A stretch of DNA of 64,000 bases from assembly GCA_039587755.1 (NCBI GenBank), contig JBDHBD010000021.1, positions 8,027 to 72,026 on the forward strand, read 5' to 3'. The position numbers were made by a program, and so were the translations under genes. Shown here one piece after another: positions 1 to 64,000 of the stretch. The stretch is from Gemmatimonadota bacterium. GTDB taxonomy: Bacteria; Gemmatimonadota; Gemmatimonadetes; Palauibacterales; Palauibacteraceae. The stretch's first letter is position 1, and the number at the start of each line of letters is the position of its first letter. A model generated the notes under the pieces. That model saw nothing but the letters and a program-made list of their open reading frames with translations, ran no database searches and was not told the DNA's origin.

Positions 1-866
<866 letters not shown>

Positions 867-1012
867 CGGTGCCTCCCTTTGTTCGGTCCAGTGCGAACAG
901 CACCCCTATTTTGAACCCGCTGCGGGCTACGGGAAAGGCGTACCCGCGGGTCGCGCGTCCGTGCACGTCTGGGAACCGAGGCTGGCCTTCGGCGGTGACG
1001 GTGCCGGGCACG

Positions 1013-1042
1013 AAAAAAGAGGCGCGGGATAACCCGCGCCTC
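1013..1042 (-). terminator. rho-independent terminator downstream of gltA copy 2
   Basis: On the minus strand: GAGGCGCGGG-ttat-CCCGCGCCTC hairpin followed by TTTTTTCG. Lies 50 nt after the stop of the 1094..2422 gene. Confidence 0.6.
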
Positions 1043-1093
1043 TTCCCTCAGTTCGACCGCGCGCGGCGGTCGGGTCAAGTAAACTTCCGCCGA

Positions 1094-2422
1094 TCAGTGG
1101 ACGCCGGCCTTGACCTCTTCGGCCTCTTCGACCTTCTTGGGTGAGCGTTCGTCGGCGCCGGTGTAGACCTGCCGTGGACGGGCGATCCGCTGGTCTCCGT
1201 CCTCCAGCATCTCCTGCCACTGCGTCAGCCAGCCCACCGTGCGCGGGATCGCGAACAACACCGGGAACATCGACACCGGGAAGCCCAGCGCCTGGTAGAT
1301 GATCCCCGAGTAGAAGTCCACGTTCGGGTACAGCTTCCGGCCCACGAAGTACTCGTCCTCCAGCGCGATCTTCTCCAGCTCGACCGCGATGTCCAGCAGC
1401 GGGTTGCGGCCGGTGACGGCGAACACCTGCTCCGCCATCTCGCGCAGGATCTTGGCGCGCGGGTCGTAGTTCTTGTACACCCGGTGACCGAAGCCCATGA
1501 GCCGGAAGTCTCCGGCCTTCACACGAGCCACGTAATCGGGGATGTTCTTCACATCACCGATCTCGCTCAGCATGCGGAGGACTTTCTCGTTCGCGCCCCC
1601 ATGCAAGGGCCCGTACAGGGCCGCTGCCGCCCCGGCTACCGCACAGTACGGATCGGAATGCGAGCTTCCGATGCCGCGCATCGTATTCGTGCTGCAGTTC
1701 TGCTCATGGTCGGCGTGCAGGATGAACAGCACCTCCAACGCCTTCTCGAGCACCGGGTTGGGCTCGTATTTCAACTCGGTTGCCTTGAACATCATGTTCA
1801 AGAAGTTGCCGGTGTAGCTGAGGTCGTTGTCCGGATGCACATACGGCATCCCGAGGCTGTTCCGGAACGCCAACGCGGCCAGCGTCGGCATCTTGCCGAC
1901 GAGCCGCTTGATCTCGAGAGCCCGGACTTCGGGATCCGCGATATCGCGCGCCTCGGGGTAGAAGGTGGATAGCGCTGCCACCGTACTCACCAGGATTCCC
2001 ATCGGGTGAGCGTCGTATCGGAAGCCGTCCATGAACTTCTTGATCTTCTCATGGACCATGGTGTGGTGCGTGATCTCCCACACCCACTCCTTTAACTCGG
2101 CCTCGCTGGGTAGGTCACCCTTCAGGACCAGGTACGCCACTTCCAGAAACGTGTAGTTCTGTGCCAGATCCTGGATCGGGTAGCCCCGGTAGCGCAGGAT
2201 TCCGCGCTCCCCGTCGACAAAGGTGATCGAGCTCTTGCACGACGCGGTGTTTCCGAACCCCGGGTCGTATGTGAGAAGCCCAAAGTCCTCTTCATCCACC
2301 TTGATCTGACGCAAGGCAGTAGCTGGAATGGTGGCCCCGTACTTCGGATAGGTGCCGTACGTGATCGGCAGCTCATAGGTTTTGCCCGTACGGTTGTCAG
2401 TAATGGTCAGGCTGTCAGGCAC
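1094..2422 (-). CDS. gltA: citrate synthase (hexameric type II)
   Basis: Full-length match to citrate synthase sequence motifs (…GYPIQDLA…HADHEQNCSTNTMR…GFGHRVYKNYDPRA…). GTG start at 2422 preceded by GGAAGGAGG; the long N-terminal extension in ORF 1094..2644 is rejected. Confidence 0.9.
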   Translation of the reverse strand: MPDSLTITDNRTGKTYELPITYGTYPKYGATIPATALRQIKVDEEDFGLLTYDPGFGNTASCKSSITFVDGERGILRYRGYPIQDLAQNYTFLEVAYLVLKGDLPSEAELKEWVWEITHHTMVHEKIKKFMDGFRYDAHPMGILVSTVAALSTFYPEARDIADPEVRALEIKRLVGKMPTLAALAFRNSLGMPYVHPDNDLSYTGNFLNMMFKATELKYEPNPVLEKALEVLFILHADHEQNCSTNTMRGIGSSHSDPYCAVAGAAAALYGPLHGGANEKVLRMLSEIGDVKNIPDYVARVKAGDFRLMGFGHRVYKNYDPRAKILREMAEQVFAVTGRNPLLDIAVELEKIALEDEYFVGRKLYPNVDFYSGIIYQALGFPVSMFPVLFAIPRTVGWLTQWQEMLEDGDQRIARPRQVYTGADERSPKKVEEAEEVKAGVH

Positions 2423-2784
2423 TTGTGCCTCCTTCCTGCAACTCGGGTCCGGTGGCCGGGGCGGGCCGGGACCCGGTCGCATACACGGGGTTGCGGCTGC
2501 CCTCGCGAGTCCGGCAGATGCGCGTGCACCACCCGGTCGCGCAGACAACCGATGGACAGAGAGGCAAGGGCCGTGCGCGCCGTCCGGTTGTTCGCCGCCC
2601 GGTGGGGCGAGCGCCGCGGTGGGCCTTTCTGCCCGTCGCATCAAGCCTTAGGCGACCCCACCCGAGGAATCTGCAACCGACCGGACACGGCCAGGGATCC
2701 CGTGCTCGGGGCAAAAAGTCGCAGCGTAGGCCAACGGGCGGGGTGGTTTTCCCCCTTGAGGGACGGGCTTCGCGACGGGGAGGG

Positions 2785-3645
2785 TCACGCGGCGTTTGCC
2801 TCGTTACTCAGGCTGTCGAGCAACGCTCGCGAGCGATCCGCGCGCGCGGTCCAGAAGCGGGCGATGTCGGCCGTGATCTCCGACCATCTCCCATGCAGCT
2901 CGACCCACCGTCGTGCCTCGGCCGCCAGCCAGCTGAGGGTGGCCGCCGCATCCTGTCCGAGGAGTGCCTCGAGCGCGTACTTCCGCTCTCCCGCACGCAA
3001 CCCCAGACCGAGCTCTTCGGCCGCCCGTCGAAGATCGGATCGCACGAGTATCAGGCCGCTCCGCACGGGGCTCAGCAGAGAAGGAACGAATTCTTCGGGC
3101 GACTCCTGGCGCGGATCGGGCAGCGCGGGCGCATCCCGAAGGTGCAGGGGCAACCGCTGCGGGCCGCCCACACGGCTCGCTTCCTCGCGCAGTGCCGCGT
3201 CCAGGACGTTGGCCCACGCGGCGTAGAACCCATCGTGGAGCTGGGAAGTCTTGGCCAAGAAAGCCGGGAGAAAGCTCAGAAGATGCTCCCACAGAAACGT
3301 GTGCCGTACGCGGCGAGCCGCCTGTTTCTCTCGCTCTGAGCCGGCTTCACTCTCCAGCTCGCACAGCTCCGCGTAGCTCGCGAGCATCACGGCCAGGTGA
3401 TCGGGCTCGGGGGGTGGTGCCTCGCCCAGCGCGCGCCAGAAGCCGGCAATTCGGTCTCGAGCCTCTCCACCCAGCATTCCTTCCAGACCGAGATATACGG
3501 AGGCGTACGGATACAGCTGGAACTCGAAAAGCTCGGTGTAGACCGTGTCGTCCGGGACGGGACCGAGGCCCAGCAGATCGGCCAGCCGCTGAGAGGCGGG
3601 CGACGGGGGCTCGACGAGATAGCCGAGCGTTCGAAACAGCTCCAT
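2785..3645 (-). CDS. TorD/DmsD-family cytoplasmic chaperone for molybdoenzyme maturation (putative)
   Basis: 286 aa, acidic helical protein with TorD-like pattern (…ELFEFQLYPYASVYLG…), located immediately downstream of the Mo-bisPGD catalytic subunit gene. Family assignment is from motif memory only. Confidence 0.5.
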   Translation of the reverse strand: MELFRTLGYLVEPPSPASQRLADLLGLGPVPDDTVYTELFEFQLYPYASVYLGLEGMLGGEARDRIAGFWRALGEAPPPEPDHLAVMLASYAELCELESEAGSEREKQAARRVRHTFLWEHLLSFLPAFLAKTSQLHDGFYAAWANVLDAALREEASRVGGPQRLPLHLRDAPALPDPRQESPEEFVPSLLSPVRSGLILVRSDLRRAAEELGLGLRAGERKYALEALLGQDAAATLSWLAAEARRWVELHGRWSEITADIARFWTARADRSRALLDSLSNEANAA

Positions 3646-3661
3646 CGTTGCGCGTCTCGCG

Positions 3662-6595
3662 TCAGTCCGCCGCCACGGGCTCGAGGCGGTAGGCCTGCTT
3701 CACCGGCTTCACCGGTCGCATCAGCCAGTGAGGGCGCCGCGTTCCGTCGGGTGATACCTGACGGGCCGAGCGTGTCTTGGCCAGCCATTTCTGGAACACG
3801 CGATGCGCCTTCTCGGTGTCGACCGCGATGTCTCCGTAGCGATCGCCCGACTCGGCGCGCCGCACCCGCACCGCCTGGTGCCAGCAATGCATCCCGGAGA
3901 TCGGGTCGGGGTGCACCGGGAAGGTGAGGTTCTGGTGCACACCCACGTCGGTCCACCAGATGCGTCGCGTGTCGGGATCGTCGGAATCATACGGACGGGC
4001 GCCGCGTTTCCGACCCATTCGCCACCCCGCCCCCTCCCGGTCGAGCTTGACCGTCGCCATCAGCTGCCGCTGGCCCTCATCCCCCAGTTTCCAGCGTCCC
4101 ATGTGATGGCTGCAGGCCACGACGCCCGGGCGGATCCCCTCTGTCACCCACGCCTTCACGACGAAGTAGCCGATCTCCGTCTCCACCCGCACCAGGCCGC
4201 CGGTCTTCATGCCCAGCGGGGCCGCGTCTTCCGGGTGGAGCCACAGCGGGTTCGTGTGGGCGATCTCGTCCAGCCATTTCGCGTTCGCGCTCCGCGTGTG
4301 GATCTGGACGGGAAGGCGGAACGTGGAGATCAGGACCTTCTGGTCCTCGGCCAGCACCTCGGGGTGGACGTGGCTCTTGATGTAGGTCGGCAGGGCGTAC
4401 TCCGGCCATCCCCAGCGCACGAGGGTCGGGGAGTAGAACTCCAGACGGCCGCTCGGGGTGGGAAAGCCGCGCACCACCTTGCCGTTCTGATGCACACCGG
4501 CCAGCCGACGCCCCTCGGCATCCGGCTCGGGGCTTCCCGTCGGGGCCAGATTCAGCGCGGCCGGTTTGGGGGCGTGCGTCCACACGCGTCCGAGTTCATC
4601 CTCCACCGCGTCCTTCAACTCGTCCCGGCCGACCTCTGCCTCGTACAGAGGTCCGATGTCGCGGGCGACCTCGAACGCGCCGTAGCGGCGCATGTAGGCC
4701 AGCGGGTCCAGTCCCTCTCGCTCGGCCGCCTCCGGAAGGCCAGGCACCGAGTTCTCGAAGATATAGCGGTAGTACTCGTCGACGCTCAACCGCTCGCCGG
4801 GGCGCTCGGCGGACTCGACGAACTCGCGGATTCCCAGCTCCCCGTCCGGATCGATGCGCCACGAGAGCTCGAGCCAGAACTCGTTCTCCTCCCACACCTC
4901 ACCGGGGTTCGTGTGGCGCGTGTCTCCGACGGCTTCACCCATGCGCTCGCGAGCCGCCCGCAGCACGGGCTGACGAAAACCGATCCACTGACCGTCGTGC
5001 GTCTCGTACGAGTGTATGTCGTGCCGTTCCGGCCCATGCCCCATGGGCAGGATGTAGTCGGCGAAGTAGGCACTCTCGTTCCACGTCGGTGTGAGAGCGA
5101 CGTGCAGGCCCACCCGTCTTTCGTCGGTCAGCATCTCGAGCCACGAGAAGCCATCCGGGTTCGTCCACACGGGGTTGTAGACGCGGGTGAAGTACACATC
5201 GAGCTTGCCTCGACCGTCCCGCACCAGATGCGGAAGCAGGAAGGAGAGCTCGTACATGGTGAGCGGGTACTCTTCGGGCCACGTGAGTCCGTTCCACGTC
5301 TCGGGGTGGCGAGGCAGACGGATTGGACGCGGTACGAACTTGTTCCACGCATTCGGATAGAGGCCGCCCGGTGTGGCCACGGCCCCCAGGAGGGCGTTGA
5401 GGAAGAAGAGGGTACGCGATACCTGCCACCCGCCCTCGTTCCCAGCGGCCGCGCTTCGCCAGTTATGGGTGGCGAACCGGGTGCCTGCCGTGGCGACGGT
5501 CTCCGCCACCTGACGCAGGACATCGGCCTCGATCCCCGATTCCTCGGCTGCATACTCGAACGTGTAGTCGGCGTACAGCCGCTTCAGCTCGTCCTCGAAT
5601 CGCTCGAAGGTTGGCTCGGCCTCCGGACGGGCCGCCTCCAGGTACTGCCGCCAGTTGAACCACCGCCGTACGTAGTCTCGGTTGTAGAGGTCGTTCTGAA
5701 TCAGGTGGTTCGCGATTGCCAGCAGCACGGCGGCCTCGGAGCCCGGGAACGTGGGCAGCCAGTAGTCGGCGTGGGTGGCGGTGTTCGAGAGACGGGTATC
5801 TAGCACGATGAGCTTGGCCCCCGCCTGCTTCGCCTCGGAGATCCGCTGCGCGTGGGGGTTGAAGTAGTGGCCCGTCTCCAGGTGCGAGCTTACCAGCAGT
5901 ATCACCTTCGCGCGGCTGTGATCGGGGCTCGGACGGTCGATCCCGCACCAGAACTGATATCCCGCACGCGCGCCGGACGAGCAGATGTTCGTGTGAGAGT
6001 TGTGGCCGTCCACCCCCCAGGCGGCCATGATCCGCTCGGTGAAGCCATCCTCCCCTGGACGACCCACATGGTACATGACCTCGCGGTGGCGACCCTCCTG
6101 AATCGCCTTTCGGATGCGCGCCGCTAGATCGTCCAGCGCTTCGTCCCAGCTCACACGGGTCCACTTCCCTTCCCCTCGCTCACCGCCTCGCTTGAGCGGA
6201 TACAGAATCCGATCCGGATCCGTGATCTGATTCCGGGTCGCGGGACCCTTAGCGCAGTTCCGCCCACGGGAGCCCGGATGTTCGGGATTGCCCTCGAACT
6301 TGCGGATCTCGAACGTCTCCCGGTCCACGTAGGCGAGAAGCCCGCACGCCGACTCGCAGTTGAAGCAGGTGGTGGGGACCAGCATGAATCGGCGCTCCAC
6401 CCGCTCGGGCCAGGCCCTGGAGTCCAGCTCGACCCAGTCGTCCCACCGCTCCCTGGGCGGGAAGGCCGCGAGGTGGACGCGGCTCGGGCCCGGATAGAAC
6501 GTCTCGCCGCGGGCCTCGGTCTCGGCCCGCGCGGCGCTCACTCTTCGGTTGACGTCGCTCAGATCCATCGCAGGTCTCCGGCGCGTTCCCGACAT
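3662..6595 (-). CDS. molybdopterin (Mo-bisPGD) oxidoreductase catalytic subunit, PsrA/PhsA/SoeA-like, no evident Tat signal
   Basis: 977 aa with the N-terminal C-x2-C-x3-C…C [4Fe-4S] motif (CFNCESACGLL…GRNCAKG) typical of complex-iron-sulfur molybdoenzymes. No twin-arginine motif with a hydrophobic h-region. Alternative start at 6568 (MDLSDV…, GGAGA RBS). Confidence 0.8.
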   Translation of the reverse strand: MSGTRRRPAMDLSDVNRRVSAARAETEARGETFYPGPSRVHLAAFPPRERWDDWVELDSRAWPERVERRFMLVPTTCFNCESACGLLAYVDRETFEIRKFEGNPEHPGSRGRNCAKGPATRNQITDPDRILYPLKRGGERGEGKWTRVSWDEALDDLAARIRKAIQEGRHREVMYHVGRPGEDGFTERIMAAWGVDGHNSHTNICSSGARAGYQFWCGIDRPSPDHSRAKVILLVSSHLETGHYFNPHAQRISEAKQAGAKLIVLDTRLSNTATHADYWLPTFPGSEAAVLLAIANHLIQNDLYNRDYVRRWFNWRQYLEAARPEAEPTFERFEDELKRLYADYTFEYAAEESGIEADVLRQVAETVATAGTRFATHNWRSAAAGNEGGWQVSRTLFFLNALLGAVATPGGLYPNAWNKFVPRPIRLPRHPETWNGLTWPEEYPLTMYELSFLLPHLVRDGRGKLDVYFTRVYNPVWTNPDGFSWLEMLTDERRVGLHVALTPTWNESAYFADYILPMGHGPERHDIHSYETHDGQWIGFRQPVLRAARERMGEAVGDTRHTNPGEVWEENEFWLELSWRIDPDGELGIREFVESAERPGERLSVDEYYRYIFENSVPGLPEAAEREGLDPLAYMRRYGAFEVARDIGPLYEAEVGRDELKDAVEDELGRVWTHAPKPAALNLAPTGSPEPDAEGRRLAGVHQNGKVVRGFPTPSGRLEFYSPTLVRWGWPEYALPTYIKSHVHPEVLAEDQKVLISTFRLPVQIHTRSANAKWLDEIAHTNPLWLHPEDAAPLGMKTGGLVRVETEIGYFVVKAWVTEGIRPGVVACSHHMGRWKLGDEGQRQLMATVKLDREGAGWRMGRKRGARPYDSDDPDTRRIWWTDVGVHQNLTFPVHPDPISGMHCWHQAVRVRRAESGDRYGDIAVDTEKAHRVFQKWLAKTRSARQVSPDGTRRPHWLMRPVKPVKQAYRLEPVAAD

Positions 6596-6653
6596 CGACG
6601 CGCCATCGCGAATCTCCTATGTGAACGCCTGCGGCTGGCTCGCAGCCTGCCCA

Positions 6654-8273
6654 TCATGCCAACGGCACCGATTGCCCTGCCTGCACGTACGCGTGCTCGA
6701 ACGCCAGCAGGCCGATGAGCGCCGCCGGGCCGGCCACGACCCCGATCCACGGTGCCGCCACGCCGACCAGCGTCAACACGATCCCGACCCAGAAGAAGCC
6801 GCGGTACCGGCCGCGAGTCATCTCGTGCGCCGCCAGGTGAGCGTGTGCCGTCGCGTGTGTGATGGTTGTCTCGCCCGCCACCATGAGGAGGTGGACGAGG
6901 CTCGCACCGGCAAGCAGCCACAGCAGTGGTGTGACTTCTGTCGGGTCGAGCCAGACGGCCACCGGCACCAGCGCGCCCGCTCCCGCCAGGACACCCTGAA
7001 CGAGCAGGTGGGGCGGAAGCAGCGGGTTTTGCCACAGATCGCGTGCTTTCGCCTGGGCGAACAGGTAGGCCGTATAGACCGCTGTGAGCGTGGCGAGCGG
7101 CAGCCCGGCGAACATGAGCCCCCACACCAGCTCGGCACGACCGAACAGGACGCCGAGCAAGTGGAGAGCCAGCACGATGCCGTATCCCCCTACGATGAAG
7201 GCGCCACGGACCAGCCAGCTCTCCCAGCGCCGCCTGGTGAAGATCATGTAGAACCGCTCGGGGTGCTCCAGATCCCAAATCAGCAAGCCACCAGTGAAGG
7301 CCAGGAAGGCGGCGCCGACCACCGGGACACCCCATCGCCAGACGGGGCTCTCCGCATTGATCCAGCCGGCCAAAAGGGCCAGTACGGCCACCAGATACGC
7401 GCCCGCCGCGACCCCCTTGGTCAGGGTGTAGAGGCTGACCCGCCAGTCCCAGGGCATCTTGTGGGGAACGTCGTAGGCCAGCACTGCCGCCGCGGCCGTG
7501 TTGGTGGGACTGACCGGGCCCGCATCGGCCACACGACCGGCCCCCGGCCGCTCGTTCTTGTCGCCGGCGTTCCGACCGTTGTCGGACCCGTGCCCGGGGT
7601 GACCGGAAACCACGTGGCGCAGACCAGTCGTCTGCTCGCTCCACATGAACAGATCGCCCGGCGGCCTGAGCGCCGCGATCGGGTTCAGCGTCGCCTCGTG
7701 CGCGCCCGTATAGAACAGCTTTGGATGCGTCTCCTTCTGGGAACGTCTGACCGAGACGGGCTGACGGTGCACGATACGCGACACCTCGGAGCCCGAATCT
7801 CCCAGATCGCCCACCAGGATCGCCTCCACGGGACACACAACGACGCACGCGGGCTCCAGGCCCATATCGATGCGGTGCGCGCAGAAGTTGCACTTCTCCG
7901 CCGAGTGGTCCTCCGGGTTGATGAAGATCGCGTCGTACGGACAGGCGGCGATGCACGCCTTGCAGCCGATGCAGATGGACTTGTCGAAGTCGACGATCCC
8001 GTCCGCCCGCCGGTACATGGCTCCGGTCGGACACGCGACCGCGCAGGGCGCGAGCTCGCACTGGTTGCAGCGTGTGACCTGGAAGGCACGGCGCGCCTCA
8101 GGGAACACGCCGATGTCCACGTACTTGACGTAGGTCCGGTTGACGGAGAGCGGGACTTCGTTCTCGGACTTGCAGGCGGTGCTACAGGCGTGGCACCCGA
8201 TGCACCGGGTATGATCGACGACCTTGGCCCAGCGCACGGGTGGGGCGCCGGCTTCGGCAGCGGTTGTCGCCAT
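6654..8273 (-). CDS. fused 4x[4Fe-4S] ferredoxin-like subunit + NrfD/PsrC-type integral membrane quinone-interacting subunit
   Basis: N-terminal ~200 aa carry four Cys clusters (CIGCHACSTAC, CNQCELAPCAVACP, CIGCKACIAACP, CNFCAHR…CVVVCP). C-terminal ~330 aa form ~8 predicted transmembrane helices. ATG at 8273 preceded by GGGAG. Confidence 0.75.
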   Translation of the reverse strand: MATTAAEAGAPPVRWAKVVDHTRCIGCHACSTACKSENEVPLSVNRTYVKYVDIGVFPEARRAFQVTRCNQCELAPCAVACPTGAMYRRADGIVDFDKSICIGCKACIAACPYDAIFINPEDHSAEKCNFCAHRIDMGLEPACVVVCPVEAILVGDLGDSGSEVSRIVHRQPVSVRRSQKETHPKLFYTGAHEATLNPIAALRPPGDLFMWSEQTTGLRHVVSGHPGHGSDNGRNAGDKNERPGAGRVADAGPVSPTNTAAAAVLAYDVPHKMPWDWRVSLYTLTKGVAAGAYLVAVLALLAGWINAESPVWRWGVPVVGAAFLAFTGGLLIWDLEHPERFYMIFTRRRWESWLVRGAFIVGGYGIVLALHLLGVLFGRAELVWGLMFAGLPLATLTAVYTAYLFAQAKARDLWQNPLLPPHLLVQGVLAGAGALVPVAVWLDPTEVTPLLWLLAGASLVHLLMVAGETTITHATAHAHLAAHEMTRGRYRGFFWVGIVLTLVGVAAPWIGVVAGPAALIGLLAFEHAYVQAGQSVPLA

Positions 8274-8337
8274 CAACGATTCTCCCGAGAACCGGGCGTC
8301 CCACCCGCGGGGTACGCCCGGTGGATGGCCGTCGAGC

Positions 8338-8916
8338 TTAGATGAAGAGCGACGACTTCGCCGTGAGAGCGCTACCCAGGAACGTGCCGACGCCGCCGTG
8401 CTCGATGTCGTCCATCAGCTCTTCGTCGCGGATCCCCATCACGTTCTGCGACATGTCGCACGCGATGAACGTGACGCCGAGATCGCGCGCTAGCTGCATC
8501 ATCTCCTCGAGCGACTGCACGTTCTCCTGCTTCATCATCGCCCGCAGCATCTTGGCTCCGACGCCGAAGTAGTTCATCCGCGACGCCGGCAAGCTCTTCG
8601 TGCTCCCGGGAGCCATAACCCCCATCATCTTCTGGAAAAACCGCTTGTCCGAGAGCACCGTGTCCTTCTTGAGCGCAGTCAGCCCCCAGAAGGTGAAGAA
8701 CATGTCCACCTTCTGCCCCATCGCGGCTGCCCCGGTGGCGAGCACGAAACTGGCTAGCACCCGGTCCAGGTCCCCGGAGAACACGACCATCGAGACTTTG
8801 TCCTCGGGTTGCGCCTCCTCGAGCTCGGAGATCCGGCTCTCGAGCGCGTCCAGCCGCTGGGCCAGGCCTGTTGTCTCCCCCGTGCCGAGTGTGGAAGCGA
8901 TGTTGTCGACTGGCAT
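8338..8916 (-). CDS. DsrE/DsrF-like (DsrE2/TusD-like) sulfur-relay family protein
   Basis: 193 aa from ATG 8916 (RBS GGGAGGAAAG). Sequence …MVVFSGDLDRVLASFVLATGAAAMGQKVDMFFTFWGL… resembles the DsrE/DsrF-like family. The N-terminal 48 codons of ORF 8338..9060 are rejected. Confidence 0.6.
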   Translation of the reverse strand: MPVDNIASTLGTGETTGLAQRLDALESRISELEEAQPEDKVSMVVFSGDLDRVLASFVLATGAAAMGQKVDMFFTFWGLTALKKDTVLSDKRFFQKMMGVMAPGSTKSLPASRMNYFGVGAKMLRAMMKQENVQSLEEMMQLARDLGVTFIACDMSQNVMGIRDEELMDDIEHGGVGTFLGSALTAKSSLFI

Positions 8917-8935
8917 GCCACTTTCCTCCCGCAGG

Positions 8936-9187
8936 TTATGCACCCTTCTTGACGTAGTGAATGTAGAGGTGGGTGCCGCTCTCGTCGACTGTCTCCTGGT
9001 CGAGCAACTCCATGTCCTTGGCCACCTTGGCCCACCCCTGGAAGTCCTTGATCGAGCCACGGTCCGTGGCTGTGATCTTGAGGATCTGGCCCGGATCGAG
9101 GGCCATGAGCTCCTTGCGCGCCATCACCACGGGCATGGGGCAGTTCATCCCACGCGCGTCCAGCTCTTTGTCGAAAGTCATCTCCAT
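8936..9187 (-). CDS. tusA: TusA-family sulfurtransferase
   Basis: 83 aa MEMTFDKELDARGMNCPMPVV… with the conserved CPxP active-site motif. RBS AAGGAG 8 nt upstream of ATG 9187; the larger ORF 8936..9571 is rejected. Confidence 0.75.
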   Translation of the reverse strand: MEMTFDKELDARGMNCPMPVVMARKELMALDPGQILKITATDRGSIKDFQGWAKVAKDMELLDQETVDESGTHLYIHYVKKGA

Positions 9188-9201
9188 CGTGTTCTCCTTG
9201 T

Positions 9202-10434
9202 CTACACTCTCGCCTCTGCCCCCGCGCCCACCAGCCCGTACGCCTGCGAGAGGGCACAGATGTTCTTTCCGAGCTCGAGCTCCGAGGCCTCGTCCTCGTC
9301 GGGCTCGAGCAGGCCGGCGTTCACCCGTTTGATTTCTACGTACTCGTCCGGGAATTTCGGCAAGCTCTCGAGGATGTACTGGACGAACGGCTCCTCGCCC
9401 TTGTGAACCATCTGCAAGCCGTCGTTGGTTTCCTTGAGCTCGCCCAGCGGGGCCGCGAACTGGCCCGCGTCGTTCGCTTCCGTGCGACCGCTGAAGTGAC
9501 CCGGCATGATCAGCGTCTCGTCCGGCAGCTCGAGCAAACGGGACAGCGACCGGTAGTGGATCGGCGCCCACGTCTCTCCCTTCCCTCCCAGGTCAGGTCG
9601 AGCGATGGAGCGGATGAAGATGGAGTCACCGGTGAACAGGAAGCGGTCGTCGAGATAGAAAACGATGTTCCCGAGTGTGTGCCCCGGGACGTGCATTGCC
9701 CTGATGGTCGCCCCTCCGACAGCGAGCTCCCAGCCCTCCTTCAGGAACTCGTAGTCCATCTCCGCCGGAAGCACGTCGAGCGGGTGGATCCCGTCGTACG
9801 GGTGCAGGAAGTACGGCACCTTCAGCCAATCCGCCAGTGTCCGACCGCCACTGATGTGGTCCGCGTGGCCATGCGTATCGAGCACGGCCGTGATCTCGAA
9901 ATTCTCGGCTTCCGCCAGCTCTGAGTACTGGTCGATGTGGCGCAACGGGTCGATCACCACGCCCCTACCGTCGCTCACCACGACGTGGCTCAGGCAGCCC
10001 CGGGCCAGCCGCTGGATCTGGTAAACGGCGAGCTTGTCCTCTTCGGCCACGGTGCGCAGCTCGTAATGGTTCCCCCACGCGAGCGTGCCGCCCCCAAGAT
10101 GACGTATGTCGTAGCCCAGCGGGCGAAGCGCGTCCACCACGAAATCGGACGTGTCGCCCTTCGCGCACACAGCCAGGATCGGCTCGTCTCTCGGCATCCC
10201 CTCCATCAAGCCGCGATCGTGGGCTTCCTTCACGGACTCTACGAAGTCGAAGCTCTCGCTGGACTCCAGCATCTCGAAGTAGGGAACGTTGATCGAGCGA
10301 AGCGGCTTTGTGCCCTCGACCGGTGCGGCCTCGGCCTCATCGCGGTTGCGGATGTCGAGGATGAAGATGTCCTCCCCGCTGTGGAGCGCGTTGTTCAGCC
10401 TCGCGACCGTCCATTCCCCAGTCGGCGCCGTCAT
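9202..10434 (-). CDS. rhodanese domain fused to MBL-fold metallo-hydrolase (persulfide dioxygenase-like)
   Basis: N-terminal ~100 aa rhodanese-like. C-terminal domain has the metallo-beta-lactamase HxHxDH motif (DTHGHADH) and later His/Asp ligands, an architecture like PDO-rhodanese fusions. RBS GAGAGG. Confidence 0.75.
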   Translation of the reverse strand: MTAPTGEWTVARLNNALHSGEDIFILDIRNRDEAEAAPVEGTKPLRSINVPYFEMLESSESFDFVESVKEAHDRGLMEGMPRDEPILAVCAKGDTSDFVVDALRPLGYDIRHLGGGTLAWGNHYELRTVAEEDKLAVYQIQRLARGCLSHVVVSDGRGVVIDPLRHIDQYSELAEAENFEITAVLDTHGHADHISGGRTLADWLKVPYFLHPYDGIHPLDVLPAEMDYEFLKEGWELAVGGATIRAMHVPGHTLGNIVFYLDDRFLFTGDSIFIRSIARPDLGGKGETWAPIHYRSLSRLLELPDETLIMPGHFSGRTEANDAGQFAAPLGELKETNDGLQMVHKGEEPFVQYILESLPKFPDEYVEIKRVNAGLLEPDEDEASELELGKNICALSQAYGLVGAGAEARV

Positions 10435-10537
10435 ATCGAACCTCTCTTCTCCGTCGTTGTTTGGGCGGTCAAGTTATCGTGGGGCCAAGGATCGTTTCAA
10501 CGTCGCGGGCATCCGTCTGGTCGCCCGAAACCGCCGC

Positions 10538-11119
10538 TCAGATCTTCCGGTTTCGACCGAACAGCAGCCCGAGGGTCGCGGCAAAGAAGACCGATAGCGC
10601 GGCAATCACTGTGAATCTTCGCCACAAGAGGCCGACGGGATCCGCGGCCGACGTCACGACGGTCGCGAAGATGCCGTGGTCCGCCATTCCGCTCAGGAAA
10701 AAGCCACCCGACAGAGCCACGAGCGCCAGGCCGACGGTCCACCCGACCGACGCTCCGCACAGCCAAGCCGTCGTCCCGGCCGCCACCGCGGCACTGGCCG
10801 GGGCTGTCAGCCACAGGACCCACACCCCGATCACCGTGCCAGGCCCGCCCAGGAGAGCACCGAGGAGTGTCCCCGCCACAGCGACTACCGCCCCGCTTGT
10901 CAAACCGAGCAGAAACGCACGGCCGGGCAGAAACGCAGGGCCGGGTGAAGGAGATGCGGGACCGTCCTCGCCGCGCGTGTCCGGCCTAGGCCGAAACAAT
11001 CGAGTAACACGCGCGCAGGAAAGCCAGGTACGGAAGGATCGCCAGCAGGCCCGCCACGATACCGATTCGACCCGGCCACCGGTCACGGGTGCGAAAACCG
11101 AAGACGAGGGCGGCCGCAC
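10538..11119 (-). CDS. hypothetical small integral membrane protein (start uncertain)
   Basis: Hydrophobic Gly/Ala-rich helices. Overlaps the next ORF by 134 nt, so the true start is probably an internal GTG (~10879). Sits directly upstream of the sulfur operon. Confidence 0.3.
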   Translation of the reverse strand: MRPPSSSVFAPVTGGRVESVSWRACWRSFRTWLSCARVTRLFRPRPDTRGEDGPASPSPGPAFLPGRAFLLGLTSGAVVAVAGTLLGALLGGPGTVIGVWVLWLTAPASAAVAAGTTAWLCGASVGWTVGLALVALSGGFFLSGMADHGIFATVVTSAADPVGLLWRRFTVIAALSVFFAATLGLLFGRNRKI

Positions 11120-11321
11120 ACAGAAAGGGCGTTCCGAACTGAAACACGAGTGCCGAGAGAACGAAACCGAACAGCCTGCCGCTCCCCTCGACCTCCGGAG
11201 GCGTCACGGTGCCGAGACCGCCGTTCAGGTACGCGAACAGGGCGGCCACGGCCAGCGCCGTTCCCCCAGCGACCATCGACAGCTGGGCCAGACGTCTTTC
11301 GGCTTCGTTCGATTCCGTCAT
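10986..11321 (-). CDS. hypothetical small integral membrane protein
   Basis: 111 aa with 3-4 predicted TM helices; no recognisable motif. Confidence 0.35.
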   Translation of the reverse strand: MTESNEAERRLAQLSMVAGGTALAVAALFAYLNGGLGTVTPPEVEGSGRLFGFVLSALVFQFGTPFLCAAALVFGFRTRDRWPGRIGIVAGLLAILPYLAFLRACYSIVSA

Positions 11322-11339
11322 GCAGGCGATCTGCGGGTG

Positions 11340-11996
11340 CTATCTCAGTTGAATTGAAACGCGGCGCGGCTGTCCGCGCTGCGGATCCGGGTTCCTGACA
11401 ATCACACGAAAGTCGGCGGGTCGCTTGTCGAGGTGCCCGGCCGCCGACTCGTCCCAGTTCATCGACATCGGGTTCTCACGCGAGCCGTAGAACAGGGGAC
11501 AATCGGCTCTCCAGCGCCGTGACCGCAGGCTGCCTCCCGATACCGGACGTACGTCCACCGCCTGGAACTGGTTTCCCTCCTCGTCCTCCACCCCGATACG
11601 CGGGTTGCAGATGGTGATCATGCCGTCGGTGCAGTTTTCGAGGAACTGGTCGAAGGTCGTGCGGTGCCGTTCCTCGTAATTGTGGAGCACCAGGTCGACA
11701 CGGATGGTCTTGACCCGGCTGCCTCCGCTGGTGGTACCCTGCGACGCCCCGCTCACCTCGAACGTCCACGGCCCCATCTCGATCGGTTGGCCCACGTCGT
11801 AGTCCTGCGTGCAACCTGCATACAGGAGGCCGAGAAGGACACCGGTTGCGACTCGTTGGACCGGGATCGTGGTCACGATCGTCGCTAGTCCAGTGACACG
11901 GCTGCGACCCGGAACCCGCCCTCCACCGGTTCTGGGTGCTCGATCTGTAGCACGAGCCCCTCGCTGTCTACCCACACTCGAAAGACCACCACCCAC
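11340..11996 (-). CDS. hypothetical lipoprotein (start probably GTG ~11876)
   Basis: Signal peptide plus lipobox LLYAGC, then soluble domain; no family recognised. Confidence 0.4.
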   Translation of the reverse strand: MGGGLSSVGRQRGARATDRAPRTGGGRVPGRSRVTGLATIVTTIPVQRVATGVLLGLLYAGCTQDYDVGQPIEMGPWTFEVSGASQGTTSGGSRVKTIRVDLVLHNYEERHRTTFDQFLENCTDGMITICNPRIGVEDEEGNQFQAVDVRPVSGGSLRSRRWRADCPLFYGSRENPMSMNWDESAAGHLDKRPADFRVIVRNPDPQRGQPRRVSIQLR

Positions 11997-12436
11997 TGGG
12001 AAGACAGGGACCGGCTCGGGCGAAGGTTGAACAGATCACTGGGCATCGCCTGCATACAGCTATATGCGTACCCCTCGGAGTCGACGATCCGCAAGCGATT
12101 GCAGAGTAACGAGTCAATGAGACTGCGGCGGGACGCGTCATCATAGTTATCCAGCCCCCGCCAGTGGACGAACACGGCCACCAGTTTCTCGCCCGCCTGC
12201 GCCTGACCGGAGAATGGGCGAGGCATCCGCTGCATCTCCTGCGATCTTCGGACCTCCAGGCTGAGAATCCCCAGCGGGATTCGCTCTCCGCGAGCGAACG
12301 AGGTGGCCGGCTCGGGTGGCGAGCCGCACGCGATCATGGACCCGCACAGAAGGCCGCCGGTCACCGCCAGGGTCTGTACGAGCCCGGCCTTGCCGGGCTT
12401 ACCGAATTCGGGCATACGCCTGCCTCGCATATGCAT
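11885..12436 (-). CDS. hypothetical lipoprotein
   Basis: Signal peptide plus lipobox (GGLLCGSMIAC) with probable start MPEFGK at 12415; same size class as its neighbours. Confidence 0.4.
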   Translation of the reverse strand: MHMRGRRMPEFGKPGKAGLVQTLAVTGGLLCGSMIACGSPPEPATSFARGERIPLGILSLEVRRSQEMQRMPRPFSGQAQAGEKLVAVFVHWRGLDNYDDASRRSLIDSLLCNRLRIVDSEGYAYSCMQAMPSDLFNLRPSRSLSSQWVVVFRVWVDSEGLVLQIEHPEPVEGGFRVAAVSLD

Positions 12437-12950
12437 GGTGCCGGGATCCCTCCTGGAGGTTGGCCCGGTTCGGACGGTTTACGGCGGACATGTACTGGGC
12501 GAAGGCGTTCCCGAGATGCAGGTTGAAAGCCCGCATCGAGCCGTCCGGCCAGCGCTCTATGTATGGGCCCGGGCTTTGGGCCCGAAGCTCTCTCCACGCG
12601 TCGGCCACGAAGCCCACGCGGTTCCGCAGGAGGCGAAGATGCCGATATGTCTTCCTGGCCTCGGGCCACACGAGCGAGTCCGCGCGGAGTACGACACGCT
12701 GCAGTTGGCGCTGCAGCGTGTCCAGGGCAGTCATCATCTCGCGGGCGCACGGCGCATACTCCTCGCGGGTGATGCCATACCGACGGTCTTCCAGCCCATC
12801 GCATGCCGTCGGCGCAGGGGGTTCACACGCAAGGCAGACCACAGCCAGGCCCACGAGGATAATTGCTCGGGGGAGGCTCGCGGGGCAGCCGGAACCGCAC
12901 CTATCTGAACTGATCATGTTCGCGACGTGCTCGCTCATGCCGTCTAGCAC
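12399..12950 (-). CDS. hypothetical lipoprotein
   Basis: Signal peptide …ILVGLAVVCLAC with probable start MISSDR ~12917; no family recognised. Confidence 0.35.
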   Translation of the reverse strand: MLDGMSEHVANMISSDRCGSGCPASLPRAIILVGLAVVCLACEPPAPTACDGLEDRRYGITREEYAPCAREMMTALDTLQRQLQRVVLRADSLVWPEARKTYRHLRLLRNRVGFVADAWRELRAQSPGPYIERWPDGSMRAFNLHLGNAFAQYMSAVNRPNRANLQEGSRHHAYARQAYARIR

Positions 12951-12980
12951 CTTCAGCCCTCGTGCATCAAGCCTCGGGCA

Positions 12981-13925
12981 TTAGCCTTCGTGCGGGAAGC
13001 GCTCCGCCATCACCGCGAGTCGCTCGAACCGCTCGCGGCACACGCGAGTGGTCGTCTCCAGGTCGATCTCGTAGTCCTTGAAGCGCCGCTGACGCTTGAA
13101 GTATTCCGCCGGTGCCGTCCAGTCGGGCAGCACGTTCAGACGGTACGTCTTACCGTTCCACACCTCGTAGAGCGGGAACAGGCCACTCGACACGGCGATC
13201 CGGACGAGCCCTACCGAGTCGGCCGGCTCCGATTTCCACCCGGTCGGACAGGGTGAGTGCATCAGCAGGAAACGGGTTCCGGTGATAGAGAACGCGGTCT
13301 CCAGCTTGCGGCGGAAGTCCACCGGGTGGGCGATCGACAGGGTCGCCGCATACGGGATTCCGTGTGCCACCAGGATGGACATGATGTCCTTCTTGTCCTC
13401 CTTCTTCCCGGTCGGCGTGGTGGTGGTGCGCGCACCGGGCGGGGTGGCCGAGGAACGTTGGCCGCCCGTGTTCCCGTAGATCTCGTTATCGTAACAGATG
13501 TAGAGGATGTTGTCGTCGCGCTCGGCCGCCGCGGAGAGCGTGGCGATGCCGATGTCGTAGGTCCCGCCGTCACCCGCCCAGCAGATCACCTGGCCGCGCT
13601 CCTCGTTCAGGTCGCGGACACAGGCCAGCCCGGACGCCACGGCCGCCGCCGATGCGAAGGTCGTGTTCACCACGGGCGCACCGTAGCTGGTGGTGGGAAA
13701 CGCGCCGGCCGTCACCGCCCCGCAGCAGGCGGGGATCGCGAGGGTGCAGACCTCTCCCGCCTCCTCCAGCGCCCTGCCCAGCATGGTGAGCCCCACGCTC
13801 ATGCCGCACCCGCCGCAGTTCGTGTTGCCGGGGCGGAGCAGGCACTCCTCGGTGCACGGAATGGACGGAACTTCGCCCAGAGCACCCGGGCTCGGCGGTG
13901 TTCTCGTCGCTGTATCGGTCGTCAT
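12981..13925 (-). CDS. 2-oxoacid:ferredoxin oxidoreductase beta subunit (TPP-binding; Por/Vor/Kor type)
   Basis: TPP-binding GDGG…NEIYGNTGGQ motif and Cys ligands for the proximal [4Fe-4S]. ATG 13925 with GGAG RBS. Confidence 0.85.
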   Translation of the reverse strand: MTTDTATRTPPSPGALGEVPSIPCTEECLLRPGNTNCGGCGMSVGLTMLGRALEEAGEVCTLAIPACCGAVTAGAFPTTSYGAPVVNTTFASAAAVASGLACVRDLNEERGQVICWAGDGGTYDIGIATLSAAAERDDNILYICYDNEIYGNTGGQRSSATPPGARTTTTPTGKKEDKKDIMSILVAHGIPYAATLSIAHPVDFRRKLETAFSITGTRFLLMHSPCPTGWKSEPADSVGLVRIAVSSGLFPLYEVWNGKTYRLNVLPDWTAPAEYFKRQRRFKDYEIDLETTTRVCRERFERLAVMAERFPHEG

Positions 13926-13947
13926 GCCTCGCGCTCCTTGCTCCCCT

Positions 13948-15123
13948 TCAGGCGGCGATCCCCATCCACACGGGCCGGTCAGCACGTTCGCGAGTCGTAA
14001 GATCCGCCAGCACCTCCTCGATCATGGCGGGCGTCACGTCGCCTCCGCACAGACCGGTCAGGTAGTCCTGGATCAGCAGATCGCTTCGGGTCGCCTGGAA
14101 GGCGGCCCGGATGTCCTGCCAGAACACGCCGCCCATGCCCGCCGCGTAGTTGCGGTCCAGCACGCCGACCCTGCCGGCGGTACGGCACGCCTCGCGGAGC
14201 GCCTCCTCGGGGAAGGGACGGAACATCTTCAGCTTGATGAGCCCCACCTTTTCGCCCGCATCGCGGCGGGCCTGCACGACTTCGTGTGCCGTCGTGGCGA
14301 TGGAGCCGATCGCGACCAGGATCGTCTCCGCGTCTTTCGTGCCCAGGGTCTGCAGCGCGTCACCCGGGTCGCGGCCAAACATCTCCATGAACTCCGCTCG
14401 AGCCTCCTGGAGAACCGTCGGGACCCTTGACATCGCCTCGTCGATCTCGAGCCGCAGCGACGTGGCCACGTCGGGCCACATCAGACCGCCCAGCGTCTTG
14501 GGATCGTCGTGCCGCATCCGGTGCGGCAGGTCCAGATCCGGAAGGTAGCGGTCCGTCTGGCTCTGATCGGCCAGGTCCGTCTCACCCTGCGTGTGCGACA
14601 GGATGAAGGCGTCGAGCGACACGAGCGCCGGCAACAGGATCCGGTGATCCTCCGCGATGCGGAACGCGAGCAGCGTCGTGTCCATCACCTCCTGATTGCT
14701 CTCGCAGTAGAACTGGATCCAGGGAAAGTCCCGCAGCATCAGCGTGTCGCCGTGATCCGCCCAGATGTTCCAGGGAGGTCCGAGCGTGCGGTTCACCGTC
14801 GCCATCACGATCGGGAGCCGATAGTAGCCGGCTACCATGATGTTCTCGACCATGTAGGCGAGGCCGTTGGACGAGCTGGCGGTGAACGCGCGCGCGCCGG
14901 CGAGCGAAGCTCCGATCGACACTCCCATCGCGCTGTGCTCGCTCTCGACCGGCACGACCCGACACTTTGTGAACGGAAACTTCGCCACGTACTCGACGAT
15001 CTCCGTCTGTGGCGTGATCGGATAGATCCCGCACGCGGCACCCCGCGCTTCGCGGTTCGCTTCCGCCGCGACGCTCAGCGCGTGACCTGCGGCGTGATTC
15101 CCGGTGACGACTTCTACAGGCAT
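13948..15123 (-). CDS. 2-oxoacid:ferredoxin oxidoreductase alpha subunit
   Basis: Typical PorA/KorA N-terminus (…VVTGNHAAGHA…GIYPITPQTEIVEY…). Start ATG 15123 with GGAG RBS. Confidence 0.85.
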   Translation of the reverse strand: MPVEVVTGNHAAGHALSVAAEANREARGAACGIYPITPQTEIVEYVAKFPFTKCRVVPVESEHSAMGVSIGASLAGARAFTASSSNGLAYMVENIMVAGYYRLPIVMATVNRTLGPPWNIWADHGDTLMLRDFPWIQFYCESNQEVMDTTLLAFRIAEDHRILLPALVSLDAFILSHTQGETDLADQSQTDRYLPDLDLPHRMRHDDPKTLGGLMWPDVATSLRLEIDEAMSRVPTVLQEARAEFMEMFGRDPGDALQTLGTKDAETILVAIGSIATTAHEVVQARRDAGEKVGLIKLKMFRPFPEEALREACRTAGRVGVLDRNYAAGMGGVFWQDIRAAFQATRSDLLIQDYLTGLCGGDVTPAMIEEVLADLTTRERADRPVWMGIAA

Positions 15124-15171
15124 GGCGGCGGCTCCTGGCTCTCGTGGCGCTGGCTGGCCCTCAGACGGCAT

Positions 15172-17547
15172 TCAGAGATGACTCATGAAGATCACGTTGC
15201 GGGGGCACTCGGTGACACAGATCCCGCACCCCTTGCAGTACGCATAGTCGAACACCAGCTGGTGCCCGACCCGCTTGAGTACCCCCTCGGGGCAATAGGT
15301 GACACAGAGATCGCACTCGTTGCACACGCCGCACGACAGGCACCGCTTCGCCTCGCTCGGATCCGTCAAGCCCATGTGGATCTCGTCGAACGTGGACTGG
15401 CGGGTCGTCATGGGCAGGCTGGCGCCCTCCTGACCCGACTGACGCTCGAACAGGTGGAGCCGCATGGCGTCGGGGCGGATCACGTCGTCGTGCCAGACGT
15501 CCACGTCCCGCCGGTCCGCGGCGTGCTCGGTGATCTCCGTCCGCTCGCCGCTCAGCGCACCATGAATGTGGATTGCAGAGCGTCGTCCGCTCCCGATCGC
15601 GCCTGCCACCGTTCCGTCGTTGGTCGCTAGGTCGCCGATCGCGAACACGGGCGTCTCCAGCAGCCCGAGCAGCTCTTCCCCTTCCCTCACCTCGGTCCCC
15701 TCCGGGAATACGCTGAGGTCGGGAGATTGCCCGAGTGCGAGGATCACGCGGCTGCACTGCAGCTCGAAGTCCGACCCAGGAATCTCCACCGGGCGACGAC
15801 GGCTGGACTTGTCGGGTTCGCCGAGCTCCATGCGCCGGCAGGTGAGCCGATAGCCAGCGCCGTCGGGGCCCGCAGCGTGGGCCGAGGCGGCTTCCGACTC
15901 CGCGACTGTCCCCTCGGCTGCGGAACCGTCCGGCTGCAGCGAGATCGGTTGGACCAGATAATCGAGCTGCACTCCCTCCTCGAGTGCCTCGTCGATCTCC
16001 TCCGCGATGGCCGGCATTTCTTCCCGCGTGCGGCGGTACACGACGCGAGCGCTGTTCGCGCCGAGACGCAGCGAGGAGCGGGCGGCATCCATCGCCGTGT
16101 TCCCGCCACCCACCACGACCACATCCTCTCCGTCCACCCGAACGCGGCCGCGTCGCACCAGGTCGAGGAAGTCGATCCCCTGATCGACGGCTGGGGTGTC
16201 GCCGATCCCCAGCCGCAGTCCGCGCAGCTCCTGCAGGCCGGTCGCGACGAGCACGGCGTCGTGCTGGCCGGCCATCTCCATGAGCCCGCGCCGATCGATC
16301 GGATGCTCGGTGACGGCCTCCACCCCGAGCGCCAGGATGCGACCGATCTCGTGGTCCAGCACGTCCTCGGGCAGCCGAAAGCGTGGAATCCCCGAGCGAA
16401 GGAGCCCCCCCAGGTCAGCCGTCGATTCGTACACCGTGACCCGATAGCCATAACGAGCGAGATGGTAGGCGGCGGTCAGCCCGGCCGGCCCCGAGCCGAC
16501 GACCGCCACCCGCTCATCGTGAACCTCCACGGGGTTGAGCGCCGCGTTCCCGTTGTCGCCGGCGTAACGTTCCAGCTGCCGCACGTTGACCGCGCCGTCC
16601 AGATCGATCCGATTGCACGAAGCCATGCACGGGGCCGGGCACACCCGTCCGCACACAGCCGGGAACGGGCTGCTCTCCAGCAGGATCTCGAGCGCTCGGT
16701 CGGGGTCGTCGTGGGCCAGGGCGTGCAAGAACCCCTGCACGTCGTTCCCGGCCGGGCAGACATGGTTGCAGGGAGGGATGTACTGCTGTCGGTGCGGCTG
16801 CTCCGTAGCCCACTGTCCCGTCTCGATCCCCGGCAGGTCGCCACCCGCCCCTTCGAGAAAGCTCGGTCCCCGTGGAACGATCGTGTACGGGGCGGCCGTT
16901 TCCGCCGACTCCTCTTGGATTCCCGCCTCTTCCGCCCCTTCCGGCACTGCTCCCCCTGGCGCGGTCGCTTCCTCCAGGCCGACGCCGGCGTCGGCCGCGG
17001 CATCTCCGGCAAGGCGCAGCGCCTCGTGCGCCTGGCTCGCCGCCGCGATGTTCGGCCCCACGAAACCCAGGTGCTCGAGAGCGTCGTGAATCTCCGTTAG
17101 CTCGAAGCCGAGCAGCCGCGCGGCGGCCCCGGCGAGCGCCGTGTTGACAATCGGCACACTTCGGGTGCCCAGCTTGTTGGCGCGGGCGATAGCGGTGGCG
17201 TCCACCGTCGCGACGGGATTGTCCGGAAACTGCTCCGCCAGATCCTGCGGCTCCTTCGTGGTGTTGATCAGGATCCAGCCGCCGGGCTTCAGGCCACCCG
17301 TGATGGCGGATCCGACCAGGGTCGGATCGAGGACGATGATGTGGTCGGGCGAGTAGATCAGGTTTCGGTTGGCGATCGGCTCGTCATCGTAGCGACAGAA
17401 GGCCTGGATGGGCGCCCCTGATCGCTCCGCGGCGTACAGACCGAAGGCCTGCACCGACTGGCCGAGCAGGAAACGGGAGGTGGCGATGATCTTGGCCAGG
17501 GTCACACCACCCTGACCGCCTCTCCCATGAATGCGGATCTCGACCAT
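15172..17547 (-). CDS. fusion protein: OFOR gamma subunit - GltD/NfnB-like NAD(P)H-dependent FAD/[FeS] oxidoreductase - OFOR delta (2x[4Fe-4S] ferredoxin) subunit
   Basis: Residues 1-~185 PorG-like. Residues ~250-690 carry GltD-type Cys clusters (CNHVCPAGNDV…CGRVCPAPCMASC) and two Rossmann GxGxxG motifs (VVGSGPAGLTAA; VVVGGGNTAMDAA). Residues ~700-791 have two CxxCxxCxxxCP motifs typical of PorD. RBS GAGGAG. Confidence 0.8.
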   Translation of the reverse strand: MVEIRIHGRGGQGGVTLAKIIATSRFLLGQSVQAFGLYAAERSGAPIQAFCRYDDEPIANRNLIYSPDHIIVLDPTLVGSAITGGLKPGGWILINTTKEPQDLAEQFPDNPVATVDATAIARANKLGTRSVPIVNTALAGAAARLLGFELTEIHDALEHLGFVGPNIAAASQAHEALRLAGDAAADAGVGLEEATAPGGAVPEGAEEAGIQEESAETAAPYTIVPRGPSFLEGAGGDLPGIETGQWATEQPHRQQYIPPCNHVCPAGNDVQGFLHALAHDDPDRALEILLESSPFPAVCGRVCPAPCMASCNRIDLDGAVNVRQLERYAGDNGNAALNPVEVHDERVAVVGSGPAGLTAAYHLARYGYRVTVYESTADLGGLLRSGIPRFRLPEDVLDHEIGRILALGVEAVTEHPIDRRGLMEMAGQHDAVLVATGLQELRGLRLGIGDTPAVDQGIDFLDLVRRGRVRVDGEDVVVVGGGNTAMDAARSSLRLGANSARVVYRRTREEMPAIAEEIDEALEEGVQLDYLVQPISLQPDGSAAEGTVAESEAASAHAAGPDGAGYRLTCRRMELGEPDKSSRRRPVEIPGSDFELQCSRVILALGQSPDLSVFPEGTEVREGEELLGLLETPVFAIGDLATNDGTVAGAIGSGRRSAIHIHGALSGERTEITEHAADRRDVDVWHDDVIRPDAMRLHLFERQSGQEGASLPMTTRQSTFDEIHMGLTDPSEAKRCLSCGVCNECDLCVTYCPEGVLKRVGHQLVFDYAYCKGCGICVTECPRNVIFMSHL

Positions 17548-17918
17548 CCCGTTCTCCTCGCCCGGTTTGCCGGCGTTTGGCCGTGTCTCGAAGGGTAAAC
17601 ATAGGGCACGATCGGGACCACGGCGCGGTACGGCGCAGAACGCGAGTTGAAGCGGCCGTTAGCCTATACAAATAAACAACTTACGAGGCCTCTGCGAACC
17701 ATCGATGCGGCCTGTGGACCCATGGGTTGGGGTAGAATGACACAGAGTAAGCGGCTCGCTGGGACACTCAGGCGATGGCTGGTGCTCCATCCCCCGAGGC
17801 AGATCGTGAACCGGGGCGTTTTGTCTCGTTTCCACGCGCTTTCCACAGTTCCATGGCCGTTGCAGCCGCGTGGAACGGCGACGAGCGGGTCGGAAGGCCG
17901 GGCGCTACGTTGTCGCCC

Positions 17919-18878
17919 ATGGACTTTCTGGGAATGTGCTGGGACGCGGCCGAGAGAATCCGTGAGAGGGTGCGCGAGACCCCAGTCGAGCCGTCGCCCC
18001 TCCTCAGCGAGCGGACCGGCGCCCGAGTCCATCTCAAACTCGAGAACTACCAGCTCACGGGCTCCTTCAAGCTGCGGGGAGCGATGAACGCGATGTGGTC
18101 TCTCGATGAGCCGAGCCGGGCCCGCGGCGTGGTGGCCGCCTCGTCGGGGAATCACGGCGCGGCCGTCGCCTGCGCGGCGCGCTCGGCGGGTTGCCCCACC
18201 CGCGTCTTCGTACCCGAGGGCTCGGCCCCCTCGAAGCTGGAGGCGATTGGCGCGTACGGCGCGGAGATTCGCGTCGTGGGGGAGGATTGCCTGCTAGCGG
18301 AGCAGGCCGCGCGTCAACACGCGACGGAGCACGCGATGGCGTACCTGTCCCCGTACAACGACGAACGGGTGGTGGCCGGTCAGGGCACGATCGGGGTGGA
18401 GCTGGAGAGCCAGCTCCCGCGCATCGATGCCGTGTGCGCCTCAATGGGGGGTGGAGGACTCATCTCCGGGATCGGCGGCTATCTGAAGTCGCTGCGGCCC
18501 GAGACGGAAGTGCTGGCGTGCTCTCCTGCCAATTCCTGTGTGATGCATGCCTCGCTCGAGGCGGGGTGCATCCTGGAACTCCCGTCGGAGCCCACCCTGT
18601 CGGACGGAACGGCGGGCGGGGTCGAAGCGGACTCGATCACCTTCGAGCTGTGCCGTGAGATCATCGACCAGTCCCTCCTCGTCTCGGAGGAGGAGATCGC
18701 AGCCGCCATGCGGTTGGTGCTGCATCACCATCACATGCTCGTCGAGGGGGCGGCCGGGGTGGCAGTGGCCGGTTTCCTCAAGGCATCTGGCGAAGCGGAT
18801 CGGTGGCGCGACCGCGACGTGGTGATTGTGCTGTGCGGAGCCAACGTCGATCCCGACGTGCTGAAGGGGATTCTCTAA
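17919..18878 (+). CDS. PLP-dependent threonine/serine dehydratase (fold-type II)
   Basis: PLP-lysine motif …TGSFKLRGA… and a glycine-rich loop SSGNHG. Start uncertain: 17775, 17853 and 17919 are all in frame. Confidence 0.7.
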   Translation: MDFLGMCWDAAERIRERVRETPVEPSPLLSERTGARVHLKLENYQLTGSFKLRGAMNAMWSLDEPSRARGVVAASSGNHGAAVACAARSAGCPTRVFVPEGSAPSKLEAIGAYGAEIRVVGEDCLLAEQAARQHATEHAMAYLSPYNDERVVAGQGTIGVELESQLPRIDAVCASMGGGGLISGIGGYLKSLRPETEVLACSPANSCVMHASLEAGCILELPSEPTLSDGTAGGVEADSITFELCREIIDQSLLVSEEEIAAAMRLVLHHHHMLVEGAAGVAVAGFLKASGEADRWRDRDVVIVLCGANVDPDVLKGIL

Positions 18879-18892
18879 GGCTGCGACGACGC

Positions 18893-21800
18893 CTACACGG
18901 GCACGAGTTCGGGTCGCGGCTCGCCCCCTCGCGGTTCGTCTCCTCGCGGCTCATCACCCCGCGGCTTCCCGGCCGGCGGCTCCCCCGGGAGTGCCTCGCC
19001 GGCCTCGCCTCCCGTCTCACCCGCTCCCACGCTCTCACCGAGCTCCTTGGGCTGGCGGCTGAAGTGACGCAGAAGGAAGGCCTCCAGATCGTCCAGTAGC
19101 GAGTGCATGACCGGCAGCAACACCAGCGTGAGGAAGGTCGCGAAGGCGAGGCCCGAGATGACCGCGATCGCCATCGGGCCCCACCAGGCCGCCTGCATCC
19201 CACCCCAGTAGAAATCGGGGTTCAGCCGCGTGTAGAAGCCGTTGAAATCGAAATTGAGCCCAATCGCCAGGGGCACGAGCCCCATGATCGTGGTGATCGC
19301 GGTGAGCGTGACCGGCCGATAACGGGTCAGGCCTCCACGCACCAGCGACTCGCGGGCCTCGATGCCATCGCGTTCCCTCAGCACGTGGATATAGTCCACA
19401 AGCACGATGGCGTTGTTGACCACCACGCCGGCCAGGCTGATCACCCCTACCCCACTCATGATCACCCCGAAAGGCATGCGGAACAGCAGCAACCCGAGCA
19501 AGACACCGATCGTCGAGAGGAGCACCGTGCTCAGGATGAGCACGGGCTTGAGCACAGAATCGAACTGGGAGACGAGGATGAAGCCGATCAGGAAGACGGC
19601 CATCAGGAACGCGCCGAACAGGAAGTCCTGCGACTCCTGCTGCTCCTCCTGTTCGCCCGTGTACTCCATCCGGTAGCCGGCCGGAAGCATTTCGGCGAAG
19701 CCGGCCAGCACCTGCTTTACCTCGGCAAGCACCGCGTTCGCGTTGTAGGACGCGCGCACATCCGACGAGACGGTGGCCATCCGCTTCAGGTCCTTGCGGT
19801 TCACACCGCTGAACCCCTCGTCGACCCTCCAGGTCGCCACCGAGGAAAGGGGCACCTGGTTCTCGAACTCGTTCGTGACCGTGAGATCCGCCAGCGCGCT
19901 CAGATCGCGCCGGTAGCGCTCAGCCAGCCGGACGACGATATCGTATTCCTCCTCGCCCTCCCTGTATTCCGACGCTTCCGTCCCGTTGATCGCGCTGCGC
20001 ACCGTGAAGCCGATGTCCATGGTGCTCAGGTCGAACAGAGCGGCCTTCTCACGATCGACCTCCACCCGCAGCTCGGGACGCGCATCGGCGAGATCGCTCT
20101 CCAGACCATCCAGCTTGACGGCCACCGGCGAGTTCGAGATCACGTCGATCGCCTCATCGGACAGCCTCTGAAGCGTCTCGGCGGCCTCACCCGAGATCTC
20201 GATGTTCACCGGTAGCCCGGTGGGCGGACCCATCGAGGGCTGCTGTACCGTGAACGTGGCCCCCGCCACGTCCCGACCGACTCGGGCTCGCATCCGCTCT
20301 ACGGTCGCGATCCCGTCGGACTCCCGGTCCTGGTAGTCCACGAAAGTGACCGCCACCGTCGCTAGATGGCTCCCGGACTGGCCCTCTCCGAACACTCCAG
20401 CGCTCGAGCCCGTGGTCGCCACGACGGATTCAAAGTCCTCGCGGCCCCCGATGATCCGCAGCTCTTCTTCGACCTCACGCACGATGCGGTCGGTGACATC
20501 GACCCGGGTCCCCGTCGGGGTCTCGATCTGGACCCATACCGTCTCGGGTGGTACGTCCTCGGGGAAGAACTCGATTCCGGCGTTGAGGGCGCCGAACGCC
20601 GCCAGAGAGAATACGAGCAGGGCCGCCACTCCGCCCATCACTCGCCCACGGTGCTGGATGCACCAGCGGAGGGACCGCTCGTACAGCCGCAGCGTCGCGG
20701 GAAGGCTCGTGTGTTGGAACCAGTGCGCGATCGGCACGAGCACCTGCCGGTGCAGATAGAACAACCCGACGCCGGTGAGCGTCAGGAGAACGGCGGCCAC
20801 AGGCTCCCGCACCAGTAAGACCAGGAACAGCACGCCGGCCACGCCCCCCAGAGCCATCTTGGTCTCACGCGTGAAGACCATGCGCGGCTCGCCCTCGGTG
20901 CGCATGAACAGAGACGTGAGGGTCGGGTTGATGACCAGCGCCACGAACAGTGAGGAGCTGAGTGTGATGATGAGCGTCTTGGGCAGGTAGGCCATAAACT
21001 CGCCCGTGATCCCCGGCCACAGCAGCATGGGCGCGAAGGCGGCCAGCGTGGTGGCCGTCGCGGCGATCACGGGGGGCGCGACCTCGGCCGTTGCGAGCTT
21101 GGACGCCTCTTTCGCGCCAAAGCCCTCCTCGCGGAAGCGGAAGATGTTCTCGACGATCACGATAGCGTTGTCGACCAGCATCCCCAGCGCGAGGATCAGC
21201 GAGAACAGCACAACCATGTTCATCGTCATCCCGAACAGCTGGATGACGGCGAACGAGATCAGCATCGAGAGTGGAATCGCCACCCCCACGAACGAGGCGT
21301 TCGTGACCCCGAGCGCGAACAGGAGGACGGCCACCACCAGGATAAGGCCCGAGATGATGTTGTTCTCGAGGCTCCCCACCATCTGGCGGACGTACTCGGC
21401 CTGGTCGGATGTGATCTCGACGACAGTGGTGGGCGGAAAGATCGGCTGCATCTCTTCGATCACAGCCTTTACGCCGTCGGACGTCTCGATGATGTTCTCC
21501 CCCGTGCGCTTGCTCACGCTGAGGGTGACCACGGCGTTTCCGTTCAGGCGGGCGTAACTCTCGCGGTCCTTGAACCCGAAGTCGACCGTCGCCACGTCGC
21601 GCACGTAGACTGGTCGACCGCCGCGGACGGCAACCACGATGTCCTCGATCGGGCGGGTCTGCTCGAACTCGCCGGGGACGCGGACCAGGTACTTCACATC
21701 GCCGACGTCGATCGTGCCGCCGGGCACGGTGATGTTCTCCTCCGCGATCGCATCGATCACGTCGTCGAACGACACGTCGTAGAACTTGAGCCGCGCCAAG

Positions 21801-22426
21801 TCGACATCGACCTGCACTTCGCGCTCCAGACCACCCGAGAGCGTCACCTCCAGCACGCTCGGGATCTGCTCGATCTCGTCCTGGACGTCTTCGGCGAGCT
21901 GCTTCAGCCGCACGAGGCTGTACTCGCCGGACACGTTCACTTGCAGGATCGGGAACTCGGACAGGTTGAACTCAACCACGGCCGGCTCTTCCGCGGCCTC
22001 CGGGAGCTCCGGTTTCGCAATGTCCACCTTCTCGCGAACCAGCTGGAGCGCCTCCGTCATATCCATCCCGGCTTCGAATTCGACGGAGATTCTCGAGAAC
22101 CCCTCCATGGAGCTGGAGAGGATCTCCTTCACGTCGGCGATCCGGTTGAGCTCCTCCTCGATCGGCCGCGTGATGAGGGTCTCGATGTCCTCGGGGGCGA
22201 CACCCGAATACGCGGTGTTCACGGCTATGAACGGGACGGTGATGTCCGGCGAGGCCTCCTTGGGCACCTGGAGGTAGGAGATCAGCCCCCAGATGATGAC
22301 GATCGTCGTCATCACCAGGACGCTCGTCGGGTGGTCTACCGCGAAGGAGGTGAGCCAGAACTGGCGGTACTGCTTGCCCTCGGGATGCTTCTCGCCGCGT
22401 CCGTCGGAACCGCCGGGCTCGGTCAC
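18893..22426 (-). CDS. RND (AcrB/HAE1-type) efflux transporter permease with low-complexity C-terminal tail
   Basis: 1177 aa with 12 predicted TM helices and two large periplasmic loops, typical AcrB/CzcA architecture. The C-terminal ~60 aa are a Gly/Glu/Pro tail containing (PRGDE)n repeats. Confidence 0.9.
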   Translation of the reverse strand: MTEPGGSDGRGEKHPEGKQYRQFWLTSFAVDHPTSVLVMTTIVIIWGLISYLQVPKEASPDITVPFIAVNTAYSGVAPEDIETLITRPIEEELNRIADVKEILSSSMEGFSRISVEFEAGMDMTEALQLVREKVDIAKPELPEAAEEPAVVEFNLSEFPILQVNVSGEYSLVRLKQLAEDVQDEIEQIPSVLEVTLSGGLEREVQVDVDLARLKFYDVSFDDVIDAIAEENITVPGGTIDVGDVKYLVRVPGEFEQTRPIEDIVVAVRGGRPVYVRDVATVDFGFKDRESYARLNGNAVVTLSVSKRTGENIIETSDGVKAVIEEMQPIFPPTTVVEITSDQAEYVRQMVGSLENNIISGLILVVAVLLFALGVTNASFVGVAIPLSMLISFAVIQLFGMTMNMVVLFSLILALGMLVDNAIVIVENIFRFREEGFGAKEASKLATAEVAPPVIAATATTLAAFAPMLLWPGITGEFMAYLPKTLIITLSSSLFVALVINPTLTSLFMRTEGEPRMVFTRETKMALGGVAGVLFLVLLVREPVAAVLLTLTGVGLFYLHRQVLVPIAHWFQHTSLPATLRLYERSLRWCIQHRGRVMGGVAALLVFSLAAFGALNAGIEFFPEDVPPETVWVQIETPTGTRVDVTDRIVREVEEELRIIGGREDFESVVATTGSSAGVFGEGQSGSHLATVAVTFVDYQDRESDGIATVERMRARVGRDVAGATFTVQQPSMGPPTGLPVNIEISGEAAETLQRLSDEAIDVISNSPVAVKLDGLESDLADARPELRVEVDREKAALFDLSTMDIGFTVRSAINGTEASEYREGEEEYDIVVRLAERYRRDLSALADLTVTNEFENQVPLSSVATWRVDEGFSGVNRKDLKRMATVSSDVRASYNANAVLAEVKQVLAGFAEMLPAGYRMEYTGEQEEQQESQDFLFGAFLMAVFLIGFILVSQFDSVLKPVLILSTVLLSTIGVLLGLLLFRMPFGVIMSGVGVISLAGVVVNNAIVLVDYIHVLRERDGIEARESLVRGGLTRYRPVTLTAITTIMGLVPLAIGLNFDFNGFYTRLNPDFYWGGMQAAWWGPMAIAVISGLAFATFLTLVLLPVMHSLLDDLEAFLLRHFSRQPKELGESVGAGETGGEAGEALPGEPPAGKPRGDEPRGDEPRGGEPRPELVPV

Positions 22427-23643
22427 GACGCGTCTCCCGGATCGGTTTCCCCGGCCTCGGCGGACCCGACGATCCGCAGCCGGTTCCCCGGGTCCACCAT
22501 CTGATGCCCGACGACGATCAGCTCATCGCCCGGCTCAAGGCCCTGCTCGATCACCACCTCGTCCTCGAAGGAAGGCCCGAGCCGGACGGTGCGCGACTCC
22601 GCAACCAGCCCGCCGTCGCGCTCCACCGCGACGAACACCTCGTAACCGAACTCGGTGCGCAGCACTACGTCCTGCGGCACGACGATCACGTTTTCCAGTC
22701 GCTGGGTGGCCACCTCGACGTTGGCCACCATCTGCGGCTTGACCACGCGTTCAGGGTTCGCAAGCACGATCTCGATCGGAAAGGTGCGGCTGGATACCTC
22801 AACGGCGGCGCCCACGTAGCCGATCCGGCCCTCAAAGGCCCGGCTTGCCAGCACGTCCAGGGTCACGCGGGCCTGGCCCCCGCTCTTCACGAAGGGTCCG
22901 AAGCGCTCTGGCACGCCACCCACCACTTTGAGACGATCGACCTCGATGACGCGGGCAACCGGGGTCCCCGGCACCACCATCTCGCCGGCGTCCACGAACC
23001 GCTGATCAAAGATACCGGAGATCGGCGCCCGCAGGACGGTGCGAGCGAGGCGGGCGTCCAGATTCTGGAGACGGGCCGTCGCAGCCTCCGAATCGTACTT
23101 GGCCTCCAAGAAAGCGATCTCCGACCCGATCTCCTCGTCCTCCCACAGCTGGCGCTGGCGCTCGAAACGCTCGGCGGCCAGGTCGGCCAGCGCCCGGGCT
23201 TCCTTCACCTGTGCCGCCAGCACGCGATCGTCGATCTTGGCGATCGGCTGGCCGGCCCGTACCCCACTGCCCTTGGGCACGTAGAAACGCTCGATCGCGC
23301 CGCTCTCCTCGGCGCTCACCACAACGTCGTTGAACGCCTCCACCGCGCCGGTAATGCTCACGAAAGTCGTGAAGTCCGTCGTCTCTACCGTGCGTGTCTC
23401 CACGTTCACGACCTGCACGAACTCGTTGGAGCGGTTGGGTGCGGGGTTCGAGCGGGCGTCGGGGTCGGAATTGCCCGCTTCGCTCCCCTCTCCGGCGGAG
23501 GGATTGCACGCAGCCGCTGCCAATCCCGCACTGAGGGCGGCCGCCATTGCGAGCACAGCTACGAAGCTCCCGTGCGGCGAGCGGCCAGCGCGAGGCCTTT
23601 GGATGTCGGACCCGTGGGTCCGCAGCTGTCTTCTATAGTTCAC
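22423..23643 (-). CDS. RND efflux periplasmic adaptor (membrane fusion protein, HlyD family), lipoprotein
   Basis: Lipobox LAAAAC, coiled-coil and beta-barrel MFP pattern; its stop overlaps the RND start by 4 nt. Confidence 0.85.
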   Translation of the reverse strand: MNYRRQLRTHGSDIQRPRAGRSPHGSFVAVLAMAAALSAGLAAAACNPSAGEGSEAGNSDPDARSNPAPNRSNEFVQVVNVETRTVETTDFTTFVSITGAVEAFNDVVVSAEESGAIERFYVPKGSGVRAGQPIAKIDDRVLAAQVKEARALADLAAERFERQRQLWEDEEIGSEIAFLEAKYDSEAATARLQNLDARLARTVLRAPISGIFDQRFVDAGEMVVPGTPVARVIEVDRLKVVGGVPERFGPFVKSGGQARVTLDVLASRAFEGRIGYVGAAVEVSSRTFPIEIVLANPERVVKPQMVANVEVATQRLENVIVVPQDVVLRTEFGYEVFVAVERDGGLVAESRTVRLGPSFEDEVVIEQGLEPGDELIVVGHQMVDPGNRLRIVGSAEAGETDPGDAS

Positions 23644-23654
23644 GGTTCACCCGT

Positions 23655-23717
23655 CTATACGTTCGCTATACGTCCGCTGTGCGTTTGTAATCCCCTGTGC
23701 GTTCGTAGATACGTTCA
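23655..23717. repeat. five tandem copies of an ~11-bp direct repeat TRTRCGTYYG in the tolC-MFP spacer
   Basis: tatacgttcgc / tatacgtccgc / tgtgcgtttgt / tgtgcgttcgt / agatacgttcac, read directly in the 78-bp intercistronic gap. Confidence 0.45.
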
Positions 23718-23721
23718 CGTA

Positions 23722-25197
23722 TCATTCGTCGCCTTCGATCGACTCGGCCGGCAGCGGCAGCTCGGCCACCGGCGGATCGACCATCGGCACCACGCCGATC
23801 GCCAGATCCAGTGCGGCCTGGGCGTTCAAGAAATCGTATACTGCCTGGGCGTAGTTCAGCTCCGACTGACGGACCGCTAGCTCGGCGTCGGTCACCTCCA
23901 GCCGCGAGCTTGTCCCCGCAAGATACTGCGCGGTGACGATCTCGAACCCACGCTGCGCCTCCGCCACCGCCTGGCGCTGCGTTTCCGCCCGCGCGCGTGC
24001 CTCGCGCAGATCTTCTGTCGCGGTCCGAATCGCAGCTCGCAGCCTCTGCTCTAAATCCATCAGACGGGTGTCCGCCTTGCGCAGGTCCGTCTGTCGCTGG
24101 TCGATGCGGTTCAGGCGACTGAAGCCCGAGAACAACGGGACTTCGACTTGTACGCCGACCGCGGTCGCTGTGGTCCGCTGGGTGGAGTTCTCGCCGAAGA
24201 AATTGAGCGACCCGTTCTCTTGCGCGATGAGGCTGAAGTTGAAGAAGGCGGAGACCCGCGGCATGAGCTCGGCGCGCTCAAGCTTCACCCGGGCGGATTC
24301 CACATCGCGCTGCAACTGCGCCTGCCTCACATCGGAGCGACGGCGCAGACCGATCTCCAGCAGACGCTCGAAGGTCGCCGTTTCAGCTTCCGAATACCCG
24401 ACGAACTCCAGCAAATCCAAGTTCTCGGCCCCGTTATCTCCCCCCAGGTCCACCGTGTAGAGCTGACCCCGCGCTCCCACCCGCCGGACTTCGTCCATCC
24501 CCATCTCAAGGCTCAGTTCGCGCTCGGTTTCCGCGATGTCGTTCGCGTTTCGCCGCAGGTTGGGCTGCAAGTTGGCGAGCTGCACCTCCAGGCGGAGCAC
24601 GTCGTAGGCGCCCGCCAACCCGGCCCGGTTCAGCGCACGGGTCTCCTCCAGCGTCTGCTCGACCCGGCGGATGCTGTTCTCGGTCACCCGCAGCTGCTCG
24701 CGCGCCAGCAACACATCGTAGTAGGCGCGCCGGATCGCCGTCACGGCGGTCTGCGCCTGGCCGCGGACGACCTCGGACTGGAGCGTCTGGACGCGGCCCG
24801 CCGCTCCGACGCCGACGAACACGCGACCGTCGAACAGAGTCTGGGTCGCTTCGAGAGTCGCCGTCCACTGGTTGTCGGCCCCAAACCGAACCGGAATCAG
24901 GTCGTCGGGACCAGCCTCCGGATCGAAGATGATCGCCGGCAGGAACGCCTCGGGAACCGTCAGGTTCCGTTGAAGCGACAGAGTCCCGTCCACTTCGGGC
25001 CACAACCCGCCGTACGCCTCGCTCACCAGCTGCTCGGTCCGTTCCAGCTCGTACTCCTGGATACGGAGCTCCCGGTTCGCACGAAGCCCTGCGGCCACCG
25101 CCTCCTCGAGGGAATAGCTGCTCTCCTGGGCGGACAGACTCCCGGCCATTGCGCCGATCGCTACGAATCCCAACAGCGCCCATCGCATGTACGTCAC
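23722..25197 (-). CDS. TolC-family outer membrane efflux protein
   Basis: Signal peptide, two repeated halves and coiled-coil-rich OEP pattern; first gene of the RND tripartite operon. Confidence 0.8.
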   Translation of the reverse strand: MTYMRWALLGFVAIGAMAGSLSAQESSYSLEEAVAAGLRANRELRIQEYELERTEQLVSEAYGGLWPEVDGTLSLQRNLTVPEAFLPAIIFDPEAGPDDLIPVRFGADNQWTATLEATQTLFDGRVFVGVGAAGRVQTLQSEVVRGQAQTAVTAIRRAYYDVLLAREQLRVTENSIRRVEQTLEETRALNRAGLAGAYDVLRLEVQLANLQPNLRRNANDIAETERELSLEMGMDEVRRVGARGQLYTVDLGGDNGAENLDLLEFVGYSEAETATFERLLEIGLRRRSDVRQAQLQRDVESARVKLERAELMPRVSAFFNFSLIAQENGSLNFFGENSTQRTTATAVGVQVEVPLFSGFSRLNRIDQRQTDLRKADTRLMDLEQRLRAAIRTATEDLREARARAETQRQAVAEAQRGFEIVTAQYLAGTSSRLEVTDAELAVRQSELNYAQAVYDFLNAQAALDLAIGVVPMVDPPVAELPLPAESIEGDE

Positions 25198-25483
25198 CTC
25201 AACGCCTCCCGGTTCGGTCGTCCTCCTGTAATTCCGTACGGGGGATACCCGTTAGCGTGTCAGTATCGCTTGCGTTGGGAAAAAGGAAAGAGGCCGGCAG
25301 CAGAAGACAGCGAGGAGGCTCTCGATGTCGGCTCGGGGTCCCGGCCTACCGACCCAATGACAGGCAGCAGATGTCGGCGGTCACAGGATGACGGGCGTCG
25401 GCAGGAAGCTGTCGGGCGGGATGGTCACCTACTGATCGAGGTCGGGCCTCAGCCGGCACGTCTCAATTCGAGGCCCAAGATGC

Positions 25484-26674
25484 TCAGAACGACTGCGACC
25501 AGGCGCGGGGTTTGATTTCGCTGAAGCCGGTCAGGGGTGCTTGCGCTGCGAGCGCCTCGTCCTGCCATACGGAGCCGGAGGAACCGACATTCAGGTTCCT
25601 GGCGGTGATTCCTCCGTAGACGGTGGCGCCACCCTCGACTACGAGGTCATCGTTCGGGGCGTAGATAACGGCGTGAACGTGGGTTGCGGCCTTCGCGATC
25701 ATCCAGGTGTCGGTGGCACCGCCGCAGCCGTAGATGATCGCGTCGCCGGCATAACCACTCCCGTGATCCCAGTTGAACTTGGAAGAGCTCCGGATCGTGA
25801 GCGGGCCGCTCACGTAGATCTCGACCTGGTCACCGGGGGCAACGGAGATCGATTTGGAATTGATAAACACGTCGCTGAACAGGTAGGTGCCGCCCGGCAG
25901 AGTCATATCGGACCCCGGGATGAACGAGGTGTACGAGCCGGGAGGACAGGGCTCGGGGTCGTACGTCAGGGGGGGTGCGCTGGAGGTCACTGTGCCCGTC
26001 ACGGTTCCGTTGACAGTCACCGTACCCGCCGCCGTCGCATCGCCCCAGATCTGCGAGTTCTTGTTCGCGACGTCGATGTTGCCGTTGGAGTACACCTGGG
26101 CGTTTTTATAGGTATTCGCCGGGTGGAACGGCCCCTCCCTCGAATCGTAGCTGCCGATCTTCATATTGCCGCTTGCCAGCAGGTAGTTCTTCGCGTGGAA
26201 TCCGGGCTTGGGGAGTGATGTTCCACCCTCCCCGAACACCAAGCGTAGCTCCGCCCGGCCACCGAACAGCCCTCCACCCGCGCCGACAGAGGTGGCGTAG
26301 TACAGCTCCTTCCCCGTCCCGCTGTCGACCCGCTGGATCGAGCCCCTGTAACGGGCGGTGCCCGACAGCATCGTCCAGCCCACAATCACGGAGTCCCCGG
26401 GCGCGAGCCCGTCGGTCAGGGAATCCGCTTGCGCCACCAGGGCCCGCAAGCCTGACTCGGCGGCGAAGAAGCTCTCGTTCCACTCGACCGCCGCCCGCGC
26501 ATCCCCACGCTGTACCTGCACGCTTCTCAGCGACGCGGCCGCCAGCGCGCCCAGGATCACGAAGGCCACGATCGCCCACACGAGGACGTAGCCGCCCTCG
26601 TCGGCCAGCACGACCCTCAGCCGCCTCGGACGTGTATGATCGTCTTCAGCGAATCGACTCGCGTGCTTCCCCAT
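25484..26674 (-). CDS. GspK/PilX-like minor pseudopilin
   Basis: N-terminal TM segment (VLVWAIVAFVILGALAAASL) followed by a large Gly/Thr-rich domain. Last gene of the H-I-J-K order. ATG 26674 with GGGAG RBS. Confidence 0.5.
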   Translation of the reverse strand: MGKHASRFAEDDHTRPRRLRVVLADEGGYVLVWAIVAFVILGALAAASLRSVQVQRGDARAAVEWNESFFAAESGLRALVAQADSLTDGLAPGDSVIVGWTMLSGTARYRGSIQRVDSGTGKELYYATSVGAGGGLFGGRAELRLVFGEGGTSLPKPGFHAKNYLLASGNMKIGSYDSREGPFHPANTYKNAQVYSNGNIDVANKNSQIWGDATAAGTVTVNGTVTGTVTSSAPPLTYDPEPCPPGSYTSFIPGSDMTLPGGTYLFSDVFINSKSISVAPGDQVEIYVSGPLTIRSSSKFNWDHGSGYAGDAIIYGCGGATDTWMIAKAATHVHAVIYAPNDDLVVEGGATVYGGITARNLNVGSSGSVWQDEALAAQAPLTGFSEIKPRAWSQSF

Positions 26675-27495
26675 GGATCTCCCCTCTCCCCACGCAGTCC
26701 GACACTGATGGCTCGCACATCGGCCGCCGTGGAGGTTGCGTTCCCGCCTTCGTCCAGATACTGAAGGCGGAGTCCGTCTTGGCCGGGCGACAGCAGTGGC
26801 CCTACCACCCGCTCCCAGCTCCCGGAGCCCGCCTGTCGCTGCAGGAACCACTCACCGCCGGACTGCCGCAGCGCGTAAGTCGTCCGCTCGAACGCGACCA
26901 CTGGCCCGCCGACGCGGATGCCGGTCGTGTCTCCGACCACCGTAACCTTGTGGGGCCCCGAGTACGTGGCACCCCATGCGCACTTGTACGAGCTGCCGGC
27001 CACCGTCGAGATCGACTGGATCGCCATCGTTCGCCAGGCGGACGCGTCGACCATGAACATGAGCAGGCTGTCGGAGCGGGCCGTGTTGAAGTCCCCTGCG
27101 GCGTTGGTGATCGTGTAGGTGGCCGGGTCGGCTCCGTCCGTGTTGCACTGTATCCCCGTTCCCACTACTCCCCGGAAGGCAATCGAGTCCTCCGTCATCG
27201 CGTACAGGTCACCGTCGGTGGGCGACAGCGGGCGCAGCTCGGAGGTCACCATCGTGGCCGCGGTCGTCAGGTTCTGTCGGACCCGGGCGTATTCCTTCTG
27301 ACGAAAGTGATCCCGCTGCTGCGTCATGATGACAGAGACGATGGCGCCGACCACGATTCCCGAAAAGGTGAGGTATATCACCATCTCGAGCAGCGTGAAT
27401 CCCGCCGTGTGGCTGCGCCGAGGCAGCTGGCGCCCCTGTCTCGCTATTTGCACCCGCATCGCCCGAGTCACCCTTCCCCGCTCGCGTCGCTTCAC
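26617..27495 (-). CDS. GspJ/PilW-like minor pseudopilin (prepilin-type N-terminal methylation domain)
   Basis: …AGFTLLEMVIYLTFSGIVVGAI… prepilin motif; GTG start overlaps the stop of the upstream gene. Confidence 0.55.
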   Translation of the reverse strand: MKRRERGRVTRAMRVQIARQGRQLPRRSHTAGFTLLEMVIYLTFSGIVVGAIVSVIMTQQRDHFRQKEYARVRQNLTTAATMVTSELRPLSPTDGDLYAMTEDSIAFRGVVGTGIQCNTDGADPATYTITNAAGDFNTARSDSLLMFMVDASAWRTMAIQSISTVAGSSYKCAWGATYSGPHKVTVVGDTTGIRVGGPVVAFERTTYALRQSGGEWFLQRQAGSGSWERVVGPLLSPGQDGLRLQYLDEGGNATSTAADVRAISVGLRGERGDPWGSTRVDSLKTIIHVRGG

Positions 27496-27860
27496 TCGGT
27501 GAGAAAAAGGAGCACGGTGTCCCTCTTGGCACCCAGCCCCGGACGCCGGGCCGTGATCACCACCTGCTTTGGGTTCGAGCCGCTCACCGTCCAGGTCATA
27601 GGAAAACCATACATGTAGCCTGACCCTGTCTTAACATTGCTGTAGCCCGCTGCCATCAGCTGCTCTGTCTGGGCCTGGACAGCGCCCCAGTACCTGGTTT
27701 CCCGGTTGGCCGACCCGAGCGAGCTCCTGGCCGCCGTTCCGGTCGTGAGAACAGCGAGCACCGCAGTACCGAACAGGAGCACGCCGACCATGACCTCGAC
27801 GGCCGACACCCCCGCCTGGCCGCGGCGAGCACGCCAGTTCTTTCTGCCCAACTTTTTCAT
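27492..27860 (-). CDS. GspI/PilV-like minor pseudopilin
   Basis: 122 aa with prepilin-like N-terminus (GVSAVEVMVGVLLFGTAVLAV); its start overlaps the stop of the upstream gene. Confidence 0.5.
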   Translation of the reverse strand: MKKLGRKNWRARRGQAGVSAVEVMVGVLLFGTAVLAVLTTGTAARSSLGSANRETRYWGAVQAQTEQLMAAGYSNVKTGSGYMYGFPMTWTVSGSNPKQVVITARRPGLGAKRDTVLLFLTE

Positions 27861-28327
27861 TTCAGCAACATTCCGGCCGAGCTGAAGCGCACGGTTCGCG
27901 TGATGTTGTTATTGCTCAACGTGATCGTCGCATCGGGCGCCTCGCACGACCCTGCCTGGGTTGGCAATCCGCGGCCATCGAAGCAAAGCACGGCCCGATC
28001 GAAGCTGAACGTCATGTAGTCGTACGAGCGGGCGAACACGTCGACGGGCGTTACCCCGTCCAGGGTCGTGTCGACCGCGACTGTCCAGGCTGATTGGCTG
28101 GCCCCGCTCGTGAACGTGAGCGTGGCCGTGCGTCCGTAGCGACGTGCCCAGGATCGTGCGGCGGCGTGGGCCGCCTCGACTTCGAGTGCAGCGCGGCGTA
28201 CCTGATTACGGCGGTTCGCCTGCACTGCGGGAGGACCCACGGCGGCGAGCGCGATCGCCATCAGGACGACGACCGTCAGAAGCTCGACCATCGTGAAGCC
28301 ACGGTCGCTACCAGCGCTCGCTCTCAT
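27857..28327 (-). CDS. GspH/FimT-like minor pseudopilin
   Basis: GFTMVELLTVVVLMAIALAAV prepilin N-terminus; 156 aa. Confidence 0.6.
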   Translation of the reverse strand: MRASAGSDRGFTMVELLTVVVLMAIALAAVGPPAVQANRRNQVRRAALEVEAAHAAARSWARRYGRTATLTFTSGASQSAWTVAVDTTLDGVTPVDVFARSYDYMTFSFDRAVLCFDGRGLPTQAGSCEAPDATITLSNNNITRTVRFSSAGMLLK

Positions 28328-28583
28328 CCACCCACTCGCTGCATTGGCTCTTTTGATATCCGTTGCGGATTGGGCCGCTGCCGGCCCTTATGCACTTTAC
28401 GCCACCTTGTGAGTAGCAAGATCCCGGCCGGCCATCTTGCGGGCCGAAGGTGGGTGATAGCACTCGAACGTGAGGGGACAAAAGCAGTTACGAGATCGAA
28501 ACCGGGGGGGACGCGGGGCCTGTGGTGCGAATTGTCGCGAAACGCGACACCCATTCGCGGCTCGCGACTCCGATCGAGGGCCA

Positions 28584-30722
28584 TCAGGCGACGGCGAAGC
28601 GCGCTTCCTCGAGCTCGTTCGCGCCCTCTGCCTCTTCCCTAATGAGGGCGATGAACTCCTCTGCGATCCGCGGATCGAAGTGCGTTCCGGCCTTCTCTCC
28701 CATCAGGCGCAGGGCGTCACCGAAAGAAAGGGCGCTCCGATACGGACGGTCGGAGATCAGGGCGTCGAACACGTCCACGACGGCCAGGATCCGGGCCAGC
28801 AGGGGAATGTCCTCGCCACGGAGCGCGCCGGGATAGCCAGTCCCGTCCCACCGCTCGTGGTGGTGAAGCACAATGGGTATCACGTGGTGGAGCGCGTCGA
28901 TCGGGGCGAGAATGTCTGCTCCGGTCTGCGGGTGCGCGCTTATCAGCTTCCAATCCTCGTCGGTCAGGGGATCGGTCTTGTCCAGCACGTGGCTCGGGAT
29001 CCCGATCTTGCCGATGTCGTGGAGCAGGGCCGCTCGGTGTAGCGTCTCGAGGTCGGGCTCGGCTACGCCGACACGCCGAGCGAGGGCGAGGGCACGGCGG
29101 GTGACCCGTTCCGTGTGTCCGGCCGTCCAGTTCGATTTCGCGTCGATGCTGCGACCCAGCGCGCGGATCGTCCCCCAATTCAGCCTGTCCAGCCGCTCCA
29201 TCAGCCGTGCGTTGCTGAGTGCGACTGCCACCTGCTCGACCAGGCGTCGTGCATGGCCGAGCGGTGCGCGAACCTCGACACTCGGGACGTGCGCGACCAC
29301 GGCCAAGCCGGCCGGGATGCCGTCCAGAAGGAGGGGGAGCAGCGCCGCGCTCTCCGACTCTTCCTGAAACTCCGGGAGCGCGAGGTAGGAGCGCTTATCG
29401 GGCAATGGCACCACGATACCATCCGGATGTTGCCCCAGCTCTGCCAGATCTTCCCGCGTGATGCTCACTTCCTTGGCCGAGCGGGGGCGCGATCCAGCCT
29501 CGGAAACGAGCACTCGGGCATCCTCGCTGCTCAAGCGAGGCAGAAAGACGAACGCCGCGGCGCGGAAGCCCAGACCCTCCACCACACCACCCAGGAAGCT
29601 GCGGCTGACCTCGTCAGTCGACATTGCACCAAGCACTTGGCGGTCGATCTCCCCGATCGCTTCCAGGGTCCCGAACTGGTTCGCGAGGTTACTGGTCATC
29701 TGATTGAACGATTCCGCCAGATCCGCGAACTCGTCCTTGCTCTCGATTGTCACCTCTGTCGCCAGATCGCCGCTGGAGACCCGCTTGGTTCCCTCGGTTA
29801 GCAATCGGATGGGCTCGAGGCTCTTGCGCGCCTCCATGCTCGTGAGGAGGAACGCCAGCACGAGAGCGGCCGCCCCCACGAGCAGCAGCAACCCACGCGC
29901 CTGGCTCAAGACGGCGGTTGTCGGCTCCGTCGTCAGCACGTGCCAGGAGGGCGAGGCATACTCGAAGCCGAGGAAGACCTCACGGCGGTGTGTCGTGTAG
30001 GGCTCTCCATCCAGGCTCCAAGTCAGCACTGAGGTGCCGGACTGGTTGGATCCGGCAAAAAGCACTTCGAAGAGCTCGTCGAACATGAGGTGGTCACAGC
30101 GGATAGGGCGCATCTGCGCGTTCAGCACACATTGACCGGTGGGTGTGACTGTGGGCGCTGTCGCTCTATCCGCCCACAGGAAATCGGACCGGACCCGAGC
30201 CCACAGGATCCGTGGGCGGCGAGACTGGGGATCGAGAGCCGTCCCAAGCCATACGGCTGCCTCGTTTCCGCCCTCCCCTATCGGGATCACCACGAGGCTT
30301 GGACGTTCCTCCCTCAAATGTTCCAGCTGCCGCCGCGAGGGAACGGGCGTCCCGGTCGAATCCGCGGCCGAATCCTCTGAACGCCCACTGTCCGACTCCG
30401 GCAGATCGGAGATGCGGAACCCGGTCAGGGTGATCGGCTGGATGTCGTGAGCCGCAGAGGGCAGCCATCCGGTTTGTTGCCAGCGCTCTTTCACAATCTC
30501 GAGCTCTTCAGTGGCAACCTGGAGACGGTGGAGGACGATGAGACCCACACCCTTGCCGTCTTGGGCCAGGTGCTCTTCATCTTCTTCGGCCCAACGATCG
30601 GACATTTGGCAATAGGTGAACAGGATGGCGGCCGCGGCCGGCAACAATGTTCCCGCCAGGAAGCGTCCCAGAGCTCGTTGGGCGAGCCTGGTCTGCAGAA
30701 AAGTGCCCTTGACCTTGAACAT
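28584..30722 (-). CDS. membrane-anchored sensor with HAMP and HD-GYP domains (c-di-GMP phosphodiesterase)
   Basis: N-terminal TM, large periplasmic region, second TM, HAMP, and C-terminal HD-GYP motifs (…LLHDIGK…HHERWDGTGYPG…). Confidence 0.8.
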   Translation of the reverse strand: MFKVKGTFLQTRLAQRALGRFLAGTLLPAAAAILFTYCQMSDRWAEEDEEHLAQDGKGVGLIVLHRLQVATEELEIVKERWQQTGWLPSAAHDIQPITLTGFRISDLPESDSGRSEDSAADSTGTPVPSRRQLEHLREERPSLVVIPIGEGGNEAAVWLGTALDPQSRRPRILWARVRSDFLWADRATAPTVTPTGQCVLNAQMRPIRCDHLMFDELFEVLFAGSNQSGTSVLTWSLDGEPYTTHRREVFLGFEYASPSWHVLTTEPTTAVLSQARGLLLLVGAAALVLAFLLTSMEARKSLEPIRLLTEGTKRVSSGDLATEVTIESKDEFADLAESFNQMTSNLANQFGTLEAIGEIDRQVLGAMSTDEVSRSFLGGVVEGLGFRAAAFVFLPRLSSEDARVLVSEAGSRPRSAKEVSITREDLAELGQHPDGIVVPLPDKRSYLALPEFQEESESAALLPLLLDGIPAGLAVVAHVPSVEVRAPLGHARRLVEQVAVALSNARLMERLDRLNWGTIRALGRSIDAKSNWTAGHTERVTRRALALARRVGVAEPDLETLHRAALLHDIGKIGIPSHVLDKTDPLTDEDWKLISAHPQTGADILAPIDALHHVIPIVLHHHERWDGTGYPGALRGEDIPLLARILAVVDVFDALISDRPYRSALSFGDALRLMGEKAGTHFDPRIAEEFIALIREEAEGANELEEARFAVA

Positions 30723-30749
30723 GCCGCCTCGAGGCTGCCTCGAAATCGC

Positions 30750-31244
30750 CTAGTAGGCGCTAGCGGGTCCGACGAAAGCTCCGTCGTTCGCGCGGACCAC
30801 GTCATCCTTGCTCACACCAGCGCTGATGTTCGCCGAGGTCGCACCGTCGGGGCCGATGGAGTAGAGGTCGTAGTACGTGTTGAGCGGGTGGAGGAATCGG
30901 TCCTTTCGGGCATTGTTGACCGCCTCCGGTGTGGTGAACGGGAGATACCGGTACGACTGGTCCCAGGGATCGACAAACGAGCCCGCGCCGGCAGTCGCCA
31001 GGGTGGCCGGCAGCTCGTCGTTGGCCAGGATGTAGTCGTCGATCAGACTCTGCATCTCGAGGACGTCAGAGGTGGCCTGCTTCACTCTGCGGCTCTCGGC
31101 CACACGGTTCGATGTGCCGACCGCGATCGTCGCCAGGATGGCGACCAGCGTGAGCACGGACAGCAGCTCCACAATCGTGAAACCCGCGCTCCGCGCGCGC
31201 AGGTACGCGCTGAAACGCATTGAGCGAGCTGACTGCCTTACCAT
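30750..31244 (-). CDS. gspG: major pseudopilin, GspG-like (type II secretion / type IV pilin superfamily)
   Basis: Prepilin leader ending …SAG|FTIVELLSVLTLVAILATIAV with Glu at +5. C-terminal DPWDQSYRY…YDLYSIGPDGA resembles the GspG signature. Start could also be 31220. Confidence 0.6.
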   Translation of the reverse strand: MVRQSARSMRFSAYLRARSAGFTIVELLSVLTLVAILATIAVGTSNRVAESRRVKQATSDVLEMQSLIDDYILANDELPATLATAGAGSFVDPWDQSYRYLPFTTPEAVNNARKDRFLHPLNTYYDLYSIGPDGATSANISAGVSKDDVVRANDGAFVGPASAY

Positions 31245-31383
31245 CGGTTGACCCCCACCTCGACCTCGTTGCCCTTCTTCACCTTGCGGCCTCTTGCGGC
31301 CGGCACCGGCTCGCTCATTCGGGTGCAAACACGGTGCCCGGTCGTGCGCGCATGCCAGGCAGGGAGGGCCGAGGGTCGGATTC

Positions 31384-31447
31384 CGTTGCGTCGCAACGTG
31401 TTGCGCAATGCGAAGCTGCGGCGTTCGCGGAACGCTTTGGCGTTCCG
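31384..31447. promoter_or_regulatory. cluster of palindromes 140-200 nt upstream of the gspG-like gene
   Basis: CGTTGCG-T-CGCAACG (31384-31398), TTGCGCAA (31402-31409) and CGGAACGC-tttg-GCGTTCCG (31428-31447), read directly. Confidence 0.3.
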
Positions 31448-31535
31448 GTGTGGATAGCCGCTCCACGCCGGCGGTTTCGATCTCAGAACGCGAGCGTTGG
31501 CGGCTTTCTGCTAGGCTCGAGAGCTATCGGCCGGT

Positions 31536-32207
31536 TCAGCGGCGGGGGGGGTCAGGAGACAGCGTCCGCGCGCGGGTCGCACAATTGATCGGCCAGGCCC
31601 CGGCGGGGGCCATCGCGCTCCGTCTCCCCGCGCGGGCGACGAGCCCGGCCTGACCGACGAGACTGTCTTGCGCGTCGAACAGGGCGATGCCGATTCGAGC
31701 GCCGGGGATCGACCCCAGGATCCACAGGGTGTCGCTTCGCGTGTACCAACGCAGTGGCCCGACCTGAAACGCACGTTCGGCCCCCTCCGAACCCAAAGCT
31801 TCCCCAGTCGAAGTCGCCAAACCCTCCGTGTCATCCTGGGGCGCGAGCGCGACGACGCGGTAGGAGCCAAGGGGACGTCCCCAAGCATCGAGCGAGTCGA
31901 GCTGAAGCATGATCGCTTCCGGGAATTCGAACGCCGTCAGCAGCAGGTCCTGCGGCGCTTCCGAGCCGCGCAATGCGACCATGCGCTCGGCATCCCACGG
32001 CTCGACCTCGAGCTCATAGCAGCCCAGCAGCGCCCATGGCTCCAGATCGCGACTTGTGAGCGTGTCGTCCGAGTGCGGTGCGGACCGCGCCCGCAGGAGC
32101 ATCGCGGCCAACGTGACCGCGCTCAGGAAGGCGAGCGTGAGGAGCCAGCGGGCGGCGGCCATCCCCGGACGGCCATGGTAACGCGCGTGCCGCTTCCGGC
32201 TGCTCAC
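31536..32207 (-). CDS. hypothetical secreted protein
   Basis: Signal-peptide-like N-terminus (MAAARWLLTLAFLSAVTLAA; probable start 32162). Its start overlaps the stop of the upstream phytase-like gene. Confidence 0.35.
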   Translation of the reverse strand: MSSRKRHARYHGRPGMAAARWLLTLAFLSAVTLAAMLLRARSAPHSDDTLTSRDLEPWALLGCYELEVEPWDAERMVALRGSEAPQDLLLTAFEFPEAIMLQLDSLDAWGRPLGSYRVVALAPQDDTEGLATSTGEALGSEGAERAFQVGPLRWYTRSDTLWILGSIPGARIGIALFDAQDSLVGQAGLVARAGRRSAMAPAGAWPINCATRARTLSPDPPRR

Positions 32208-33586
32208 GGCGACGGGACCGGGACATAGTCGCGGATCGGCTGCGGGAAGCGGACCCGGAGGAGCTCGTTCGCGTCGGGGGCTGTCGACTCCGGCCGCCCG
32301 CGCCCGAACGGGTAGTTGTTGTCGTTCAGGATTACGAGGGTGCGCGGGTCGACCAGGGCAACGGCTTCAATCGTATGAAACGGAAAACGGAACACGGTTT
32401 CTCCATCACCGTTCAGGTCGTTCGGATCTGGAACCGCCAGCAGGTCGAGCAGCTCCACCTTGCCCACAGAGCCGTCCGGCTCGGTCGTCTCCAGATCCAT
32501 CAGATACACCTTCTTGTGCCGCGCGGTCGGTCCCTGGCCGTCGTCCCGTTCGATCACCAGGTGCAGGCTACCCTCGACCGGCGCGAAGTCGCCGATCGCG
32601 GTAGCCGCAGGATCGAGTCGGTAGTGCCAGCTCCGTCCCGTGAAGCGCCTCTCGATCGGGTCGAAGGCGGCGATCAGCAACCGGCCGTCGTCTGAAAGTT
32701 CGTCGTCGGGCCCGACATCGCTCTCCGGCTCGTGGCGGCTGACGGCAACCGGCTTTTCAAGCATCGCCAGCAGGTGGCGTCCATCGGCCGTGACGCTCAT
32801 GCCTTCGAAGCCGCCGCTGCGGGGCAGCGTGGCCGGGCGTCCGAGCGGGTCCTGGGGGCTTGCTGCCCCCTCGAGCAGGGCCGGCACATCCAGCACGTGC
32901 CCGGACGCGTCGACATGGATCAGGAAGGGTCCGAACTCGTCACCGAGCCAGCACGTGCCGTCGGGCAATTTCCGGAACGACTCGACGTCCAGATCGGCCC
33001 CCGTCAGTAGCTTTCGGGCACGGATTTCGGGATCAACCGGGATCTCGCTGCCCGGGTACCGCTCGGCATCGGCTACGATCGGAAACGGGAGCCTTCGCTC
33101 AGGATCGCTCAGCTCGACCGTGGAGCGCACCTCGATCTCGCCGTGACGGCCCGGGTCGCGCGCCTCTATCACCTCGATCTCGTAAAGTGCCAGCACATAG
33201 TCGGCGCTGTTCTCCTTCGCACCGAAGCCGTTGTCGGAAAGCACCAGGAATCGTCTGGGCCCAATCGCAAGAACGGAGGAGAAGCCCTGGATTGGCTGGT
33301 TCGTGAACGGCGGTGTCCGGCCGTTCGTTTCCCGGATGAAGTGGCCTGACGCGGGCCCGGGCCGGAAGTGGTCGGCCTGGAGCACCGCCCATTCCACAAG
33401 CTCGGGCCGGTCGGCCGGTTCCTGGCCACCGGGCACGATTCGGGTAGCGGCGTGCACCGGGGGAGCCGCCTCGGTCCGACGACCGCCGCCCGGCGTCCAC
33501 AAAAGCCAGGTGCCGAGCCATACCAGCCCGGCTGCCGGCAGGATACGGCTTGCTCGTCGAATGCGTCCGCCGCGCCTGTCGATCAT
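32204..33586 (-). CDS. phytase-like esterase / beta-propeller phosphoesterase (putative)
   Basis: Signal peptide/TM (AAGLVWLGTWLLW), then motifs reminiscent of the 'esterase-like activity of phytase' family (…LSDNGFGAKENSADY…GFEGMSV…). ATG at 33586. Confidence 0.5.
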   Translation of the reverse strand: MIDRRGGRIRRASRILPAAGLVWLGTWLLWTPGGGRRTEAAPPVHAATRIVPGGQEPADRPELVEWAVLQADHFRPGPASGHFIRETNGRTPPFTNQPIQGFSSVLAIGPRRFLVLSDNGFGAKENSADYVLALYEIEVIEARDPGRHGEIEVRSTVELSDPERRLPFPIVADAERYPGSEIPVDPEIRARKLLTGADLDVESFRKLPDGTCWLGDEFGPFLIHVDASGHVLDVPALLEGAASPQDPLGRPATLPRSGGFEGMSVTADGRHLLAMLEKPVAVSRHEPESDVGPDDELSDDGRLLIAAFDPIERRFTGRSWHYRLDPAATAIGDFAPVEGSLHLVIERDDGQGPTARHKKVYLMDLETTEPDGSVGKVELLDLLAVPDPNDLNGDGETVFRFPFHTIEAVALVDPRTLVILNDNNYPFGRGRPESTAPDANELLRVRFPQPIRDYVPVPSP

Positions 33587-33662
33587 GTCATAAAGGTACA
33601 GCCACCCGGTCGGCCGGGGAGATCTTTTGGACGTTGTCGGCCACGGACCTAGTTTTCGCACC

Positions 33663-34697
33663 ATGAGCAGAAGGATCATTGACGGGGCACCCATTCGTTG
33701 GGCGCTGGCGGTATTCGCCAGCCTGGTGGTCGCCGGGCTTGCGCACCCGGCGGGCGCGCAGCCGCAGGACACCCTGTCCCAGCGGCAGGAGGCGCCGCCG
33801 CAGAAAGCGCCGCAGCAGGAGGCGCCGCAGCACAAGGGGCTGCTCGAGGAGGCGGCCAAGAAGGTCCTGCTGATCGGCATCGATGGGGTGCGTCCCGATT
33901 ACCTCGCGGACGTGCGCACACCGCATCTCGATTCTTTGATTGCGAACGGGGCCTACAGCGACTCGGCCTACACGACCCGGCCGACGATCAGCGGTCCCGG
34001 GTGGTCGAGCATGCTGACGGGCGTGTGGCCCGCGAAGCACGGCGTCGTGACCAACAACTTCCGAGGCAACCGCTACGAACAGTACCCGGACTTCCTCACG
34101 CGCATCGAGCAGGTCCGCCCGGAGCTGGAGACGTTCGTGGTCGCGGACTGGCTCCCGCTGGTAGCCGAAGAGTCCGGAGGACCGTTGTTCAGCGACGCGC
34201 CGGACGTCAAGCGGGTGTTGAACGGGTACGATCTCGGGTGGGCCGAAGCGGACGAGCAAGCGGTGGACGTGGCCGTCGAGCACCTGCGGACGGCCGACCC
34301 GGATGCGCTGTTCGTCTATCTCGGGAACCCCGACGAGACGAGCCACCACACGCGAGCAATCGGGGAGGAGTATCGCGCCGCGATCGAGGAGGCCGACCGC
34401 CAGGTGGGTCGGCTCCTGGACGCCGTTCGGGCGCGTCCCTACTACACCGACGAGGATTGGCTCATTCTCGTCTCCACCGACCACGGCCGTCGGCCGGACG
34501 GTGGACACGGCGGGGACAGTGCCGAAGAGAAGACCATCTTCGTGCTCGTGAGTGGTCCTTCAGCGGCGCGCGGCCGGATTCCGGGCACGCCCGCCATCGT
34601 GGACGTGGCGGTGACGGCTCTGGTCCATCTCGGGATCAGCCCCGATCCCGCCTGGGGTCTGGACGGAGTACCGGTCGGCCTGGCGGAACGACCCTAA
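33663..34697 (+). CDS. type I phosphodiesterase / nucleotide pyrophosphatase (alkaline-phosphatase superfamily), secreted
   Basis: Signal peptide. LIGIDGVRPDY and TRPTISGPGWSSMLTG motifs (nucleophile Thr within the TIS motif) plus DHG metal ligands, as in NPP enzymes. Confidence 0.7.
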   Translation: MSRRIIDGAPIRWALAVFASLVVAGLAHPAGAQPQDTLSQRQEAPPQKAPQQEAPQHKGLLEEAAKKVLLIGIDGVRPDYLADVRTPHLDSLIANGAYSDSAYTTRPTISGPGWSSMLTGVWPAKHGVVTNNFRGNRYEQYPDFLTRIEQVRPELETFVVADWLPLVAEESGGPLFSDAPDVKRVLNGYDLGWAEADEQAVDVAVEHLRTADPDALFVYLGNPDETSHHTRAIGEEYRAAIEEADRQVGRLLDAVRARPYYTDEDWLILVSTDHGRRPDGGHGGDSAEEKTIFVLVSGPSAARGRIPGTPAIVDVAVTALVHLGISPDPAWGLDGVPVGLAERP

Positions 34698-34754
34698 GGG
34701 CCGCTCCACCGCCTACTTCAGCCTTGCCACCTTCGGCGGCGGCTCGCTAGCCGG

Positions 34755-35477
34755 CTACACCACCTCGAAGGTGATGGGCTGCGAGAGCCACACGGCCGTC
34801 ACGCGGTCCCGGTTCATCGCCGGGGTGTAGCGCATCCCCTGGGCGACTTTCTGGGCGGCCTCATCCAGCGCCTCGTATCCGCTGGAGGTAGCGATCCGTG
34901 TCTGTGTCACCGAACCGTCGGTGTCGACGTAGATCCACAGCACCACCAAGCCCCCGATCCCTGCACTCTTCAGCGACGTCGGGTAGAGCCGCTGGAGCAA
35001 GCCAAGCGTCTCTTCCTTGTTCTTGAGCTTGGGGGCGACCGTGTAGGGGATGAACGCAGGGCGGTCGTCGGGGGTCGCCACATCGGGCGGCGGTCCCAGG
35101 TTCTCGACCGGGTTCTCCTCGAACGTCGTGGGGGCGATCGTGAGCTCCTCGTTCATCTCGACCGTTGCGACCCGCGGAGTGGCCGGTCGCGCGATCGCCT
35201 CCGGCGGCGGTGGCACCTCGACCGTCGGAGGGAGCTCGACGGCCGACATGGCTTCGCTCGCCGTCACCATATCGGCCACGCGGAAGCTCGGGACCACGCC
35301 GAACACCGCCATGTGAACGGCCACCGCGGCGGTCAGACCCACGCGAAACGTCGGCCAGAACGACTGCTTGAATTCCTCGTTGGCCGTGAGCGCCGGTTGC
35401 CTTCCGATCGCGAACGGGACCAGCCGGAACACCGGCAAACTGGTCGATCCGAGCCTGAACTTCGCTGCCATGATCAC
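34755..35477 (-). CDS. tonB: TonB-family energy transducer (C-terminal TonB domain), paralog A
   Basis: N-terminal TM, Pro-rich spacer (PPTVEVPPPPE) and a TonB C-terminal domain; GTG start. Confidence 0.7.
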   Translation of the reverse strand: MIMAAKFRLGSTSLPVFRLVPFAIGRQPALTANEEFKQSFWPTFRVGLTAAVAVHMAVFGVVPSFRVADMVTASEAMSAVELPPTVEVPPPPEAIARPATPRVATVEMNEELTIAPTTFEENPVENLGPPPDVATPDDRPAFIPYTVAPKLKNKEETLGLLQRLYPTSLKSAGIGGLVVLWIYVDTDGSVTQTRIATSSGYEALDEAAQKVAQGMRYTPAMNRDRVTAVWLSQPITFEVV

Positions 35478-35576
35478 CCCTCCTCCGATTATCGCTATCT
35501 ATGTCGAACCAGCGTCCGTGAGCGCGACGCCTACCCCTCTCGCAAGTTCACTGCTCCTATGACAACGTGAGTGGGG

Positions 35577-35589
35577 GAAACGTTGTTTC
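35577..35589. promoter_or_regulatory. GAAAC-N3-GTTTC palindrome upstream of tonB paralog A
   Basis: GGAAACGTTGTTTCAG, identical to the 16-mer upstream of paralog B; ~105 nt before the start codon. Confidence 0.45.
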
Positions 35590-35624
35590 AGGCGGGCGGT
35601 ACGGGCTGGCGTCAGGGTTCCCGC

Positions 35625-36362
35625 TCAGACGACCTCGAAGAAGATCGGCTGGGACAGCCACACCGCGGTGACCAGGTCGCGGTTCATCGCCGGCGTGAAG
35701 CGCATGCTCGCGGCGACACGCTGCGCGGCCTGATCCAACAGCACGTACCCGCTCGAGGTGTGGACCCGTGTCTCGCCCACGCGGCCGTCCGTGTCAACGA
35801 AGACCCACAACACGACCGTGCCGCCGACGCCGGCGCTCCTGAGGGAAGGCGGATACAGCCGCTCGAGGAGCGCGAGGGTCTCCTCCCTGTTCAGAAGCTT
35901 GGGGGCCGCCGTATAGGGGATGAACGGGGGACGGTCGTCCTCGTCCACGGTCACTTCGGGTGGAGGCCCGAGGCTCTCGATCGGGTTCTGCTCGAACGTG
36001 GTGGGGGCGATCGTCAGCTGCTCATCCACCGCGACTGTCGAGACGCGTGGGGTTGCGGGTCGTGCGATGCGCTCCGGCGGAGGCGGGACCTCGACGGACG
36101 GAGGCAGGTCGACGGCCGACATGGCTTCGCTGGCCCTCGCGATCTCCGCGATCTGGAAGCGTGGCACCAACCCGAAGACCGCCATGTGAAGTGCCACGGC
36201 CATGGTGAGCGTGCCGGCGAACGTGGGCCAGAACGTCCGTTTGAAGCGCTCGTTGGCCGTGGTTCCGTCCGGCTTCCCCAGGCTGCACGGCGCCAGGCGG
36301 AACACGGGAGGAGGTACGGGCCGAAACGCGACTCGGTGTCGCATCATCTTCGCCTCCGCCAT
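35625..36362 (-). CDS. tonB: TonB-family energy transducer, paralog B
   Basis: Same architecture and ~60% aa identity to paralog A over the C-terminal domain. Confidence 0.7.
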   Translation of the reverse strand: MAEAKMMRHRVAFRPVPPPVFRLAPCSLGKPDGTTANERFKRTFWPTFAGTLTMAVALHMAVFGLVPRFQIAEIARASEAMSAVDLPPSVEVPPPPERIARPATPRVSTVAVDEQLTIAPTTFEQNPIESLGPPPEVTVDEDDRPPFIPYTAAPKLLNREETLALLERLYPPSLRSAGVGGTVVLWVFVDTDGRVGETRVHTSSGYVLLDQAAQRVAASMRFTPAMNRDLVTAVWLSQPIFFEVV

Positions 36363-36430
36363 CTATGTATTGGCACATTTCGGCCCGTACCGGGCCGAGT
36401 GCTCTCTCATGTTAGATGACGGAAAAACCG

Positions 36431-36443
36431 GAAACGTTGTTTC
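36431..36443. promoter_or_regulatory. GAAAC-N3-GTTTC palindrome upstream of tonB paralog B
   Basis: GGAAACGTTGTTTCAG ~75 nt upstream of the start. Confidence 0.45.
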
Positions 36444-36474
36444 AGTCGTGGCGGGCCGGCGGCCCCAGTACCGT

Positions 36475-38283
36475 TCAGCTCGGCCAGAAGACCGGGATCA
36501 GAAGCGCCGCCGTGATCAGCAGCAGGATGTTGAGGAGCGTTCCCACTCGGGCGAAGTCGGAGAATCGGTACCCACCCGGTGTGTAGATGAGCAGGTTCGT
36601 CTGATACCCCACCGGCGTGATGAACGAGGCGGAGGCCCCGAACATCACCGCCACCAGGAGGGCGTAGGGGTTCATGCCCAGATCGGTCGCCGTGAGCAGA
36701 GCCACCGGGGTGAGTACTACCGCGGCTGCGGTGTTCGACATCACCGCCGTGAGCACTGCCGTGACCGCGTAGAAGGCGGCTATTGCCGCCGTGGGACCAT
36801 ACGGGGCAAGCCAGGCGGACACCCCCTGCCCCAGCCACGACGCAGCCCCCGAGCGGTCCATCGCGATCCCGAGCGGAATGAGTCCGGCGAGCAGGAAGAT
36901 GACCGACCAGTCGAGGTCTCGATAGATCTCTTTGAGGCGCACGCAGCCCGTGAACAGCATCACGAGCACGCCCACGAGCGCCGCCTTGAGGATCGACCAC
37001 ACGCCGATTCCCGCCACGCCGACCACGGCACCCATGATCAGCAGGGCCACGAAAGCTCGCGGCCGGTTGGTCGGCGGGTGCTCGACCTCGGCCAGCGGCA
37101 CAATCCCCGTCTGGTCGGCCAGCGAATCGAGCACGGCAGCGGGTCCGTGCACCAGCAGGATGTCGCCCACGTCGAGCTCGATCTCCGCCAGCTGGGCCGT
37201 CTCGACGGGCCGCCCGTGATGCTGGATCGCCAGCACGGTGGCGCCGTACTGCTGGCGGAAACGGACATCTCGAAGCGTACGTTTGGCGAGCGGAGAGCCG
37301 GGCGACACCATGACTTCCACCAGCCGGCCTCCCTCGTGCTCCAGCTTGAGGGACTTGCGGGCCCGCTCGGCCGGCGTGGCCAGCTTCTGCAGCCGTGCGA
37401 CGTCCAGCAGTCGGTCGCGATCACCCTGGACGAACAGGATGTCGCCCGCCTCGACGAAGCGACGCGCACCGGGAGCGGGAATCGAGCGTTCGCCACGCAG
37501 GATCCCCAGGATGGTCACACCAAACCGCTCCCTCCAGTGGAGACTTTCGACGGTGCGACCCGAGACGGGCGATCCCTCGAGCACCTCGAGCTCCGTCAAG
37601 TACCGTCGCACATCGTATTTGCGTGACAGATCTGGCGCCCCGGTGCGGCGCGGCAAGAGAAGGCGACCGACGGTGAACATGTAGACGAGTCCGACGGCCA
37701 GGTACACGAGGCCCAGCGGGGCGATCGAGAAGATGTGGAGCGCGTCCAGACCGCGGCTCTGCGCCATGCCCCACACCACCAGATTCGTGGAGGTGCCGAT
37801 CAGCGTGACCGTGCCCCCGAGAATGGCCGCGAAGGACAGAGGCATCAGATAACGGGAGGGCGCCTCCTGCGCCTGCTGGGCCAGCCCCATAAAGACCGGC
37901 AGAAAGACCACGACGACGGCCGTGTTGTTGAGAAACGGAGACACCGCTGCGACGACCACGCAAAGCACGAACAGGCGCATCACCGGGCCACCCAGCCGTG
38001 CGGTGCGGGCCCAGCGGCTGACCCCGCGCACTGCGCCCGTCTTCACGAGCCCTAGCCCCAGGATAAGCATGGCGGCGACCGTCACCGTCGCCGGACTGCT
38101 GAGTCCCGCCAGCGCATCTTCGGCCGAGATCACCCCAGTAACTAGCAGGACGACCGGGATCGCGATAGCGACCTGATCGATCGAATAGCGCTCCGTGATG
38201 AAGAGGAGGAGTGCGACCGCCAGGACCGCAAAGACCAGTGCGATCGAGAAGCTCACGGCTGCTCCTCGCTCGGGTCGACCCAC
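36475..38283 (-). CDS. SLC13/DASS-family anion:Na+ symporter with central tandem TrkA-C domains
   Basis: Two hydrophobic halves each with an SNT/SxN hairpin motif (…GTSTNLVVWG…, …GYQTNLLIYTPGGY…), separated by a ~200-aa soluble region with two TrkA-C-like repeats. Start may be an internal GTG. Confidence 0.7.
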   Translation of the reverse strand: MGRPERGAAVSFSIALVFAVLAVALLLFITERYSIDQVAIAIPVVLLVTGVISAEDALAGLSSPATVTVAAMLILGLGLVKTGAVRGVSRWARTARLGGPVMRLFVLCVVVAAVSPFLNNTAVVVVFLPVFMGLAQQAQEAPSRYLMPLSFAAILGGTVTLIGTSTNLVVWGMAQSRGLDALHIFSIAPLGLVYLAVGLVYMFTVGRLLLPRRTGAPDLSRKYDVRRYLTELEVLEGSPVSGRTVESLHWRERFGVTILGILRGERSIPAPGARRFVEAGDILFVQGDRDRLLDVARLQKLATPAERARKSLKLEHEGGRLVEVMVSPGSPLAKRTLRDVRFRQQYGATVLAIQHHGRPVETAQLAEIELDVGDILLVHGPAAVLDSLADQTGIVPLAEVEHPPTNRPRAFVALLIMGAVVGVAGIGVWSILKAALVGVLVMLFTGCVRLKEIYRDLDWSVIFLLAGLIPLGIAMDRSGAASWLGQGVSAWLAPYGPTAAIAAFYAVTAVLTAVMSNTAAAVVLTPVALLTATDLGMNPYALLVAVMFGASASFITPVGYQTNLLIYTPGGYRFSDFARVGTLLNILLLITAALLIPVFWPS

Positions 38284-39326
38284 ATGGCGAGCGCCCGGAT
38301 GCGCCAGTCACCCCCGTCCGACTTCATCACGGCCACGTAATGCCCCAGCTCATCCCGCCGCGGACCCGCCCCGCACGCGCAGACGTAGCGGCCGTACGCG
38401 TAGGCCAGCTCGCCACGCGCTGCGAAGTCCACGATCGAGGTATGGAGGTCACCGGATTCCTCGATAATGCGCTCCAGCGTCGGGTGGACCTGCGTCCGTC
38501 CGATGCGGGGCTCTTCCCCGGGGAGGAGGAGAAGCGAGTGCTCGGCGAAAGCCTCGACTGCGTCCTCCACCTCGTCGCGACGCCAGGCGTCCGTCCATTC
38601 CACGAGGGCCGTGTTCACGGCCGCAAAGGTCGCTTCCAGCCAGCCGCAGGACGGCTCCTGATCGCGGTTTCTGCTGCCTCGCCGGCGAGACGATCTCTGA
38701 CCCTGCTGACGCATCTCCCGCACACATCGGAGGGGGCCGCTCCAGATCCTGGCGGGCGTCAGCGTCCGAGCAGAGGCCCGGCCGCGCGACGCCCGAATCC
38801 CGGGGTTCGCACCAGGCTCCGGGATCACTACCTGGGCTCGAATGCCCCATTCACCGGACTTCTCGATAACAGTCAGGTGCCGTCCCGAGATCTCCGAGGC
38901 CGTGCTTCCGGCCCGGTACGGGTAGCGAAAGTCGCCGTACTGGTAGGCGATTCCCTCGCTGACATCGAAATCGGCCACACCGGCCATTGCCAACCCGGCC
39001 TTCGGCATCAAATCCTCGAAATACCACCCAATCGGACCGCGCCCCAGCAACGGGGAACCTCCATCCGGGACCAGCAGCGCTTCCTCCGCGTAGGTTTGAG
39101 CGGCCGCGTCGGCATCGTCGACCAGCCACGCAGCTCGCCAGTCGGCCATCAGTGGGCCGATCTCCTCCATGATGTAAGCGCGGTACTGAGCCTCGAGGGG
39201 GCCGACGACTCTCGCGTCGTCGCGACCCGGCACGACCTGCGCCCGGGCTGAGCCGCTCGCGAGCGGACCTGCGGCAAGGGCCATGACGACCATGACGACG
39301 AAGCCGAGCTTTCTGCCAAGCTGCAT
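38253..39326 (-). CDS. secreted protein with two NTF2-like/SnoaL-like (DUF4440-type) domains
   Basis: Signal peptide, then two repeats of a ~130-aa NTF2-like fold pattern; function unknown. Confidence 0.4.
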   Translation of the reverse strand: MQLGRKLGFVVMVVMALAAGPLASGSARAQVVPGRDDARVVGPLEAQYRAYIMEEIGPLMADWRAAWLVDDADAAAQTYAEEALLVPDGGSPLLGRGPIGWYFEDLMPKAGLAMAGVADFDVSEGIAYQYGDFRYPYRAGSTASEISGRHLTVIEKSGEWGIRAQVVIPEPGANPGIRASRGRASARTLTPARIWSGPLRCVREMRQQGQRSSRRRGSRNRDQEPSCGWLEATFAAVNTALVEWTDAWRRDEVEDAVEAFAEHSLLLLPGEEPRIGRTQVHPTLERIIEESGDLHTSIVDFAARGELAYAYGRYVCACGAGPRRDELGHYVAVMKSDGGDWRIRALAMWVDPSEEQP

Positions 39327-39549
39327 TCAGGGATCCTCCAACGAGACGACGATCGACCGGACCCACCGTTCCACGGGCTTGTCTTAATAGGTGAGCCGGA
39401 CCGGACGCGAGTCAATGACCAGCGCTGGCAGTCCGTCGTGCTCCTGGCCATGCGAACCGCCTGCAGCGGTCCGTCTTGCGGCCGTTGCCGTCCGCCCCGC
39501 AGGTTGGCGCATCTTTATAGCAGCCACACCCCAGCCACAGAGGGACGTC

Positions 39550-40029
39550 ATGCTCAAACGTACGCTGCTCGCGGCCGCCTTTGGTGCCCTGCTCACAGTC
39601 CCCGCTCCCGCCATCAGTCAGGAGGCCACCTGGGAAGTGGTTAGGCAGACGATCCGCGACCGGTACGAGTACAACAGAGACAACCTCTCGGCCGATCCGA
39701 ACGCGTACTCGAGCGAGGGAGCGATCGAGTTCTGGTCAAGTGGCGGCCTGGTCCAGTGGGTTCCGGGCGATGCCCCGGCCGATCAGTACGACGCGTTCAA
39801 CGTCTATCCGAAGCACATCTGGGTCACGATGCTGGCTGACGACCAGGTGGCCGTCGCGAACTTCTACGCGGAAGGCTCCTTCCAGCCCAAAGGCGGATCG
39901 GCGGTGACGGACTACCTGACGCGAGTGACTCAGATCTTGGTCATGGAGGATGGCCGGTGGAAGGTGCGCTCCTCGCACTTCTCACCTCTGATGGGCGGGT
40001 CGGGTACCTACCAGAGAACGCTCGACTAG
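39550..40029 (+). CDS. secreted NTF2-like/SnoaL-like protein
   Basis: Signal peptide MLKRTLLAAAFGALLTVPAPAIS; ATG 39550 with GAGGGA RBS; ~140-aa cone-shaped-fold pattern. Confidence 0.45.
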   Translation: MLKRTLLAAAFGALLTVPAPAISQEATWEVVRQTIRDRYEYNRDNLSADPNAYSSEGAIEFWSSGGLVQWVPGDAPADQYDAFNVYPKHIWVTMLADDQVAVANFYAEGSFQPKGGSAVTDYLTRVTQILVMEDGRWKVRSSHFSPLMGGSGTYQRTLD

Positions 40030-40048
40030 GACGCTCTACCTGGAAGGC

Positions 40049-40082
40049 AAAGCCCCACGTCGCTCACGCGCCGTGGGGCTTT
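40049..40082 (+). terminator. intrinsic terminator hairpin between convergent genes
   Basis: AAAGCCCCACG-N12-CGTGGGGCTTT followed by a T-rich run. Confidence 0.5.
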
Positions 40083-40102
40083 CTGCTTCGTGGCCCTGAC
40101 CG

Positions 40103-43100
40103 TTAGCTTCCGATCGCGCGACCGGGTGTCCAGGGGGCTCCGGCGGCCTCCAGGGCTTCCTCCAGGAGGCGTATTTCGTCGGTCGTCTGGCGAAGACCGG
40201 TCTCGACTTCCTCCAGCTGGTCGGCCGCGATCTCGAGGCTCGATCGGAACGTCGCTGTGGGCGGCTGGGTCGTCCTCCAGTGTCCCGTGGCCACCTGTCC
40301 GATCCGTCCGAGGATCGAGGGTCTCGAGGGCTCGTTCAGCCGTCCGCGCACGCGGTCGCCCATGAGGCGCACGGACAGATCGGCCAGTCGGTCGTCGAAT
40401 CGAGAGACCTCCGTGAGCAGGGTCGCGTCGGCGTCCGGCGTCTCCAGGACGGCCTGGCGCATGTGGGCCAGACGGGTCCGCGCTTCGCCCACCAGCTCGG
40501 ATGCCCCCATGGCCCGCCGCTGCAGCTCGGCCGTCTGTTGCTGGAACGTCAGAGTCTCCACCGGGTCGCCCGCCGGCAGGCTGTGCTCCTGGAAGTCTCT
40601 CACTTCGAATGCCCTGGGCTCCGCCAGAGCACGGAGCTCTCCGTCCACCAGGCGACTCATTTCCACGGTGTAGGTGCCCGGGGCGACCATGGGACTCGTA
40701 AAGTCGTCGGCCCAGATGGGCAACGGGCCGGGGTCCAGGTCGATGGGCCGCGGTGAGGGACCCCGAAGATTCCAGGCGACCCGGTGGATACCCGGAGTGT
40801 CGGGGCCGGCGACGCGGCGGACCACATTTCCCCGAGCGTCCCTAACGGTCAGGATCAGCGTCGGCTCGCGCTCCCGACTCTCCTCGCGGAGGGCGTCCCA
40901 GCCGGGGAAAGGCACGTCTTCTCTCGCATCCCGGAGCTCTGCTTCCCGCGCCTCCCGGCGCTCGCGGGCCGTCTGGATTTCGTCGCGCAGGAAGTACGTG
41001 AAGACGGCGCCGAAGGCCGGGTTGGGCGCCGAGTAAAGGGCGCTTCCCTGATACGCCTTGTCCCGCGCACCCAGGTCCATGGATGGGACGTAGCGCAGCG
41101 CGTCACGCACCGGAAACAGCTGGGCTTCGGTCGCCAGAACCTGAGCGCTCATCCCCCTGAGCGGGCTGTAGTCGTCGAGGACGAAGAAGCCTCGCCCGAA
41201 GGAGGCCGCCACGAGGTCGGATTCCCTTCGCTGGATCTGGATGTCCCGCAGCGGGATCACGGGCACTCCGCCCGTGAGCTTGATCCACTGATTTCCCCCG
41301 TCCGAGGTGAAGAAGAGACCGAACTCGCTCCCCACGAACAGCAGATCGGGAACCACGTGGTCCTGCTCAACGGTCCACAAGATATGCCGCTCAGGAAGGT
41401 CGCCGGCGATCGACACCCAGGTCCGTCCCCTATCGGTGCTCTTAACGAGGTAGGGTGAAGAGTCGCCTTCCTTGTGGTTGTCGAGCACGGCGAACACGGT
41501 GTTCGGATCGGTCATGGAGGCCTGGATGTCGTTCACGAACGCCCGGCGCGGGATTCCTGTGATCGCGTCGACCGTCCGCCAGGTCTGGCCACCGTCCTCG
41601 GTTATCTGGATGAGCCCGTCGTCGGTTCCCACGTAGATGAGGTCTTCCACCAGCGGTGATTCGCTGATCGTCGTCGTGTTCCCGTACCACGACATGGCCC
41701 CGTTGTCGTACAGGGCGCTCACCCCGGGCACGTGATCGATCATGGGGAGCTCGTAGCGACCGCGACCTCGAGACAGGTCGCCGCTCACCGGTCTCCAGGA
41801 GTCGCCCCGGTCGTCGCTCCGCCACAGACGCTGCGAACCGAAGTACATACGCGCGCTGGAGTGCGGGCTGATCTCCAGGGGCGCATCCCAGTTCCAGCGC
41901 TCGGGCGCATCCGCGGGAGCCGGTTGGGGTTGGATGTCCAGCACCTCCCGCGTTCTTCGGTCGTAGCGCAGCAGGCGGCCGTTCTGCCAGGTGAGGTAGA
42001 TGAGGTCCGGGTTCTCCGGGTCGATCTCGGTGTCGTACCCATCTGCCCCGTAGGCCACGATCCAGTCCCGGTTCTGTATCCCGTGCATGCTGGCGGTCCG
42101 AGAGGGTCCGTACAGGGTCCCGTTGTCCTGCGTGCCACCGATGATGTGGTAGAAGGGTTCATCGTCGTCGACGGCCATCTTGTAGATCTGGGTTAGAGGC
42201 AGGTTGGATACGAACTTCCACGACGCTCCGTGATCGTAGCTTTCGTAGAGCCCCCCATCGGAGCCGGCCAGCAGGTAGTCCGGGTCGTCCCAGACGAAGG
42301 CGAGGGCATGGTTGTCACTATGCTTGTCCGGCTCGCCCAGCTCGCGGAAACTCCGGCCCCCGTCGTCGGTCACGTGCATCCAGACGTCCATCTGATAGAC
42401 GCGGTCGAAGGTGTGGGGTGAGGCGTAGATCTCCTGGTAGTAATGGGGGCCCGTCCCGTTGCTCACGTAGGAGTTCCGCTTCTCCCACGTCTCGCCGCCG
42501 TCCTCGGAACGGTAGAAGCCGCGGTCCTCCGGTTCGGCCTCGATCGTGGCGTAGATTACCTGCGAGTCGATGGGGGAGATGGCCAGGTTGATCTTGCCCA
42601 TCGGGCCGGAAGGCAGCCCGCGCGTGAGCTCGCGCCAGGTCTCCCCTCCGTCGCTGCTCTTCCAGATCCCGGATTCGGGGCCGCCCGCCAGGTGGGCCCA
42701 CACCTTGCGCCGCCGCTGATACGTGGCGCTGTACACCACGTCCGGGTCGGTGGGATCGCGTTCGAGGTCCGTGGCCCCCGTCTCATCGCTTACCGTAAGG
42801 ACGGGCTGCCAGCTATCGCCCCCATCCGTAGTCTGGTACACGCCCCGCTCACCACCGGAGCTCCACAGCGGTCCCTCCGCTGCCACCAAGACCACGTCGG
42901 AGTCCCGGGGGTCCACGAGTATCCTCCCGATGTGCTCGGAGGTCCGGAGGCCCATGTTCGTCCAGGTCTCTCCACCGTCCAGGCTCTTGTAGACGCCGTC
43001 GCCGTATCCCACGTGGCGACCGCTCACGTTCTCGCCGGTGCCGACCCAGACGACGTCGGGATGGGCGGGGTCGAGGCTGATCTCGCCGATGGAGTACGCC

Positions 43101-43387
43101 CCCTGATCGTCGAAGATGGGAGTCCACGTCGTGCCGTTGTTCACCGTCTTCCACACACCGCCCGAGCCCGCAGCTACGTACCACATGGCACGGTCTTCAG
43201 GGTGAATCTCGACATCGGCAATCCGTCCCGACATGAGGCCCGGACCGAGGCCCCGAAATCTCAGGCCCGAGAAGGTCTCGGCTCGCATGCCGGGGGCTGC
43301 ACCCTCCTGAGCTTCTCCCGAGGCGGGCCATCCGAAGATGGAGAGAACGGAAAGGGAGGCACACAGCCATCCCGCGATCGTTGGCAT
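40103..43387 (-). CDS. BNR/Asp-box repeat protein, sortilin/VPS10-like (glycoside-hydrolase-like beta-propellers), secreted
   Basis: Signal peptide, then many S-x-D-x-G-x-T-W Asp-box repeats (SLDGGETW, TTDGGDSW, SSDGGETW, SEDGGETW, TDDGGRSF, TEDGGQTW, STDRGRTW, TSDGGNQW) over ~1090 aa. Confidence 0.7.
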   Translation of the reverse strand: MPTIAGWLCASLSVLSIFGWPASGEAQEGAAPGMRAETFSGLRFRGLGPGLMSGRIADVEIHPEDRAMWYVAAGSGGVWKTVNNGTTWTPIFDDQGAYSIGEISLDPAHPDVVWVGTGENVSGRHVGYGDGVYKSLDGGETWTNMGLRTSEHIGRILVDPRDSDVVLVAAEGPLWSSGGERGVYQTTDGGDSWQPVLTVSDETGATDLERDPTDPDVVYSATYQRRRKVWAHLAGGPESGIWKSSDGGETWRELTRGLPSGPMGKINLAISPIDSQVIYATIEAEPEDRGFYRSEDGGETWEKRNSYVSNGTGPHYYQEIYASPHTFDRVYQMDVWMHVTDDGGRSFRELGEPDKHSDNHALAFVWDDPDYLLAGSDGGLYESYDHGASWKFVSNLPLTQIYKMAVDDDEPFYHIIGGTQDNGTLYGPSRTASMHGIQNRDWIVAYGADGYDTEIDPENPDLIYLTWQNGRLLRYDRRTREVLDIQPQPAPADAPERWNWDAPLEISPHSSARMYFGSQRLWRSDDRGDSWRPVSGDLSRGRGRYELPMIDHVPGVSALYDNGAMSWYGNTTTISESPLVEDLIYVGTDDGLIQITEDGGQTWRTVDAITGIPRRAFVNDIQASMTDPNTVFAVLDNHKEGDSSPYLVKSTDRGRTWVSIAGDLPERHILWTVEQDHVVPDLLFVGSEFGLFFTSDGGNQWIKLTGGVPVIPLRDIQIQRRESDLVAASFGRGFFVLDDYSPLRGMSAQVLATEAQLFPVRDALRYVPSMDLGARDKAYQGSALYSAPNPAFGAVFTYFLRDEIQTARERREAREAELRDAREDVPFPGWDALREESREREPTLILTVRDARGNVVRRVAGPDTPGIHRVAWNLRGPSPRPIDLDPGPLPIWADDFTSPMVAPGTYTVEMSRLVDGELRALAEPRAFEVRDFQEHSLPAGDPVETLTFQQQTAELQRRAMGASELVGEARTRLAHMRQAVLETPDADATLLTEVSRFDDRLADLSVRLMGDRVRGRLNEPSRPSILGRIGQVATGHWRTTQPPTATFRSSLEIAADQLEEVETGLRQTTDEIRLLEEALEAAGAPWTPGRAIGS

Positions 43388-43468
43388 GCAGGCGCGTCGC
43401 GCGATCATCTTTCCTTTACTCCCTTGAAGGCATTGGATCTGGCAATCTGCACAGCCGAAACGTGGCGC

Positions 43469-43978
43469 TCAGGGCTCTTTGTCACCTGACCGATTCAGCA
43501 TGGAGCGCAGGAGAATTACGTCCTGCCTGTCCTGCGGTCTATCGGCTGCTTCCTTGGATCGGATAATGGCAGCCAGGCTGGCCGCTTGTAGCTCGACCCC
43601 GAAGACACTGAAAAGGACGGCGTCCGTGGTCAGTTCCTCGTAGTCCCGGATCCCGGCAGGACTGAACGCCATGTCGATCCGCCCAGCTACGGTGACGAGG
43701 TTCCAGATGTCCGATCGGGCGAGCATCTCGGCCGTACAGTCGAAGGCGAGTCCGCCCGGGACGGTTTCGGTGAACACGCGGGCGTCAAGTTCTCGCAGCG
43801 CAGCAGCCAGACGCTCCAGGTTCTCGGGCGCACGCGAAGGGGTGATGTCGGCATCGGTCGTTACACGAGGGAAACCCTGCAGACGGGCGGCCAACGCGCC
43901 GATCAAAACGTAGTCGACATCGTGCCTAGCCAGCGTGGTGACGATCCGCTCGGGATCGAACGGCGCGATCTCAGACAC
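43469..43978 (-). CDS. minimal nucleotidyltransferase-fold protein (putative toxin/AbiEii- or MNT-like)
   Basis: …VDYVLIGALAARLQG…TTDADI… resembles the hG[GS]…DxD nucleotidyltransferase core; overlaps the upstream HTH gene by 8 nt. Confidence 0.5.
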   Translation of the reverse strand: MSEIAPFDPERIVTTLARHDVDYVLIGALAARLQGFPRVTTDADITPSRAPENLERLAAALRELDARVFTETVPGGLAFDCTAEMLARSDIWNLVTVAGRIDMAFSPAGIRDYEELTTDAVLFSVFGVELQAASLAAIIRSKEAADRPQDRQDVILLRSMLNRSGDKEP

Positions 43979-44297
43979 GCTCTGCGGCCGACTCGAAGCG
44001 GCTCAGATTTCGAAGCTCGAGCAAGCGGTCTTCGGGATCCAGTCGAAGGATCCGTTCGACGTCCGTCATCATGTGCGAGTCAAAGACGGGACCCGGAACG
44101 AGCTCTGCGCGCAATTCGAATCCGGACGCCTCGACCAGTCGCCCAAGAGTTGAAACCGTTGGGCTCGTCTGCCCGGCCTCGATGCGCGCGACGACGGACT
44201 GGGCGGTTCCAGCCCGTCGGGCGAGCTCTCGTTGACTCAATCCGGCTCGTGTGCGCGCTGCCCGGACCAGCTCCGCGGCTTGGAATTCAACGTCCAT
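43971..44297 (-). CDS. XRE-family helix-turn-helix transcriptional regulator (putative antitoxin)
   Basis: …AGLSQRELARRAGTAQSVVARIEAGQ…TVSTLGRLVEASG… is a canonical HTH_XRE; 108 aa. Confidence 0.7.
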   Translation of the reverse strand: MDVEFQAAELVRAARTRAGLSQRELARRAGTAQSVVARIEAGQTSPTVSTLGRLVEASGFELRAELVPGPVFDSHMMTDVERILRLDPEDRLLELRNLSRFESAAERV

Positions 44298-44305
44298 GAC
44301 AAAAT

Positions 44306-44323
44306 GATAGCTAATTAGCTATC
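44306..44323. promoter_or_regulatory. perfect 18-bp palindrome GATAGCTAATTAGCTATC, 9 nt upstream of the HTH gene start
   Basis: Read directly; an AT-rich island in GC-rich DNA. Overlaps the stop codon of the kinase fragment. Confidence 0.5.
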
Positions 44324-44603
44324 ACCACACAATCGGCCCGGGCGCTTGGGCGTCTTCGACCGGCAGCGGCGCTTGGCTGTGGGGGTGGGTGAGCTGTGCG
44401 GCGATCTCGATCTCCCGGAGGAATCTTTCCCCCGCCAGCGTGGCCGAGAGCTCGGGGTGGACAACCTTGATCGCGACCTGGCGGCCGTGTTTCAGGTCCT
44501 CGGCCAGGTAGACAGTCGCCATTCCGCCACGACCGATCTCGCGCATCATGGCGTAGCGATCGGAGAGGGCCGTCTGGAGGCGATCCATGGGCGCTGACAT
44601 CAC
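44322..44603 (-). pseudogene. N-terminal fragment of a Ser/Thr protein kinase (subdomains I-III only)
   Basis: …YAMMREIGRGGMATVYLAEDLKHGRQVAIKVVHPEL…ERFLREIEIAAQL… is the ATP-binding lobe only. The frame terminates after ~90 aa and no kinase remainder follows. Confidence 0.55.
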
Positions 44604-44712
44604 GACACCGCCTTGTGCGAGGAGGCGTCAGCTCACACTCGGGCCTCAGGAAAGGTGTTCGAGGCCAGGGAGCGCAGCAAGACGATTCGCCGGCCCGCGT
44701 CATCGTCCGCAG

Positions 44713-46794
44713 CTACCTTCTCGGGAGTGCGAAAGCCACCAAGTAGTCACCCTCTCCATGCGACCCGCCCCCGGCCGCGGCGATGACCACGTACTGTCGC
44801 CCGCTGGGGCCCCGATACGTCATCGGTGTGGCCTGACCAATCGCCGGCAGTTCCGCCTTCCAAAGTTCCTCGCCCGTGTCGATGTCGAAGGCTCTGAGCG
44901 CGGGGTCATCCGTGGAGGCGATGAACACGAGCCCGCCGGCCGTCGCGATCGGCCCGCCGAGGTTAATCGAACCGGCGTTGTCAGGAAGTAGGCGTAGCGT
45001 CTCCGAATCGCCCACGGGCATGCGCCCCAACGGCGTTTCCCACAGCCGCTCGCCCGTAGCTAGGCTCACGGCGACTAGCGCCCCGAAAGGCGGCGGCGTG
45101 CACGGGATCCCGGAGGGTGAGCGCAGGCTGCGCCGCCGCATCGCGTACGGGGTGCCTACCATGATGTTGTACTCGTAGCCCAGACCCAGGCGGCCCGACT
45201 CCGCCTCGGCACTGTCCCGACTGAATCCTTCGGCCGGAATGAGCTGAACCATCGCGGCGTGCCGGTTGACGGGTACGACCGCGATCTGGCGCACCGGGTC
45301 AAAGGTCAGACCGCCCCAATGCGCTCCACCGATGGTCGACGGCATGACGAGAGTGCCCTGAAGACTCGGTGGCGTGAAGATCCCCTCGTTTCGGAGAGCG
45401 CCGAGGATCTCCCGACACGCTTCCCGTTCCTCTTCGGTGACTCCGAACGCGTCCTCTGGTGTCACCTGGTGAGGGCTCAAGGGGTGGATCGCCGCCGTAA
45501 AGGGCTGGGTCGGCCAGGTCTCTTCTCCCGGCACGTCACTCGCTGGCACAGGTCGCTCCTCGACCTCGAAAAGGGCCTCGCCCGTCTCTCGGTGGAGCAC
45601 GAATAGCATACCGGTCTTCGTGGCCTGGAGAACGGCTGGAATCTCGATCTCAGCCTGAGGTCCTCCGTCAGGCTCACCTGATCGGCGCAAGGTCACTAGC
45701 GCCGGCGGAGACGCGTTGTCGTAATCCCACAGGTCGTGGTGCACCGTCTGGAAATCCCACACCACTTTGCCGGTCTGGGCGTCCAGCGCCACGATCGAGT
45801 TCCCGTACCGTCCGGCTCCTTTTCGAAGACCGCCGTAGTAGTCCGGGGCCGGGCTCGAAGTCGGCGCGAAGACGAGACCCCGTTGTGGGTCCGCAGTCAT
45901 GACCGACCACACGTTCGCGCTGCCTGTCAGCGCGGGGCTACCCTCCTGCCACGTTTCGAACGCCGGATCAAGCGGAGTCTGGGGGATCGGATCCCAGCTC
46001 CATCGAAGCTGGCCCGTACGGACGTCGAACGCGCGGACCTCGCCGCTGGCCGGCGCCCGGCGGCTGTTGTCCGCAATCGCCGAGCCCGTGATCACAAGAT
46101 CGCCAACGACGAGGGGTGGCGATGTGACCTGGTACGCCGGGTACTCGAAGGGCGCTATGCGGAGTCCCCGTCGGAGGTCGATCTGCCCTGACCCGCCGAA
46201 ATCCTGACATGGCCTGCCGTCGGCCGCGTCGAGCGCGATCAGTCTCGCGTCGATCGTCGCCGCGAAAATTCGACGGTCACAGCCCGACGTAGAACGGGTC
46301 GAGGGGTCGACCCTTCCGCTCCCCGTCGAGGCCGCCGCCACGAGGGCCGGGTCGACCCATATGGACACCCCGCGACTCGCGAAATCGCCGTAACTCTCAA
46401 ACCGGTCGATTCGCGCATCGTGGACCCAGAGCTCTTCACCTGTGTCCGCGTCGAGCGCGATCACGCGACCGAGAGGTGTACTCAGGTACATGATCCCCTC
46501 GACGACAATGGGGGTTGCCTCGAGCGTGGGTTCTTCACGAGTGGCGAAACCAGGGTCTGCTTCCCCTGTTTCGTAGCGCCATGCCACGGTGAGCTGCCGG
46601 ACGTTGGAGCGGTCTACTTCGTCCAGGCGCGAATAGCGGGAGCCGAATACGTCACCGCCGTAGGCCCACCATTCCGACCCGGGGGCTCCTCTTACGCCCG
46701 CATTGTCGGTTGAGTCCGCCCCAGCGCACGCCGAGAGAACCAGGGCCAATCCCGTGGCCCCGGTAATCAGCCGCCAAGAGGAAGCGGCGCTCAC
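44713..46794 (-). CDS. PQQ-dependent dehydrogenase (quinoprotein, 8-bladed propeller), lipoprotein/secreted
   Basis: Lipoprotein signal (LALVLSACAG) and repeated W-motif propeller pattern typical of PQQ glucose/alcohol dehydrogenases. GTG start overlaps the stop of the upstream gene. Confidence 0.75.
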   Translation of the reverse strand: MSAASSWRLITGATGLALVLSACAGADSTDNAGVRGAPGSEWWAYGGDVFGSRYSRLDEVDRSNVRQLTVAWRYETGEADPGFATREEPTLEATPIVVEGIMYLSTPLGRVIALDADTGEELWVHDARIDRFESYGDFASRGVSIWVDPALVAAASTGSGRVDPSTRSTSGCDRRIFAATIDARLIALDAADGRPCQDFGGSGQIDLRRGLRIAPFEYPAYQVTSPPLVVGDLVITGSAIADNSRRAPASGEVRAFDVRTGQLRWSWDPIPQTPLDPAFETWQEGSPALTGSANVWSVMTADPQRGLVFAPTSSPAPDYYGGLRKGAGRYGNSIVALDAQTGKVVWDFQTVHHDLWDYDNASPPALVTLRRSGEPDGGPQAEIEIPAVLQATKTGMLFVLHRETGEALFEVEERPVPASDVPGEETWPTQPFTAAIHPLSPHQVTPEDAFGVTEEEREACREILGALRNEGIFTPPSLQGTLVMPSTIGGAHWGGLTFDPVRQIAVVPVNRHAAMVQLIPAEGFSRDSAEAESGRLGLGYEYNIMVGTPYAMRRRSLRSPSGIPCTPPPFGALVAVSLATGERLWETPLGRMPVGDSETLRLLPDNAGSINLGGPIATAGGLVFIASTDDPALRAFDIDTGEELWKAELPAIGQATPMTYRGPSGRQYVVIAAAGGGSHGEGDYLVAFALPRR

Positions 46795-48305
46795 ATCGTC
46801 GGCTGCACGTTGGCGTTCAGGCGGAACAGATTCTCCGGGTCGTACTCGTTCTTGATCTGCACCAGCCGACTGTGGTTTTCCCGGTAGTTGCGGCTGACGG
46901 TCGGGGCCGTATGGTCGATCTCTAGGTCGTTCACGTAGAACCCCGTGGTGAACGACTCGATGGGCGACCAGAACTGCTTGATCCAAGCGATGTGCTCGCT
47001 GCCGTCTCGACCGAAGGGCCAGTTGACGAAGCTCAACAGGTTGCCCATCGCATCGCGGTGCGCGAAAGCGGTGGCGTCGTTGGCGACGCGCCCGATCACG
47101 CCTCCGCTCTGTTGCAGAAAGACCGCGGTGCTGCGCGACGGGTGCCCCTCCAGGCCCTCGACGATCCTCGAGACCAGCCCCTCCGGCATCTCCGTGATGA
47201 ACCCGCTCTTCAGGTAGGATGCGCGGGCTCTCGGATCGTCCGTGTCACCGGAGCGCTGTAGAGCTACGTAGTCCATGGCCTGGATAGTGTCGGCAATCGG
47301 GGTGCCGATCTTGCGAATGGGCGCGAACACGCTTTCCGCGTCACTCTCCTGCCCCGAGTAACAGCAGACGAAGCCGGCGGAGCCCGGCTCACCTCCCGGC
47401 GGGTGGGACACGAAGAACCCGATATCCAGCTCGTCGGGCGCCTCGTGGCTGAACTCGGAGAAGAAGCTCAACACGTCTCGAGCTTTGTCGATCGGGAATA
47501 CGATGTTGCCGGCGACGACCTGCCGCTGCATCGGGTGGAGCTGGAACAGGAAGGAGGTGACGATCCCGAAGTTCCCGCCGCCTCCGCGGACGCCCCAGAA
47601 CAGATCCTCGTTCTCGTCGGCGCTCGCACGGAGGAGCTGGCCGTCGGCCGTCACCACATCCACGGCCAGGAGATTGTCGACCGAGAGTCCGAAGCGTCGT
47701 CCCAGTCGCCCGAAGCCTCCTCCCGTGACCAACCCGCCGGCACCCGTGTGCGACACCGTGCCCATCGTGGTGACCAGGTCGTGCGCCATTGCTTCGTGGT
47801 CCACCTGCCCCAGCAGGCTGCCTCCCGTCACTCGTGCCGTGCGAGCCACCGGATCGACTCGACAATCCCGGAAGTGTGCAAGGTCGATCTGCATACCGCG
47901 GTCGCACGTCGATTTGCCCGAGGAGCTGTGTCCTCCGCATTTCACGGCGAGCAACAGATTGTCGTGCTCGCGCGCGAAGCTCACGGCGGTTCGGACATCC
48001 GCCGCTCCGGTCGGCTGCACGACGAGTGCGGGGTGCTTGTCAAAGGACGGATTAAGGAGGAGCCGCGCCTCGTTATACCCGTCGTCTCCGGCCAGTAGCA
48101 CGCGCCCCCTCAAACGGGCGCTCAGATCTGCGATGTCCTTGCCGCTGATTGTGATTTCGCCCCCAGCTCCCGTAACCGCGTCGACGTCGGGCGGGACCTG
48201 TGGAGCTTCCTGGAACAAGGGACTGGCGCGTAACGAGCGGCCATAAGGAATCGATGCGGCCGCCGCAGCGGCGAAGGAGGAACGGATGAACGTGCGTCGC
48301 TTCAT
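46791..48305 (-). CDS. FAD-linked oxidase (PCMH-type FAD-binding, BBE/vanillyl-alcohol-oxidase-like) with Tat signal
   Basis: Twin-arginine leader MKRRTFIRSSFAAAAAASIP, FAD-binding domain pattern and a C-terminal BBE-like region. ATG 48305 with GGAGG RBS. Confidence 0.75.
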   Translation of the reverse strand: MKRRTFIRSSFAAAAAASIPYGRSLRASPLFQEAPQVPPDVDAVTGAGGEITISGKDIADLSARLRGRVLLAGDDGYNEARLLLNPSFDKHPALVVQPTGAADVRTAVSFAREHDNLLLAVKCGGHSSSGKSTCDRGMQIDLAHFRDCRVDPVARTARVTGGSLLGQVDHEAMAHDLVTTMGTVSHTGAGGLVTGGGFGRLGRRFGLSVDNLLAVDVVTADGQLLRASADENEDLFWGVRGGGGNFGIVTSFLFQLHPMQRQVVAGNIVFPIDKARDVLSFFSEFSHEAPDELDIGFFVSHPPGGEPGSAGFVCCYSGQESDAESVFAPIRKIGTPIADTIQAMDYVALQRSGDTDDPRARASYLKSGFITEMPEGLVSRIVEGLEGHPSRSTAVFLQQSGGVIGRVANDATAFAHRDAMGNLLSFVNWPFGRDGSEHIAWIKQFWSPIESFTTGFYVNDLEIDHTAPTVSRNYRENHSRLVQIKNEYDPENLFRLNANVQPTM

Positions 48306-48457
48306 GAATGCCTCCGGCTGCTGGGACCAAGCGCGGAAAGCTGCAGATATAGGTGAGGCTGGGACGTTCGGCAATCGCTTTCTAATGGCGCACGGTGGAC
48401 GTGAGGTTCACAATGTCCTGGAAGAGGTGGGTCACTATGTAGAGGGAGGCGTGATTG

Positions 48458-48883
48458 ATGAAGATTGTCGTCGGCAGTGTTTGCGCGCTGTTATGGCTCG
48501 TGTACGTCGGACAGTTTATATCATCCGTTAACTTCCCCCTGGCGCAGAGGCTCGGTTTGCAGGAGAAGGCAGACGACACCGATGCTCTGGCAAGTCGTCT
48601 CGAGCTGGGTACGGCACGCTGGGACTTGCTGTCGCTGTGGACCTTGCCGGTCGCATGCATCTTGTTGCTGATGGATCATTCCTGGTGGCCGTATATGGCG
48701 CTCATCGGCGGCGGCGTCTACGTGGATACCGGTGGACGCGAGGCGGTCAAGTGGTTGGGCCTGCGCAGCCGGGGTGTCCGGGTCGGGACCCCGCAGGAGT
48801 TCCGGCTCGCAATGGGGCTGTTCATGTTCCTGGTGGCGGTCGGCGCGATCACGATCGTTCTCGCTCTCGTCGAAGTGGCGTGA
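48458..48883 (+). CDS. hypothetical small membrane protein
   Basis: Four predicted TM helices; RBS GAGGGAGG; sits in a locally lower-GC stretch. Its stop overlaps the start of the ankyrin gene (GTGATGG). Confidence 0.45.
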   Translation: MKIVVGSVCALLWLVYVGQFISSVNFPLAQRLGLQEKADDTDALASRLELGTARWDLLSLWTLPVACILLLMDHSWWPYMALIGGGVYVDTGGREAVKWLGLRSRGVRVGTPQEFRLAMGLFMFLVAVGAITIVLALVEVA

Positions 48884-49668
48884 TGGAAGAGGCGTTCTTG
48901 ACCGCCGTCGAGCTTCACTCGATCGATGGCATTCGAGCCGTACTCGAAGCCGGCCTCGATCCGGCTTCATCCATTCGTGGCAAGTTACCGGTCGAGTGGC
49001 TGACGCAGATGTACACGCGATCACCGCGCTTCTCGGACTGCCTGAGGATGCTGCTCGAAGCGGGCGCCACGCTGGATGACCCGAGTCTGGCGGCGGTCCT
49101 CCTCGATGATGCGGAAAGTCTCGCGGCAGCGATTGGCGGCGATCGCTCCCTTCTCGAGCTACGCACGACGGTGACGTCTGCGTTCACACCGCTCGAGGGC
49201 GCGCCGCTGCTGCACGTGGCCGCCGAGTACGGGAATGCGAGGGCGGCTCGCGTGCTCATCGAGGCGGGGTGCGACGTCGAGGCCAGAGCGTCGATCGACG
49301 AGTACGGGCTGGGTGGTCATACGGCCCTGTTCCACACGGTCAATTCGAACGACAACTACGCGCAGCCCATCCTGCGCTTGCTGCTGAAGGCGGGAGCACG
49401 GACCGATGTGCGTCTCCAAGGAATCATTTGGGGCAAGGGCTTCGCGTGGGAAACAACCCTGTTCGACGTCACACCGGTCTCGTACGCGCAAGCGGGACTG
49501 CTCCCCCAGATGCACCGCGAGCCGGCGGACATCTACGACAACATCGAGTTGATGCTCCGAACCTCGCACCGACCCGTCCCACCCCGGGTCAACGTGCCGA
49601 ACGAGTACCTGACGGACGACTCCGACTCGCGAGTGGGCGGGCACACCTCCGGAGGAGCGGATGGCTGA
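48883..49668 (+). CDS. ankyrin-repeat protein
   Basis: Repeated …G(A/H)T(A/P)LH.A…N…(V/L)LLEAGA(D/T)… units (≥4 repeats) over 261 aa. Confidence 0.7.
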   Translation: MEEAFLTAVELHSIDGIRAVLEAGLDPASSIRGKLPVEWLTQMYTRSPRFSDCLRMLLEAGATLDDPSLAAVLLDDAESLAAAIGGDRSLLELRTTVTSAFTPLEGAPLLHVAAEYGNARAARVLIEAGCDVEARASIDEYGLGGHTALFHTVNSNDNYAQPILRLLLKAGARTDVRLQGIIWGKGFAWETTLFDVTPVSYAQAGLLPQMHREPADIYDNIELMLRTSHRPVPPRVNVPNEYLTDDSDSRVGGHTSGGADG

Positions 49669-50182
49669 TCGAATCGCGCAGACCGACCTGGGTCGAGGAG
49701 AGGTCGAGCTGCTAGCGGACGCGGACGGACACCGTCGACTCTTCACGACGGGGTTGGTGAAGGCGGGCGAGGTCGTCATCCGGCTCGACGGCGCAGTCTA
49801 CCCGCAGCCAAGTCGCTACAGCATTCAGGTCGGCGCGCACGCCCACCTCGATGACCTCGGCGTAGTCGAAGCCACGAACCACAGCTGCGAGCCGACGGCG
49901 TTCGTCGATTTTTCGGCCGGCGAACCCACCCACCTTCGAGCGATTCGCGACCTCCCGATCGGTACGGAGGTCACGATCAACTACTGCGCGACCGAGGAGG
50001 AGATGACCTCACCGTTTCGCTGTAATTGCGGCTCAGCGAGGTGTTATGGCGTGGTAGGCGGGTATCGGTTGCTCGAGCCTTCACAGCGAGACCGGCTGGC
50101 CAGGTGGCTCAGCCCGTATCTGGCGGCGAAGTACAGCGACGGTTACGACGCGTGGAGCAACCAGGAGAACCAGGAGAGCTGA
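49661..50182 (+). CDS. SET-domain protein (putative protein-lysine N-methyltransferase)
   Basis: NHSCEPT pseudoknot motif, …TEVTINYC… and post-SET Cys cluster FRCNCGSARCYG. Overlaps the ankyrin gene by 8 nt. Confidence 0.7.
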   Translation: MADRIAQTDLGRGEVELLADADGHRRLFTTGLVKAGEVVIRLDGAVYPQPSRYSIQVGAHAHLDDLGVVEATNHSCEPTAFVDFSAGEPTHLRAIRDLPIGTEVTINYCATEEEMTSPFRCNCGSARCYGVVGGYRLLEPSQRDRLARWLSPYLAAKYSDGYDAWSNQENQES

Positions 50183-50184
50183 TC

Positions 50185-50766
50185 ATGAACAGGCTCGGTA
50201 TCACCGCACTGGCGTTGATCGGCTTGTGCCCGGCCGTGCATGCCCTGGCGCAAGAGCCCGTCGTCGGAGCTGGAACCCGACTGAGGGTGCGAACGGCTGA
50301 GGTCGGAGCGGCAGGCGACTTAGCGGAAACGCGAGGCACACGCTTCGTGGGACATGTCGACAGAGTCTCGGCCGATTCTCTGTGGATTCACCTGGATTCG
50401 GCGGACGGCCCTCTCCTCTCGATTGACCGCGCGACGATTCAAGAGCTGGAGGTCAGTAGCGGCCGAAAGCGTAACGCCGGAAAAGGTGCACTCTGGGGTG
50501 GCGGCGTGGGGCTGGCTCTCGGGATTCTTGGCGCGATCGCCGTGGATGACTGCGGGGTGTCTATTAATGACGATTTCTTCGACTTCTGCGATGGAGAAGA
50601 GGCCACCATCATCCTGGGCAGCACGCTGACTCTTGCCGGCGTGGGTGCACTCGTCGGGCTTCTAGTAACGAGCGAGCGCTGGGTGGAGATTCCGCCCGCG
50701 AGCCTCACCCTGCGAGGCGAGGACGGACAACTCGGACTCGGAATCGAGGTGCGCTTGAGGTTGTAG
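50185..50766 (+). CDS. hypothetical secreted protein with C-terminal glycine-zipper membrane segment
   Basis: Signal peptide MNRLGITALALIGLCPAVHALA and C-terminal GxxxG-rich hydrophobic stretch. Confidence 0.4.
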   Translation: MNRLGITALALIGLCPAVHALAQEPVVGAGTRLRVRTAEVGAAGDLAETRGTRFVGHVDRVSADSLWIHLDSADGPLLSIDRATIQELEVSSGRKRNAGKGALWGGGVGLALGILGAIAVDDCGVSINDDFFDFCDGEEATIILGSTLTLAGVGALVGLLVTSERWVEIPPASLTLRGEDGQLGLGIEVRLRL

Positions 50767-50900
50767 GGCCCGCCAGGCGGTCTACGAGAAGCTGGCGTCA
50801 GAGAGCAGCACCGCTTCCTCTTGCTCGCCTGGCTCTGCGAGGGCCAGCGCGATGGCGATGGGATGCACGTAGCCGGCTTCGGGTGTCGATCTCGAGTCGA

Positions 50901-51887
50901 TCAATGCCTCGACGACGGCTTGCGCCTCTCGAATACGCCGCGCGCGGCGGGTAGCGGAGCGTCCCCATACACGTACGACTCCAGGAAGAGGCGAGCGGAG
51001 AGCGATCGCCACACGTCACCCGCGCCGAGATCGTACGGACGGCTCATCATGTCGGTGTTGGCCATTACGATGAACGTTCGTCGAACCGCGGGGGCTCGAA
51101 CGATGAGGGTCGAGGTGGCATACCAGTGTCCGTAGTGCCACTGCAGCTCGACTCCCTGCGCTGCTGGATAAACCACCCCAACCCGTACGGCAGCAGGCTC
51201 CCGCCGTTTGAGACCGCGGGGGTGAACACCGCCTGCCACGTCGCTGGCTCGAGAAACATGCCCTGATCGATTGCGCTCGCGAACGTGGCCATGTCGTGTG
51301 CGGAAGAGATCAGTCCCGCCGCCGAGCTGAACCCGATCGCATACTCGGATCGGACGACCCGTGAGCCTCTTCGTTCGTACGGCGTCGCCATGTTGGCCGT
51401 GAACTCGTCCCGATTCAGACCCGTCAGGGCGAAATTGGCCGGGTCGGAGGGGCTCGGAGCGGTGTGCCTCAACTGCACCCGGCACTCCCTCCGAGGTGTG
51501 GGTCAGAAGGTGTCGGACGAGGATGACGCCCTGGCTCGAGAGATCGATCCCGTAATCGGAGACCGGATCGTCCAAATCGAGAAGCCCCCCCTCGACGAGC
51601 TGCATGATGATGACCGAGGCAAAGGGCTTAGTGAGTGAGGCGAGGTGAAAGCATGTGGACTCCGTTACCGGCTTCCCCGCCGCGATGTCGGCGAACCCCA
51701 AGCCCCTGGTCCAAACGACTTGTGCGTCTTCCACGATGGCGGCCGACATGTCTGGGATCGCGTGCTCCACGCGGAGCGTGTCCAGGCGGGCCTCGAAACC
51801 TTGGAGACCCGGCGTGAAGTCCACTGGGAAGTTGGGTACTCCGGGCCCCGGCGCGGACGGATCGGAACCACAAGCGACCGAGACCAA
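50901..51887 (-). pseudogene. beta-lactamase-family serine hydrolase (class C/PBP-like), disrupted by two frameshifts
   Basis: SxxK active-site motif (FHLASLTKPFASVII) lies in the long frame. The central ~100 residues (…YAIGFSSAAGLISSAHDMATFASAIDQG…GLGWFIQQ) are encoded in another frame (ORF 51065..51478), and the C-terminal (…WHYGHWYATSTLIVRAP…IVMANTD) returns to the first frame. Confidence 0.55.
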
Positions 51888-52154
51888 GAACAGGGGATGA
51901 GCAGGCGGATGCGACTCATCATGTCAACCCGGTGATCAAGGAGCGTCCGCTCAACTGCATGCGCTCGGAAAAGATATGGAACTGTCCACTACGTGACTAC
52001 TCTCGAGCGAGCCCCCGTCTTGACCGGCTTCGCTGGCCCTCCGCACGTTGCTACGCGGAGCACGTATGCCGAGGGGCAGCCGCGATGGAGGAGTCGCCTC
52101 TCTATCGACGTCCGAAGGCCCGACCGACGAGAATCGAGAAGAGGAGAACCTACC

Positions 52155-52529
52155 ATGGCCCACCACGGGAAGATCCAGCTTACGCTCATCATCGTCGCCC
52201 CTCCGGAGCTGGCAGCAGAGGGTGAACGCCTCTTTCGGAGTCATGCTCCTTGGATGGAGGCTACGCATCACCGGGAAGGGGACAAAGCTCTTCTGAGCTA
52301 CAATGTGTCCAAGGCGCCAGAGCTTTCGAATCCGATGGATCCCAACTCAGCACCGACTGGAAACACGTGCTTCATCCTGACCGAGATCTATGAGACTGAG
52401 GCCGGCGTAGCCGACCACTTTCAGCAGGCAGAGACAAGTTGGGAGGACTTCCCGGCTGTCGCGGAGTGGATGGAGAAATGCTCGGTAACGGGGGTGCCGG
52501 TGGCTACGATCATCAATTCGCTTTGGTGA
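52155..52529 (+). CDS. hypothetical small protein
   Basis: 124 aa from ATG 52155 with GAGGAG RBS; no firm family. Confidence 0.4.
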   Translation: MAHHGKIQLTLIIVAPPELAAEGERLFRSHAPWMEATHHREGDKALLSYNVSKAPELSNPMDPNSAPTGNTCFILTEIYETEAGVADHFQQAETSWEDFPAVAEWMEKCSVTGVPVATIINSLW

Positions 52530-52600
52530 GCAAGCGGAGTCGGCACAGACCCGAGCCACGTACCTTGGCAACTTCTGTCACTCAACCCATGGAGGATTTC

Positions 52601-53011
52601 ATGTCCAGCACCGAGCCCGCGGCCGTCGCGGACCTGAACGCAGTCGGCCTCTCACTCAGCTTCACAGTGAACGACCTTTCGAAGAGCATTCAGTTCTACA
52701 CGGAGGGTCTCGGCTTTGAAGTCCAGGAAGAACACGAGTCCGATGGGCAACTCCGGTTCGCGCAGCTGAAGGCCGGAACCGTTCAGATCGGGCTCGGGCA
52801 GGACGATTTCGCCAAGGGACGCGACCGCGTGAAAGGTGTAGGGCACAGAACTTGGATCGCGACTTCACAGGACCTTTTCGGCCTTGCGGAGCGGGCGAAG
52901 GCAGCGGGCATCACGCTGGACAATGAACCGGAGGAGCTCCCCTGGGGGGGAATGGCGTTCGGGGTCACCGACCCCGACGGGTTCAAGGTGACCATCGCAA
53001 GCGCCGGCTGA
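52601..53011 (+). CDS. VOC-family (glyoxalase/bleomycin-resistance/dioxygenase fold) protein
   Basis: Two βαβββ half-modules (…VGLSLSFTVNDLSKSIQFYTEGLGF…, …VTDPDGFKVTI). ATG 52601 with GGAGG RBS. Confidence 0.65.
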   Translation: MSSTEPAAVADLNAVGLSLSFTVNDLSKSIQFYTEGLGFEVQEEHESDGQLRFAQLKAGTVQIGLGQDDFAKGRDRVKGVGHRTWIATSQDLFGLAERAKAAGITLDNEPEELPWGGMAFGVTDPDGFKVTIASAG

Positions 53012-53041
53012 CAGGCAGAGCGACCCTCAATGACCCGCCGC

Positions 53042-53662
53042 TTACGCTCCGCGCCTGCGGCGAACGCGCATCCCGTCCAACACCGTTCGCGTGGTGTGCC
53101 GGATGAGCCCATCGATGTCGTCCGTGGAGTGGATCTGCCCCTCGATCACCAGTGACGCCAGGCCGTGCACCGCGGCCCAGGCCGTGTAGGCCTGCGCTCG
53201 GGGATCCTGCCGTTTGATCGAGCCCGTGCGCTGGTAGGTCTGGATCACGTCGACCAGCTGTTCGAAGATGGCGGTTGCGGCCTCCCCTAACTCGGGCAGG
53301 TCTTCGCGAGTCAGCGCCTCCCTGCCGTACATCAGGCGGTAGTGCGCCGGATTCTCGATGGCGAAGCGCACGTACTCCTCGCCCATTCGCCGGAGCCGCT
53401 CGACGCTGGATCGCGGGGCACCCGCGTCGATGGTTCGCAGACGGTCTCCGAGTCGCTCGAACCCGGCCGCGGCGACCGCGACCAGAAGCGCGTTCTTGTC
53501 CGCGAAGTGGCGATACGGTGCAGCGCGCGACACGCCGAGACGACGGCCGAGCGCTCGCATCGTCACGCTCCCGGCCCCTCCCTGGTCGATCATGGCCGCG
53601 GCTTCGTCGAGCAGTGCCGCCCGAAGGTCCCCGTGATGATACGCCCTCGCCTGGTCGGTCAT
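53042..53662 (-). CDS. TetR/AcrR-family transcriptional regulator
   Basis: N-terminal HTH …SVTMRALGRRLGVSRAAPYRHFADKNALL… with the typical TetR C-terminal helical domain. Confidence 0.8.
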   Translation of the reverse strand: MTDQARAYHHGDLRAALLDEAAAMIDQGGAGSVTMRALGRRLGVSRAAPYRHFADKNALLVAVAAAGFERLGDRLRTIDAGAPRSSVERLRRMGEEYVRFAIENPAHYRLMYGREALTREDLPELGEAATAIFEQLVDVIQTYQRTGSIKRQDPRAQAYTAWAAVHGLASLVIEGQIHSTDDIDGLIRHTTRTVLDGMRVRRRRGA

Positions 53663-53664
53663 GC

Positions 53665-53731
53665 GTCAACATGGGGCAAGATGTTGACGTAGTCAACTTC
53701 TGTGGGTATGTTGTATGTTGACGTTGTCAAC
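53665..53731. promoter_or_regulatory. three palindromic TetR-type operator candidates (GTTGAC-N3-GTCAAC ×2 and GTCAACAT-N8-ATGTTGAC) in the divergent intergenic region
   Basis: Read directly at 53665-53688, 53683-53697 and 53717-53731, between the TetR start (53662) and the + gene at 53793. Confidence 0.5.
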
Positions 53732-53792
53732 ACAGCTGGCGGTTTAACCCACAGGATCAAGAGCTAGACGTCCTTAGGACGGAGAATAATGC

Positions 53793-54440
53793 ATGGCAGT
53801 CAACGAAGACCTCATAGGATTCATCCGAGAGGCCCTGAATCGGGGCCTGCCACGCGACGAGATCCGAGGCGTGCTGAGTCAGGCTGATTGGTCGGACGAA
53901 GAGGTGCAGGCAGCGCTCCGATCGTTTGCGGCGGTCGACTTCCCCATCGCCGTCCCACGGCCGCGGCCGTCGCTCTCGGCTCGAGAGGCGTTCGAGTACC
54001 TGGTCCTCTTCGGTACCCTCTATCTCAGTGCCTATGGCCTGGGAAGCCTGCTCTTCCAATTCATCAACCTCGCGTTTCCGGACCCGCTCTGGTCGCAGGA
54101 CGAAATCGACGCGATACCCGAGGTCATCCGATGGTCTATTGCATCGCTCGTGGTCGCGACGCCTGTCTTCCTCTATGCGGCAAGAACCATTAGCCGAGCG
54201 ATCGCTCTCTCACCACTGAAGAGAACCTCCCCTGTGCGCCGGTGGCTCACCTACCTGACCCTGGCGATCGCAGCAGGTATCCTTATTGGGGACTCCACCA
54301 GCCTGGTCTACAACCTCCTCGGTGGAGAAGTGACCGCCCGGTTCCTACTAAAGGCTCTGACGATCGGAATCATCGCCGGTACCGCCTTCGTCTACTATCT
54401 CCGCGATATTCGGCGAGACGAGAAGGAGGTGGGTGGATGA
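53793..54440 (+). CDS. hypothetical integral membrane protein
   Basis: Soluble N-terminal ~60 aa then 4 TM helices; divergent from TetR. Confidence 0.5.
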   Translation: MAVNEDLIGFIREALNRGLPRDEIRGVLSQADWSDEEVQAALRSFAAVDFPIAVPRPRPSLSAREAFEYLVLFGTLYLSAYGLGSLLFQFINLAFPDPLWSQDEIDAIPEVIRWSIASLVVATPVFLYAARTISRAIALSPLKRTSPVRRWLTYLTLAIAAGILIGDSTSLVYNLLGGEVTARFLLKALTIGIIAGTAFVYYLRDIRRDEKEVGG

Positions 54441-54922
54441 AACCGTCTCTCGGAAAAACCATAGTGGCGGTCGCCACAACCCTGGTTGTGGTATCGATCA
54501 TCGCTGGCGTGATCCTGGTTGGATCACCGGCCCAAGGCCGCCTCCAGCGACTTGATGCGGGCCGGGTCGAGGACCTCAGGGGGATCATGCTAGCGATGGA
54601 TCTATTCTGGACCCATCACGAGCGCCTGCCAGCATCTCTTGACGAATTGATGGAGGATCCGCGCGTCCAAGTGAACACCGTCGATCCGGGTTCAGCTGAC
54701 TCGTACGAATATTACCTGTTGGATGAGGATACCTACGAACTCTGTGCCATCTTCGATCGCGAGTCGCTCGCGCCAGCGCGCCGGGCACCAGCTGACTTCT
54801 GGAGCCACGGGGTGGGCAGGCGGTGTTTCGAGCTGAGTGTCGATACGAGTGGTCGAGGGGCGGATAGGCAGGGCATCCAGAAAGCGATATCTGCCGTCGG
54901 AGTCAGCTCTCACGAACGATGA
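54437..54922 (+). CDS. hypothetical membrane-anchored protein
   Basis: N-terminal TM anchor (TIVAVATTLVVVSIIAGVILV). RBS AAGGAGG; ATG overlaps the upstream stop (ATGA). Confidence 0.45.
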   Translation: MKPSLGKTIVAVATTLVVVSIIAGVILVGSPAQGRLQRLDAGRVEDLRGIMLAMDLFWTHHERLPASLDELMEDPRVQVNTVDPGSADSYEYYLLDEDTYELCAIFDRESLAPARRAPADFWSHGVGRRCFELSVDTSGRGADRQGIQKAISAVGVSSHER

Positions 54923-54990
54923 CCGGGGTGGGGCTCGGCATCGAAGACACTCCGAGGGCGCGCAGCACCCGCAGGAGCCATCCACGACCT
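54920..54990. repeat. 71-bp dispersed repeat, copy 1
   Basis: ~91% identical to 63197-63267 in the same orientation; begins at the stop codon of the 54437..54922 gene. Confidence 0.6.
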
Positions 54991-55019
54991 ACGGATTAAA
55001 AGTCAGTGCCTAGAAAAGC

Positions 55020-56696
55020 TCAGATACGTTGCTGGTTGGTGGTTTCGCAGAATGTCGGCGGCTCGTACGTCCAGCCCCGACGCAATCGACGCTCCTCACG
55101 CCGCAACATGAAGCCGGCGTACCGGCCGACGAGCGGACCCACCGCGCGAGCCTTGAACCCGAATTCGCGGTAGAAGTCGCGCAGGATCTGCCCGATCTTC
55201 GACTCCAAGACCGGGTCAGCACGAGCCCACCGCCGTGCCGCCCACAGCGCACCTGCGTAACTGACGGCGAGATGACGGGCCTCCCAAGCGAACCGCCTGC
55301 GTATTCGGGCCTCGGAGTGGTCCCGGTACCGCCGCCACCCCTGCAACGTGGTCCGCGCGACCCTCACGATGCTCGGCCCGTTCACCTTGAAGTCGCGTTC
55401 GAACGCCCTTCGGAGGAACTCCGTCTCCTGTCCATCCTTGATGTGGGGGTGGCGGTGGCTGAACCGGAATTGTCCGTGATGGTCCGCCTCGGGGCATTCG
55501 TCGGGATCGACGAGCGTTCCCTTCTCGAGATGCTCGCCAAACAGCGGCGTGCCCCCGACGGGCGTGTACAGCATGAACTGATGAAAGTCCGTGTCGTGAG
55601 CTACCGCGTAGTCGATGGCAGCGTCGATGTTCTCTGGCGTGTGCTCCTCGAGCCCGATGATCGTTGAGCCGAGCACGCGGATGCCGTGGCTCTGCAGCAC
55701 ACGCACCAATTCCTGGGTGTCGATCCCCCTGAGCTTGACATAGTCCGCGCCCTCGCCCTCGAGTCCCATCCAGACCCACGAGATCCCGAGCGCCACCAGC
55801 TGCTCGATCGTATATCGCTGGAGCACGTTGGCCGAGCTGAACGCGTAGAGAGCCCAGGGCTTGTCGTTCTCCGCCATGAGGTCCAGCAGTTGCAGCGCAC
55901 GCTTCCGGTACAACAGGAAGTTCTCGTCCATCACGAAGAACGACCGCACACGCATCGCGTCTTCCAGCTCGCACATTACGTCGAACAGCTCGTCTCCCGT
56001 CTCGTAGAAATGGACGAACTTCCCCTTCCCGCCGAACATCGCTGAGGTCGCGCAGAAGTTGCAGCCCATCGGACAGCCCACGGAAGGAATCAGTGTCGCT
56101 GCGGTGGCGCCGGGTCTGCGCCGGAGGGTGATTCCCATCGTGCGCGCTCCGACGCCGGAGAGGATATGGGGGTGCCTGATCGGGCGGTCTTCGTCTTCCG
56201 AGAGGAAACGCCGCATCCAGCGCACGCCCTCGCCTCGGACGATGTGGTCGGCGTCGATGCGCTCGTCCAGATCGGGCAGGTTCGCGACGTGCCCGCCGAC
56301 CACGATCGTGGCGTCGGGCAGATGCTGACGAACCAGCTCGCACATCTTCCGCACCTTCCCGACGTTGGGCTGGATCGCTCCGATTCCCACGATGTCGTAT
56401 GGGTGCGTGGCGATCTCCTCAATGAAGCGGTCCATCGTCGGGAAATCCAGGAGCGTACAGGGAGCGTCGATATTGTTCTGAATGAGCATCAGCCCCCACG
56501 AGCGGTGGAACATCCGCACGGAGAACGCTCGTTGCTCGCGGGTTACCTGGTTATGGTAGAGCTCCATCGGGTTCAGGGCCCGGCTTCCGTATTCGTCATC
56601 CTGCGCATAGGGCCCGAATACGCTCGTCAGCAACACGCGCGCGTCGGACCGCAAAGGGTGTGGATGCTCGAACGACGCGCTAGCGCTGGAGGTCAT
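55020..56696 (-). CDS. B12-binding-domain radical SAM protein (class B rSAM; DUF4070-like C-terminus)
   Basis: N-terminal cobalamin-binding Rossmann-like region (…IVGIGAIQPN…IVVGGHVANL…) and a CxxxCxxC cluster (SVGCPMGCNFCAT). Confidence 0.75.
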   Translation of the reverse strand: MTSSASASFEHPHPLRSDARVLLTSVFGPYAQDDEYGSRALNPMELYHNQVTREQRAFSVRMFHRSWGLMLIQNNIDAPCTLLDFPTMDRFIEEIATHPYDIVGIGAIQPNVGKVRKMCELVRQHLPDATIVVGGHVANLPDLDERIDADHIVRGEGVRWMRRFLSEDEDRPIRHPHILSGVGARTMGITLRRRPGATAATLIPSVGCPMGCNFCATSAMFGGKGKFVHFYETGDELFDVMCELEDAMRVRSFFVMDENFLLYRKRALQLLDLMAENDKPWALYAFSSANVLQRYTIEQLVALGISWVWMGLEGEGADYVKLRGIDTQELVRVLQSHGIRVLGSTIIGLEEHTPENIDAAIDYAVAHDTDFHQFMLYTPVGGTPLFGEHLEKGTLVDPDECPEADHHGQFRFSHRHPHIKDGQETEFLRRAFERDFKVNGPSIVRVARTTLQGWRRYRDHSEARIRRRFAWEARHLAVSYAGALWAARRWARADPVLESKIGQILRDFYREFGFKARAVGPLVGRYAGFMLRREERRLRRGWTYEPPTFCETTNQQRI

Positions 56697-56773
56697 GCTC
56701 CCGGCTCCGGATCAAGAACGCGGTACCCCGACGGCAGTGGCTCGCGAAATGGGACGAAACCACCTCAGCGAGC

Positions 56774-56992
56774 TTATCCGGTCTCTGCACCGGCGGCCAG
56801 GCACTCCCTCTCCACCGGTGTCGGAGGCGTCGGCCGGCGGTAGGTGCGGAGGACGAAGTCCCACAAAGGCGAGCTCAGCCCGTACTGGGTCGAGGCGTTC
56901 TTGAAATAGTGCTCCACATGGATCCAGAAGGGCAGCGCCAGGACCGCCCCGACGGGCCGGCCCATCACCGGGGGCGCCACCCTGGGGGCCAT
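56774..56992 (-). CDS. small hypothetical ORF upstream of the radical SAM gene
   Basis: 72 aa, same strand, 77 nt upstream of the rSAM start. No RBS was evaluated; could be spurious in GC-rich DNA. Confidence 0.2.
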   Translation of the reverse strand: MAPRVAPPVMGRPVGAVLALPFWIHVEHYFKNASTQYGLSSPLWDFVLRTYRRPTPPTPVERECLAAGAETG

Positions 56993-57098
56993 CCCGGTTC
57001 TCGCCTGCCGTTGAATGGAGTTCTGATTCCTTGCCGCCTCAGTAAGGCGACCTTCATCTTGATGGGTACGCGATGAAGCTGTCCGAAGGAGGTGAGTA

Positions 57099-57596
57099 AT
57101 GCTCTATCGACGAGCTTCTCTGTCCACCTTGACCGTATGCCTGGTCCTCGCCTGCGCTCCTGCCGACGAAGCCGTGGAAGACGTCGTCGCATCGCTGGAA
57201 GCCGATCTGGCCGCGATCGCTGAAGCGGGTCAGCAGCTGGTGGCGTCGATCGATACCGACGATGTCGACGGCATCATGGCCGGACTCACACCCGACCACG
57301 TCACTATGGCGCCGAACGTACCGGCCCTGGCCGGGGAGGAACTGCGTGCCTGGCACGAGAGCCGGGTGGCGGCGGGCACCACGGCCTTCACCCGGACATC
57401 GGAAGAAGTCACCGTGTTAGGCGACTGGGTGTGGGAGCGCTGGAGCAGCCGGATCTCTTACACGCCGCGCGAAGGCGGCGAGGCCGAGGAAGGGGTGGGC
57501 AAGGGGGTCTGGATCTGGCAACGCCAGCCGGACGGTGAATGGATGCTGGCGCGCTCGATCTGGAACAGCGATCTGCCGCGCCCGACCGGCGGATAA
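57099..57596 (+). CDS. NTF2-like/DUF4440-type lipoprotein
   Basis: Lipobox LVLACAP and NTF2-like core (…WIWQRQPDGEWMLAR…). RBS GGAGGTGAG. Confidence 0.5.
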   Translation: MLYRRASLSTLTVCLVLACAPADEAVEDVVASLEADLAAIAEAGQQLVASIDTDDVDGIMAGLTPDHVTMAPNVPALAGEELRAWHESRVAAGTTAFTRTSEEVTVLGDWVWERWSSRISYTPREGGEAEEGVGKGVWIWQRQPDGEWMLARSIWNSDLPRPTGG

Positions 57597-57603
57597 CAGC
57601 TGT

Positions 57604-58182
57604 ATGATGTCATTTCAACGCATCGCTGCAACGCTCTGCTTTGTCGCCAGCCTCGGAATCACTCCTCGGACGGCGGAGCGTGTCGTAGCGCAGGAGGTTC
57701 ACACCATGGAATTCCAGCTCACCTCGGAGGCCTTCTCGGACGGAGATCCGATCCCCGGGGCGTACACGTGTGAAGGCGACGATCTGTCACCCCCGCTGGA
57801 GTGGGAGGGATTGCCCGAGGGCACGGAGAGCCTCGTCCTCATCGTGGACGATCCCGACGCTCCGGATCCCGCTGCCCCGAGGATGACCTGGGTGCACTGG
57901 GTTCTCTATAACATTCCGCCGTCTGCGTCGGGTCTGTCTCGCGGGGTGGCTTCGGCCGATTTGCTGCCCGGCACAAAGGAGGGCCTCAACGACTGGAAGC
58001 GAACGGGCTACGGCGGGCCGTGTCCCCCGGTCGGCCGTCACCGCTACTTCCACAAGCTCTACGCGCTCGACACGAAGCTCCGCGACCTGGGAGCGGCGAC
58101 TAAGTCCGACGTCGAGCGGGCAATGGCCGGTCACATTCTGGCGGAGGCTCAGCTCGTCGGGACGTACCAGAAGGCGCGCTGA
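57604..58182 (+). CDS. YbhB/YbcL-family (PEBP/Raf-kinase-inhibitor-like) protein, secreted
   Basis: …GDDLSPPLEWEG…LIVDDPDAP…WVHWVLYNIP…GYGGPCPP…HRYFHKLYALD… is the PEBP-family signature. Confidence 0.75.
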   Translation: MMSFQRIAATLCFVASLGITPRTAERVVAQEVHTMEFQLTSEAFSDGDPIPGAYTCEGDDLSPPLEWEGLPEGTESLVLIVDDPDAPDPAAPRMTWVHWVLYNIPPSASGLSRGVASADLLPGTKEGLNDWKRTGYGGPCPPVGRHRYFHKLYALDTKLRDLGAATKSDVERAMAGHILAEAQLVGTYQKAR

Positions 58183-58317
58183 GAGGGGACGGCAAAGCCC
58201 CCCCTCTTGGGGCCACACCCCTGGGGCGACTTTCGTTCACCGGGAATTTACGGCTGCGTATCGAAGGCCGACGGTCTGCAGCGTGCCCACATCAACCCGA
58301 AACCCACGACCGTGGCT

Positions 58318-58776
58318 ATGGACATCTATCTCATCCAGCACGGACAAGCCGAGTCCAAGGACAGGGACCCTGCACGGTCTCTTACGCCGAGCGGACGCAG
58401 CGAAGCCATCAGGACCGCCACCCGGGTCGCTGAGCTTGGACTCGAGGTCGGTGCCGTCTGGCACTCAGGAAAGCTCCGTGCGCAAGAAACGGCAGTGATC
58501 TTCGCAGAATCGCTCCGCCCCACCCGGGGCGTGTTCGAACGAGAAGGGTTGGCTCCGCTGGATGATCCCGGGATCATAGCGAGGGAGATTGGAGAGCTCG
58601 AGACCCCGGTGGTGCTCGTCGGTCACCTTCCACACCTGAGCCGTCTCGCTTCGTTATTGGTCACGGGGGACGCTGACTGCGAGATTGTGGCCTTTCGCAA
58701 CGCTGGCATCGTGTGCCTCGGCAGGGAAGATCACAGTTGGCGCGTCAAATGGATAATCGCACCCGACAAGGTGTAG
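58318..58776 (+). CDS. sixA: phosphohistidine phosphatase SixA-like (histidine phosphatase superfamily)
   Basis: MDIYLIQHGQA… RHG catalytic motif; ~150 aa. Confidence 0.65.
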   Translation: MDIYLIQHGQAESKDRDPARSLTPSGRSEAIRTATRVAELGLEVGAVWHSGKLRAQETAVIFAESLRPTRGVFEREGLAPLDDPGIIAREIGELETPVVLVGHLPHLSRLASLLVTGDADCEIVAFRNAGIVCLGREDHSWRVKWIIAPDKV

Positions 58777-58780
58777 CGGA

Positions 58781-59797
58781 TTGCTGGAGATCGACGGGGC
58801 GCTGGGAGAGGGAGGCGGCCAGGTCCTGAGAACCGCGTTGTCGCTCTCCTTGGTAACTGGTCATCCCTTCTGCATTCGCAACATCAGGGCGGGCCGCCCG
58901 AAGCCGGGTTTGCGGCAGCAACACCTCACCGCCGTCAGAGCTGCCGCTCGGATAGGCGGGGCAGAGGTTGAGGGCGATCAGCTTGGCTCGCAGTGCCTGA
59001 GGTTCGTGCCAGGCACGATCCAGCCGGGAGTCTACGAGTTCTCCACGGAGGGCGCTGGCAGCACGACCTTGGTTCTGCAGACTCTTCTTCCCCCTCTGCT
59101 CACGGCAGATGGGAACTCGGCCCTCCTCCTCAAGGGGGGAACCCACAATCCTTTCGCGCCGCCGTTTGACTTCATGGCGAAGACGTTCCTCCCGGCGATT
59201 CAGTGCATGGGACCGGTTGTGCACGCGAGCCTGGAACGCTACGGCTTCTACCCTGCCGGCGGGGGCCGCGCCCGGGTGCGGATCGAACCGTCCAGTTTCC
59301 TCTCTCCACTCAGCCTGGTGGAGCGAGGCCGGGTGGTGCGCGTTGGCGCAACCGCGGTCGTGGCCAAGCTCCCGAAGCACATCGCAGAGCGTGAGCTGAA
59401 CACCCTCCGAGGGATGCTGGACATGTCGCCCGAGAATCTCACGTTGCTCGAGTTGGCCGATGCGCCGGGCCCTGGCAACGTCGTCATGGTCGAGGTCGTC
59501 TGCGAGCAGATCACGGAAGTCTTCACCGGGTTCGGTAGGAGAGGTGTACCGGCCGAGACGGTAGGCGAGGAGGTCGGCCAGCGCACCCGCCACTATCTGG
59601 ACGCCGGAGTGCCCGTCGGGGCACACTTCGCCGACCAGCTCCTCCTGCCTCTGTGCGTCGCCGGCCAGGGGGCATTTCGGACGGTGGAGCTCTCGCTGCA
59701 TGCCCGGACGAACCTGGAGGTCATCACGCACTTCCTGGACACGGATGTCCGAATCTACCCGGAGGCTCGCTCTGCGTGGGTGATCGAGGTCGGCTAG
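58781..59797 (+). CDS. rtcA: RNA 3'-terminal phosphate cyclase
   Basis: …[34 protein letters not shown]… and full-length RtcA pattern including the conserved His (…GTHNPFAPP…). Confidence 0.85.
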
Positions 59798-60003
59798 TTC
59801 CCGAGGCGAGCGAGCAGCGTGCAGAACCTCATTCTGTGACAGCCACCGTGACAGTTCGTCGCAGCCCTTTTGTAGGGTTCTTCCTCACACGCCGATGGGG
59901 TCTTTCCCGACAGGCGCTTCTCTGCCGCAGATGCTATCGTAGAGGCAAGCTGCCTAGAAGCACCCGGATCCGCCGCCCCGCATCGCAGGTGAGGAGCACG
60001 GAC

Positions 60004-60918
60004 GTGGAGATCATCCTTGCGTTGATCGCGATGGGAGGGGCCATGGCCCTCTCGACCAGCCTACGGATCATGCGGGAATACGAACGGGCCGTGGTATTCC
60101 GGCTGGGGCGTGTCCGGCCCATCCGGGGGCCGGGCCTGATCTTCCTCGTGCCCTTTGGGATCGAGCGGAAGACGCGGGTCAGCCTGCGCATCGTTGCACT
60201 GGACATCCCGCCGCAGGACGTGATCACGCGGGACAACGTGTCGGTGAAGGTGAACGCCGTCCTCTATTTCCGGGTCTCGGACCCGTTGAAGGCGATCCTG
60301 GAGATCGAGGACTACTGCTTCGCGACCTCGCAGCTAGCGCAGACGACGCTCCGCTCGGTCATCGGCCAAGCCGAGCTCGACGAGTTACTGGCCGAGCGTG
60401 AAAAGTTCAACGAGATCCTGCGTGAGATCATCGACGAGGGCACCGACGCCTGGGGGGTCAGCGTCACCGCGGTGGAGGTAAAGGACGTGGACCTTCCGCA
60501 CGAGATGAGACGGGCGATAGCGAAGCAGGCCGAGGCCGAGCGCGAACGCCGGGCAAAGGTGATCAATGCGCAAGGTGAGTTACAGGCGGCCGGAAACCTC
60601 CGGGACGCCGCTCGCCTGCTCAGCTCGCAGCCCGCGTCACTCCTGCTTCGCTTTCTTCAGACCGCGTCGCAAATCGCGGTGGAGAAGAACTCCACCACCC
60701 TCTTCCCGCTCCCCATCGATCTGTTCACGCCCCAGGGCCGTCTCTTCGGTAAAACGGAGTCCCCAGAGGCGGAGGCCATCGCGGACATTGAGGAGGAACT
60801 CGCCGAGGCGAAGTCACTGCGCGCCGGCGAGGACCACGGTGCGGTGGAAGTGGATGACCGACGCACGCTCGAGAGCGGCGTCTCTGTAGCGGAATCTGTC
60901 GACGGGGTCGACACGTAG
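60004..60918 (+). CDS. SPFH/band-7 family protein (stomatin-like)
   Basis: Hydrophobic N-terminus then …[14 protein letters not shown]…[10 protein letters not shown]… SPFH core and a coiled-coil tail. GTG 60004 with GAGGAG RBS (alternative ATG 60031). Confidence 0.8.
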
Positions 60919-61030
60919 GAGATTGACCGAGAGGGCGCGCTCGCTGGAGAAGGGAGACCTGCGCGAATAGACAGTGGGCATACTCGATGTCGGGCCGGAG
61001 AGCTCCCAACTACCTGGCCGTGGCCAGGAC

Positions 61031-61351
61031 TCAGTTTTCCCCTCCCTTCGCTGCCCGTACGGTGACCAGCGCGGCCTTACATATGGCTTCGGAGGGTGTT
61101 TCACCCTGGGCCTGGCCGAGCTTGCCATGCCGGAAGAACGTCGCCCGCCACCAGTCCCGGCCCGCGCGGACTCCCTCGTCGGCAAGCTCGAGCCGTATCC
61201 GGTCCTCGCGTAGCTTCCCCACGACCTCCCACGCGTCCTGGAGGTTGCGCGCCGGTGCCCACGTTTCGCGCCAGGCGTTCCAGCCCATGACTTCACGGGC
61301 TACGGCGTCGGTCAGCACGCGCTCCGACAGTTCGTCTAGCTCAGGGGGCAT
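61031..61351 (-). CDS. small protein with phage 'ABA sandwich'-like motif (…AREVMGWNAW…)
   Basis: 106 aa, encoded opposite to both SPFH genes and followed by an AT-richer 400-bp spacer. Family call is from motif memory only. Confidence 0.35.
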   Translation of the reverse strand: MPPELDELSERVLTDAVAREVMGWNAWRETWAPARNLQDAWEVVGKLREDRIRLELADEGVRAGRDWWRATFFRHGKLGQAQGETPSEAICKAALVTVRAAKGGEN

Positions 61352-61759
61352 TTTCTCGCTCGGTCTTAGCTGAATAGCCTGTGTATGCACACCTAATCTA
61401 AAGACTCGCCTACCGTTCAGTCCGCTCGGTGCACGTTGACTGCGTCGGTCCCAGGCCCGAGAGCTGCACTCCAAGTGGACTCGGCTCGCCCTAGCCTGCC
61501 AACCCGCTGGCCGGAGGCTGGGATGGAGGTCGTTCGGATGGGCTCGACGTGTGCTGCAATGCGGTTAGGTTCCTCAGGACCGTTGGCGGGTGTTCCGTCG
61601 TTTTCGTAACTCACAGAGGCCGAGGGGTTATCCAAGATGGAAGAAGCTGAGCTCGCCGGCGATCCCGAGTACGCTGATGACGGCTGTGTGCAGCAGCTTC
61701 ACCAGATGCTGACGGCAGAGCGGTTGTCACGAGAGTAGGCCCGGCCCAAGGGGGAGTAG

Positions 61760-62677
61760 ATGGAAGGCATAGCCGTTACAACTATCGCCCTCGGTGTGCT
61801 GGGCGCGATGCTACTCATGCTCCTGATCTGGGCCGTGCCGGTCCGGCTCTGGATCGCAGCCATCGCCTCGGGGGTGCGGGTGAAGCTCGCGAGCCTGGTG
61901 GGGATGCGCTTACGAAAGGTACGTCCGCCCAGCATAATCCTCCCACTGATAAGCGCGACCAAGGCGGGGTTGAGCCTCGACACCGACGGCCTGGAGGCCC
62001 ACTTCCTCGCGGGTGGCGATGTGGAGCGTGTCGTCAACGCGCTAATCTCGGCGGACAAGGCCAACATCGAGCTCCCATTCCAGCAGGCGGCCGCCATCGA
62101 TCTCGCCGGCCGGGACGTCCTTGATGCCGTTCAGATGTCGGTGAATCCGAAAGTGATCGAGACACCCAAGGTGGCCGCTATGGCCAAAGACGGCATCCAG
62201 CTCATCGCGCTGGCACGTGTCACCATCCGTGCGAATATCAACCGCCTCGTTGGCGGTGCGGGCGTAGAGACGGTCTTGGCGCGCGTGGGGGAGGGGATCG
62301 TCTCGACAATCGGGTCCGCCGAGTCGCACAAGGCGGTGTTGGAGAACCCGGCGGAAATCTCCACGACCGTACTTGCCAAAGGTCTCGACAGCGGGACGGC
62401 GTTCGAGATCCTCTCCATCGATATCGCCGACGTGGACGTGGGGAAGAACATCGGCGCCGAGCTGCAGACCGATCAGGCCGAAGCGGACAAGCGTATCGCG
62501 CAGGCCAAGGCCGAGGAGCGGCGCGCGATGGCCGTAGCCGTGGAGCAGGAGAACCGCGCCCGTGTGGAGGAGGCGCGGGCCGAGGTCGTGAAAGCGGAGG
62601 CCAAGGTGCCGCTGGCGATCGCCCAAGCCTTCCGTCGGGGCAATCTTCGTTTGGAGTATATGGCCGGCGAGTCGTAG
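61760..62677 (+). CDS. floA: flotillin-like protein FloA (UPF0365/YqfA family)
   Basis: Near-colinear match to B. subtilis FloA (…LVGMRLR…[52 protein letters not shown]…[24 protein letters not shown]…). Confidence 0.8.
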
Positions 62678-62757
62678 GCGAGAGACCGCTCCCCGGCCTA
62701 CGCCGTCTCCCACGCCCGGCTTTTCCTGGGCGACAGGGTTAGGATTGCCAGTAGGTC

Positions 62758-63108
62758 ATGATCGAAGGAGTCAGTGCTCTGGCGAAAACGATCTTCATCA
62801 GCGGTGATGGAGCATTCGAGATCGACGGCCGCACCTACCGGATACCCGAGCAGTTCTCGATCAGGGAGGTGCTGAGTTACCGGACACTTATTGCACCGGT
62901 CCCGGACATCCCGGGCGGGACGACACTGACCGCCAAGCAGCGGGCTGCCACAGAGACATTCCTGCTCCGGCGGGCGGTCGCTTGCGTGATCCCGGGCTTT
63001 CGGATGAGTGTCACCGAGTCGCTCTCGCCCACTCAGCTGCAGAGCATCGGCCGGTGGATCGCTCGCCATCGGCCGGCACTCTCCGACCGGCGACCGCTGC
63101 ACGCCTGA
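62758..63108 (+). CDS. hypothetical protein (weak resemblance to phage tail-assembly-chaperone-like proteins)
   Basis: 116 aa; …ISGDGAFEIDGRTYRIPEQFSIREVL… pattern; low confidence. Confidence 0.3.
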   Translation: MIEGVSALAKTIFISGDGAFEIDGRTYRIPEQFSIREVLSYRTLIAPVPDIPGGTTLTAKQRAATETFLLRRAVACVIPGFRMSVTESLSPTQLQSIGRWIARHRPALSDRRPLHA

Positions 63109-63196
63109 CAACCGACCCCCACTTCTTACCCCACCTGAGGCGAGACCGGCTGCGGGCAATGGCCGCAAGATCGGGTGACGACTTCGGTTACAGCAG

Positions 63197-63267
63197 TGAC
63201 CGCGGTGGGGCTCGGCGTCGAAGACACTCCGAGGACGCGCAGCGTCCGCAGGAGCCACCCACGACCT
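63197..63267. repeat. 71-bp dispersed repeat, copy 2
   Basis: ~91% identical to 54920-54990. Confidence 0.6.
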
Positions 63268-63645
63268 CGGGTGCAGATTCGGGGCACCCCCGCCCGGTGG
63301 GCCTCGCTCCAAGAGCGCAGGGCCTGAGGCCACATCTCAGGCGGTTCTGGCCGCTCTTCTCCCCTGTCACGCCAGAGCATCACCGCTACGAACGCGAAGA
63401 CCAAGACGACCACGACGCTCGGCCACATGGGGACGACGGTCTCGTGGACGACGAAACCCCAACCGAAGATAAGAGGGCGCAGATGTCCCAGCGTGATCAA
63501 ACCGAGCATGACTGGTTCTTCCCCTTTTCCAGCTCCCCAGATACGAACATTGCTTCTGGATCAGTTTTCGAGGGGCAGGTCAGTCGTGCGTAACCGCCCA
63601 AATGTCGGTTGACGTGAGCAGGTTATGACCCCAGTATAGTCAATA

Positions 63646-63657
63646 ATTCAATTGAAT
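63646..63657. promoter_or_regulatory. perfect palindrome ATTCAATTGAAT in an AT-rich island 30 nt upstream of the ArsR-like gene
   Basis: Read directly; flanked by partially symmetric AATA…ATTT. Confidence 0.45.
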
Positions 63658-63684
63658 ATTTTAATAGCTTGTGAGTCAGGTGCT

Positions 63685-64000
63685 TATGGCCTCCAATCGG
63701 CAGTTCAAGGACGCTGTGTACGAGCAGCTCGGGAGAATCGGGAAGGCCGTTGCCAGCCCTCGTCGCCTGGAGCTCTTGGATCTTCTCTGCCAAGGACCTC
63801 GGACCGTGGAGGCACTGGCCGGGGCCGTAGACCAGAGCCTGGCAAACACCTCGCAGCATCTTCAGGTGCTGCGCAGAGCGCGGCTTGTCGAGGCTGAACG
63901 CGACGGTGTTTTCGTGAGATACCGCCTCGCTGACGAGATGGTGTGTGACTTCTTCCGCTCGCTGCGACGGCTTGCTGAAGCGCGTCTGGCTGAGGTGGAG
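63685..64000 (+). CDS. ArsR/SmtB-family transcriptional regulator (3' end beyond window)
   Basis: Translation MASNRQFKDAVYEQLGRIGKAVASPRRLELLDLLCQGPRTVEALAGAVDQSLANTSQHLQVLRRARLVEAERDGVFVRYRLAD… shows a winged-HTH of the ArsR type. Not in the ORF table because no stop falls within the window. Confidence 0.65.

Follow-up and report, generated by a model that had tools for sequence, protein, structure and literature searches.

A GspG-fold prepilin gene paired with that of an inner-membrane sensor of variable output: a possible two-gene sensory module

The core feature of this locus is a pair of adjacent genes, one for a GspG-like prepilin and the next for an inner-membrane sensor. In a genome scan of 80 loci encoding the pilin, 79 of them assessable, the pilin gene is directly followed in 72, from at least eight phyla, by a sensor gene with an N-terminal input region that is the same throughout. 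An earlier note on this DNA had seen a pseudopilin operon split by a dedicated phosphodiesterase gene; the unit that is kept across genomes is instead the pilin with its sensor. We regard it as an even call that the two genes form a conserved, co-transcribed sensory module, in which a GspG-fold prepilin is followed by a sensor with interchangeable output. The arrangement suggests a sensor that takes the pilin as its input, and not the insertion of an enzyme gene into an existing pilin operon. We found the gene pair described nowhere in the literature searched.

The window, that is, the whole 64-kb stretch of DNA that was analysed, carries the pair within a six-gene cluster. All six ORFs were confirmed on the minus strand at the coordinates and in the order that the earlier note had given, namely the GspG-like pilin, a 712-aa sensor with two transmembrane (TM) segments, HAMP and HD-GYP, and four closely packed minor-pilin-like genes, referred to below as H-, V-, W- and X-like. 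An identical gene order is found in two JGI metagenome contigs. The features are as follows.

30750..31220, minus strand: GspG-like prepilin, 156 aa; ATG at 31220, with an in-frame ATG at 31244, the end point in the earlier note
28584-30722, minus strand: sensor, 712 aa; Pfam HAMP 1.4e-13, HD_5 2.9e-43, HD 5.8e-21
30603..30722, minus strand: sensor residues 1-40, short cytoplasmic tail (consensus FLRSRVARR) and TM1; alignments A1, A5 and A7
29919..30602, minus strand: sensor residues 41-268, predicted periplasmic stalk helix and two PDC/Cache modules; AF2 model and Foldseek
29832..29918, minus strand: sensor residues 269-297, TM2; model helix 269-296 and conservation statistics
29685..29831, minus strand: sensor residues 298-346, HAMP domain; Pfam PF00672, 1.4e-13
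29151..29684, minus strand: sensor residues 347-524, linker with a GAF-like region; aligns with GAF-bearing relatives (A1)
28665..29150, minus strand: sensor residues 525-686, HD-GYP domain; Pfam HD_5 2.9e-43 and PDB sequence matches
28328..28583, no strand: intergenic gap of 256 nt between the sensor and the minor-pilin genes; from the sequence
27857..28327, minus strand: GspH/FimT/FimU-like minor pilin (H-like), 156 aa, SDRG/FTMVELL; Pfam GspH and N_methyl
27492..27860, minus strand: PilV/GspI-like small minor pilin (V-like), 122 aa, QAG/VSAVEV; sub-threshold N_methyl and PilV
26617..27459 (or from a GTG at 27495), minus strand: PilW/GspJ-like minor pilin (W-like), about 280 aa, HTAG/FTLLEM; weak N_methyl and PpdC-type matches
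25484..26611 (or 26674), minus strand: PilX/GspK-like fourth protein (X-like), 375 aa (JGI call); Pfam DUF7305

The pilin stop and the sensor start are separated by a 27-nt spacer. The 256-nt gap behind the sensor may be the boundary of a separate transcription unit; a sigma-70-like promoter, a terminator and an Rfam match were sought within it and none was found. Beyond the gap, the translational coupling that had been claimed for the minor pilins holds strictly at the H/V junction, where the V-like start overlaps the H-like stop by 4 nt (ATGA), and depends on the choice of start codon at the V/W junction (overlapping, or up to 32 nt apart) and at the W/X junction (a 5-nt gap or a 58-nt overlap). 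As the earlier note had stated for GspD/E/F, Pfam scans of 36 other sizeable ORFs from across the window yielded none of these, nor any PilB/C/Q/D. Genes for an assembly ATPase, platform, secretin or prepilin peptidase, and GspC-F, L, M and D, are absent from the 64 kb, and the latter set was also absent from the Pfam-annotated flanks (up to 10 kb per side) of the relatives' contigs that were read.

The pilin has a class III signal peptide (G-1/F+1/E+5) in RARSAG/FTIVELL (the slash marks the cleavage site), and the G, T and E of this signal are each at least 90% conserved in the family. Its head contains DPWDQSYRY and YYDLYSIGPDG, within the conserved motifs DPWxxxYxY, RKDxxLxPxNxxYDLYSxGxDG and DD[IV][IV]RANDG. 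The AF2 model (pLDDT 92) assigns it a GspG-type fold, which is how the GspG-like label of the earlier note is borne out: the best seven PDB matches in Foldseek are EpsG chains of 4lw9 and 3gn9 (probability 0.97–1.00, TMt 0.50–0.60), with PulG and GspG lower in the list. The protein passes the Pfam N_methyl model (22.6 vs cutoff 21.2) and fails the GspG family models, both T2SSG (PF08334; 15.6 bits vs 21) and TIGR01710 (26.8 vs 88.85). Many relatives carry a precomputed PF08334 match in the homologue table, weak or faint wherever its strength is given, and JGI's name for P0001, with which the pilin is identical, is 'general secretion pathway protein G'.

The four minor-pilin-like proteins are similarly hard to name. 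The H-like protein matches Pfam GspH (PF12019; 26.4 bits vs cutoff 21) and N_methyl (25.3), and fails the GspH equivalog TIGR01708 (31.6 vs 80). The V-like protein has sub-threshold matches only (N_methyl 16.6; PilV TIGR02523 13.8 vs 52.2), and the W-like protein, which carries AG/FTLLE, has only weak N_methyl and PpdC-type matches. The X-like protein has an N-terminal hydrophobic segment that lacks Glu5, a weak bactofilin-type repeat match and a C-terminal DUF7305 (1.7e-15) that is probably a beta-helix; a PilX/GspK role would follow only from its position and N-terminus. In Pfam and NCBIfam, the three genes downstream of the H-like gene gave no T2SSI, T2SSJ or T2SSK match at E <= 0.1, no PilW or PilX model matched any of the minor-pilin-like proteins, and PDB sequence searches with the V-, W- and X-like proteins returned nothing. 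[quoted passage not shown] HMM support for pseudopilins as such is divided, with N_methyl and GspH on one side and the failed family models on the other.

The input region of the sensor consists of a conserved cytoplasmic tail, TM1, a divergent periplasmic domain of dCache fold, TM2, HAMP and, usually, GAF. The fold assignment comes from the AF2 model (pLDDT 88, pTM 0.83), which has a helix at residues 12-84 and places a stalk helix and two PDC modules between two TM helices. Foldseek gave 83 PDB matches at E <= 1e-3, and the best 50 listed are almost all dCache or tandem-PDC domains of chemoreceptors and kinases, led by Mlp24 (6ioq, 6.6e-7) and then CtaA, PctA, Tlp3, HK1S-Z16 and KinD. By profile, residues 41-268 have a marginal KinD match in the PDB only and no Pfam match of any kind, and no Cache family of Pfam matches the window sensor or its 57 relatives. 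Conservation is highest in the tail, TM1 and TM2; residues 1-40 are the best-conserved stretch of the input (R16 99%, F21 94% and the near-invariant P28 99%). The membrane-proximal Cache module keeps C198, C209, W235 and W260, and conservation within the input is lowest in the distal module, which is usually the one that binds the ligand. HAMP is present in 56 of the 57 relatives. Pfam calls no GAF in the window sensor and does so in 17 of the 57, as well as in the sensor neighbouring P0010.

The description of the 712-aa protein as a HAMP and HD-GYP sensor stands. Its catalytic motifs are intact (GHTERV, HDIGK, HHERWDGTGYP and DVFDALISDRPYR) and all align with the PDB sequence matches V-cGAP3 (5z7c, 2.4e-48), PmGH (4mcw, 4e-39) and PA4781 (4r8z, 1.4e-29), so that the sensor is, as judged from sequence, an HD-GYP enzyme and a predicted c-di-GMP phosphodiesterase. 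Because the best of these matches is the cGAMP-specific V-cGAP3, c-di-GMP as substrate is not certain; it is favoured, only indirectly, by the GGDEF-EAL outputs in paralogous pairs. Among the 57 sensors, the output is HD-GYP in 31, GGDEF-EAL in 21 and a histidine kinase (HisKA/HATPase) in four, and in locus L003 the HD-GYP belongs to a separate response regulator, whose gene lies downstream of that for a hybrid kinase. The fixed phosphodiesterase role envisaged earlier is thus not general, and the variation in output disfavours local phosphodiesterase control of secretion as the conserved logic of the pair. With HD-GYP, GGDEF-EAL or kinase outputs, c-di-GMP could be driven up or down, with pilin and input remaining the same. 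That the input is constant and the output varies puts the pilin on the side of the input.

The pair itself is widespread. A relative of the pilin is encoded in at least 582 species, and the pair ranges from Gemmatimonadota to Burkholderiales, Legionella, Desulfobacterales and Acidobacteriota, including the cultured Acidovorax soli, Curvibacter sp. PAE-UM, Piscinibacter caeni, Legionella londiniensis and Desulfosediminicola flagellatus. The gaps between the two genes are mostly -56 to +30 nt. When the contigs of six relatives were read, the pilin was followed by a sensor of matching architecture in all six. Sampling from the sensor side (four homologues) recovered the family pilin directly upstream in two, other pilin-like genes adjoining in one, and one sensor without any pilin. 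Pilin identity across phyla is 46–51%, against 23–28% for the sensor input, and the distance matrices of the two correlate (r = 0.69, Mantel p = 0.001). Adjacency and correlated distances would follow from co-inheritance alone, and so do not prove contact between pilin and sensor.

The surroundings of the pair differ by lineage. Pilin-like neighbours occur in 8 of 11 Gemmatimonadota loci, as opposed to 2 of 36 elsewhere, and 34 of those 36 (each with at least 5 kb on either side) have no other pilin gene within 10 kb. Within Gemmatimonadota, the link of the pair to an H-V-W-X minor-pilin set is real. Orthologues of all four genes (for the W-like gene, 3.9e-54 to 2.4e-43) are found in loci L013, L015 and L019, in three arrangements: pilin, sensor, then H-V-W-X (the window and L013); H-V-W-X, then pilin and sensor (L019); and pilin, then H-V-W-X without a sensor (L015). 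The HD-GYP gene that the earlier note placed within the cluster is therefore missing from one relative, L015, and present in another, L013. That orthologous sets flank the pair in different orders ties the pilin to a set of genes for fibre priming.

How might such a pair work? In the mechanism that we propose, the pilin would be cleaved by the host prepilin peptidase and would then reside in the inner membrane. In Gemmatimonadota it would probably also form a short fibre or pseudopilus by polymerisation, for which the adjacent H-V-W-X set would act as primer and a type IV filament machine encoded elsewhere would do the assembly. The membrane-resident pilin would be detected through TM1 and TM2 of the sensor and its membrane-proximal Cache module, by which the sensor would read whether the fibre is assembled or not; HAMP and GAF would relay the signal and switch c-di-GMP hydrolysis. 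By analogy with PilA–PleC and PilA–PilS, it is likely that the sensor monitors the membrane pool of pseudopilin and adjusts c-di-GMP. Pilin sensing through the TM helices of a sensor has precedents in PilA-PleC-PleD (PMC7196804) and in PilA-PilS (PMC6058289; cited in PMC7196804). For the pair described here, the pairing of the genes, its conservation, the folds and the intactness of the catalytic motifs are shown, and we infer the physical contact, the direction of signalling and the substrate; the gene pairing and the conservation of TM1 and TM2 point to contact indirectly only.

The same data can be read in other ways. The HD-GYP domain may be a local c-di-GMP sink that controls a type II secretion or pilus machine, so that the pilus is the output and the dCache domain senses an unrelated periplasmic chemical. 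dCache domains, such as those among the PDB matches, normally bind small ligands, hence this sensor may respond to a chemical, with the pilin as its regulatory target. Moreover, the pilus ATPases MshE and PilF are under c-di-GMP control (PMC4624765; PMC11731258), a full minor-pilin set lies beside the pair in the window, L013 and L019, and a prepilin peptidase gene is near it in L009. We nevertheless think a local sink rather improbable, given that the output is exchanged among HD-GYP, GGDEF-EAL and histidine kinase while pilin and input are constant, that most pairs outside Gemmatimonadota have no other pilin gene nearby, and that the distal, ligand-binding Cache module is the part of the input that is least conserved.

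Alternatively, the pilin-like protein may never be polymerised. It would then serve the sensor as a dedicated co-receptor subunit anchored in the membrane, much as a periplasmic binding protein serves a kinase. Ca2+ or some other ligand may bind to the GspG-like head of the pilin, and the nearby minor pilins would belong to a different system. The solitary pairs of most phyla, the tight coupling of the two genes, a head that is unusually conserved for a pilin (the identity given above, with invariant motifs) and the two tandem pilin copies ahead of one sensor in L011 all fit this reading. It fits poorly with the near invariance of the prepilin cleavage site and of Glu5, which is important for filament assembly, and with the concentration of pilin-like neighbours in Gemmatimonadota. 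Furthermore, functionally unrelated genes would hardly be expected to show three arrangements of the pilin with orthologous H-V-W-X genes, one of them lacking the sensor. On balance we judge such a co-receptor unlikely. Finally, the 256-nt gap would make the window alone compatible with an ordinary pseudopilin cluster lying by chance beside an unrelated signalling gene, an idea that is scarcely credible and effectively refuted by the genome scan, in which pilin and sensor adjoin at 72 of 79 assessable loci of at least eight phyla, with reading frames that overlap or nearly abut, and by the renewed recovery of the adjacency from the sensor side.

To return to the reading in which the pilin is sensed, its boldest form, which we put forward tentatively and at somewhat less than an even chance, is that the pair is a widespread, hard-wired 'pilin-gated' switch that, with the dedicated pseudopilin as the physical input of a dCache-HAMP sensor, couples filament assembly state directly to c-di-GMP synthesis or breakdown, or to a phosphorelay. 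The helix of the pilin that bears Glu5 could in this case contact the Arg-rich tail and the Pro-containing TM1 of the sensor. Of the routes by which type IV filaments signal surface contact or their state of assembly to c-di-GMP networks, those known so far, PilA-PleC-PleD and PilY1/minor pilins-SadC, work indirectly and through dispersed genes. In an inventory of c-di-GMP sensory inputs from 2022, no diguanylate cyclase or phosphodiesterase is listed with its own paired pilin (PMC8846402). A two-gene operon coupling a pseudopilin to a c-di-GMP enzyme would be a compact and testable system and, if the pilin-gated switch is real, would represent a class of mechanosensory or surface-sensing receptors that has so far gone unrecognised, although it occurs in many phyla and at least 582 species. 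In addition, the annotation 'type II secretion system protein GspG' is probably attached to hundreds of genes that have no part in the T2SS, and the sensor input defines an undetected dCache subfamily.

Comparison with known systems shows what is shared and what is not. The catalytic domain resembles PmGH (4mcw), PA4781 (4r8z) and V-cGAP3 (5z7c) in its metal-binding and GYP motifs (E 1e-29 to 1e-48), although the solved chains (369, 218 and 463 aa, respectively) are matched over HD-GYP only. These three are soluble or REC-linked, whereas the enzyme here is held at the membrane, follows dCache, HAMP and a GAF-like region in its chain, and has a pilin as partner. In its input, as in the dCache_1 proteins Mlp24, PctA and KinD, a long stalk helix leads into tandem PDC modules, all set between two TM helices; unlike those proteins, this input escapes the Pfam dCache models, and its distal module is the least and its tail, TM1 and TM2 the most conserved.

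The six genes recall GspG and GspH-I-J-K of the T2SS in the EpsG/PulG/GspG fold, the GspH-family protein, the complement of one major and four minor pilins, and a last minor pilin without Glu5. They differ in the failed GspG thresholds, the lack of T2SSI/J/K matches, the DUF7305 on the protein at the K position, the absence of GspC-F, L, M and D from 64 kb, and the sensor that comes after G in nearly all relatives. With type IVa FimU-PilV-PilW-PilX-PilY1 they share a four-gene priming set that ends in a large protein, and type IVa minor pilins are likewise linked to a membrane sensor and c-di-GMP-related behaviour, through FimS-AlgR and SadC (PMC5979040). Here, however, there is no PilY1 or PilE homologue, only a trace of PilV, no PilW or PilX HMM match, and a sensor that is not FimS-like.

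In Pseudomonas aeruginosa, the fimT/fimU-pilVWXY1E minor-pilin cluster adjoins the sensor genes of the PilS-PilR system, in which PilS spans the membrane with six TM segments and acts on the transcription of pilA. The major pilin PilA is read by this inner-membrane sensor via intramembrane contacts (PMC6058289; cited in PMC7196804), as may be the case here. The present sensor, in contrast, has two TM segments and a dCache domain, and c-di-GMP outputs are found in 52 of 57 sensors. The PilA-PleC-PleD system of Caulobacter crescentus has a membrane pilin pool, a two-TM sensor with a periplasmic domain and a c-di-GMP outcome, features that our pair would share, and the N-terminal helix of PilA contacts the first TM helix of the sensor (PMC7196804). 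In Caulobacter, however, the genes are not linked, it is a 59-aa Tad pilin that is sensed, and a histidine kinase acts via a separate diguanylate cyclase (PMC7196804), whereas here a GspG-fold pilin is closely coupled to a sensor that usually carries the c-di-GMP enzyme itself.

The point of interest in this region is a widespread pseudopilin-sensor gene pair, of which the window carries an HD-GYP version beside a set of minor-pilin genes. The sequence and its ORFs confirm that six genes lie on the minus strand between 25484 and 31244, in the order that the earlier note had claimed.

Genes of the pilin-sensor cluster
30750-31220, minus: GspG-like prepilin (G), 156 aa, with a further in-frame ATG upstream at 31244 and the cleavage motif RARSAG/FTIVELL
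28584-30722, minus: sensor (S), 712 aa; Pfam HAMP 1.4e-13, HD_5 2.9e-43, HD 5.8e-21
27857-28327, minus: GspH/FimT-family pilin (H); Pfam GspH 26.4 bits, cutoff 21
27492-27860, minus: small pilin (V), its start overlapping the stop of H (ATGA)
26617-27459 or 27495, minus: W-like pilin, ~280 aa, carrying AG/FTLLE
25484-26611, minus: X-like protein, 375 aa, with a hydrophobic N-terminus without Glu5 and a C-terminal DUF7305 (1.7e-15)

The sensor gene starts 27 nt 3' of the pilin gene, and a 256-nt gap separates it from the four minor-pilin-like genes, which are closely packed. Both strings quoted as the signature of the G protein, DPWDQSYRY and YYDLYSIGPDG, are present. When 36 other sizeable ORFs across the 64 kb were scanned with Pfam, none matched a secretin, an assembly ATPase, a platform protein or a prepilin peptidase, in agreement with the claim that the window has no GspD/E/F. 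The window has a GC content of 65%, which together with its closest pilin and minor-pilin relatives points to a probable origin in Gemmatimonadota. Scans for sigma-70-like promoters, terminators and Rfam families over 25.0-32.0 kb gave nothing useful, and a c-di-GMP riboswitch was also absent.

On the same strand, 286 nt 3' of the X-like gene, lies an efflux operon with TolC-like, membrane-fusion (MFP) and AcrB-type RND genes (18893-25197, minus). It is also found in the metagenome contig L001, and no link between it and pilin genes was seen in other loci. Two genes lie 5' of the pilin, a phytase-like gene and an ORF of 208 or 223 aa (31536-32207, minus; ~315-365 nt upstream of the pilin). The ORF was rejected as a third member of the module, having no Pfam match and no homologue among 80 loci. 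At 34755-36362 (minus), two neighbouring paralogues (~240 aa), both with TonB_C at the C-terminus, adjoin a CitMHS/TrkA_C transporter gene.

Searching for homologues of the pilin gave 75 proteins, of which most are 37-51% identical over the full length, with the invariant head motifs DPWG.PY.Y, RKD..L.P.N.DYDLYS.G.DG and DD[IV][IV]RANDG in common. When the contigs of six relatives were inspected, the pilin gene was in every case (6/6) followed immediately by a gene for a membrane sensor of the same build, whose N-terminal 300 residues could be aligned to the window sensor but whose output differed.

Sensors adjacent to six pilin homologues (P-handles)
P0010: HAMP-GAF-HD-GYP
P0026 (locus L003): HAMP-GAF-HisKA-HATPase-REC, then a separate REC-HD-GYP regulator
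P0028 and P0059: HAMP-GAF-GGDEF-EAL
P0060: HAMP-GGDEF, then a separate EAL gene
P0070: HAMP-GAF-HisKA-HATPase

When one genome per species was scanned, at least 582 species had a pilin relative, among them Gemmatimonadota, Burkholderiales, Gallionella, Steroidobacteraceae, Legionella londiniensis, Halopseudomonas, Desulfobacterales, Acidobacteriota, Planctomycetota, Methylomirabilales and Eisenbacteria. Of 80 loci fetched, 72 carry, directly 3' of the pilin, a sensor whose N-terminal region is homologous, mostly at gaps of -56 to +30 nt; the other eight comprise one that breaks off at the pilin, two with the sensor upstream on the opposite strand, and five with no sensor. Such recurrent pairing across the genome scan and the fetched loci rules out chance adjacency of the two genes. 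The sensor family was recovered with local HMMs on the fetched loci and a phmmer search of a representative library. In 57 sensors, Pfam identified HAMP (56), HD-GYP (31), GGDEF plus EAL (21), GAF (17) and HisKA/HATPase (4). The reverse test started from four homologues retrieved with only the N-domain of the sensor. A family pilin lies immediately upstream of two of them (196 and 188 bits), a third has generic pilin-like genes in divergent orientation, and the fourth has none. Taken together, the adjacency scans, the Pfam outputs and the sensor-first sampling identify the pilin and the sensor input region as the conserved unit, with a swappable output.

Two loci vary this plan. In L003 (10001-14449, plus), a hybrid histidine kinase that shares the input region comes after the pilin, and the REC-HD-GYP response regulator comes next, so that the HD-GYP output is reached by phosphorelay, not by fusion. 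In L011 (9368-10465, plus), two tandem GspG-like pilin paralogues (147 and 205 bits with the family HMM) come before one HAMP-GGDEF sensor, and EAL is encoded by a gene of its own.

The minor pilins are distributed differently. By motif scan, only 12 of the 80 loci have other pilin-like genes no more than 10 kb away, nine of these 12 being from Gemmatimonadota; where at least 5 kb is available on both sides, such neighbours are present in 8/11 Gemmatimonadota loci versus 2/36 from other phyla. Three Gemmatimonadota loci have orthologues of the window H, V, W and X, each arranged differently: G-S-H-V-W-X, the window order (L013), H-V-W-X-G-S (L019), and G, ~700 nt without a credible ORF, then H-V-W-X, with the sensor absent (L015, 268-4483, plus). 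On these counts and differing arrangements, the window layout is best described as a neighbourhood particular to the lineage rather than an ancestral operon broken up by an insertion. What the earlier note had presented as a pseudopilin operon split by an HD-GYP gene is better replaced by the pilin-sensor unit itself. The GspG fold, the HD-GYP gene and the minor-pilin link in Gemmatimonadota all stand; the split operon as the point does not.

The L015 arrangement is the only unsplit one seen. An ORF between its pilin and H-like genes (761-1225) was considered as a sensor remnant and rejected, being Arg/Gly-rich, spurious-looking and without a match to the sensor HMM. In L013, a second sensor of the N-domain family (16369-18816, plus; 3.8e-154 to the local HMM) directly follows the PilX-like gene, so that two paralogous sensors enclose a single pilin cluster. 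In L009 (5954-19720) and L010, a pilin-histidine kinase pair has on its two sides a pair of divergent clusters of minor-pilin-like genes (for GspH, PpdB-like and N_methyl proteins) and a gene for a prepilin peptidase (Peptidase_A24); no other neighbourhood seen has a processing enzyme. Between the end of V and the start of X, L001 has 812 nt, 69 nt fewer than the 881 nt of L002 and the window, and its W-like call is shorter (232 aa, 12551-13249, versus 255 aa, 5132-5899, in L002; window counterpart 26617-27459), which points to an in-frame minor-pilin indel between these two metagenome contigs.

The family labels hold in part. The G protein failed both curated GspG models (T2SSG 15.6, cutoff 21; TIGR01710 26.8, cutoff 88.85). 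Its AlphaFold2 model, built from 53 homologues, is nevertheless confident (pLDDT 92); the best seven PDB fold matches are EpsG chains from two entries (4lw9, 3gn9; probability 0.97-1.00, TMt 0.50-0.60), with PulG (5o2y, 1t92) and EHEC GspG (3g20) further down. Thus, as far as a predicted model goes, the label GspG is right for the fold, and the protein is not a GspG equivalog. Of the labels H/I/J/K, the first is supported by the GspH family match, whereas V, W and X matched none of the T2SSI/J/K models, nor PilW or PilX; there was only a trace match to PilV among the three. As PDB sequence searches with the H-, W- and X-like proteins were uninformative, V, W and X with H are a putative generic four-member priming set, assigned to neither T2SS nor T4P. 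Membership in a T2SS gsp operon failed on the missing machinery genes in the window, the sub-threshold HMM scores and the lack of I/J/K matches, and the module also fails the tests for T4aP minor-pilin families. In Gemmatimonadota at least, the layout suggests that H-V-W-X prime a fibre whose major subunit is the G pilin.

No Pfam model matched sensor residues 1-297. An AlphaFold2 model of the input region (84 sequences; pLDDT 88, pTM 0.83) has a long helix at 12-84 comprising TM1 and a stalk, two alpha/beta modules and a second TM helix. Foldseek placed it firmly among dCache/tandem-PDC sensor domains, with 83 matches at E <= 1e-3, led by Mlp24 (6.6e-7) and followed by CtaA, PctA, Tlp3, HK1S-Z16 and KinD; a profile search against PDB sequences gave a marginal KinD match, in agreement with this fold. 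The membrane-distal module, the usual ligand binder of dCache domains, is the least conserved stretch. Best conserved are the short cytoplasmic tail (consensus FLRSRVARR; R16 99%), TM1 (F21 94%, P28 99%) and TM2, followed by two Cys and two Trp residues of the membrane-proximal module.

At the other end, the HD-GYP domain (28665-29150, minus) is probably catalytically competent, since the motifs GHTERV, HDIGK, HHERWDGTGYP and DVFDALISDRPYR are all intact. In PDB sequence alignments, its best solved-structure match is the 3'3'-cGAMP-specific phosphodiesterase V-cGAP3 (5z7c, 2.4e-48), ahead of the c-di-GMP enzyme PmGH (4mcw, 4e-39) and PA4781 (4r8z). Its substrate specificity is therefore not to be assumed.

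How might the two proteins work together? Because the partner and the input region are constant while the output may be HD-GYP, GGDEF-EAL or a histidine kinase, the simplest reading is that the pilin belongs to the input side of the module. In the mechanism we propose, the sensor would monitor its cognate pseudopilin, either the pool in the inner membrane or its state of assembly, through TM1/TM2 and the membrane-proximal Cache module, and the signal would pass through HAMP and GAF to the output, in the window a predicted c-di-GMP hydrolysis. More speculatively, Glu5 of the pilin might contact Arg15/16 at the cytoplasmic edge of TM1. Two precedents support such an input. In Caulobacter, PilA binds the first TM helix, which anchors the periplasmic domain of PleC, and c-di-GMP is raised through PleD (PMC7196804); in P. 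aeruginosa, PilA regulates PilS via intramembrane contacts (PMC7196804; PMC6058289). FimS-AlgR also receives input from minor pilins (PMC5979040). The retained cleavage site and Glu5 of the pilin are consistent with this model. Across phyla, the pilin is 46-51% identical versus 23-28% for the sensor input; pilins exposed at the surface are not usually so well conserved, and the value is rather what one expects of a periplasmic pseudopilin, or of a partner whose interface is fixed. Distances among the pilins correlate with those among the sensors (r = 0.69, Mantel p = 0.001), as they also would from co-inheritance alone. We give the model as a whole an even chance of being correct.

The earlier note had instead placed the pilus or secretion machine at the output of local c-di-GMP control; in such a model, the dCache domain would sense a chemical. 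The arrangement would suit the dCache fold, and c-di-GMP is known to control ATPases of the MshE/PilF type, but it leaves a constant pilin beside a swappable output enzyme unexplained, and we consider it rather unlikely. A pilin that is never polymerised and acts purely as a co-receptor would account for the many stand-alone pairs; we think it improbable, as neither the conserved Glu5 nor the linkage to H-V-W-X in Gemmatimonadota fits.

The full-text literature searched contained no description of a pilin or pseudopilin paired with an HD-GYP, GGDEF, dCache or kinase sensor of this type, which is not proof of absence; candidate matches in Leptospirillum, Acidithiobacillus and Ramlibacter papers proved unrelated. 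A comprehensive 2022 census of c-di-GMP sensory inputs (PMC8846402) likewise lists no such pairing of a pilin gene with a DGC, PDE or kinase sensor. In its structural parts, the module joins a GspG-fold pseudopilin, a divergent dCache domain and a canonical HD-GYP domain. Its closest functional analogues are PilA-PleC-PleD and PilA-PilS. Pilin sensing itself is known; what we rate as new is that it would here be hard-wired as an operon, feeding c-di-GMP enzymes directly.

Follow-up and report, generated by a model that had tools for sequence, protein, structure and literature searches.

On the minus strand of the window, the 64-kb stretch of DNA analysed here, a gene for an XRE-type helix-turn-helix (HTH) protein and a gene for a nucleotidyltransferase (NTase) were found next to a Ser/Thr kinase stub. 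The two genes probably form an autoregulated, horizontally mobile operon of ~0.87 kb (43469 to ~44332, minus strand) that acts as a type II-like toxin-antitoxin module, and the pair most likely represents an uncharacterised toxin-antitoxin family. The kinase stub most likely stands outside the module and is incidental to it.

Organisation of the operon

The XRE-HTH gene (43971-44297, minus strand) encodes a protein of 108 amino acids with an HTH_3 domain (Pfam, E 3.7e-13), and the NTase gene (43469-43978, minus strand) encodes the predicted toxin, a protein of 169 amino acids from a DUF6036-like family with the MenT1 fold. As the first-pass annotation of this DNA had proposed, the two genes overlap; they share the 8 nt GTGTCTGA (43971-43978, minus strand), which reach from the GTG start of the NTase gene to the TGA stop of the HTH gene. 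This overlap of 8 nt is kept in 53 of 78 homologous loci, an overlap of 4 nt is present in 7 of the 78, and the arrangement suggests translational coupling. The pair is thus built like a generic type II system, i.e., of small, adjacent, co-directional and coupled genes, in agreement with the earlier description of the module as toxin-antitoxin-like. No terminator was found in the generic promoter/terminator scan of the module, and an Rfam search of 43000-45000 gave no credible match.

In the HTH protein, an N-terminal HTH domain (residues ~8-61) is followed by a pair of conserved C-terminal helices (residues ~72-108), whose motif SHML.DV.RIL.LTPE.RL.EV.N.SRF is conserved to the same degree as the HTH domain. 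For this two-helix extension no homologue was detected. The solved sequences nearest to the protein are the antitoxins HipB and HigA, and in PADLOC it matches generic HTH models only. It is predicted to serve as both the autorepressor and the antitoxin of the module.

A conserved palindrome lies within the promoter of the module

Upstream of the HTH gene lies the perfect palindrome TGATAGCTAATTAGCTATCA (44305-44324, both strands), the predicted operator for an HTH dimer, which measures 20 bp and not 18 bp as annotated before. Its length alone was rejected as a sign of significance, as 18% of the sequences in first-order Markov simulations reached a palindrome arm of at least 10, equal to the arm observed; a second perfect 20-bp palindrome is present in the window at 16977-16996. 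The positional conservation of the palindrome, on the other hand, far exceeds chance, since the consensus T-GATAGC-N6-GCTATC-A is found at the same position in 76 unique, independent homologous loci from several phyla. In these 76 loci the half-sites are near-invariant and the centre is variable. The consensus occurs once per locus and always 5' of the HTH gene. The search for further copies that the first-pass annotation had suggested returned only the module's own operator, so that no regulon is visible.

The palindrome is embedded in promoter-like elements. A -35-like hexamer TTGTGT (44327-44332, minus strand) is located 17 nt upstream of a -10-like hexamer TATCAT (44304-44309, minus strand), and the latter is made up of the right operator half-site plus one T. 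A T follows GCTATCA in 70 of the 76 loci, and a TTGc sequence is conserved in its position relative to the palindrome (T in 64, T in 46, G in 53 and C in 41 of 76 loci). Because the -35 element of the window matches TTGACA at just three of six bases, the site is not called by the generic promoter scan. Between TATCAT and the ATG the window has a spacer of 6 nt (TTTGTC), and in 61 of 76 loci the HTH start codon follows the palindrome by 6-7 nt. Since a Shine-Dalgarno sequence would not fit into so short a stretch, a leaderless mRNA is predicted, and the layout implies that the module would be transcribed as a leaderless message under control of the operator. Operator, promoter elements and spacing move together with the gene pair across phyla, which bears out the earlier view of a two-gene unit that carries its own operator.

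Changes in the operator are accompanied by changes in the protein. In two loci (L059 and L081) the operator reads GATACC/GGTATC, which is again symmetric, and the recognition helix is TTQAVVARIE instead of TAQSVVARIE; in Mycolicibacterium rufum the operator ATAAC-N6-GTTAT is found with the recognition helix LVQPAIARWE, while the geometry is unchanged. In all three cases symmetric half-site changes co-occur with recognition-helix changes. The prediction of autoregulation draws on the HTH_3 domain, on the conserved palindrome and its placement within the two promoter-like hexamers, and on the parallel changes in operator and recognition helix.

Remote homology of the NTase to the toxin MenT1

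In Pfam, the NTase gives a single sub-threshold match to DUF6036 (PF19502; E 0.0075, 16.5 bits against a gathering cutoff of 23.6). Since many homologues of ~70% identity carry a precomputed PF19502 match, the NTase family is placed on the margin of DUF6036 or next to it. No match to AbiEii (PF08843/DUF1814) was obtained for the window NTase at E values up to 0.1, and NCBIfam and PADLOC searches gave no match to it either.

When a profile of the NTase family was compared with the PDB, MenT1 was the best match (E 2.8e-4, 143 residues aligned), and the motifs FTRDVD and K...RPQDRxD are common to both. The AF2 model of the NTase has a pLDDT of 90.7. The window protein shows the MenT-type NTase fold, and the earlier AbiEii-like assignment holds in so far as MenT1, to which the NTase is remotely homologous, is an AbiEii-related toxin. 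The key residues of the NTase are G27, T40, D42, D44, D102, K142 and, within RPQDRQD, D150/D153. In MenT1, T39, D41, K137 and D152 are the residues that matter (PMC10435456, PMC11375011), and in the profile alignment these pair with T40, D42, K142 and D153 of the NTase. All four are invariant among close homologues. Across the broad family, K142 never varies and at least 90% of the sequences have T40 and D42; D153 stays below 90%, while the neighbouring D150 reaches at least 90%. The label "MNT-like", also given by the first-pass annotation, had to be dropped, as there is no NTP_transf_2 match and the partner is an XRE-HTH protein and not a HEPN protein.

The module is patchily distributed and spreads horizontally

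In 79 of 80 genome loci the HTH gene is found immediately 5' of the NTase gene. The module occurs in Gemmatimonadota, Myxococcota, Acidobacteriota, Beta- and Gammaproteobacteria, Rhodothermales/Balneolaceae and in bins labelled Spirochaetales. Identities across at least six phyla (60-72%, in one comparison 62-72%) are in the same range as within a phylum, the bordering genes are unrelated from locus to locus, and one copy, with the protein pair WP_043416234.1 / WP_052429202.1, is carried by a MOBF plasmid of M. rufum. From these sequence comparisons the module is judged to spread horizontally with a patchy distribution, as is typical for type II systems, in line with the earlier view of a mobile cassette. 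No integrase or transposase genes were found in the sampled module contexts. The close homologues of the NTase number 2,823, and the DUF6036-like superfamily comprises 7,701 clusters at 50% identity (E up to 0.001). In the sole cultured example found, M. rufum, the RefSeq label is "hypothetical protein".

In divergent branches, HTH and NTase are naturally fused into a single chain, and one such fusion was modelled with a pLDDT of 89.9 and a pTM of 0.79. Some members of the fusion branches have degenerate DxD motifs, which means that part of the relatives must be inactive.

The description of the module as a defence cassette was rejected. The NTase has no PADLOC match, no phage or viral-contig copies of the module were found, and in the sampled contexts the neighbours are mostly housekeeping genes, with one adjoining Phd-PIN pair and no defence-island context.

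Proposed function and alternative readings

Taken as a toxin-antitoxin module, the operon would work as follows. The conserved geometry suggests that a sigma-70-type promoter, TTGTGT-17 nt-TATCAT, places the transcription start on the ATG or right beside it and gives a leaderless mRNA. An XRE-HTH dimer bound to the 20-bp palindrome would fill the spacer, overlap the -10 element and repress its own operon; this self-repression is supported by the conservation of the operator and its co-variation with the recognition helix. Translation of the NTase would be coupled to that of the HTH protein via the 8-nt overlap. By analogy with known systems, the C-terminal helices of the HTH protein may bind and neutralise the NTase and might in addition trigger autophosphorylation of Thr40, as MenA1 does for Thr39 of MenT1. 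Upon depletion of the HTH protein, the freed NTase would, judging from its homology, extend a nucleic acid by further nucleotides, the likeliest target being the 3' ends of tRNAs, which MenT1 modifies, and growth would be arrested.

The NTase is accordingly predicted, on grounds of sequence, to be toxic and to be neutralised by the HTH protein, a prediction with indirect support from the natural fusions, the conserved C-terminal domain of the HTH protein and the homology to a proven toxin. Several findings count against the toxin-antitoxin reading: the NTase falls short of the DUF6036 cutoff and matches nothing in AbiEii, NCBIfam or PADLOC, its partner is of no known MenA or AbiEi antitoxin type, the DxD motif is degenerate in some fusions, and the -35 element of the window agrees with TTGACA at only three of six bases and is missed by the generic promoter scan.

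Among the alternatives, a repressor-controlled NTase that adenylylates a small molecule, either an antibiotic or a metabolite, fares best, though we regard it as unlikely. The protein would then resemble ANT(2'')-Ia or LnuA, and the spread of the module would reflect resistance and not addiction. These two enzymes are 16-17% identical to the NTase and were not detected by the sequence profile, and we know of no coupled HTH partner for either of them.

Less likely still is a non-toxic regulatory pair, in which the NTase nucleotidylates or phosphorylates the HTH partner or another protein and so tunes transcription without growth arrest, much as MntA modifies HepT, but serving signalling. The strict co-occurrence of HTH and NTase, the existence of fusions and the mainly housekeeping neighbours fit this reading, and the degenerate catalytic aspartates in some fused members would suit a structural or regulatory role. 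However, apart from the operator of the module itself, present once per locus, none was found, the non-fused family has kept the catalytic residues common with the proven toxin, and the patchy distribution across phyla is typical of selfish modules.

We consider improbable a more far-reaching version of the toxin-antitoxin reading, in which the module founds a very large, so far unrecognised family of MenT1-like NTases with XRE antitoxins, the antitoxin induces autophosphorylation of the invariant Thr40, and in Gemmatimonadota, where modules are repeatedly located in arrays of Hanks-type kinase genes, Ser/Thr kinases of the host also phosphorylate this residue. Toxin activity would then be tied to kinase signalling, and the stub would be a relic of an association with kinase arrays instead of a coincidence.

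The kinase stub upstream of the module

The stub ORF (44322-44603, minus strand) encodes 93 amino acids and matches positions 1-59 of the 263 positions of Pfam Pkinase (E 2.3e-8), in line with the truncated kinase described before. Residues 1-75 (44379-44603, minus strand) are kinase-homologous and comprise Hanks-type subdomains I-III and the start of IV. The Gly-rich ATP-binding loop, the VAIK lysine and the alpha-C glutamate are retained, and the HRD and DFG motifs are absent. With subdomains I-III and the start of IV only, the product is catalytically dead, and the stub is likely a pseudogene remnant. It is 60-79% identical to the N-termini of Gemmatimonadota kinases, with the alignment ending at ...LTHPH (residue 75, ~nt 44379), 54 nt short of the palindrome. 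The last 18 codons show no kinase resemblance in any frame, and a frameshifted continuation was rejected, as the other two frames after HPH hold no kinase sequence. Several other short kinase fragments of Gemmatimonadota are clearly frameshifted, unlike the stub of the window.

The kinase stop codon lies inside the palindrome, as noted earlier; the TGA (44324-44322) corresponds to the first three minus-strand bases of the operator consensus, so the kinase frame merely reads into the operator. The claim that no C-terminal kinase remnant follows was confirmed as well, since the gap between the NTase stop and the neighbouring BNR/sortilin-like gene (40103-43408) is only 60 nt long, and tblastn detected no further kinase segment in the 64-kb window. 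The stub does not occur as a standalone gene in relatives, the finding that had been named as one that would speak against an interrupted kinase; the only further copies of the ORF come from MAGs of the same species, which carry the module as well.

How the stub arose is a separate matter from the function of the module. Loss of the kinase body through insertion of the module in its place, as proposed by the first-pass annotation, is plausible. It is equally possible that an earlier deletion produced the stub, and modules located between intact tandem kinases in other Gemmatimonadales mean that a later deletion inside a neighbouring kinase explains it just as well. We give somewhat less than an even chance to the history in which the module predates the stub, lay downstream of an intact kinase and saw the kinase body removed by a later internal deletion. 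In four loci (L067, L079, L053 and L069) full-length tandem kinases stand on both sides of the module, where the upstream kinase ends ~25-200 nt before the operator, and in a fifth (L049), of which only the downstream side is in view, a full-length kinase follows immediately. This history also fits the junction (44333-44378, minus strand), the 46 nt beyond the -35-like hexamer that are translated as the non-kinase tail and that resemble neither a kinase nor the sequence upstream of other modules. It likewise fits the borders of the cassette, which show no direct or inverted repeats, i.e., neither target-site duplications nor terminal inverted repeats, and its GC content, which dips only slightly below that of the flanks (0.59-0.65 versus 0.65-0.69). 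Against a later deletion, the downstream neighbour in the window is BNR/sortilin-like and not a kinase, so that the locus differs from the kinase arrays of other Gemmatimonadales, and the stub tail is unlike the C-terminus of the kinases upstream of the modules in such arrays. The flanking genes were also used to look for an uninterrupted locus; the nearest relatives of the two were at most 69% identical, and among them no syntenic locus with an intact kinase and no intermediate allele turned up. BNR/sortilin homologues (best at most 70% identical; three contexts inspected, L083-L087) showed neither synteny nor an intact-kinase allele, and the C-terminus of the PQQ dehydrogenase, compared with metagenome contigs, gave a best match of 68% identity, next to which neither a kinase nor the module nor a BNR gene was present.

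A role of the N-lobe fragment as a third working part of the system, such as a decoy or a sensor that interacts with Thr40 of the NTase, is highly improbable, since no kinase fragment lies directly 5' of the module in 78 loci from other species and the fragment has no catalytic-loop or activation-segment motif. Its intact ATP-binding loop, VAIK lysine and alpha-C glutamate and its identity in two or three MAGs (which belong to one species) would fit such a role. The same holds for the control of MenT-type toxins, which acts through phosphorylation at the corresponding Thr or Ser (PMC11375011), and for the kinase gene adjoining the module in ~8 of ~55 Gemmatimonadota loci, but this enrichment is weak because kinases are many and often arrayed in Gemmatimonadota and because several of the loci with an adjoining kinase are orthologues of one another.

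Significance

In the literature searched, no description of an XRE antitoxin paired with a MenT1-like NTase, no mention of DUF6036 and no paper on NetFlax together with a nucleotidyltransferase were found, and no Xre-NTase pair is among the systems listed by Makarova 2009. Should the two genes prove to encode a toxin and its antitoxin, the range of MenT-type tRNA-modifying NTase toxins would reach well past the DUF1814/AbiEii families now used for their detection and would take in the DUF6036-like superfamily, whose members in soil and sediment phyla number in the thousands. The XRE antitoxin would then be an additional antitoxin solution to one toxin fold. The 20-bp predicted site, the four predicted catalytic residues, the leaderless promoter, the fusions and the cultured host M. 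rufum provide testable handles. For the genome of the window itself the finding is an ordinary one, a selfish two-gene cassette beside a dead kinase fragment.

Comparison with known systems

The nearest characterised system is MenAT1 (Rv0078B-Rv0078A) of Mycobacterium tuberculosis, whose toxin MenT1 is ~24% identical to the window NTase. MenA1 is a protein of 68 amino acids without a DNA-binding domain (PMC10435456), whereas the partner in the window is an XRE-HTH repressor of 108 amino acids with a conserved operator. For MenT1, tRNA modification, toxicity and induced autophosphorylation have been demonstrated, while for the window NTase they are predictions. The toxins of AbiE and MenAT3-MenAT4 (AbiEii/DUF1814) are bi-lobed proteins of ~290 amino acids, and their antitoxin (AbiEi/COG5340) combines a winged HTH with a kinase-like C-terminal domain (PMC10435456); the window module differs in that it has no Pfam AbiEii or AbiEi_1 match and its NTase no PADLOC match. 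TM1012 (PDB 2ewr), another related protein, has no known function, and the window NTase falls below the threshold of Pfam DUF6036.

In two-gene mobile modules of the HEPN-MNT type (HepT-MntA, type VII toxin-antitoxin) a minimal NTase is found as well. However, there the NTase is the antitoxin and its partner a HEPN RNase, whereas the window has neither a HEPN gene nor an NTP_transf_2 match. In its layout the module is like HipB-HipA, HigA-HigB and Xre-RES, with the predicted antitoxin gene first, coupled genes and a palindromic predicted operator that overlaps the promoter-like elements. The toxins of these systems are a kinase, an RNase or an ADP-ribosyltransferase, whereas the toxin candidate of the window is an NTase.

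Gene organization of the locus

Beyond a short Ser/Thr kinase ORF (the kinase stub, 44322-44603, minus strand, 93 aa) we found both of the genes that the first-pass annotation had reported, an XRE regulator and an overlapping nucleotidyltransferase (NTase). The XRE-HTH gene (43971-44297, minus strand) encodes 108 aa (HTH_3, E 3.7e-13) and overlaps the NTase gene (43469-43978, minus strand, 169 aa) by 8 nt (GTGTCTGA). The region is flanked by a PQQ-dependent dehydrogenase gene (44713-46986) on the side of the stub and by a BNR/sortilin-like gene (40103-43408), which starts 60 nt past the NTase stop, on the other. The window comes from a Gemmatimonadota MAG, and the arrangement is identical in two MAGs of the same species.

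In the mechanically derived ORF list the PQQ dehydrogenase and the upstream FAD/BBE oxidase (46791-48374) overlap by ~195 nt at 46791-46986; the true start of the dehydrogenase is probably further in, as 693 aa are called in the compared locus L001 versus 757 aa in that list. In a Gemmatimonadota contig (JACZXQ010000008) and its relatives (L083-L085, ~1000-7700), PIN, AbiEi and Fic genes crowd upstream of a BNR/sortilin-like homologue 69% identical to the gene in the window, and one variant adds AbiEii and a group II intron reverse transcriptase. The region differs between otherwise identical contigs, which makes it a possible local hotspot of selfish modules.

Distribution of the module

A word-indexed search returned 2,823 NTase homologues, the best 120 of which are all 66-74% identical, and an exhaustive profile search gave 7,701 clusters at 50% identity with E <=0.001, 157 of them with E <=1e-30. 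Scanning a single genome for each species gave 80 loci, and an HTH homologue lies directly upstream of the NTase gene in 79 of them. Identity to the NTase of the window across phyla is 62-72% (Myxococcota 72%, Acidobacteriota 70%, Rhodothermales 68%, Betaproteobacteria 64-68%, Balneolaceae 62%), which is the same range as inside Gemmatimonadota (60-72%). The neighbours differ wholly among sampled loci, being a peroxidase and a solute-binding protein, a Phd-PIN pair and Omp85, or PolX and haem biosynthesis. In the cultured Mycolicibacterium rufum JCM 16372 the module is carried by a 264-kb MOBF plasmid (NZ_CP092428.2, 129550-130355; L171 4640-5486), where both genes are annotated generically only and the NTase, 50.6% identical, is named 'hypothetical protein' in RefSeq. 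Phage genomes and viral contigs yielded no copy. The cassette has neither terminal repeats nor target duplications, and its GC content is marginally below that of the flanks. On one Gemmatimonadota contig (L013) the module is closely followed by a second, divergent NTase homologue in convergent orientation (2042-2476, minus strand; 29% identity).

Operator and promoter

The palindrome upstream of the HTH gene had been described as perfect and 18 bp long; it is perfect, but measures 20 bp (TGATAGCTAATTAGCTATCA, 44305-44324). The kinase stop codon does lie inside it, the TGA being its first three minus-strand bases, and this needs no special explanation since the operator consensus itself starts with TGA. 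Taken alone the palindrome is not significant, as 18% of first-order Markov simulations match its arm length, and its significance comes from the comparison across loci. A second perfect 20-bp palindrome, which is GC-rich, is present in the window at 16977-16996 (GGCCGACGCCGGCGTCGGCC).

In front of the HTH gene, 76 loci of distinct sequence share the pattern T-GATAGC-N6-GCTATC-A, with near-invariant half-sites and a variable centre; it occurs once per locus, at that position only. A -35-like TTGc begins 9 bases before the G of GATAGC, so that two bases separate the hexamer from the 20-bp palindrome (in the window TTGTGT, 44332-44327, minus strand). In 70 of the 76 loci a T follows the palindrome and completes the -10-like TATCAT (44309-44304, minus strand), 17 nt from the -35-like hexamer. 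The HTH start codon (ATG in 68 loci, GTG in 8; in the window ATG at 44297, minus strand) lies 6-7 nt past the palindrome in 61/76 loci, which leaves no space for a Shine-Dalgarno sequence. By this conserved geometry the operator would occupy the promoter spacer and extend into the -10 element, and a leaderless module mRNA is predicted. A generic promoter scan of the window did not call this promoter, because the -35 hexamer matches only 3 of 6 bases.

At two loci, L059 and L081 (3655-3674 in each), both half-sites are changed symmetrically to TGATACC-N6-GGTATCA, and the recognition helix reads TTQAVVARIE versus TAQSVVARIE (A32T and S34A); the variant probably reflects a single evolutionary event common to both loci. 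In the M. rufum plasmid copy ATAAC-N6-GTTAT overlaps TATAGT, followed after 6 nt by a GTG start, and the recognition helix is LVQPAIARWE. These two independent cases link changes in the operator with changes in the HTH protein. Another locus (L024, ~930-998) carries two operator-like palindromes in tandem, at a distance of ~45 nt, ahead of its HTH gene: TGATAGCGTATTAGCTATCG and then TGATAGCTAATTAGCTATCA.

The NTase is a remote homologue of MenT1

The NTase protein has no match in NCBIfam or PADLOC and only a sub-threshold DUF6036 match in Pfam. Its AlphaFold2 model, made with 18 homologues in the alignment, is confident, with a pLDDT of 90.7. Against the PDB a close-family profile found TM1012 alone, weakly, whereas a broad-family profile (56 representatives, <=50% identical to each other) gave MenT1 as top match (E 2.8e-4, 143 residues aligned). 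In this alignment MenT1 F38-T39-R40-D41-V42-D43 corresponds to T-T40-x-D42-x-D44 of the family, K137 to K142 and RPQDRSD(152) to RPQDRQD(153); the paired MenT1 residues matter for toxicity, nucleotide binding and regulatory autophosphorylation (PMC10435456, PMC11375011). T40, D42, D44, D102, K142, D150 and D153 are all invariant in the close family. Across the broad family invariance holds for G27 and K142; at least 90% of sequences keep T40, D42, D44, D102 and D150, with D153 below this level. By profile comparison, then, the NTase and MenT1 are remotely homologous.

The HTH protein and the proposed mechanism

Among solved sequences the antitoxins HipB and HigA are closest to the HTH protein. 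The last 40 residues of this protein (SHML.DV.RIL.LTPE.RL.EV.N.SRF), which form two helices in the predicted model of a natural HTH-NTase fusion, are conserved as strongly as the HTH, and the 8-nt gene overlap recurs in 53/78 loci. In divergent branches HTH and NTase are joined in one chain of 250-310 aa (e.g., the proteins P0361, P0364, P0368 and P0382), classic Rosetta-stone evidence that points to a physical partnership. P0378, P0390 and others are further single-chain fusions, and the first catalytic aspartate is missing from several fusions (TAAVDF, TAAMDI, ASRMEI), a sign that these derivatives may be inactive or repurposed.

The best-supported reading of the module is a type II-like toxin-antitoxin operon. 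An HTH dimer would bind the operator and turn off the leaderless transcript, the NTase would be produced by translational coupling, and in the predicted complex the HTH C-terminal helices would keep it inactive. Possibly the HTH protein also induces autophosphorylation of NTase Thr40, as MenA1 does for MenT1. If the HTH protein were lost, the NTase would be set free; for this enzyme homology predicts toxicity and tRNA as substrate, 3' ends being extended and translation blocked. The chief rival, a regulated small-molecule NTase, is kept because the protein is acidic (pI 4.6; family median 5.3), as are antibiotic nucleotidyltransferases, themselves matches to the fold; we consider this rival unlikely. 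A non-toxic regulatory pair appears somewhat less probable still.

Origin of the kinase stub

The kinase ORF is truncated early, as had been noticed: it covers Pkinase positions 1-59 of 263 only (E 2.3e-8), with glycine-rich loop, VAIK lysine and alpha-C glutamate and without catalytic loop or DFG motif. It is 60-79% identical to Gemmatimonadota kinases up to ...LTHPH (aa 75, ~nt 44379), and its final 18 codons bear no kinase resemblance in any of the three frames. The absence of a C-terminal remnant likewise held, since tblastn of the 64-kb window finds no further kinase sequence. Between the end of kinase homology and the palindrome lie 54 nt, of which the last 8 are part of the conserved promoter (-35-like hexamer and two spacer bases) and the remaining 46 match nothing.

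That the cassette replaced the kinase body, as first proposed, is a reasonable possibility. A module first placed next to a kinase gene that later lost an internal segment fits equally well. In four Gemmatimonadales loci (L053, L067, L069, L079) the module lies between intact tandem kinase genes, the upstream one ending ~25-200 nt before the operator, and in L049 a full-length kinase lies directly downstream, with too little upstream sequence for the other side. A search via both flanking genes gave no syntenic relatives, the nearest homologues being at most 67-70% identical.

None of the 78 loci of other species has a kinase fragment directly upstream of the module, which argues that the stub is no component of the module. 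Many other short kinase N-fragments in Gemmatimonadota assemblies were ruled out as stub orthologues, being frameshifted or contig-end partial genes. Many such fragments of 80-115 aa, called on long Gemmatimonadota contigs (P0143, P0146, P0159, P0170, P0213, P0239), have tails resembling kinase frameshifts right after the HPH motif and would therefore be either pseudogenes or assembly errors. The module occurs within arrays of full-length Ser/Thr kinase genes in several Gemmatimonadales (L049, L053, L067, L069, L079; also L039, L008, L052). By our own estimate of kinase gene counts, kinase genes near it are ~2-fold over a rough genome-wide expectation, a weak enrichment since the loci include orthologues of one another.

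Comparison with known systems

The module represents a solid, widespread candidate toxin-antitoxin family with unusually clear regulatory anatomy; in principle it is no surprise, and its effect on the genome of the window is ordinary. A pair of XRE with a MenT1-like or DUF6036 protein was not found described in open-access literature text. The first-pass annotation had suggested a small mobile defence/TA cassette with an AbiEii/MNT-like NTase. The module is not a catalogued defence system, and a HEPN-MNT identity was rejected. The AbiEii relationship stands through MenT1, to which the NTase is homologous in fold and active site, but the protein falls outside the Pfam AbiEii model. In its predicted working the module resembles the MenAT/AbiE-type NTase toxin-antitoxin systems, whereas its putative antitoxin, an XRE protein, is of another class than any of the MenA/AbiEi antitoxins.

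Follow-up and report, generated by a model that had tools for sequence, protein, structure and literature searches.

A probable four-gene operon of native genes, including an ankyrin-repeat protein and a compact SET-domain protein, in a Gemmatimonadota genome

In a 64,000-nucleotide stretch of a Gemmatimonadota genome (contig JBDHBD010000021.1; this whole stretch is hereafter called the window), a gene for an ankyrin-repeat protein is followed directly by a gene for a SET-domain methyltransferase. An earlier note on this DNA treated the two, together with a small membrane protein gene upstream, as a eukaryote-like cassette, which raises the question of whether the locus is a chromatin or effector module of foreign origin. 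Our analysis indicates that it is an ordinary operon of native bacterial genes rather than a chromatin or effector cassette derived from eukaryotes. The gene order and the overlapping junctions described in the note, with the ankyrin gene followed by the SET gene, are present. All three genes were found as well, but a fourth one had been overlooked, and the locus is a four-gene same-strand operon in the genome of this soil-type bacterium. The following features were identified:

48375-48457, no strand: divergent intergenic region between the FAD/BBE oxidase gene (minus strand) and ORF1 (plus strand), with locally lower GC
48444-48449: Shine-Dalgarno sequence GGGAGG ahead of ORF1
48458-48883, plus strand: ORF1, small membrane protein, 141 aa (hydrophobic segments, 166 homologues)
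48881-48885, plus strand: TGATG junction of ORF1 and ORF2, one shared base
48883-49668, plus strand: ORF2, cytoplasmic ankyrin-repeat protein, 261 aa (Pfam Ank, homologues, model)
49198-49287, plus strand: canonical ankyrin repeat, ORF2 residues 106-135 (LHVAAEYGN...; Pfam PF00023, E 5.4e-9)
49661-49668, plus strand: ATGGCTGA junction of ORF2 and ORF3, 8-nt overlap, with the Shine-Dalgarno sequence GGAGGA just upstream
49661-50182, plus strand: ORF3, compact SET-domain SAM-dependent methyltransferase, 173 aa
49877-49894, plus strand: NHSCEP motif (N73-P78) of ORF3, SET pseudoknot and SAM-binding site (read from the sequence)
49982-49984, plus strand: Tyr108, active-site tyrosine, equivalent to BurB Tyr124 (family-invariant; aligned to BurB ...MDY)
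50021-50044, plus strand: post-SET C121-x-C123-x4-C128, predicted zinc ligands together with C76 (family-invariant; aligned to the CxCx4C of BurB and MLL)
50185-50766, plus strand: ORF4, 193 aa, signal peptide and two glycine-zipper hydrophobic segments, preceded by the Shine-Dalgarno sequence AGGAGA

All four genes lie on the plus strand; ORF1/ORF2 and ORF2/ORF3 overlap, and ORF3 and ORF4 are 2 nt apart. The A of the ORF1 stop codon TGA (48881-48883) doubles as the first base of the ORF2 ATG, and the ORF2 stop codon TGA (49666-49668) is contained in ATGGCTGA, where ORF3 begins. The start codons of ORF1, ORF2 and ORF3 are all backed by homologues: the relatives of ORF1 are 141 aa long with 99-100% coverage, the ankyrin relatives share the initial methionine of ORF2, and the closest SET relative opens with MAD, like ORF3. 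ORF1, ORF3 and ORF4 have their own Shine-Dalgarno sequences and ORF2 has none. The characteristics of a coupled operon (same strand, stop/start overlaps, ORF2 without its own ribosome-binding site) are present, and we infer that ORF2 is translationally coupled to ORF1 and that the four genes are co-transcribed from the region 48375-48457. No convincing terminator was found between the genes of the operon. A search of 48375-48457 revealed neither a sigma-70 consensus promoter, an absence that is uninformative for this phylum, nor Rfam elements, and no riboswitch or other RNA element was detected upstream of the operon or of the SET orthologues. Overlapping junctions are common locally (5 of 29 co-directional gene pairs in the window, according to a rough gene call). 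Note that the 8-nt overlap and the ORF2 gene without a ribosome-binding site would also fit a functional module, which counts against the explanation proposed below. The lower-GC spacer at which the cassette was said to begin is real (GC 0.57-0.58 at 48200-48650 versus 0.65 for the window); however, it corresponds to the promoter region from which the FAD oxidase gene and ORF1 diverge, and comparable dips occur elsewhere in the window (52100-52550 and 53600-53900).

ORF1 has two strong hydrophobic segments (residues 3-21 and 120-138) and a weaker central one. It matched no family in Pfam or NCBIfam, and 166 homologues with 50-75% identity, mostly 141-143 aa long, indicate that it is a member of a conserved bacterial family for which these databases hold no model. 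ORF4, which was also predicted as a gene on the sister contig L006, gave no family match and had no homologues in any examined locus; according to its sequence features, it is probably a secreted or membrane-anchored glycine-zipper protein. A 182-aa gene upstream of the SET gene in L001 was considered as a possible relative of ORF4 and rejected as unrelated.

The ankyrin repeats of ORF2 were confirmed by Pfam (Ank, 36.3 bits at a cut-off of 21.1; Ank_3 and Ank_2 also above their cut-offs), with just one repeat, that at residues 106-135, passing. The AlphaFold model of ORF2 (pLDDT 86) consists of about six helix pairs and its fold matches were generic for ankyrin proteins, namely the ankyrin domain of RNase L and DARPins. 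The NCBIfam model of the Legionella protein AnkY was matched weakly (18.9 bits at a cut-off of 600) and only through the generic repeat. ORF2 is a member of a stand-alone bacterial family with very strong conservation: more than 2000 homologues with 63-70% identity were found, the family occurs widely among soil and sediment bacteria from several phyla, and its alignment contains 72 invariant columns. Its tail (residues 244-261) is unconserved and was modeled with low pLDDT; the 8-nt overlap with ORF3 exists because the ORF2 gene has this non-conserved C-terminal tail.

ORF3 matches the Pfam SET family (PF00856) with 30.4 bits at a cut-off of 22.4. The motifs N73-H74-S75-C76-E77-P78, Tyr108 and C121-x-C123-x4-C128 were found in its sequence, so that the intact NHSCxP pseudoknot and post-SET cysteines of the earlier note were borne out; with the catalytic residues in place, the note is not refuted on this point. 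Among 30 members of the SET family, H74, C76, Y108, C121, C123 and C128 are invariant and N73 is present in at least 90%. The model of ORF3 (pLDDT 89) shows a confident SET beta-fold; the protein has a very short SET-I insert, a predicted post-SET zinc cluster and three predicted C-terminal helices. Thus, the protein carries every motif for SAM-dependent methyl transfer and looks competent, judging from its sequence and model. The compact SET family to which ORF3 belongs comprises 720 cluster representatives at E ≤ 1e-10, mostly proteins with a single domain and 150-180 aa, which come from metagenomes and metagenome-assembled genomes (MAGs). Eukaryotic tandem arrays also belong to the family, one example being a Trypanosoma brucei protein with eight copies. 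The best eukaryotic relatives are such arrays, with an identity (31-36%) below that of the bacterial relatives. The eight closest relatives (42-58% identity) all come from Gemmatimonadota MAGs, as found in a motif-restricted genome scan that was based on an 8-sequence alignment and a single narrow motif, which limits its recall and leaves the coverage of orthologues incomplete. The same scan yielded the archaeal relatives L025 and L026 (28-34% identity). Fusions occur among the SET relatives, namely a SET-GNAT protein in L018 and ATP-grasp-SET proteins in P0263 and P0208.

To place ORF3 among characterized enzymes, sequence and structure comparisons were used. The phmmer search gave an E value of 2.3e-10 for BurB and of 3.8e-6 for the best histone enzyme, the SET family profile built in this work scored 100 bits with BurB versus 65 bits with histone methyltransferases, and BurB ranked first in Foldseek with the ORF3 model. 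By these measures of sequence and modeled structure, BurB is the nearest characterized relative of ORF3 and the only one found. A neighbor-joining tree, in which ORF3 was equally far from BurB and MLL1, was not decisive. Since BurB is a methionine S-methyltransferase and not a chromatin enzyme, a protein-lysine target of ORF3 cannot be assumed.

The eukaryote-like character of the cassette was not supported by comparison with its surroundings and relatives. The GC3 values of ORF1, ORF2 and ORF3 (0.78, 0.79 and 0.78) fall within those of 15 long reference ORFs (0.68-0.88), and their codon-bias scores are also within the reference range. The cassette is compositionally native, and composition, suggested earlier as a check for horizontal transfer, counts against it. 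In addition, a 70%-identical FAD oxidase gene was found upstream of the SET gene in two genomes (L001/L017 and L018), which argues for vertical inheritance of the SET gene and makes it probably ancestral here. Another gene of the window, the radical SAM gene at 55020-56696, was considered as an orthologue of the radical SAM gene adjoining the SET gene in L001, but the two are only 23% identical and are paralogous family members. Horizontal transfer from eukaryotes was therefore rejected, on the basis of native composition and of the close relatives found in the motif-restricted scan, which are limited to Gemmatimonadota and share synteny. A secreted, horizontally acquired pair of effectors modifying the chromatin of a protist host or predator is extremely improbable. 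Although effectors of intracellular bacteria show an enrichment in SET and ankyrin domains (PMC3980110, PMC10653858), the genes here are native in composition, the SET gene has been passed on within Gemmatimonadota and is closer to bacterial genes than to the eukaryotic tandem arrays, the ankyrin family is one of soil and sediment bacteria, neither ORF2 nor ORF3 has an N-terminal hydrophobic segment of the kind seen in signal peptides, and no secretion-system domain was found among the 17 nearby ORFs scanned. For the target of the SET protein, the bacterial option put forward in the note is more reasonable than a host one. An anti-phage defense system was also considered and rejected, there being no meaningful PADLOC match.

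To find out whether the genes form a conserved unit, the contexts of homologues of all three genes were examined, and the idea of a three-gene module was rejected. Both profiles built here, those of the ankyrin family (448 bits) and of the SET family (196 bits), match the window in a single copy. None of the eight SET orthologue loci contained an ankyrin, ORF1 or ORF4 neighbor. Approximately 85 loci with ankyrin family members of 50-70% identity, from several phyla, lacked a SET gene, and when 80 ankyrin loci (339 kb) and 7 others were translated in six frames, the SET profile gave no match at E ≤ 1. All-against-all clustering of the ORFs of 85 loci revealed no recurrent neighbors of the ankyrin gene other than the gene itself and shadow ORFs, the next-largest cluster occurring in 7 loci. 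An ankyrin gene follows the relatives of ORF1 in one of five contexts, the sole case being L107, the closest relative of ORF1, whose contig ends before any SET gene downstream of the pair could appear. The cassette is thus far from universally conserved. The separate contexts indicate that ORF1, ORF2 and ORF3 each belong to their own widespread bacterial family, normally found in other, variable surroundings, and that their adjacency is lineage-specific. The missing conservation would also be compatible with a lineage-specific partnership.

The same data bear on the possibility that ORF2 and ORF3 together form a two-subunit enzyme, a split counterpart of the Legionella protein RomA, in which the ankyrin protein binds an endogenous bacterial protein (nucleoid or ribosomal) and presents its lysine to the SET protein. 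The two genes are adjacent in one operon with an 8-nt overlap, and ORF3 keeps the NHSC motif, Tyr108 and the post-SET cluster as in lysine methyltransferases. In RomA/LegAS4, about half of the substrate-peptide contacts come from the repeats, and SET activity requires them (PMC10653858); in archaea, the chromatin protein MC1-alpha is methylated by a SET protein (PMC3980110). Nevertheless, we regard such an enzyme as unlikely: the ankyrin and SET genes did not occur together at any of the approximately 85 ankyrin loci or the 8 SET orthologue loci, the SET orthologues appear to work without an ankyrin protein, the SET-I insert is very short, and the overlap stems from the unconserved tail of ORF2. 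In addition, the ankyrin family is under tight constraint without a SET gene nearby, so that its partner is probably something else.

The explanation that we favor, and consider rather probable as a whole, is that of an operon of four unrelated native genes with an active stand-alone compact SET methyltransferase and lineage-specific adjacency. The genes for the membrane protein, ankyrin protein, SET methyltransferase and glycine-zipper protein would be strung together and co-transcribed from the divergent promoter region 48375-48457, with ORF2 being translated through coupling to ORF1. The SET gene would be ancestral at its position near the FAD oxidase gene, and the ORF1-ankyrin pair would have been inserted between these two genes in this lineage, with the ankyrin gene reading through its non-conserved tail into the SET start codon, which would give the 8-nt overlap. 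ORF3 would be an active methyltransferase of a compact family related to BurB, independent of the ankyrin protein like its orthologues, and acting on an endogenous substrate. The ORF1-ankyrin pair is kept in L107, the sole closest relative that could be examined, an observation that counts against this proposal. It is very unlikely, in our estimation, that the native SET enzyme was recently captured together with the ankyrin protein as a two-subunit RomA-like lysine methyltransferase with an endogenous target such as a nucleoid-associated protein; if so, the captured pair would represent, in a free-living bacterium, the equivalent of a chromatin writer that works with an ankyrin adaptor.

As to the substrate of ORF3 under the favored explanation, we slightly prefer a small metabolite, amino-acid-like or an amine, over a protein lysine, because BurB is the nearest characterized enzyme, the SET-I insert is very short, and relatives are fused to GNAT or ATP-grasp domains. 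In histone enzymes, the SET-I insert contributes to the peptide groove. As GNAT and ATP-grasp enzymes also have protein substrates, the fusions do not decide between the two. The cassette itself is of little weight, other than as an indication that a pairing of ankyrin and SET genes in a free-living bacterium may look eukaryote-like and yet be a chance, lineage-specific operon of native genes. The large compact SET family of ORF3 is a more useful by-product. Should small molecules be the general substrates of this family, it would be misleading to annotate stand-alone bacterial SET proteins by default as protein-lysine or histone methyltransferases, and the production of S-methylmethionine or methylated osmolytes could extend beyond the narrow range of taxa with burB.

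The eukaryotic histone lysine methyltransferases MLL/KMT2, ASH1L, NSD and SETD2 share the NHSCxP pseudoknot, the catalytic-site tyrosine and the post-SET zinc cluster with ORF3 and show significant sequence and fold similarity to it. However, their SET-I is about 21 residues longer and they have flanking AWS or other domains; in their place, ORF3 carries additional predicted helices at the C-terminus. Go1-SET of Methanosarcina mazei and other stand-alone prokaryotic SET proteins resemble ORF3, by description, in being small and in coming from free-living prokaryotes. Go1-SET methylates the endogenous chromatin protein MC1-alpha in vitro (PMC3980110), and no gene for MC1 or another candidate substrate adjoins ORF3. 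RomA/LegAS4, the H3K14 methyltransferase effector of Legionella pneumophila, combines a SET domain with about six ankyrin repeats, like the cassette, and uses the repeats to hold the substrate of the SET domain (PMC10653858). Unlike the cassette, it is a single polypeptide with N-terminal SET and C-terminal ankyrin parts, which is type IV-secreted and acts on host histone H3; the cassette consists of separate genes with the ankyrin gene first, its pairing is unconserved, and no N-terminal secretion signal (ORF2 and ORF3) or secretion system (17 nearby ORFs) was found.

BurB of Burkholderia thailandensis (PDB 9l4t, 9l4v) methylates free methionine, and its activity is lost in the Y124A variant (PMC12542666); a homologous methionine S-methyltransferase is found in Streptomyces mobaraensis (PMC12542666). 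No other SET-domain small-molecule methyltransferases were found in the literature. It is conceivable, if rather unlikely, that ORF3 is an enzyme of this very type and makes S-methylmethionine as the first step to DMSP or a related sulfonium compound. This reading overlaps with the small-metabolite leaning of the favored explanation, and the confidence placed in the two is not additive. BurB is the best match of ORF3 by every measure of sequence and structure, but their identity is just 23-27% and the neighbor-joining tree did not group them. The family positions P50 and R52 (of the PxRYSIQ motif) and N73, all near-invariant, differ in BurB, which has LHSC instead of NHSC; the asparagine that ORF3 keeps is typical of lysine methyltransferases, an observation counting against the favored explanation, and BurB has leucine at this position. 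According to reviews, burB is confined to Burkholderia or a narrow range of taxa (PMC13360808). Moreover, burB lies within the bur biosynthetic cluster with burI, burD and burE, and a scan of 17 ORFs (approximately 10 kb on either side of ORF3) revealed no BurI-, BurD- or BurE-type decarboxylase, aminotransferase or aldehyde dehydrogenase, nor DMSP pathway genes; a SAM or methionine riboswitch was also not found. Since methionine is held by BurB through main-chain atoms (PMC12542666), the sequence of ORF3 cannot decide whether methionine is methylated. Despite these differences, the two proteins have a common architecture: both consist of a single SET domain, are about 170 aa long and have a very short SET-I insert, and the family-invariant positions Q56, H62, H74, C76, Y108, F119 and the post-SET CxCx4C are present in BurB. 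These include the HSC motif, the active-site tyrosine and Q56 and H62, which are specific to the family. The alignment of the family profile with BurB extends past the post-SET cluster, through part of the region of the predicted C-terminal helices of ORF3.

The genes of the operon and of its two flanks are arranged in the window as follows.

Genes of the operon and its flanks (window coordinates)
46791-48374, minus strand: FAD/BBE-type oxidase gene (Pfam FAD_binding_4 and BBE), divergent to the operon
48458-48883, plus strand: ORF1, small membrane protein, 141 aa
48883-49668, plus strand: ORF2, ankyrin-repeat protein, 261 aa
49661-50182, plus strand: ORF3, SET-domain protein, 173 aa
50185-50766, plus strand: ORF4, protein with a signal peptide and two glycine-zipper segments, 193 aa
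50901-51887, minus strand: broken beta-lactamase-family gene, on the other flank of the four-gene operon

ORF1 and ORF2 meet at TGATG, where a single base belongs to both the stop and the start codon; ORF2 and ORF3 overlap by 8 nt at ATGGCTGA, and a 2-nt gap separates the ORF3 stop from the ORF4 start. The three-gene order, the ankyrin and SET domains and the overlapping junctions described in the earlier note were thus borne out, with both domains above the Pfam cut-offs, and a fourth gene was added. Good Shine-Dalgarno sequences precede ORF1 (GGGAGG), ORF3 (GGAGGA) and ORF4 (AGGAGA); none was found for ORF2, which fits translation coupled to ORF1. The start codons of ORF1, ORF2 and ORF3 were all backed by homologues, and the same four genes were called in the sister contig L006 (JGI metagenome). 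The overlaps are real, yet not unusual for the window, where a rough gene call gave 5 overlapping pairs among 29 co-directional ones.

As listed, the ORF of a PQQ-dehydrogenase gene (44713-46986, minus strand) overlaps that of the FAD oxidase by about 196 nt, which is most likely an artefact of choosing the most upstream start codon and not real. The beta-lactamase-family gene (50901-51887, with 51068-51478, both minus strand) is split between two frames, one with its N-terminal third (Pfam profile positions 3-109) and the other with a later part (profile 192-279), and L006 (3858/3859) lacks 35 nt of the same gene (window 51570-51604). The pattern resembles a pseudogene in decay, with variation within the population, or else an error in the assembly.

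The three genes had been regarded as a eukaryote-like or effector-like cassette, with GC and codon analysis named as a check for horizontal transfer. The GC3 values of ORF1, ORF2 and ORF3 (0.78, 0.79 and 0.78) and their codon-bias scores were inside the range of 15 long window ORFs, which speaks against this reading. The lower GC of the spacer upstream is real (0.57-0.58 vs 0.65); the spacer is the divergent promoter region, and two comparable dips follow within the next 5 kb. A SET-family motif scan, of incomplete coverage (one genome per species, a single narrow motif), revealed eight bacterial SET loci with 42-58% identity, all in Gemmatimonadota MAGs, and two archaeal loci. The two closest genomes (L001/L017 and L018) also carry an orthologue of this FAD oxidase (70% identical), upstream of SET and on the other strand. 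The restriction of the bacterial loci to Gemmatimonadota and this synteny indicate that the window comes from a Gemmatimonadota genome and that the SET gene is native to it; the gene is probably ancestral at its present position. Native SET genes in free-living bacteria and archaea are already accepted (PMC3980110), so a SET gene in Gemmatimonadota is expected. The slot between the SET and FAD oxidase genes is variable: it contains DinB and a 182-aa gene in L001, and ApbE and a GFO/IDH/MocA oxidoreductase in L018.

The cassette itself is not a conserved unit. No homologues of ORF1, ORF2 or ORF4 were found by tblastn around any of eight SET orthologue loci. A six-frame search of 80 metagenomic ankyrin loci (339 kb) and seven others with the SET family profile gave nothing at E<=1, and ORF1 and ORF4 were not found in these loci either. 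According to the gene tables, the ankyrin gene elsewhere neighbours LptC/LptB/RpoN, SnoaL/DoxX/DinB, a tRNA synthetase or efflux pumps, and clustering of all neighbouring ORFs (about 85 loci) revealed no recurrent partner. Adjacency of ankyrin and SET genes was not seen in any other SET, ankyrin or ORF1 context examined.

The ORF1 family comprises membrane proteins of 141-143 aa (166 matches). Four ORF1 contexts lack an ankyrin gene; one is found downstream only in L107, the closest relative (75% identity), where it is 75% identical and follows a 59-nt spacer, and the contig ends there. Since the ankyrin gene accompanies only this relative, the ORF1-ankyrin pair is young and narrowly distributed. 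At L107 641-760, the sequence of the junction recurs in the spacer (…GTGGCGTGATG… then …GTGCCGTGATGGAAGA…), as would be expected after its duplication. In two of the four ankyrin-less contexts the ORF1 homologue adjoins a shared 146-aa membrane protein, suggesting that members of this family usually pair with a second small membrane protein rather than with an ankyrin protein. These two neighbours (L012 5506-5946 and L108 647-1087, minus strand) are 73% identical; one is co-directional with the ORF1 homologue, the other convergent to it.

It is residues 244-261 of ORF2, a C-terminal tail, that create the 8-nt overlap. As most relatives lack this tail and residues 252-261 are predicted with pLDDT below 50, recent juxtaposition followed by read-through is a better fit than a long-standing coupling kept by selection. 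The whole is best regarded as an operon of native genes that is specific to this lineage.

ORF2 is cytoplasmic; its model shows approximately six helix pairs of ankyrin type, of which just one is canonical. Its Pfam Ank score was 36 bits, above the curated cut-off, and the ankyrin family profile (448 bits) found one copy in the window. Fold and sequence matches were generic (RNase L ANK domain, ankyrins, DARPins). The family has more than 2000 matches of about 250 aa, 63-70% identical, in Acidobacteriota, Bacteroidota and others. Alignment of 20 members from different phyla (about 65% identity) contained 72 invariant columns, with stretches such as FTPLxGA..LHVAAE, GHT.LFHTVN, WGxGFxW.T and NVPNxYL. 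Its binding partner is probably not ORF3 but a component that many bacteria have in common. This stand-alone family is unusually constrained, yet has no described function and no conserved neighbour in about 85 loci.

ORF3 scored 30 bits with Pfam SET, above the curated cut-off, and 196 bits with the SET family profile, which found one copy in the window; its AlphaFold model was confident (pLDDT 89.2). The NHSCxP motif and post-SET cysteine cluster reported earlier are indeed intact (N73-H74-S75-C76-E77-P78 and C121-x-C123-x4-C128), and the catalytic Tyr108 is present too. All 30 relatives compared have H74, C76, Y108, F119 and the three cysteines. When 1.84 billion cluster representatives were searched exhaustively with HMMER, 2779 relatives passed E<=0.001 and 720 passed E<=1e-10, most of them single-domain proteins of 150-180 aa. 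These characteristics make it very probable that ORF3 works as a methyltransferase; its family of compact SET proteins is uncharacterised and related to BurB, the SET-domain methionine S-methyltransferase of Burkholderia thailandensis, and the target of ORF3 may be endogenous.

A 58%-identical Gemmatimonadota orthologue (L018 6001-6870, 289 aa) carries a C-terminal GNAT acetyltransferase domain, and the more distant relatives P0263 and P0208 are fused to ATP-grasp ligase domains (D-Ala-D-Ala-ligase-type). In L022, the SET orthologue has two GNAT genes upstream. In another Gemmatimonadota MAG (L023), the orthologue (1111-1704) is followed after about 40 nt by a deoxyhypusine-synthase/homospermidine-synthase-like gene (1747-2793), an arrangement seen once. 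As possible hints to the type of substrate, these fusions and neighbours lean towards amine or amino-acid chemistry but are compatible with protein substrates too. What remains of interest is the substrate of this large BurB-related family and the reason why the stand-alone ankyrin family is so strongly conserved.

The top-scoring relatives (P0123, P0124, P0125, P0129) are eukaryotic proteins in which this compact SET unit is repeated in tandem, including those of Trypanosoma brucei (1449 aa, 8 matched stretches) and Mesostigma viride (1415 aa, 5 matched stretches); versions with two to five copies are common among the matches. The archaeal locus L025 (Candidatus Methanoperedens) contains matches at 5179-5400 and 6001-6330, about 600 nt apart, with 36% and 34% identity to ORF3, indicating tandem or nearby duplication of the unit in archaea also.

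The known SET-plus-ankyrin system, RomA/LegAS4 of Legionella, is a single secreted polypeptide that uses its ankyrin repeats to hold the tail of histone H3 in place for the SET domain (PMC10653858). In the window, by contrast, the genes are separate and in reversed order, their pairing is not conserved, and no secretion signal was seen in ORF2 or ORF3; the structural similarity is also weaker. The nearest solved structure was BurB by phmmer (E 2.3e-10; best other KMT2B, E 3.8e-6), by the SET family profile (100 bits; best other MLL1, 65 bits) and by Foldseek (rank 1, ASH1L next). BurB, of 172 aa, converts free methionine to S-methylmethionine, holds its substrate by main-chain contacts and requires Tyr124 for activity (PMC12542666). 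No S-methylmethionine-processing genes were present among 17 ORFs scanned (about 10 kb either side), and no riboswitch was found upstream of the operon or the SET orthologues. The ORF3-BurB kinship is distant: identity is 23-27%, and in a neighbour-joining tree the distance is as large as that between ORF3 and MLL1. BurB lacks P50, R52 and N73 of the ORF3 family but shares its very short SET-I insert, where the profile alignment places an insertion of about 21 residues in MLL1, as well as the family-specific Q56 and H62. Its profile alignment also runs through part of the region past the post-SET cluster, and its Tyr124 is the equivalent of ORF3 Tyr108.
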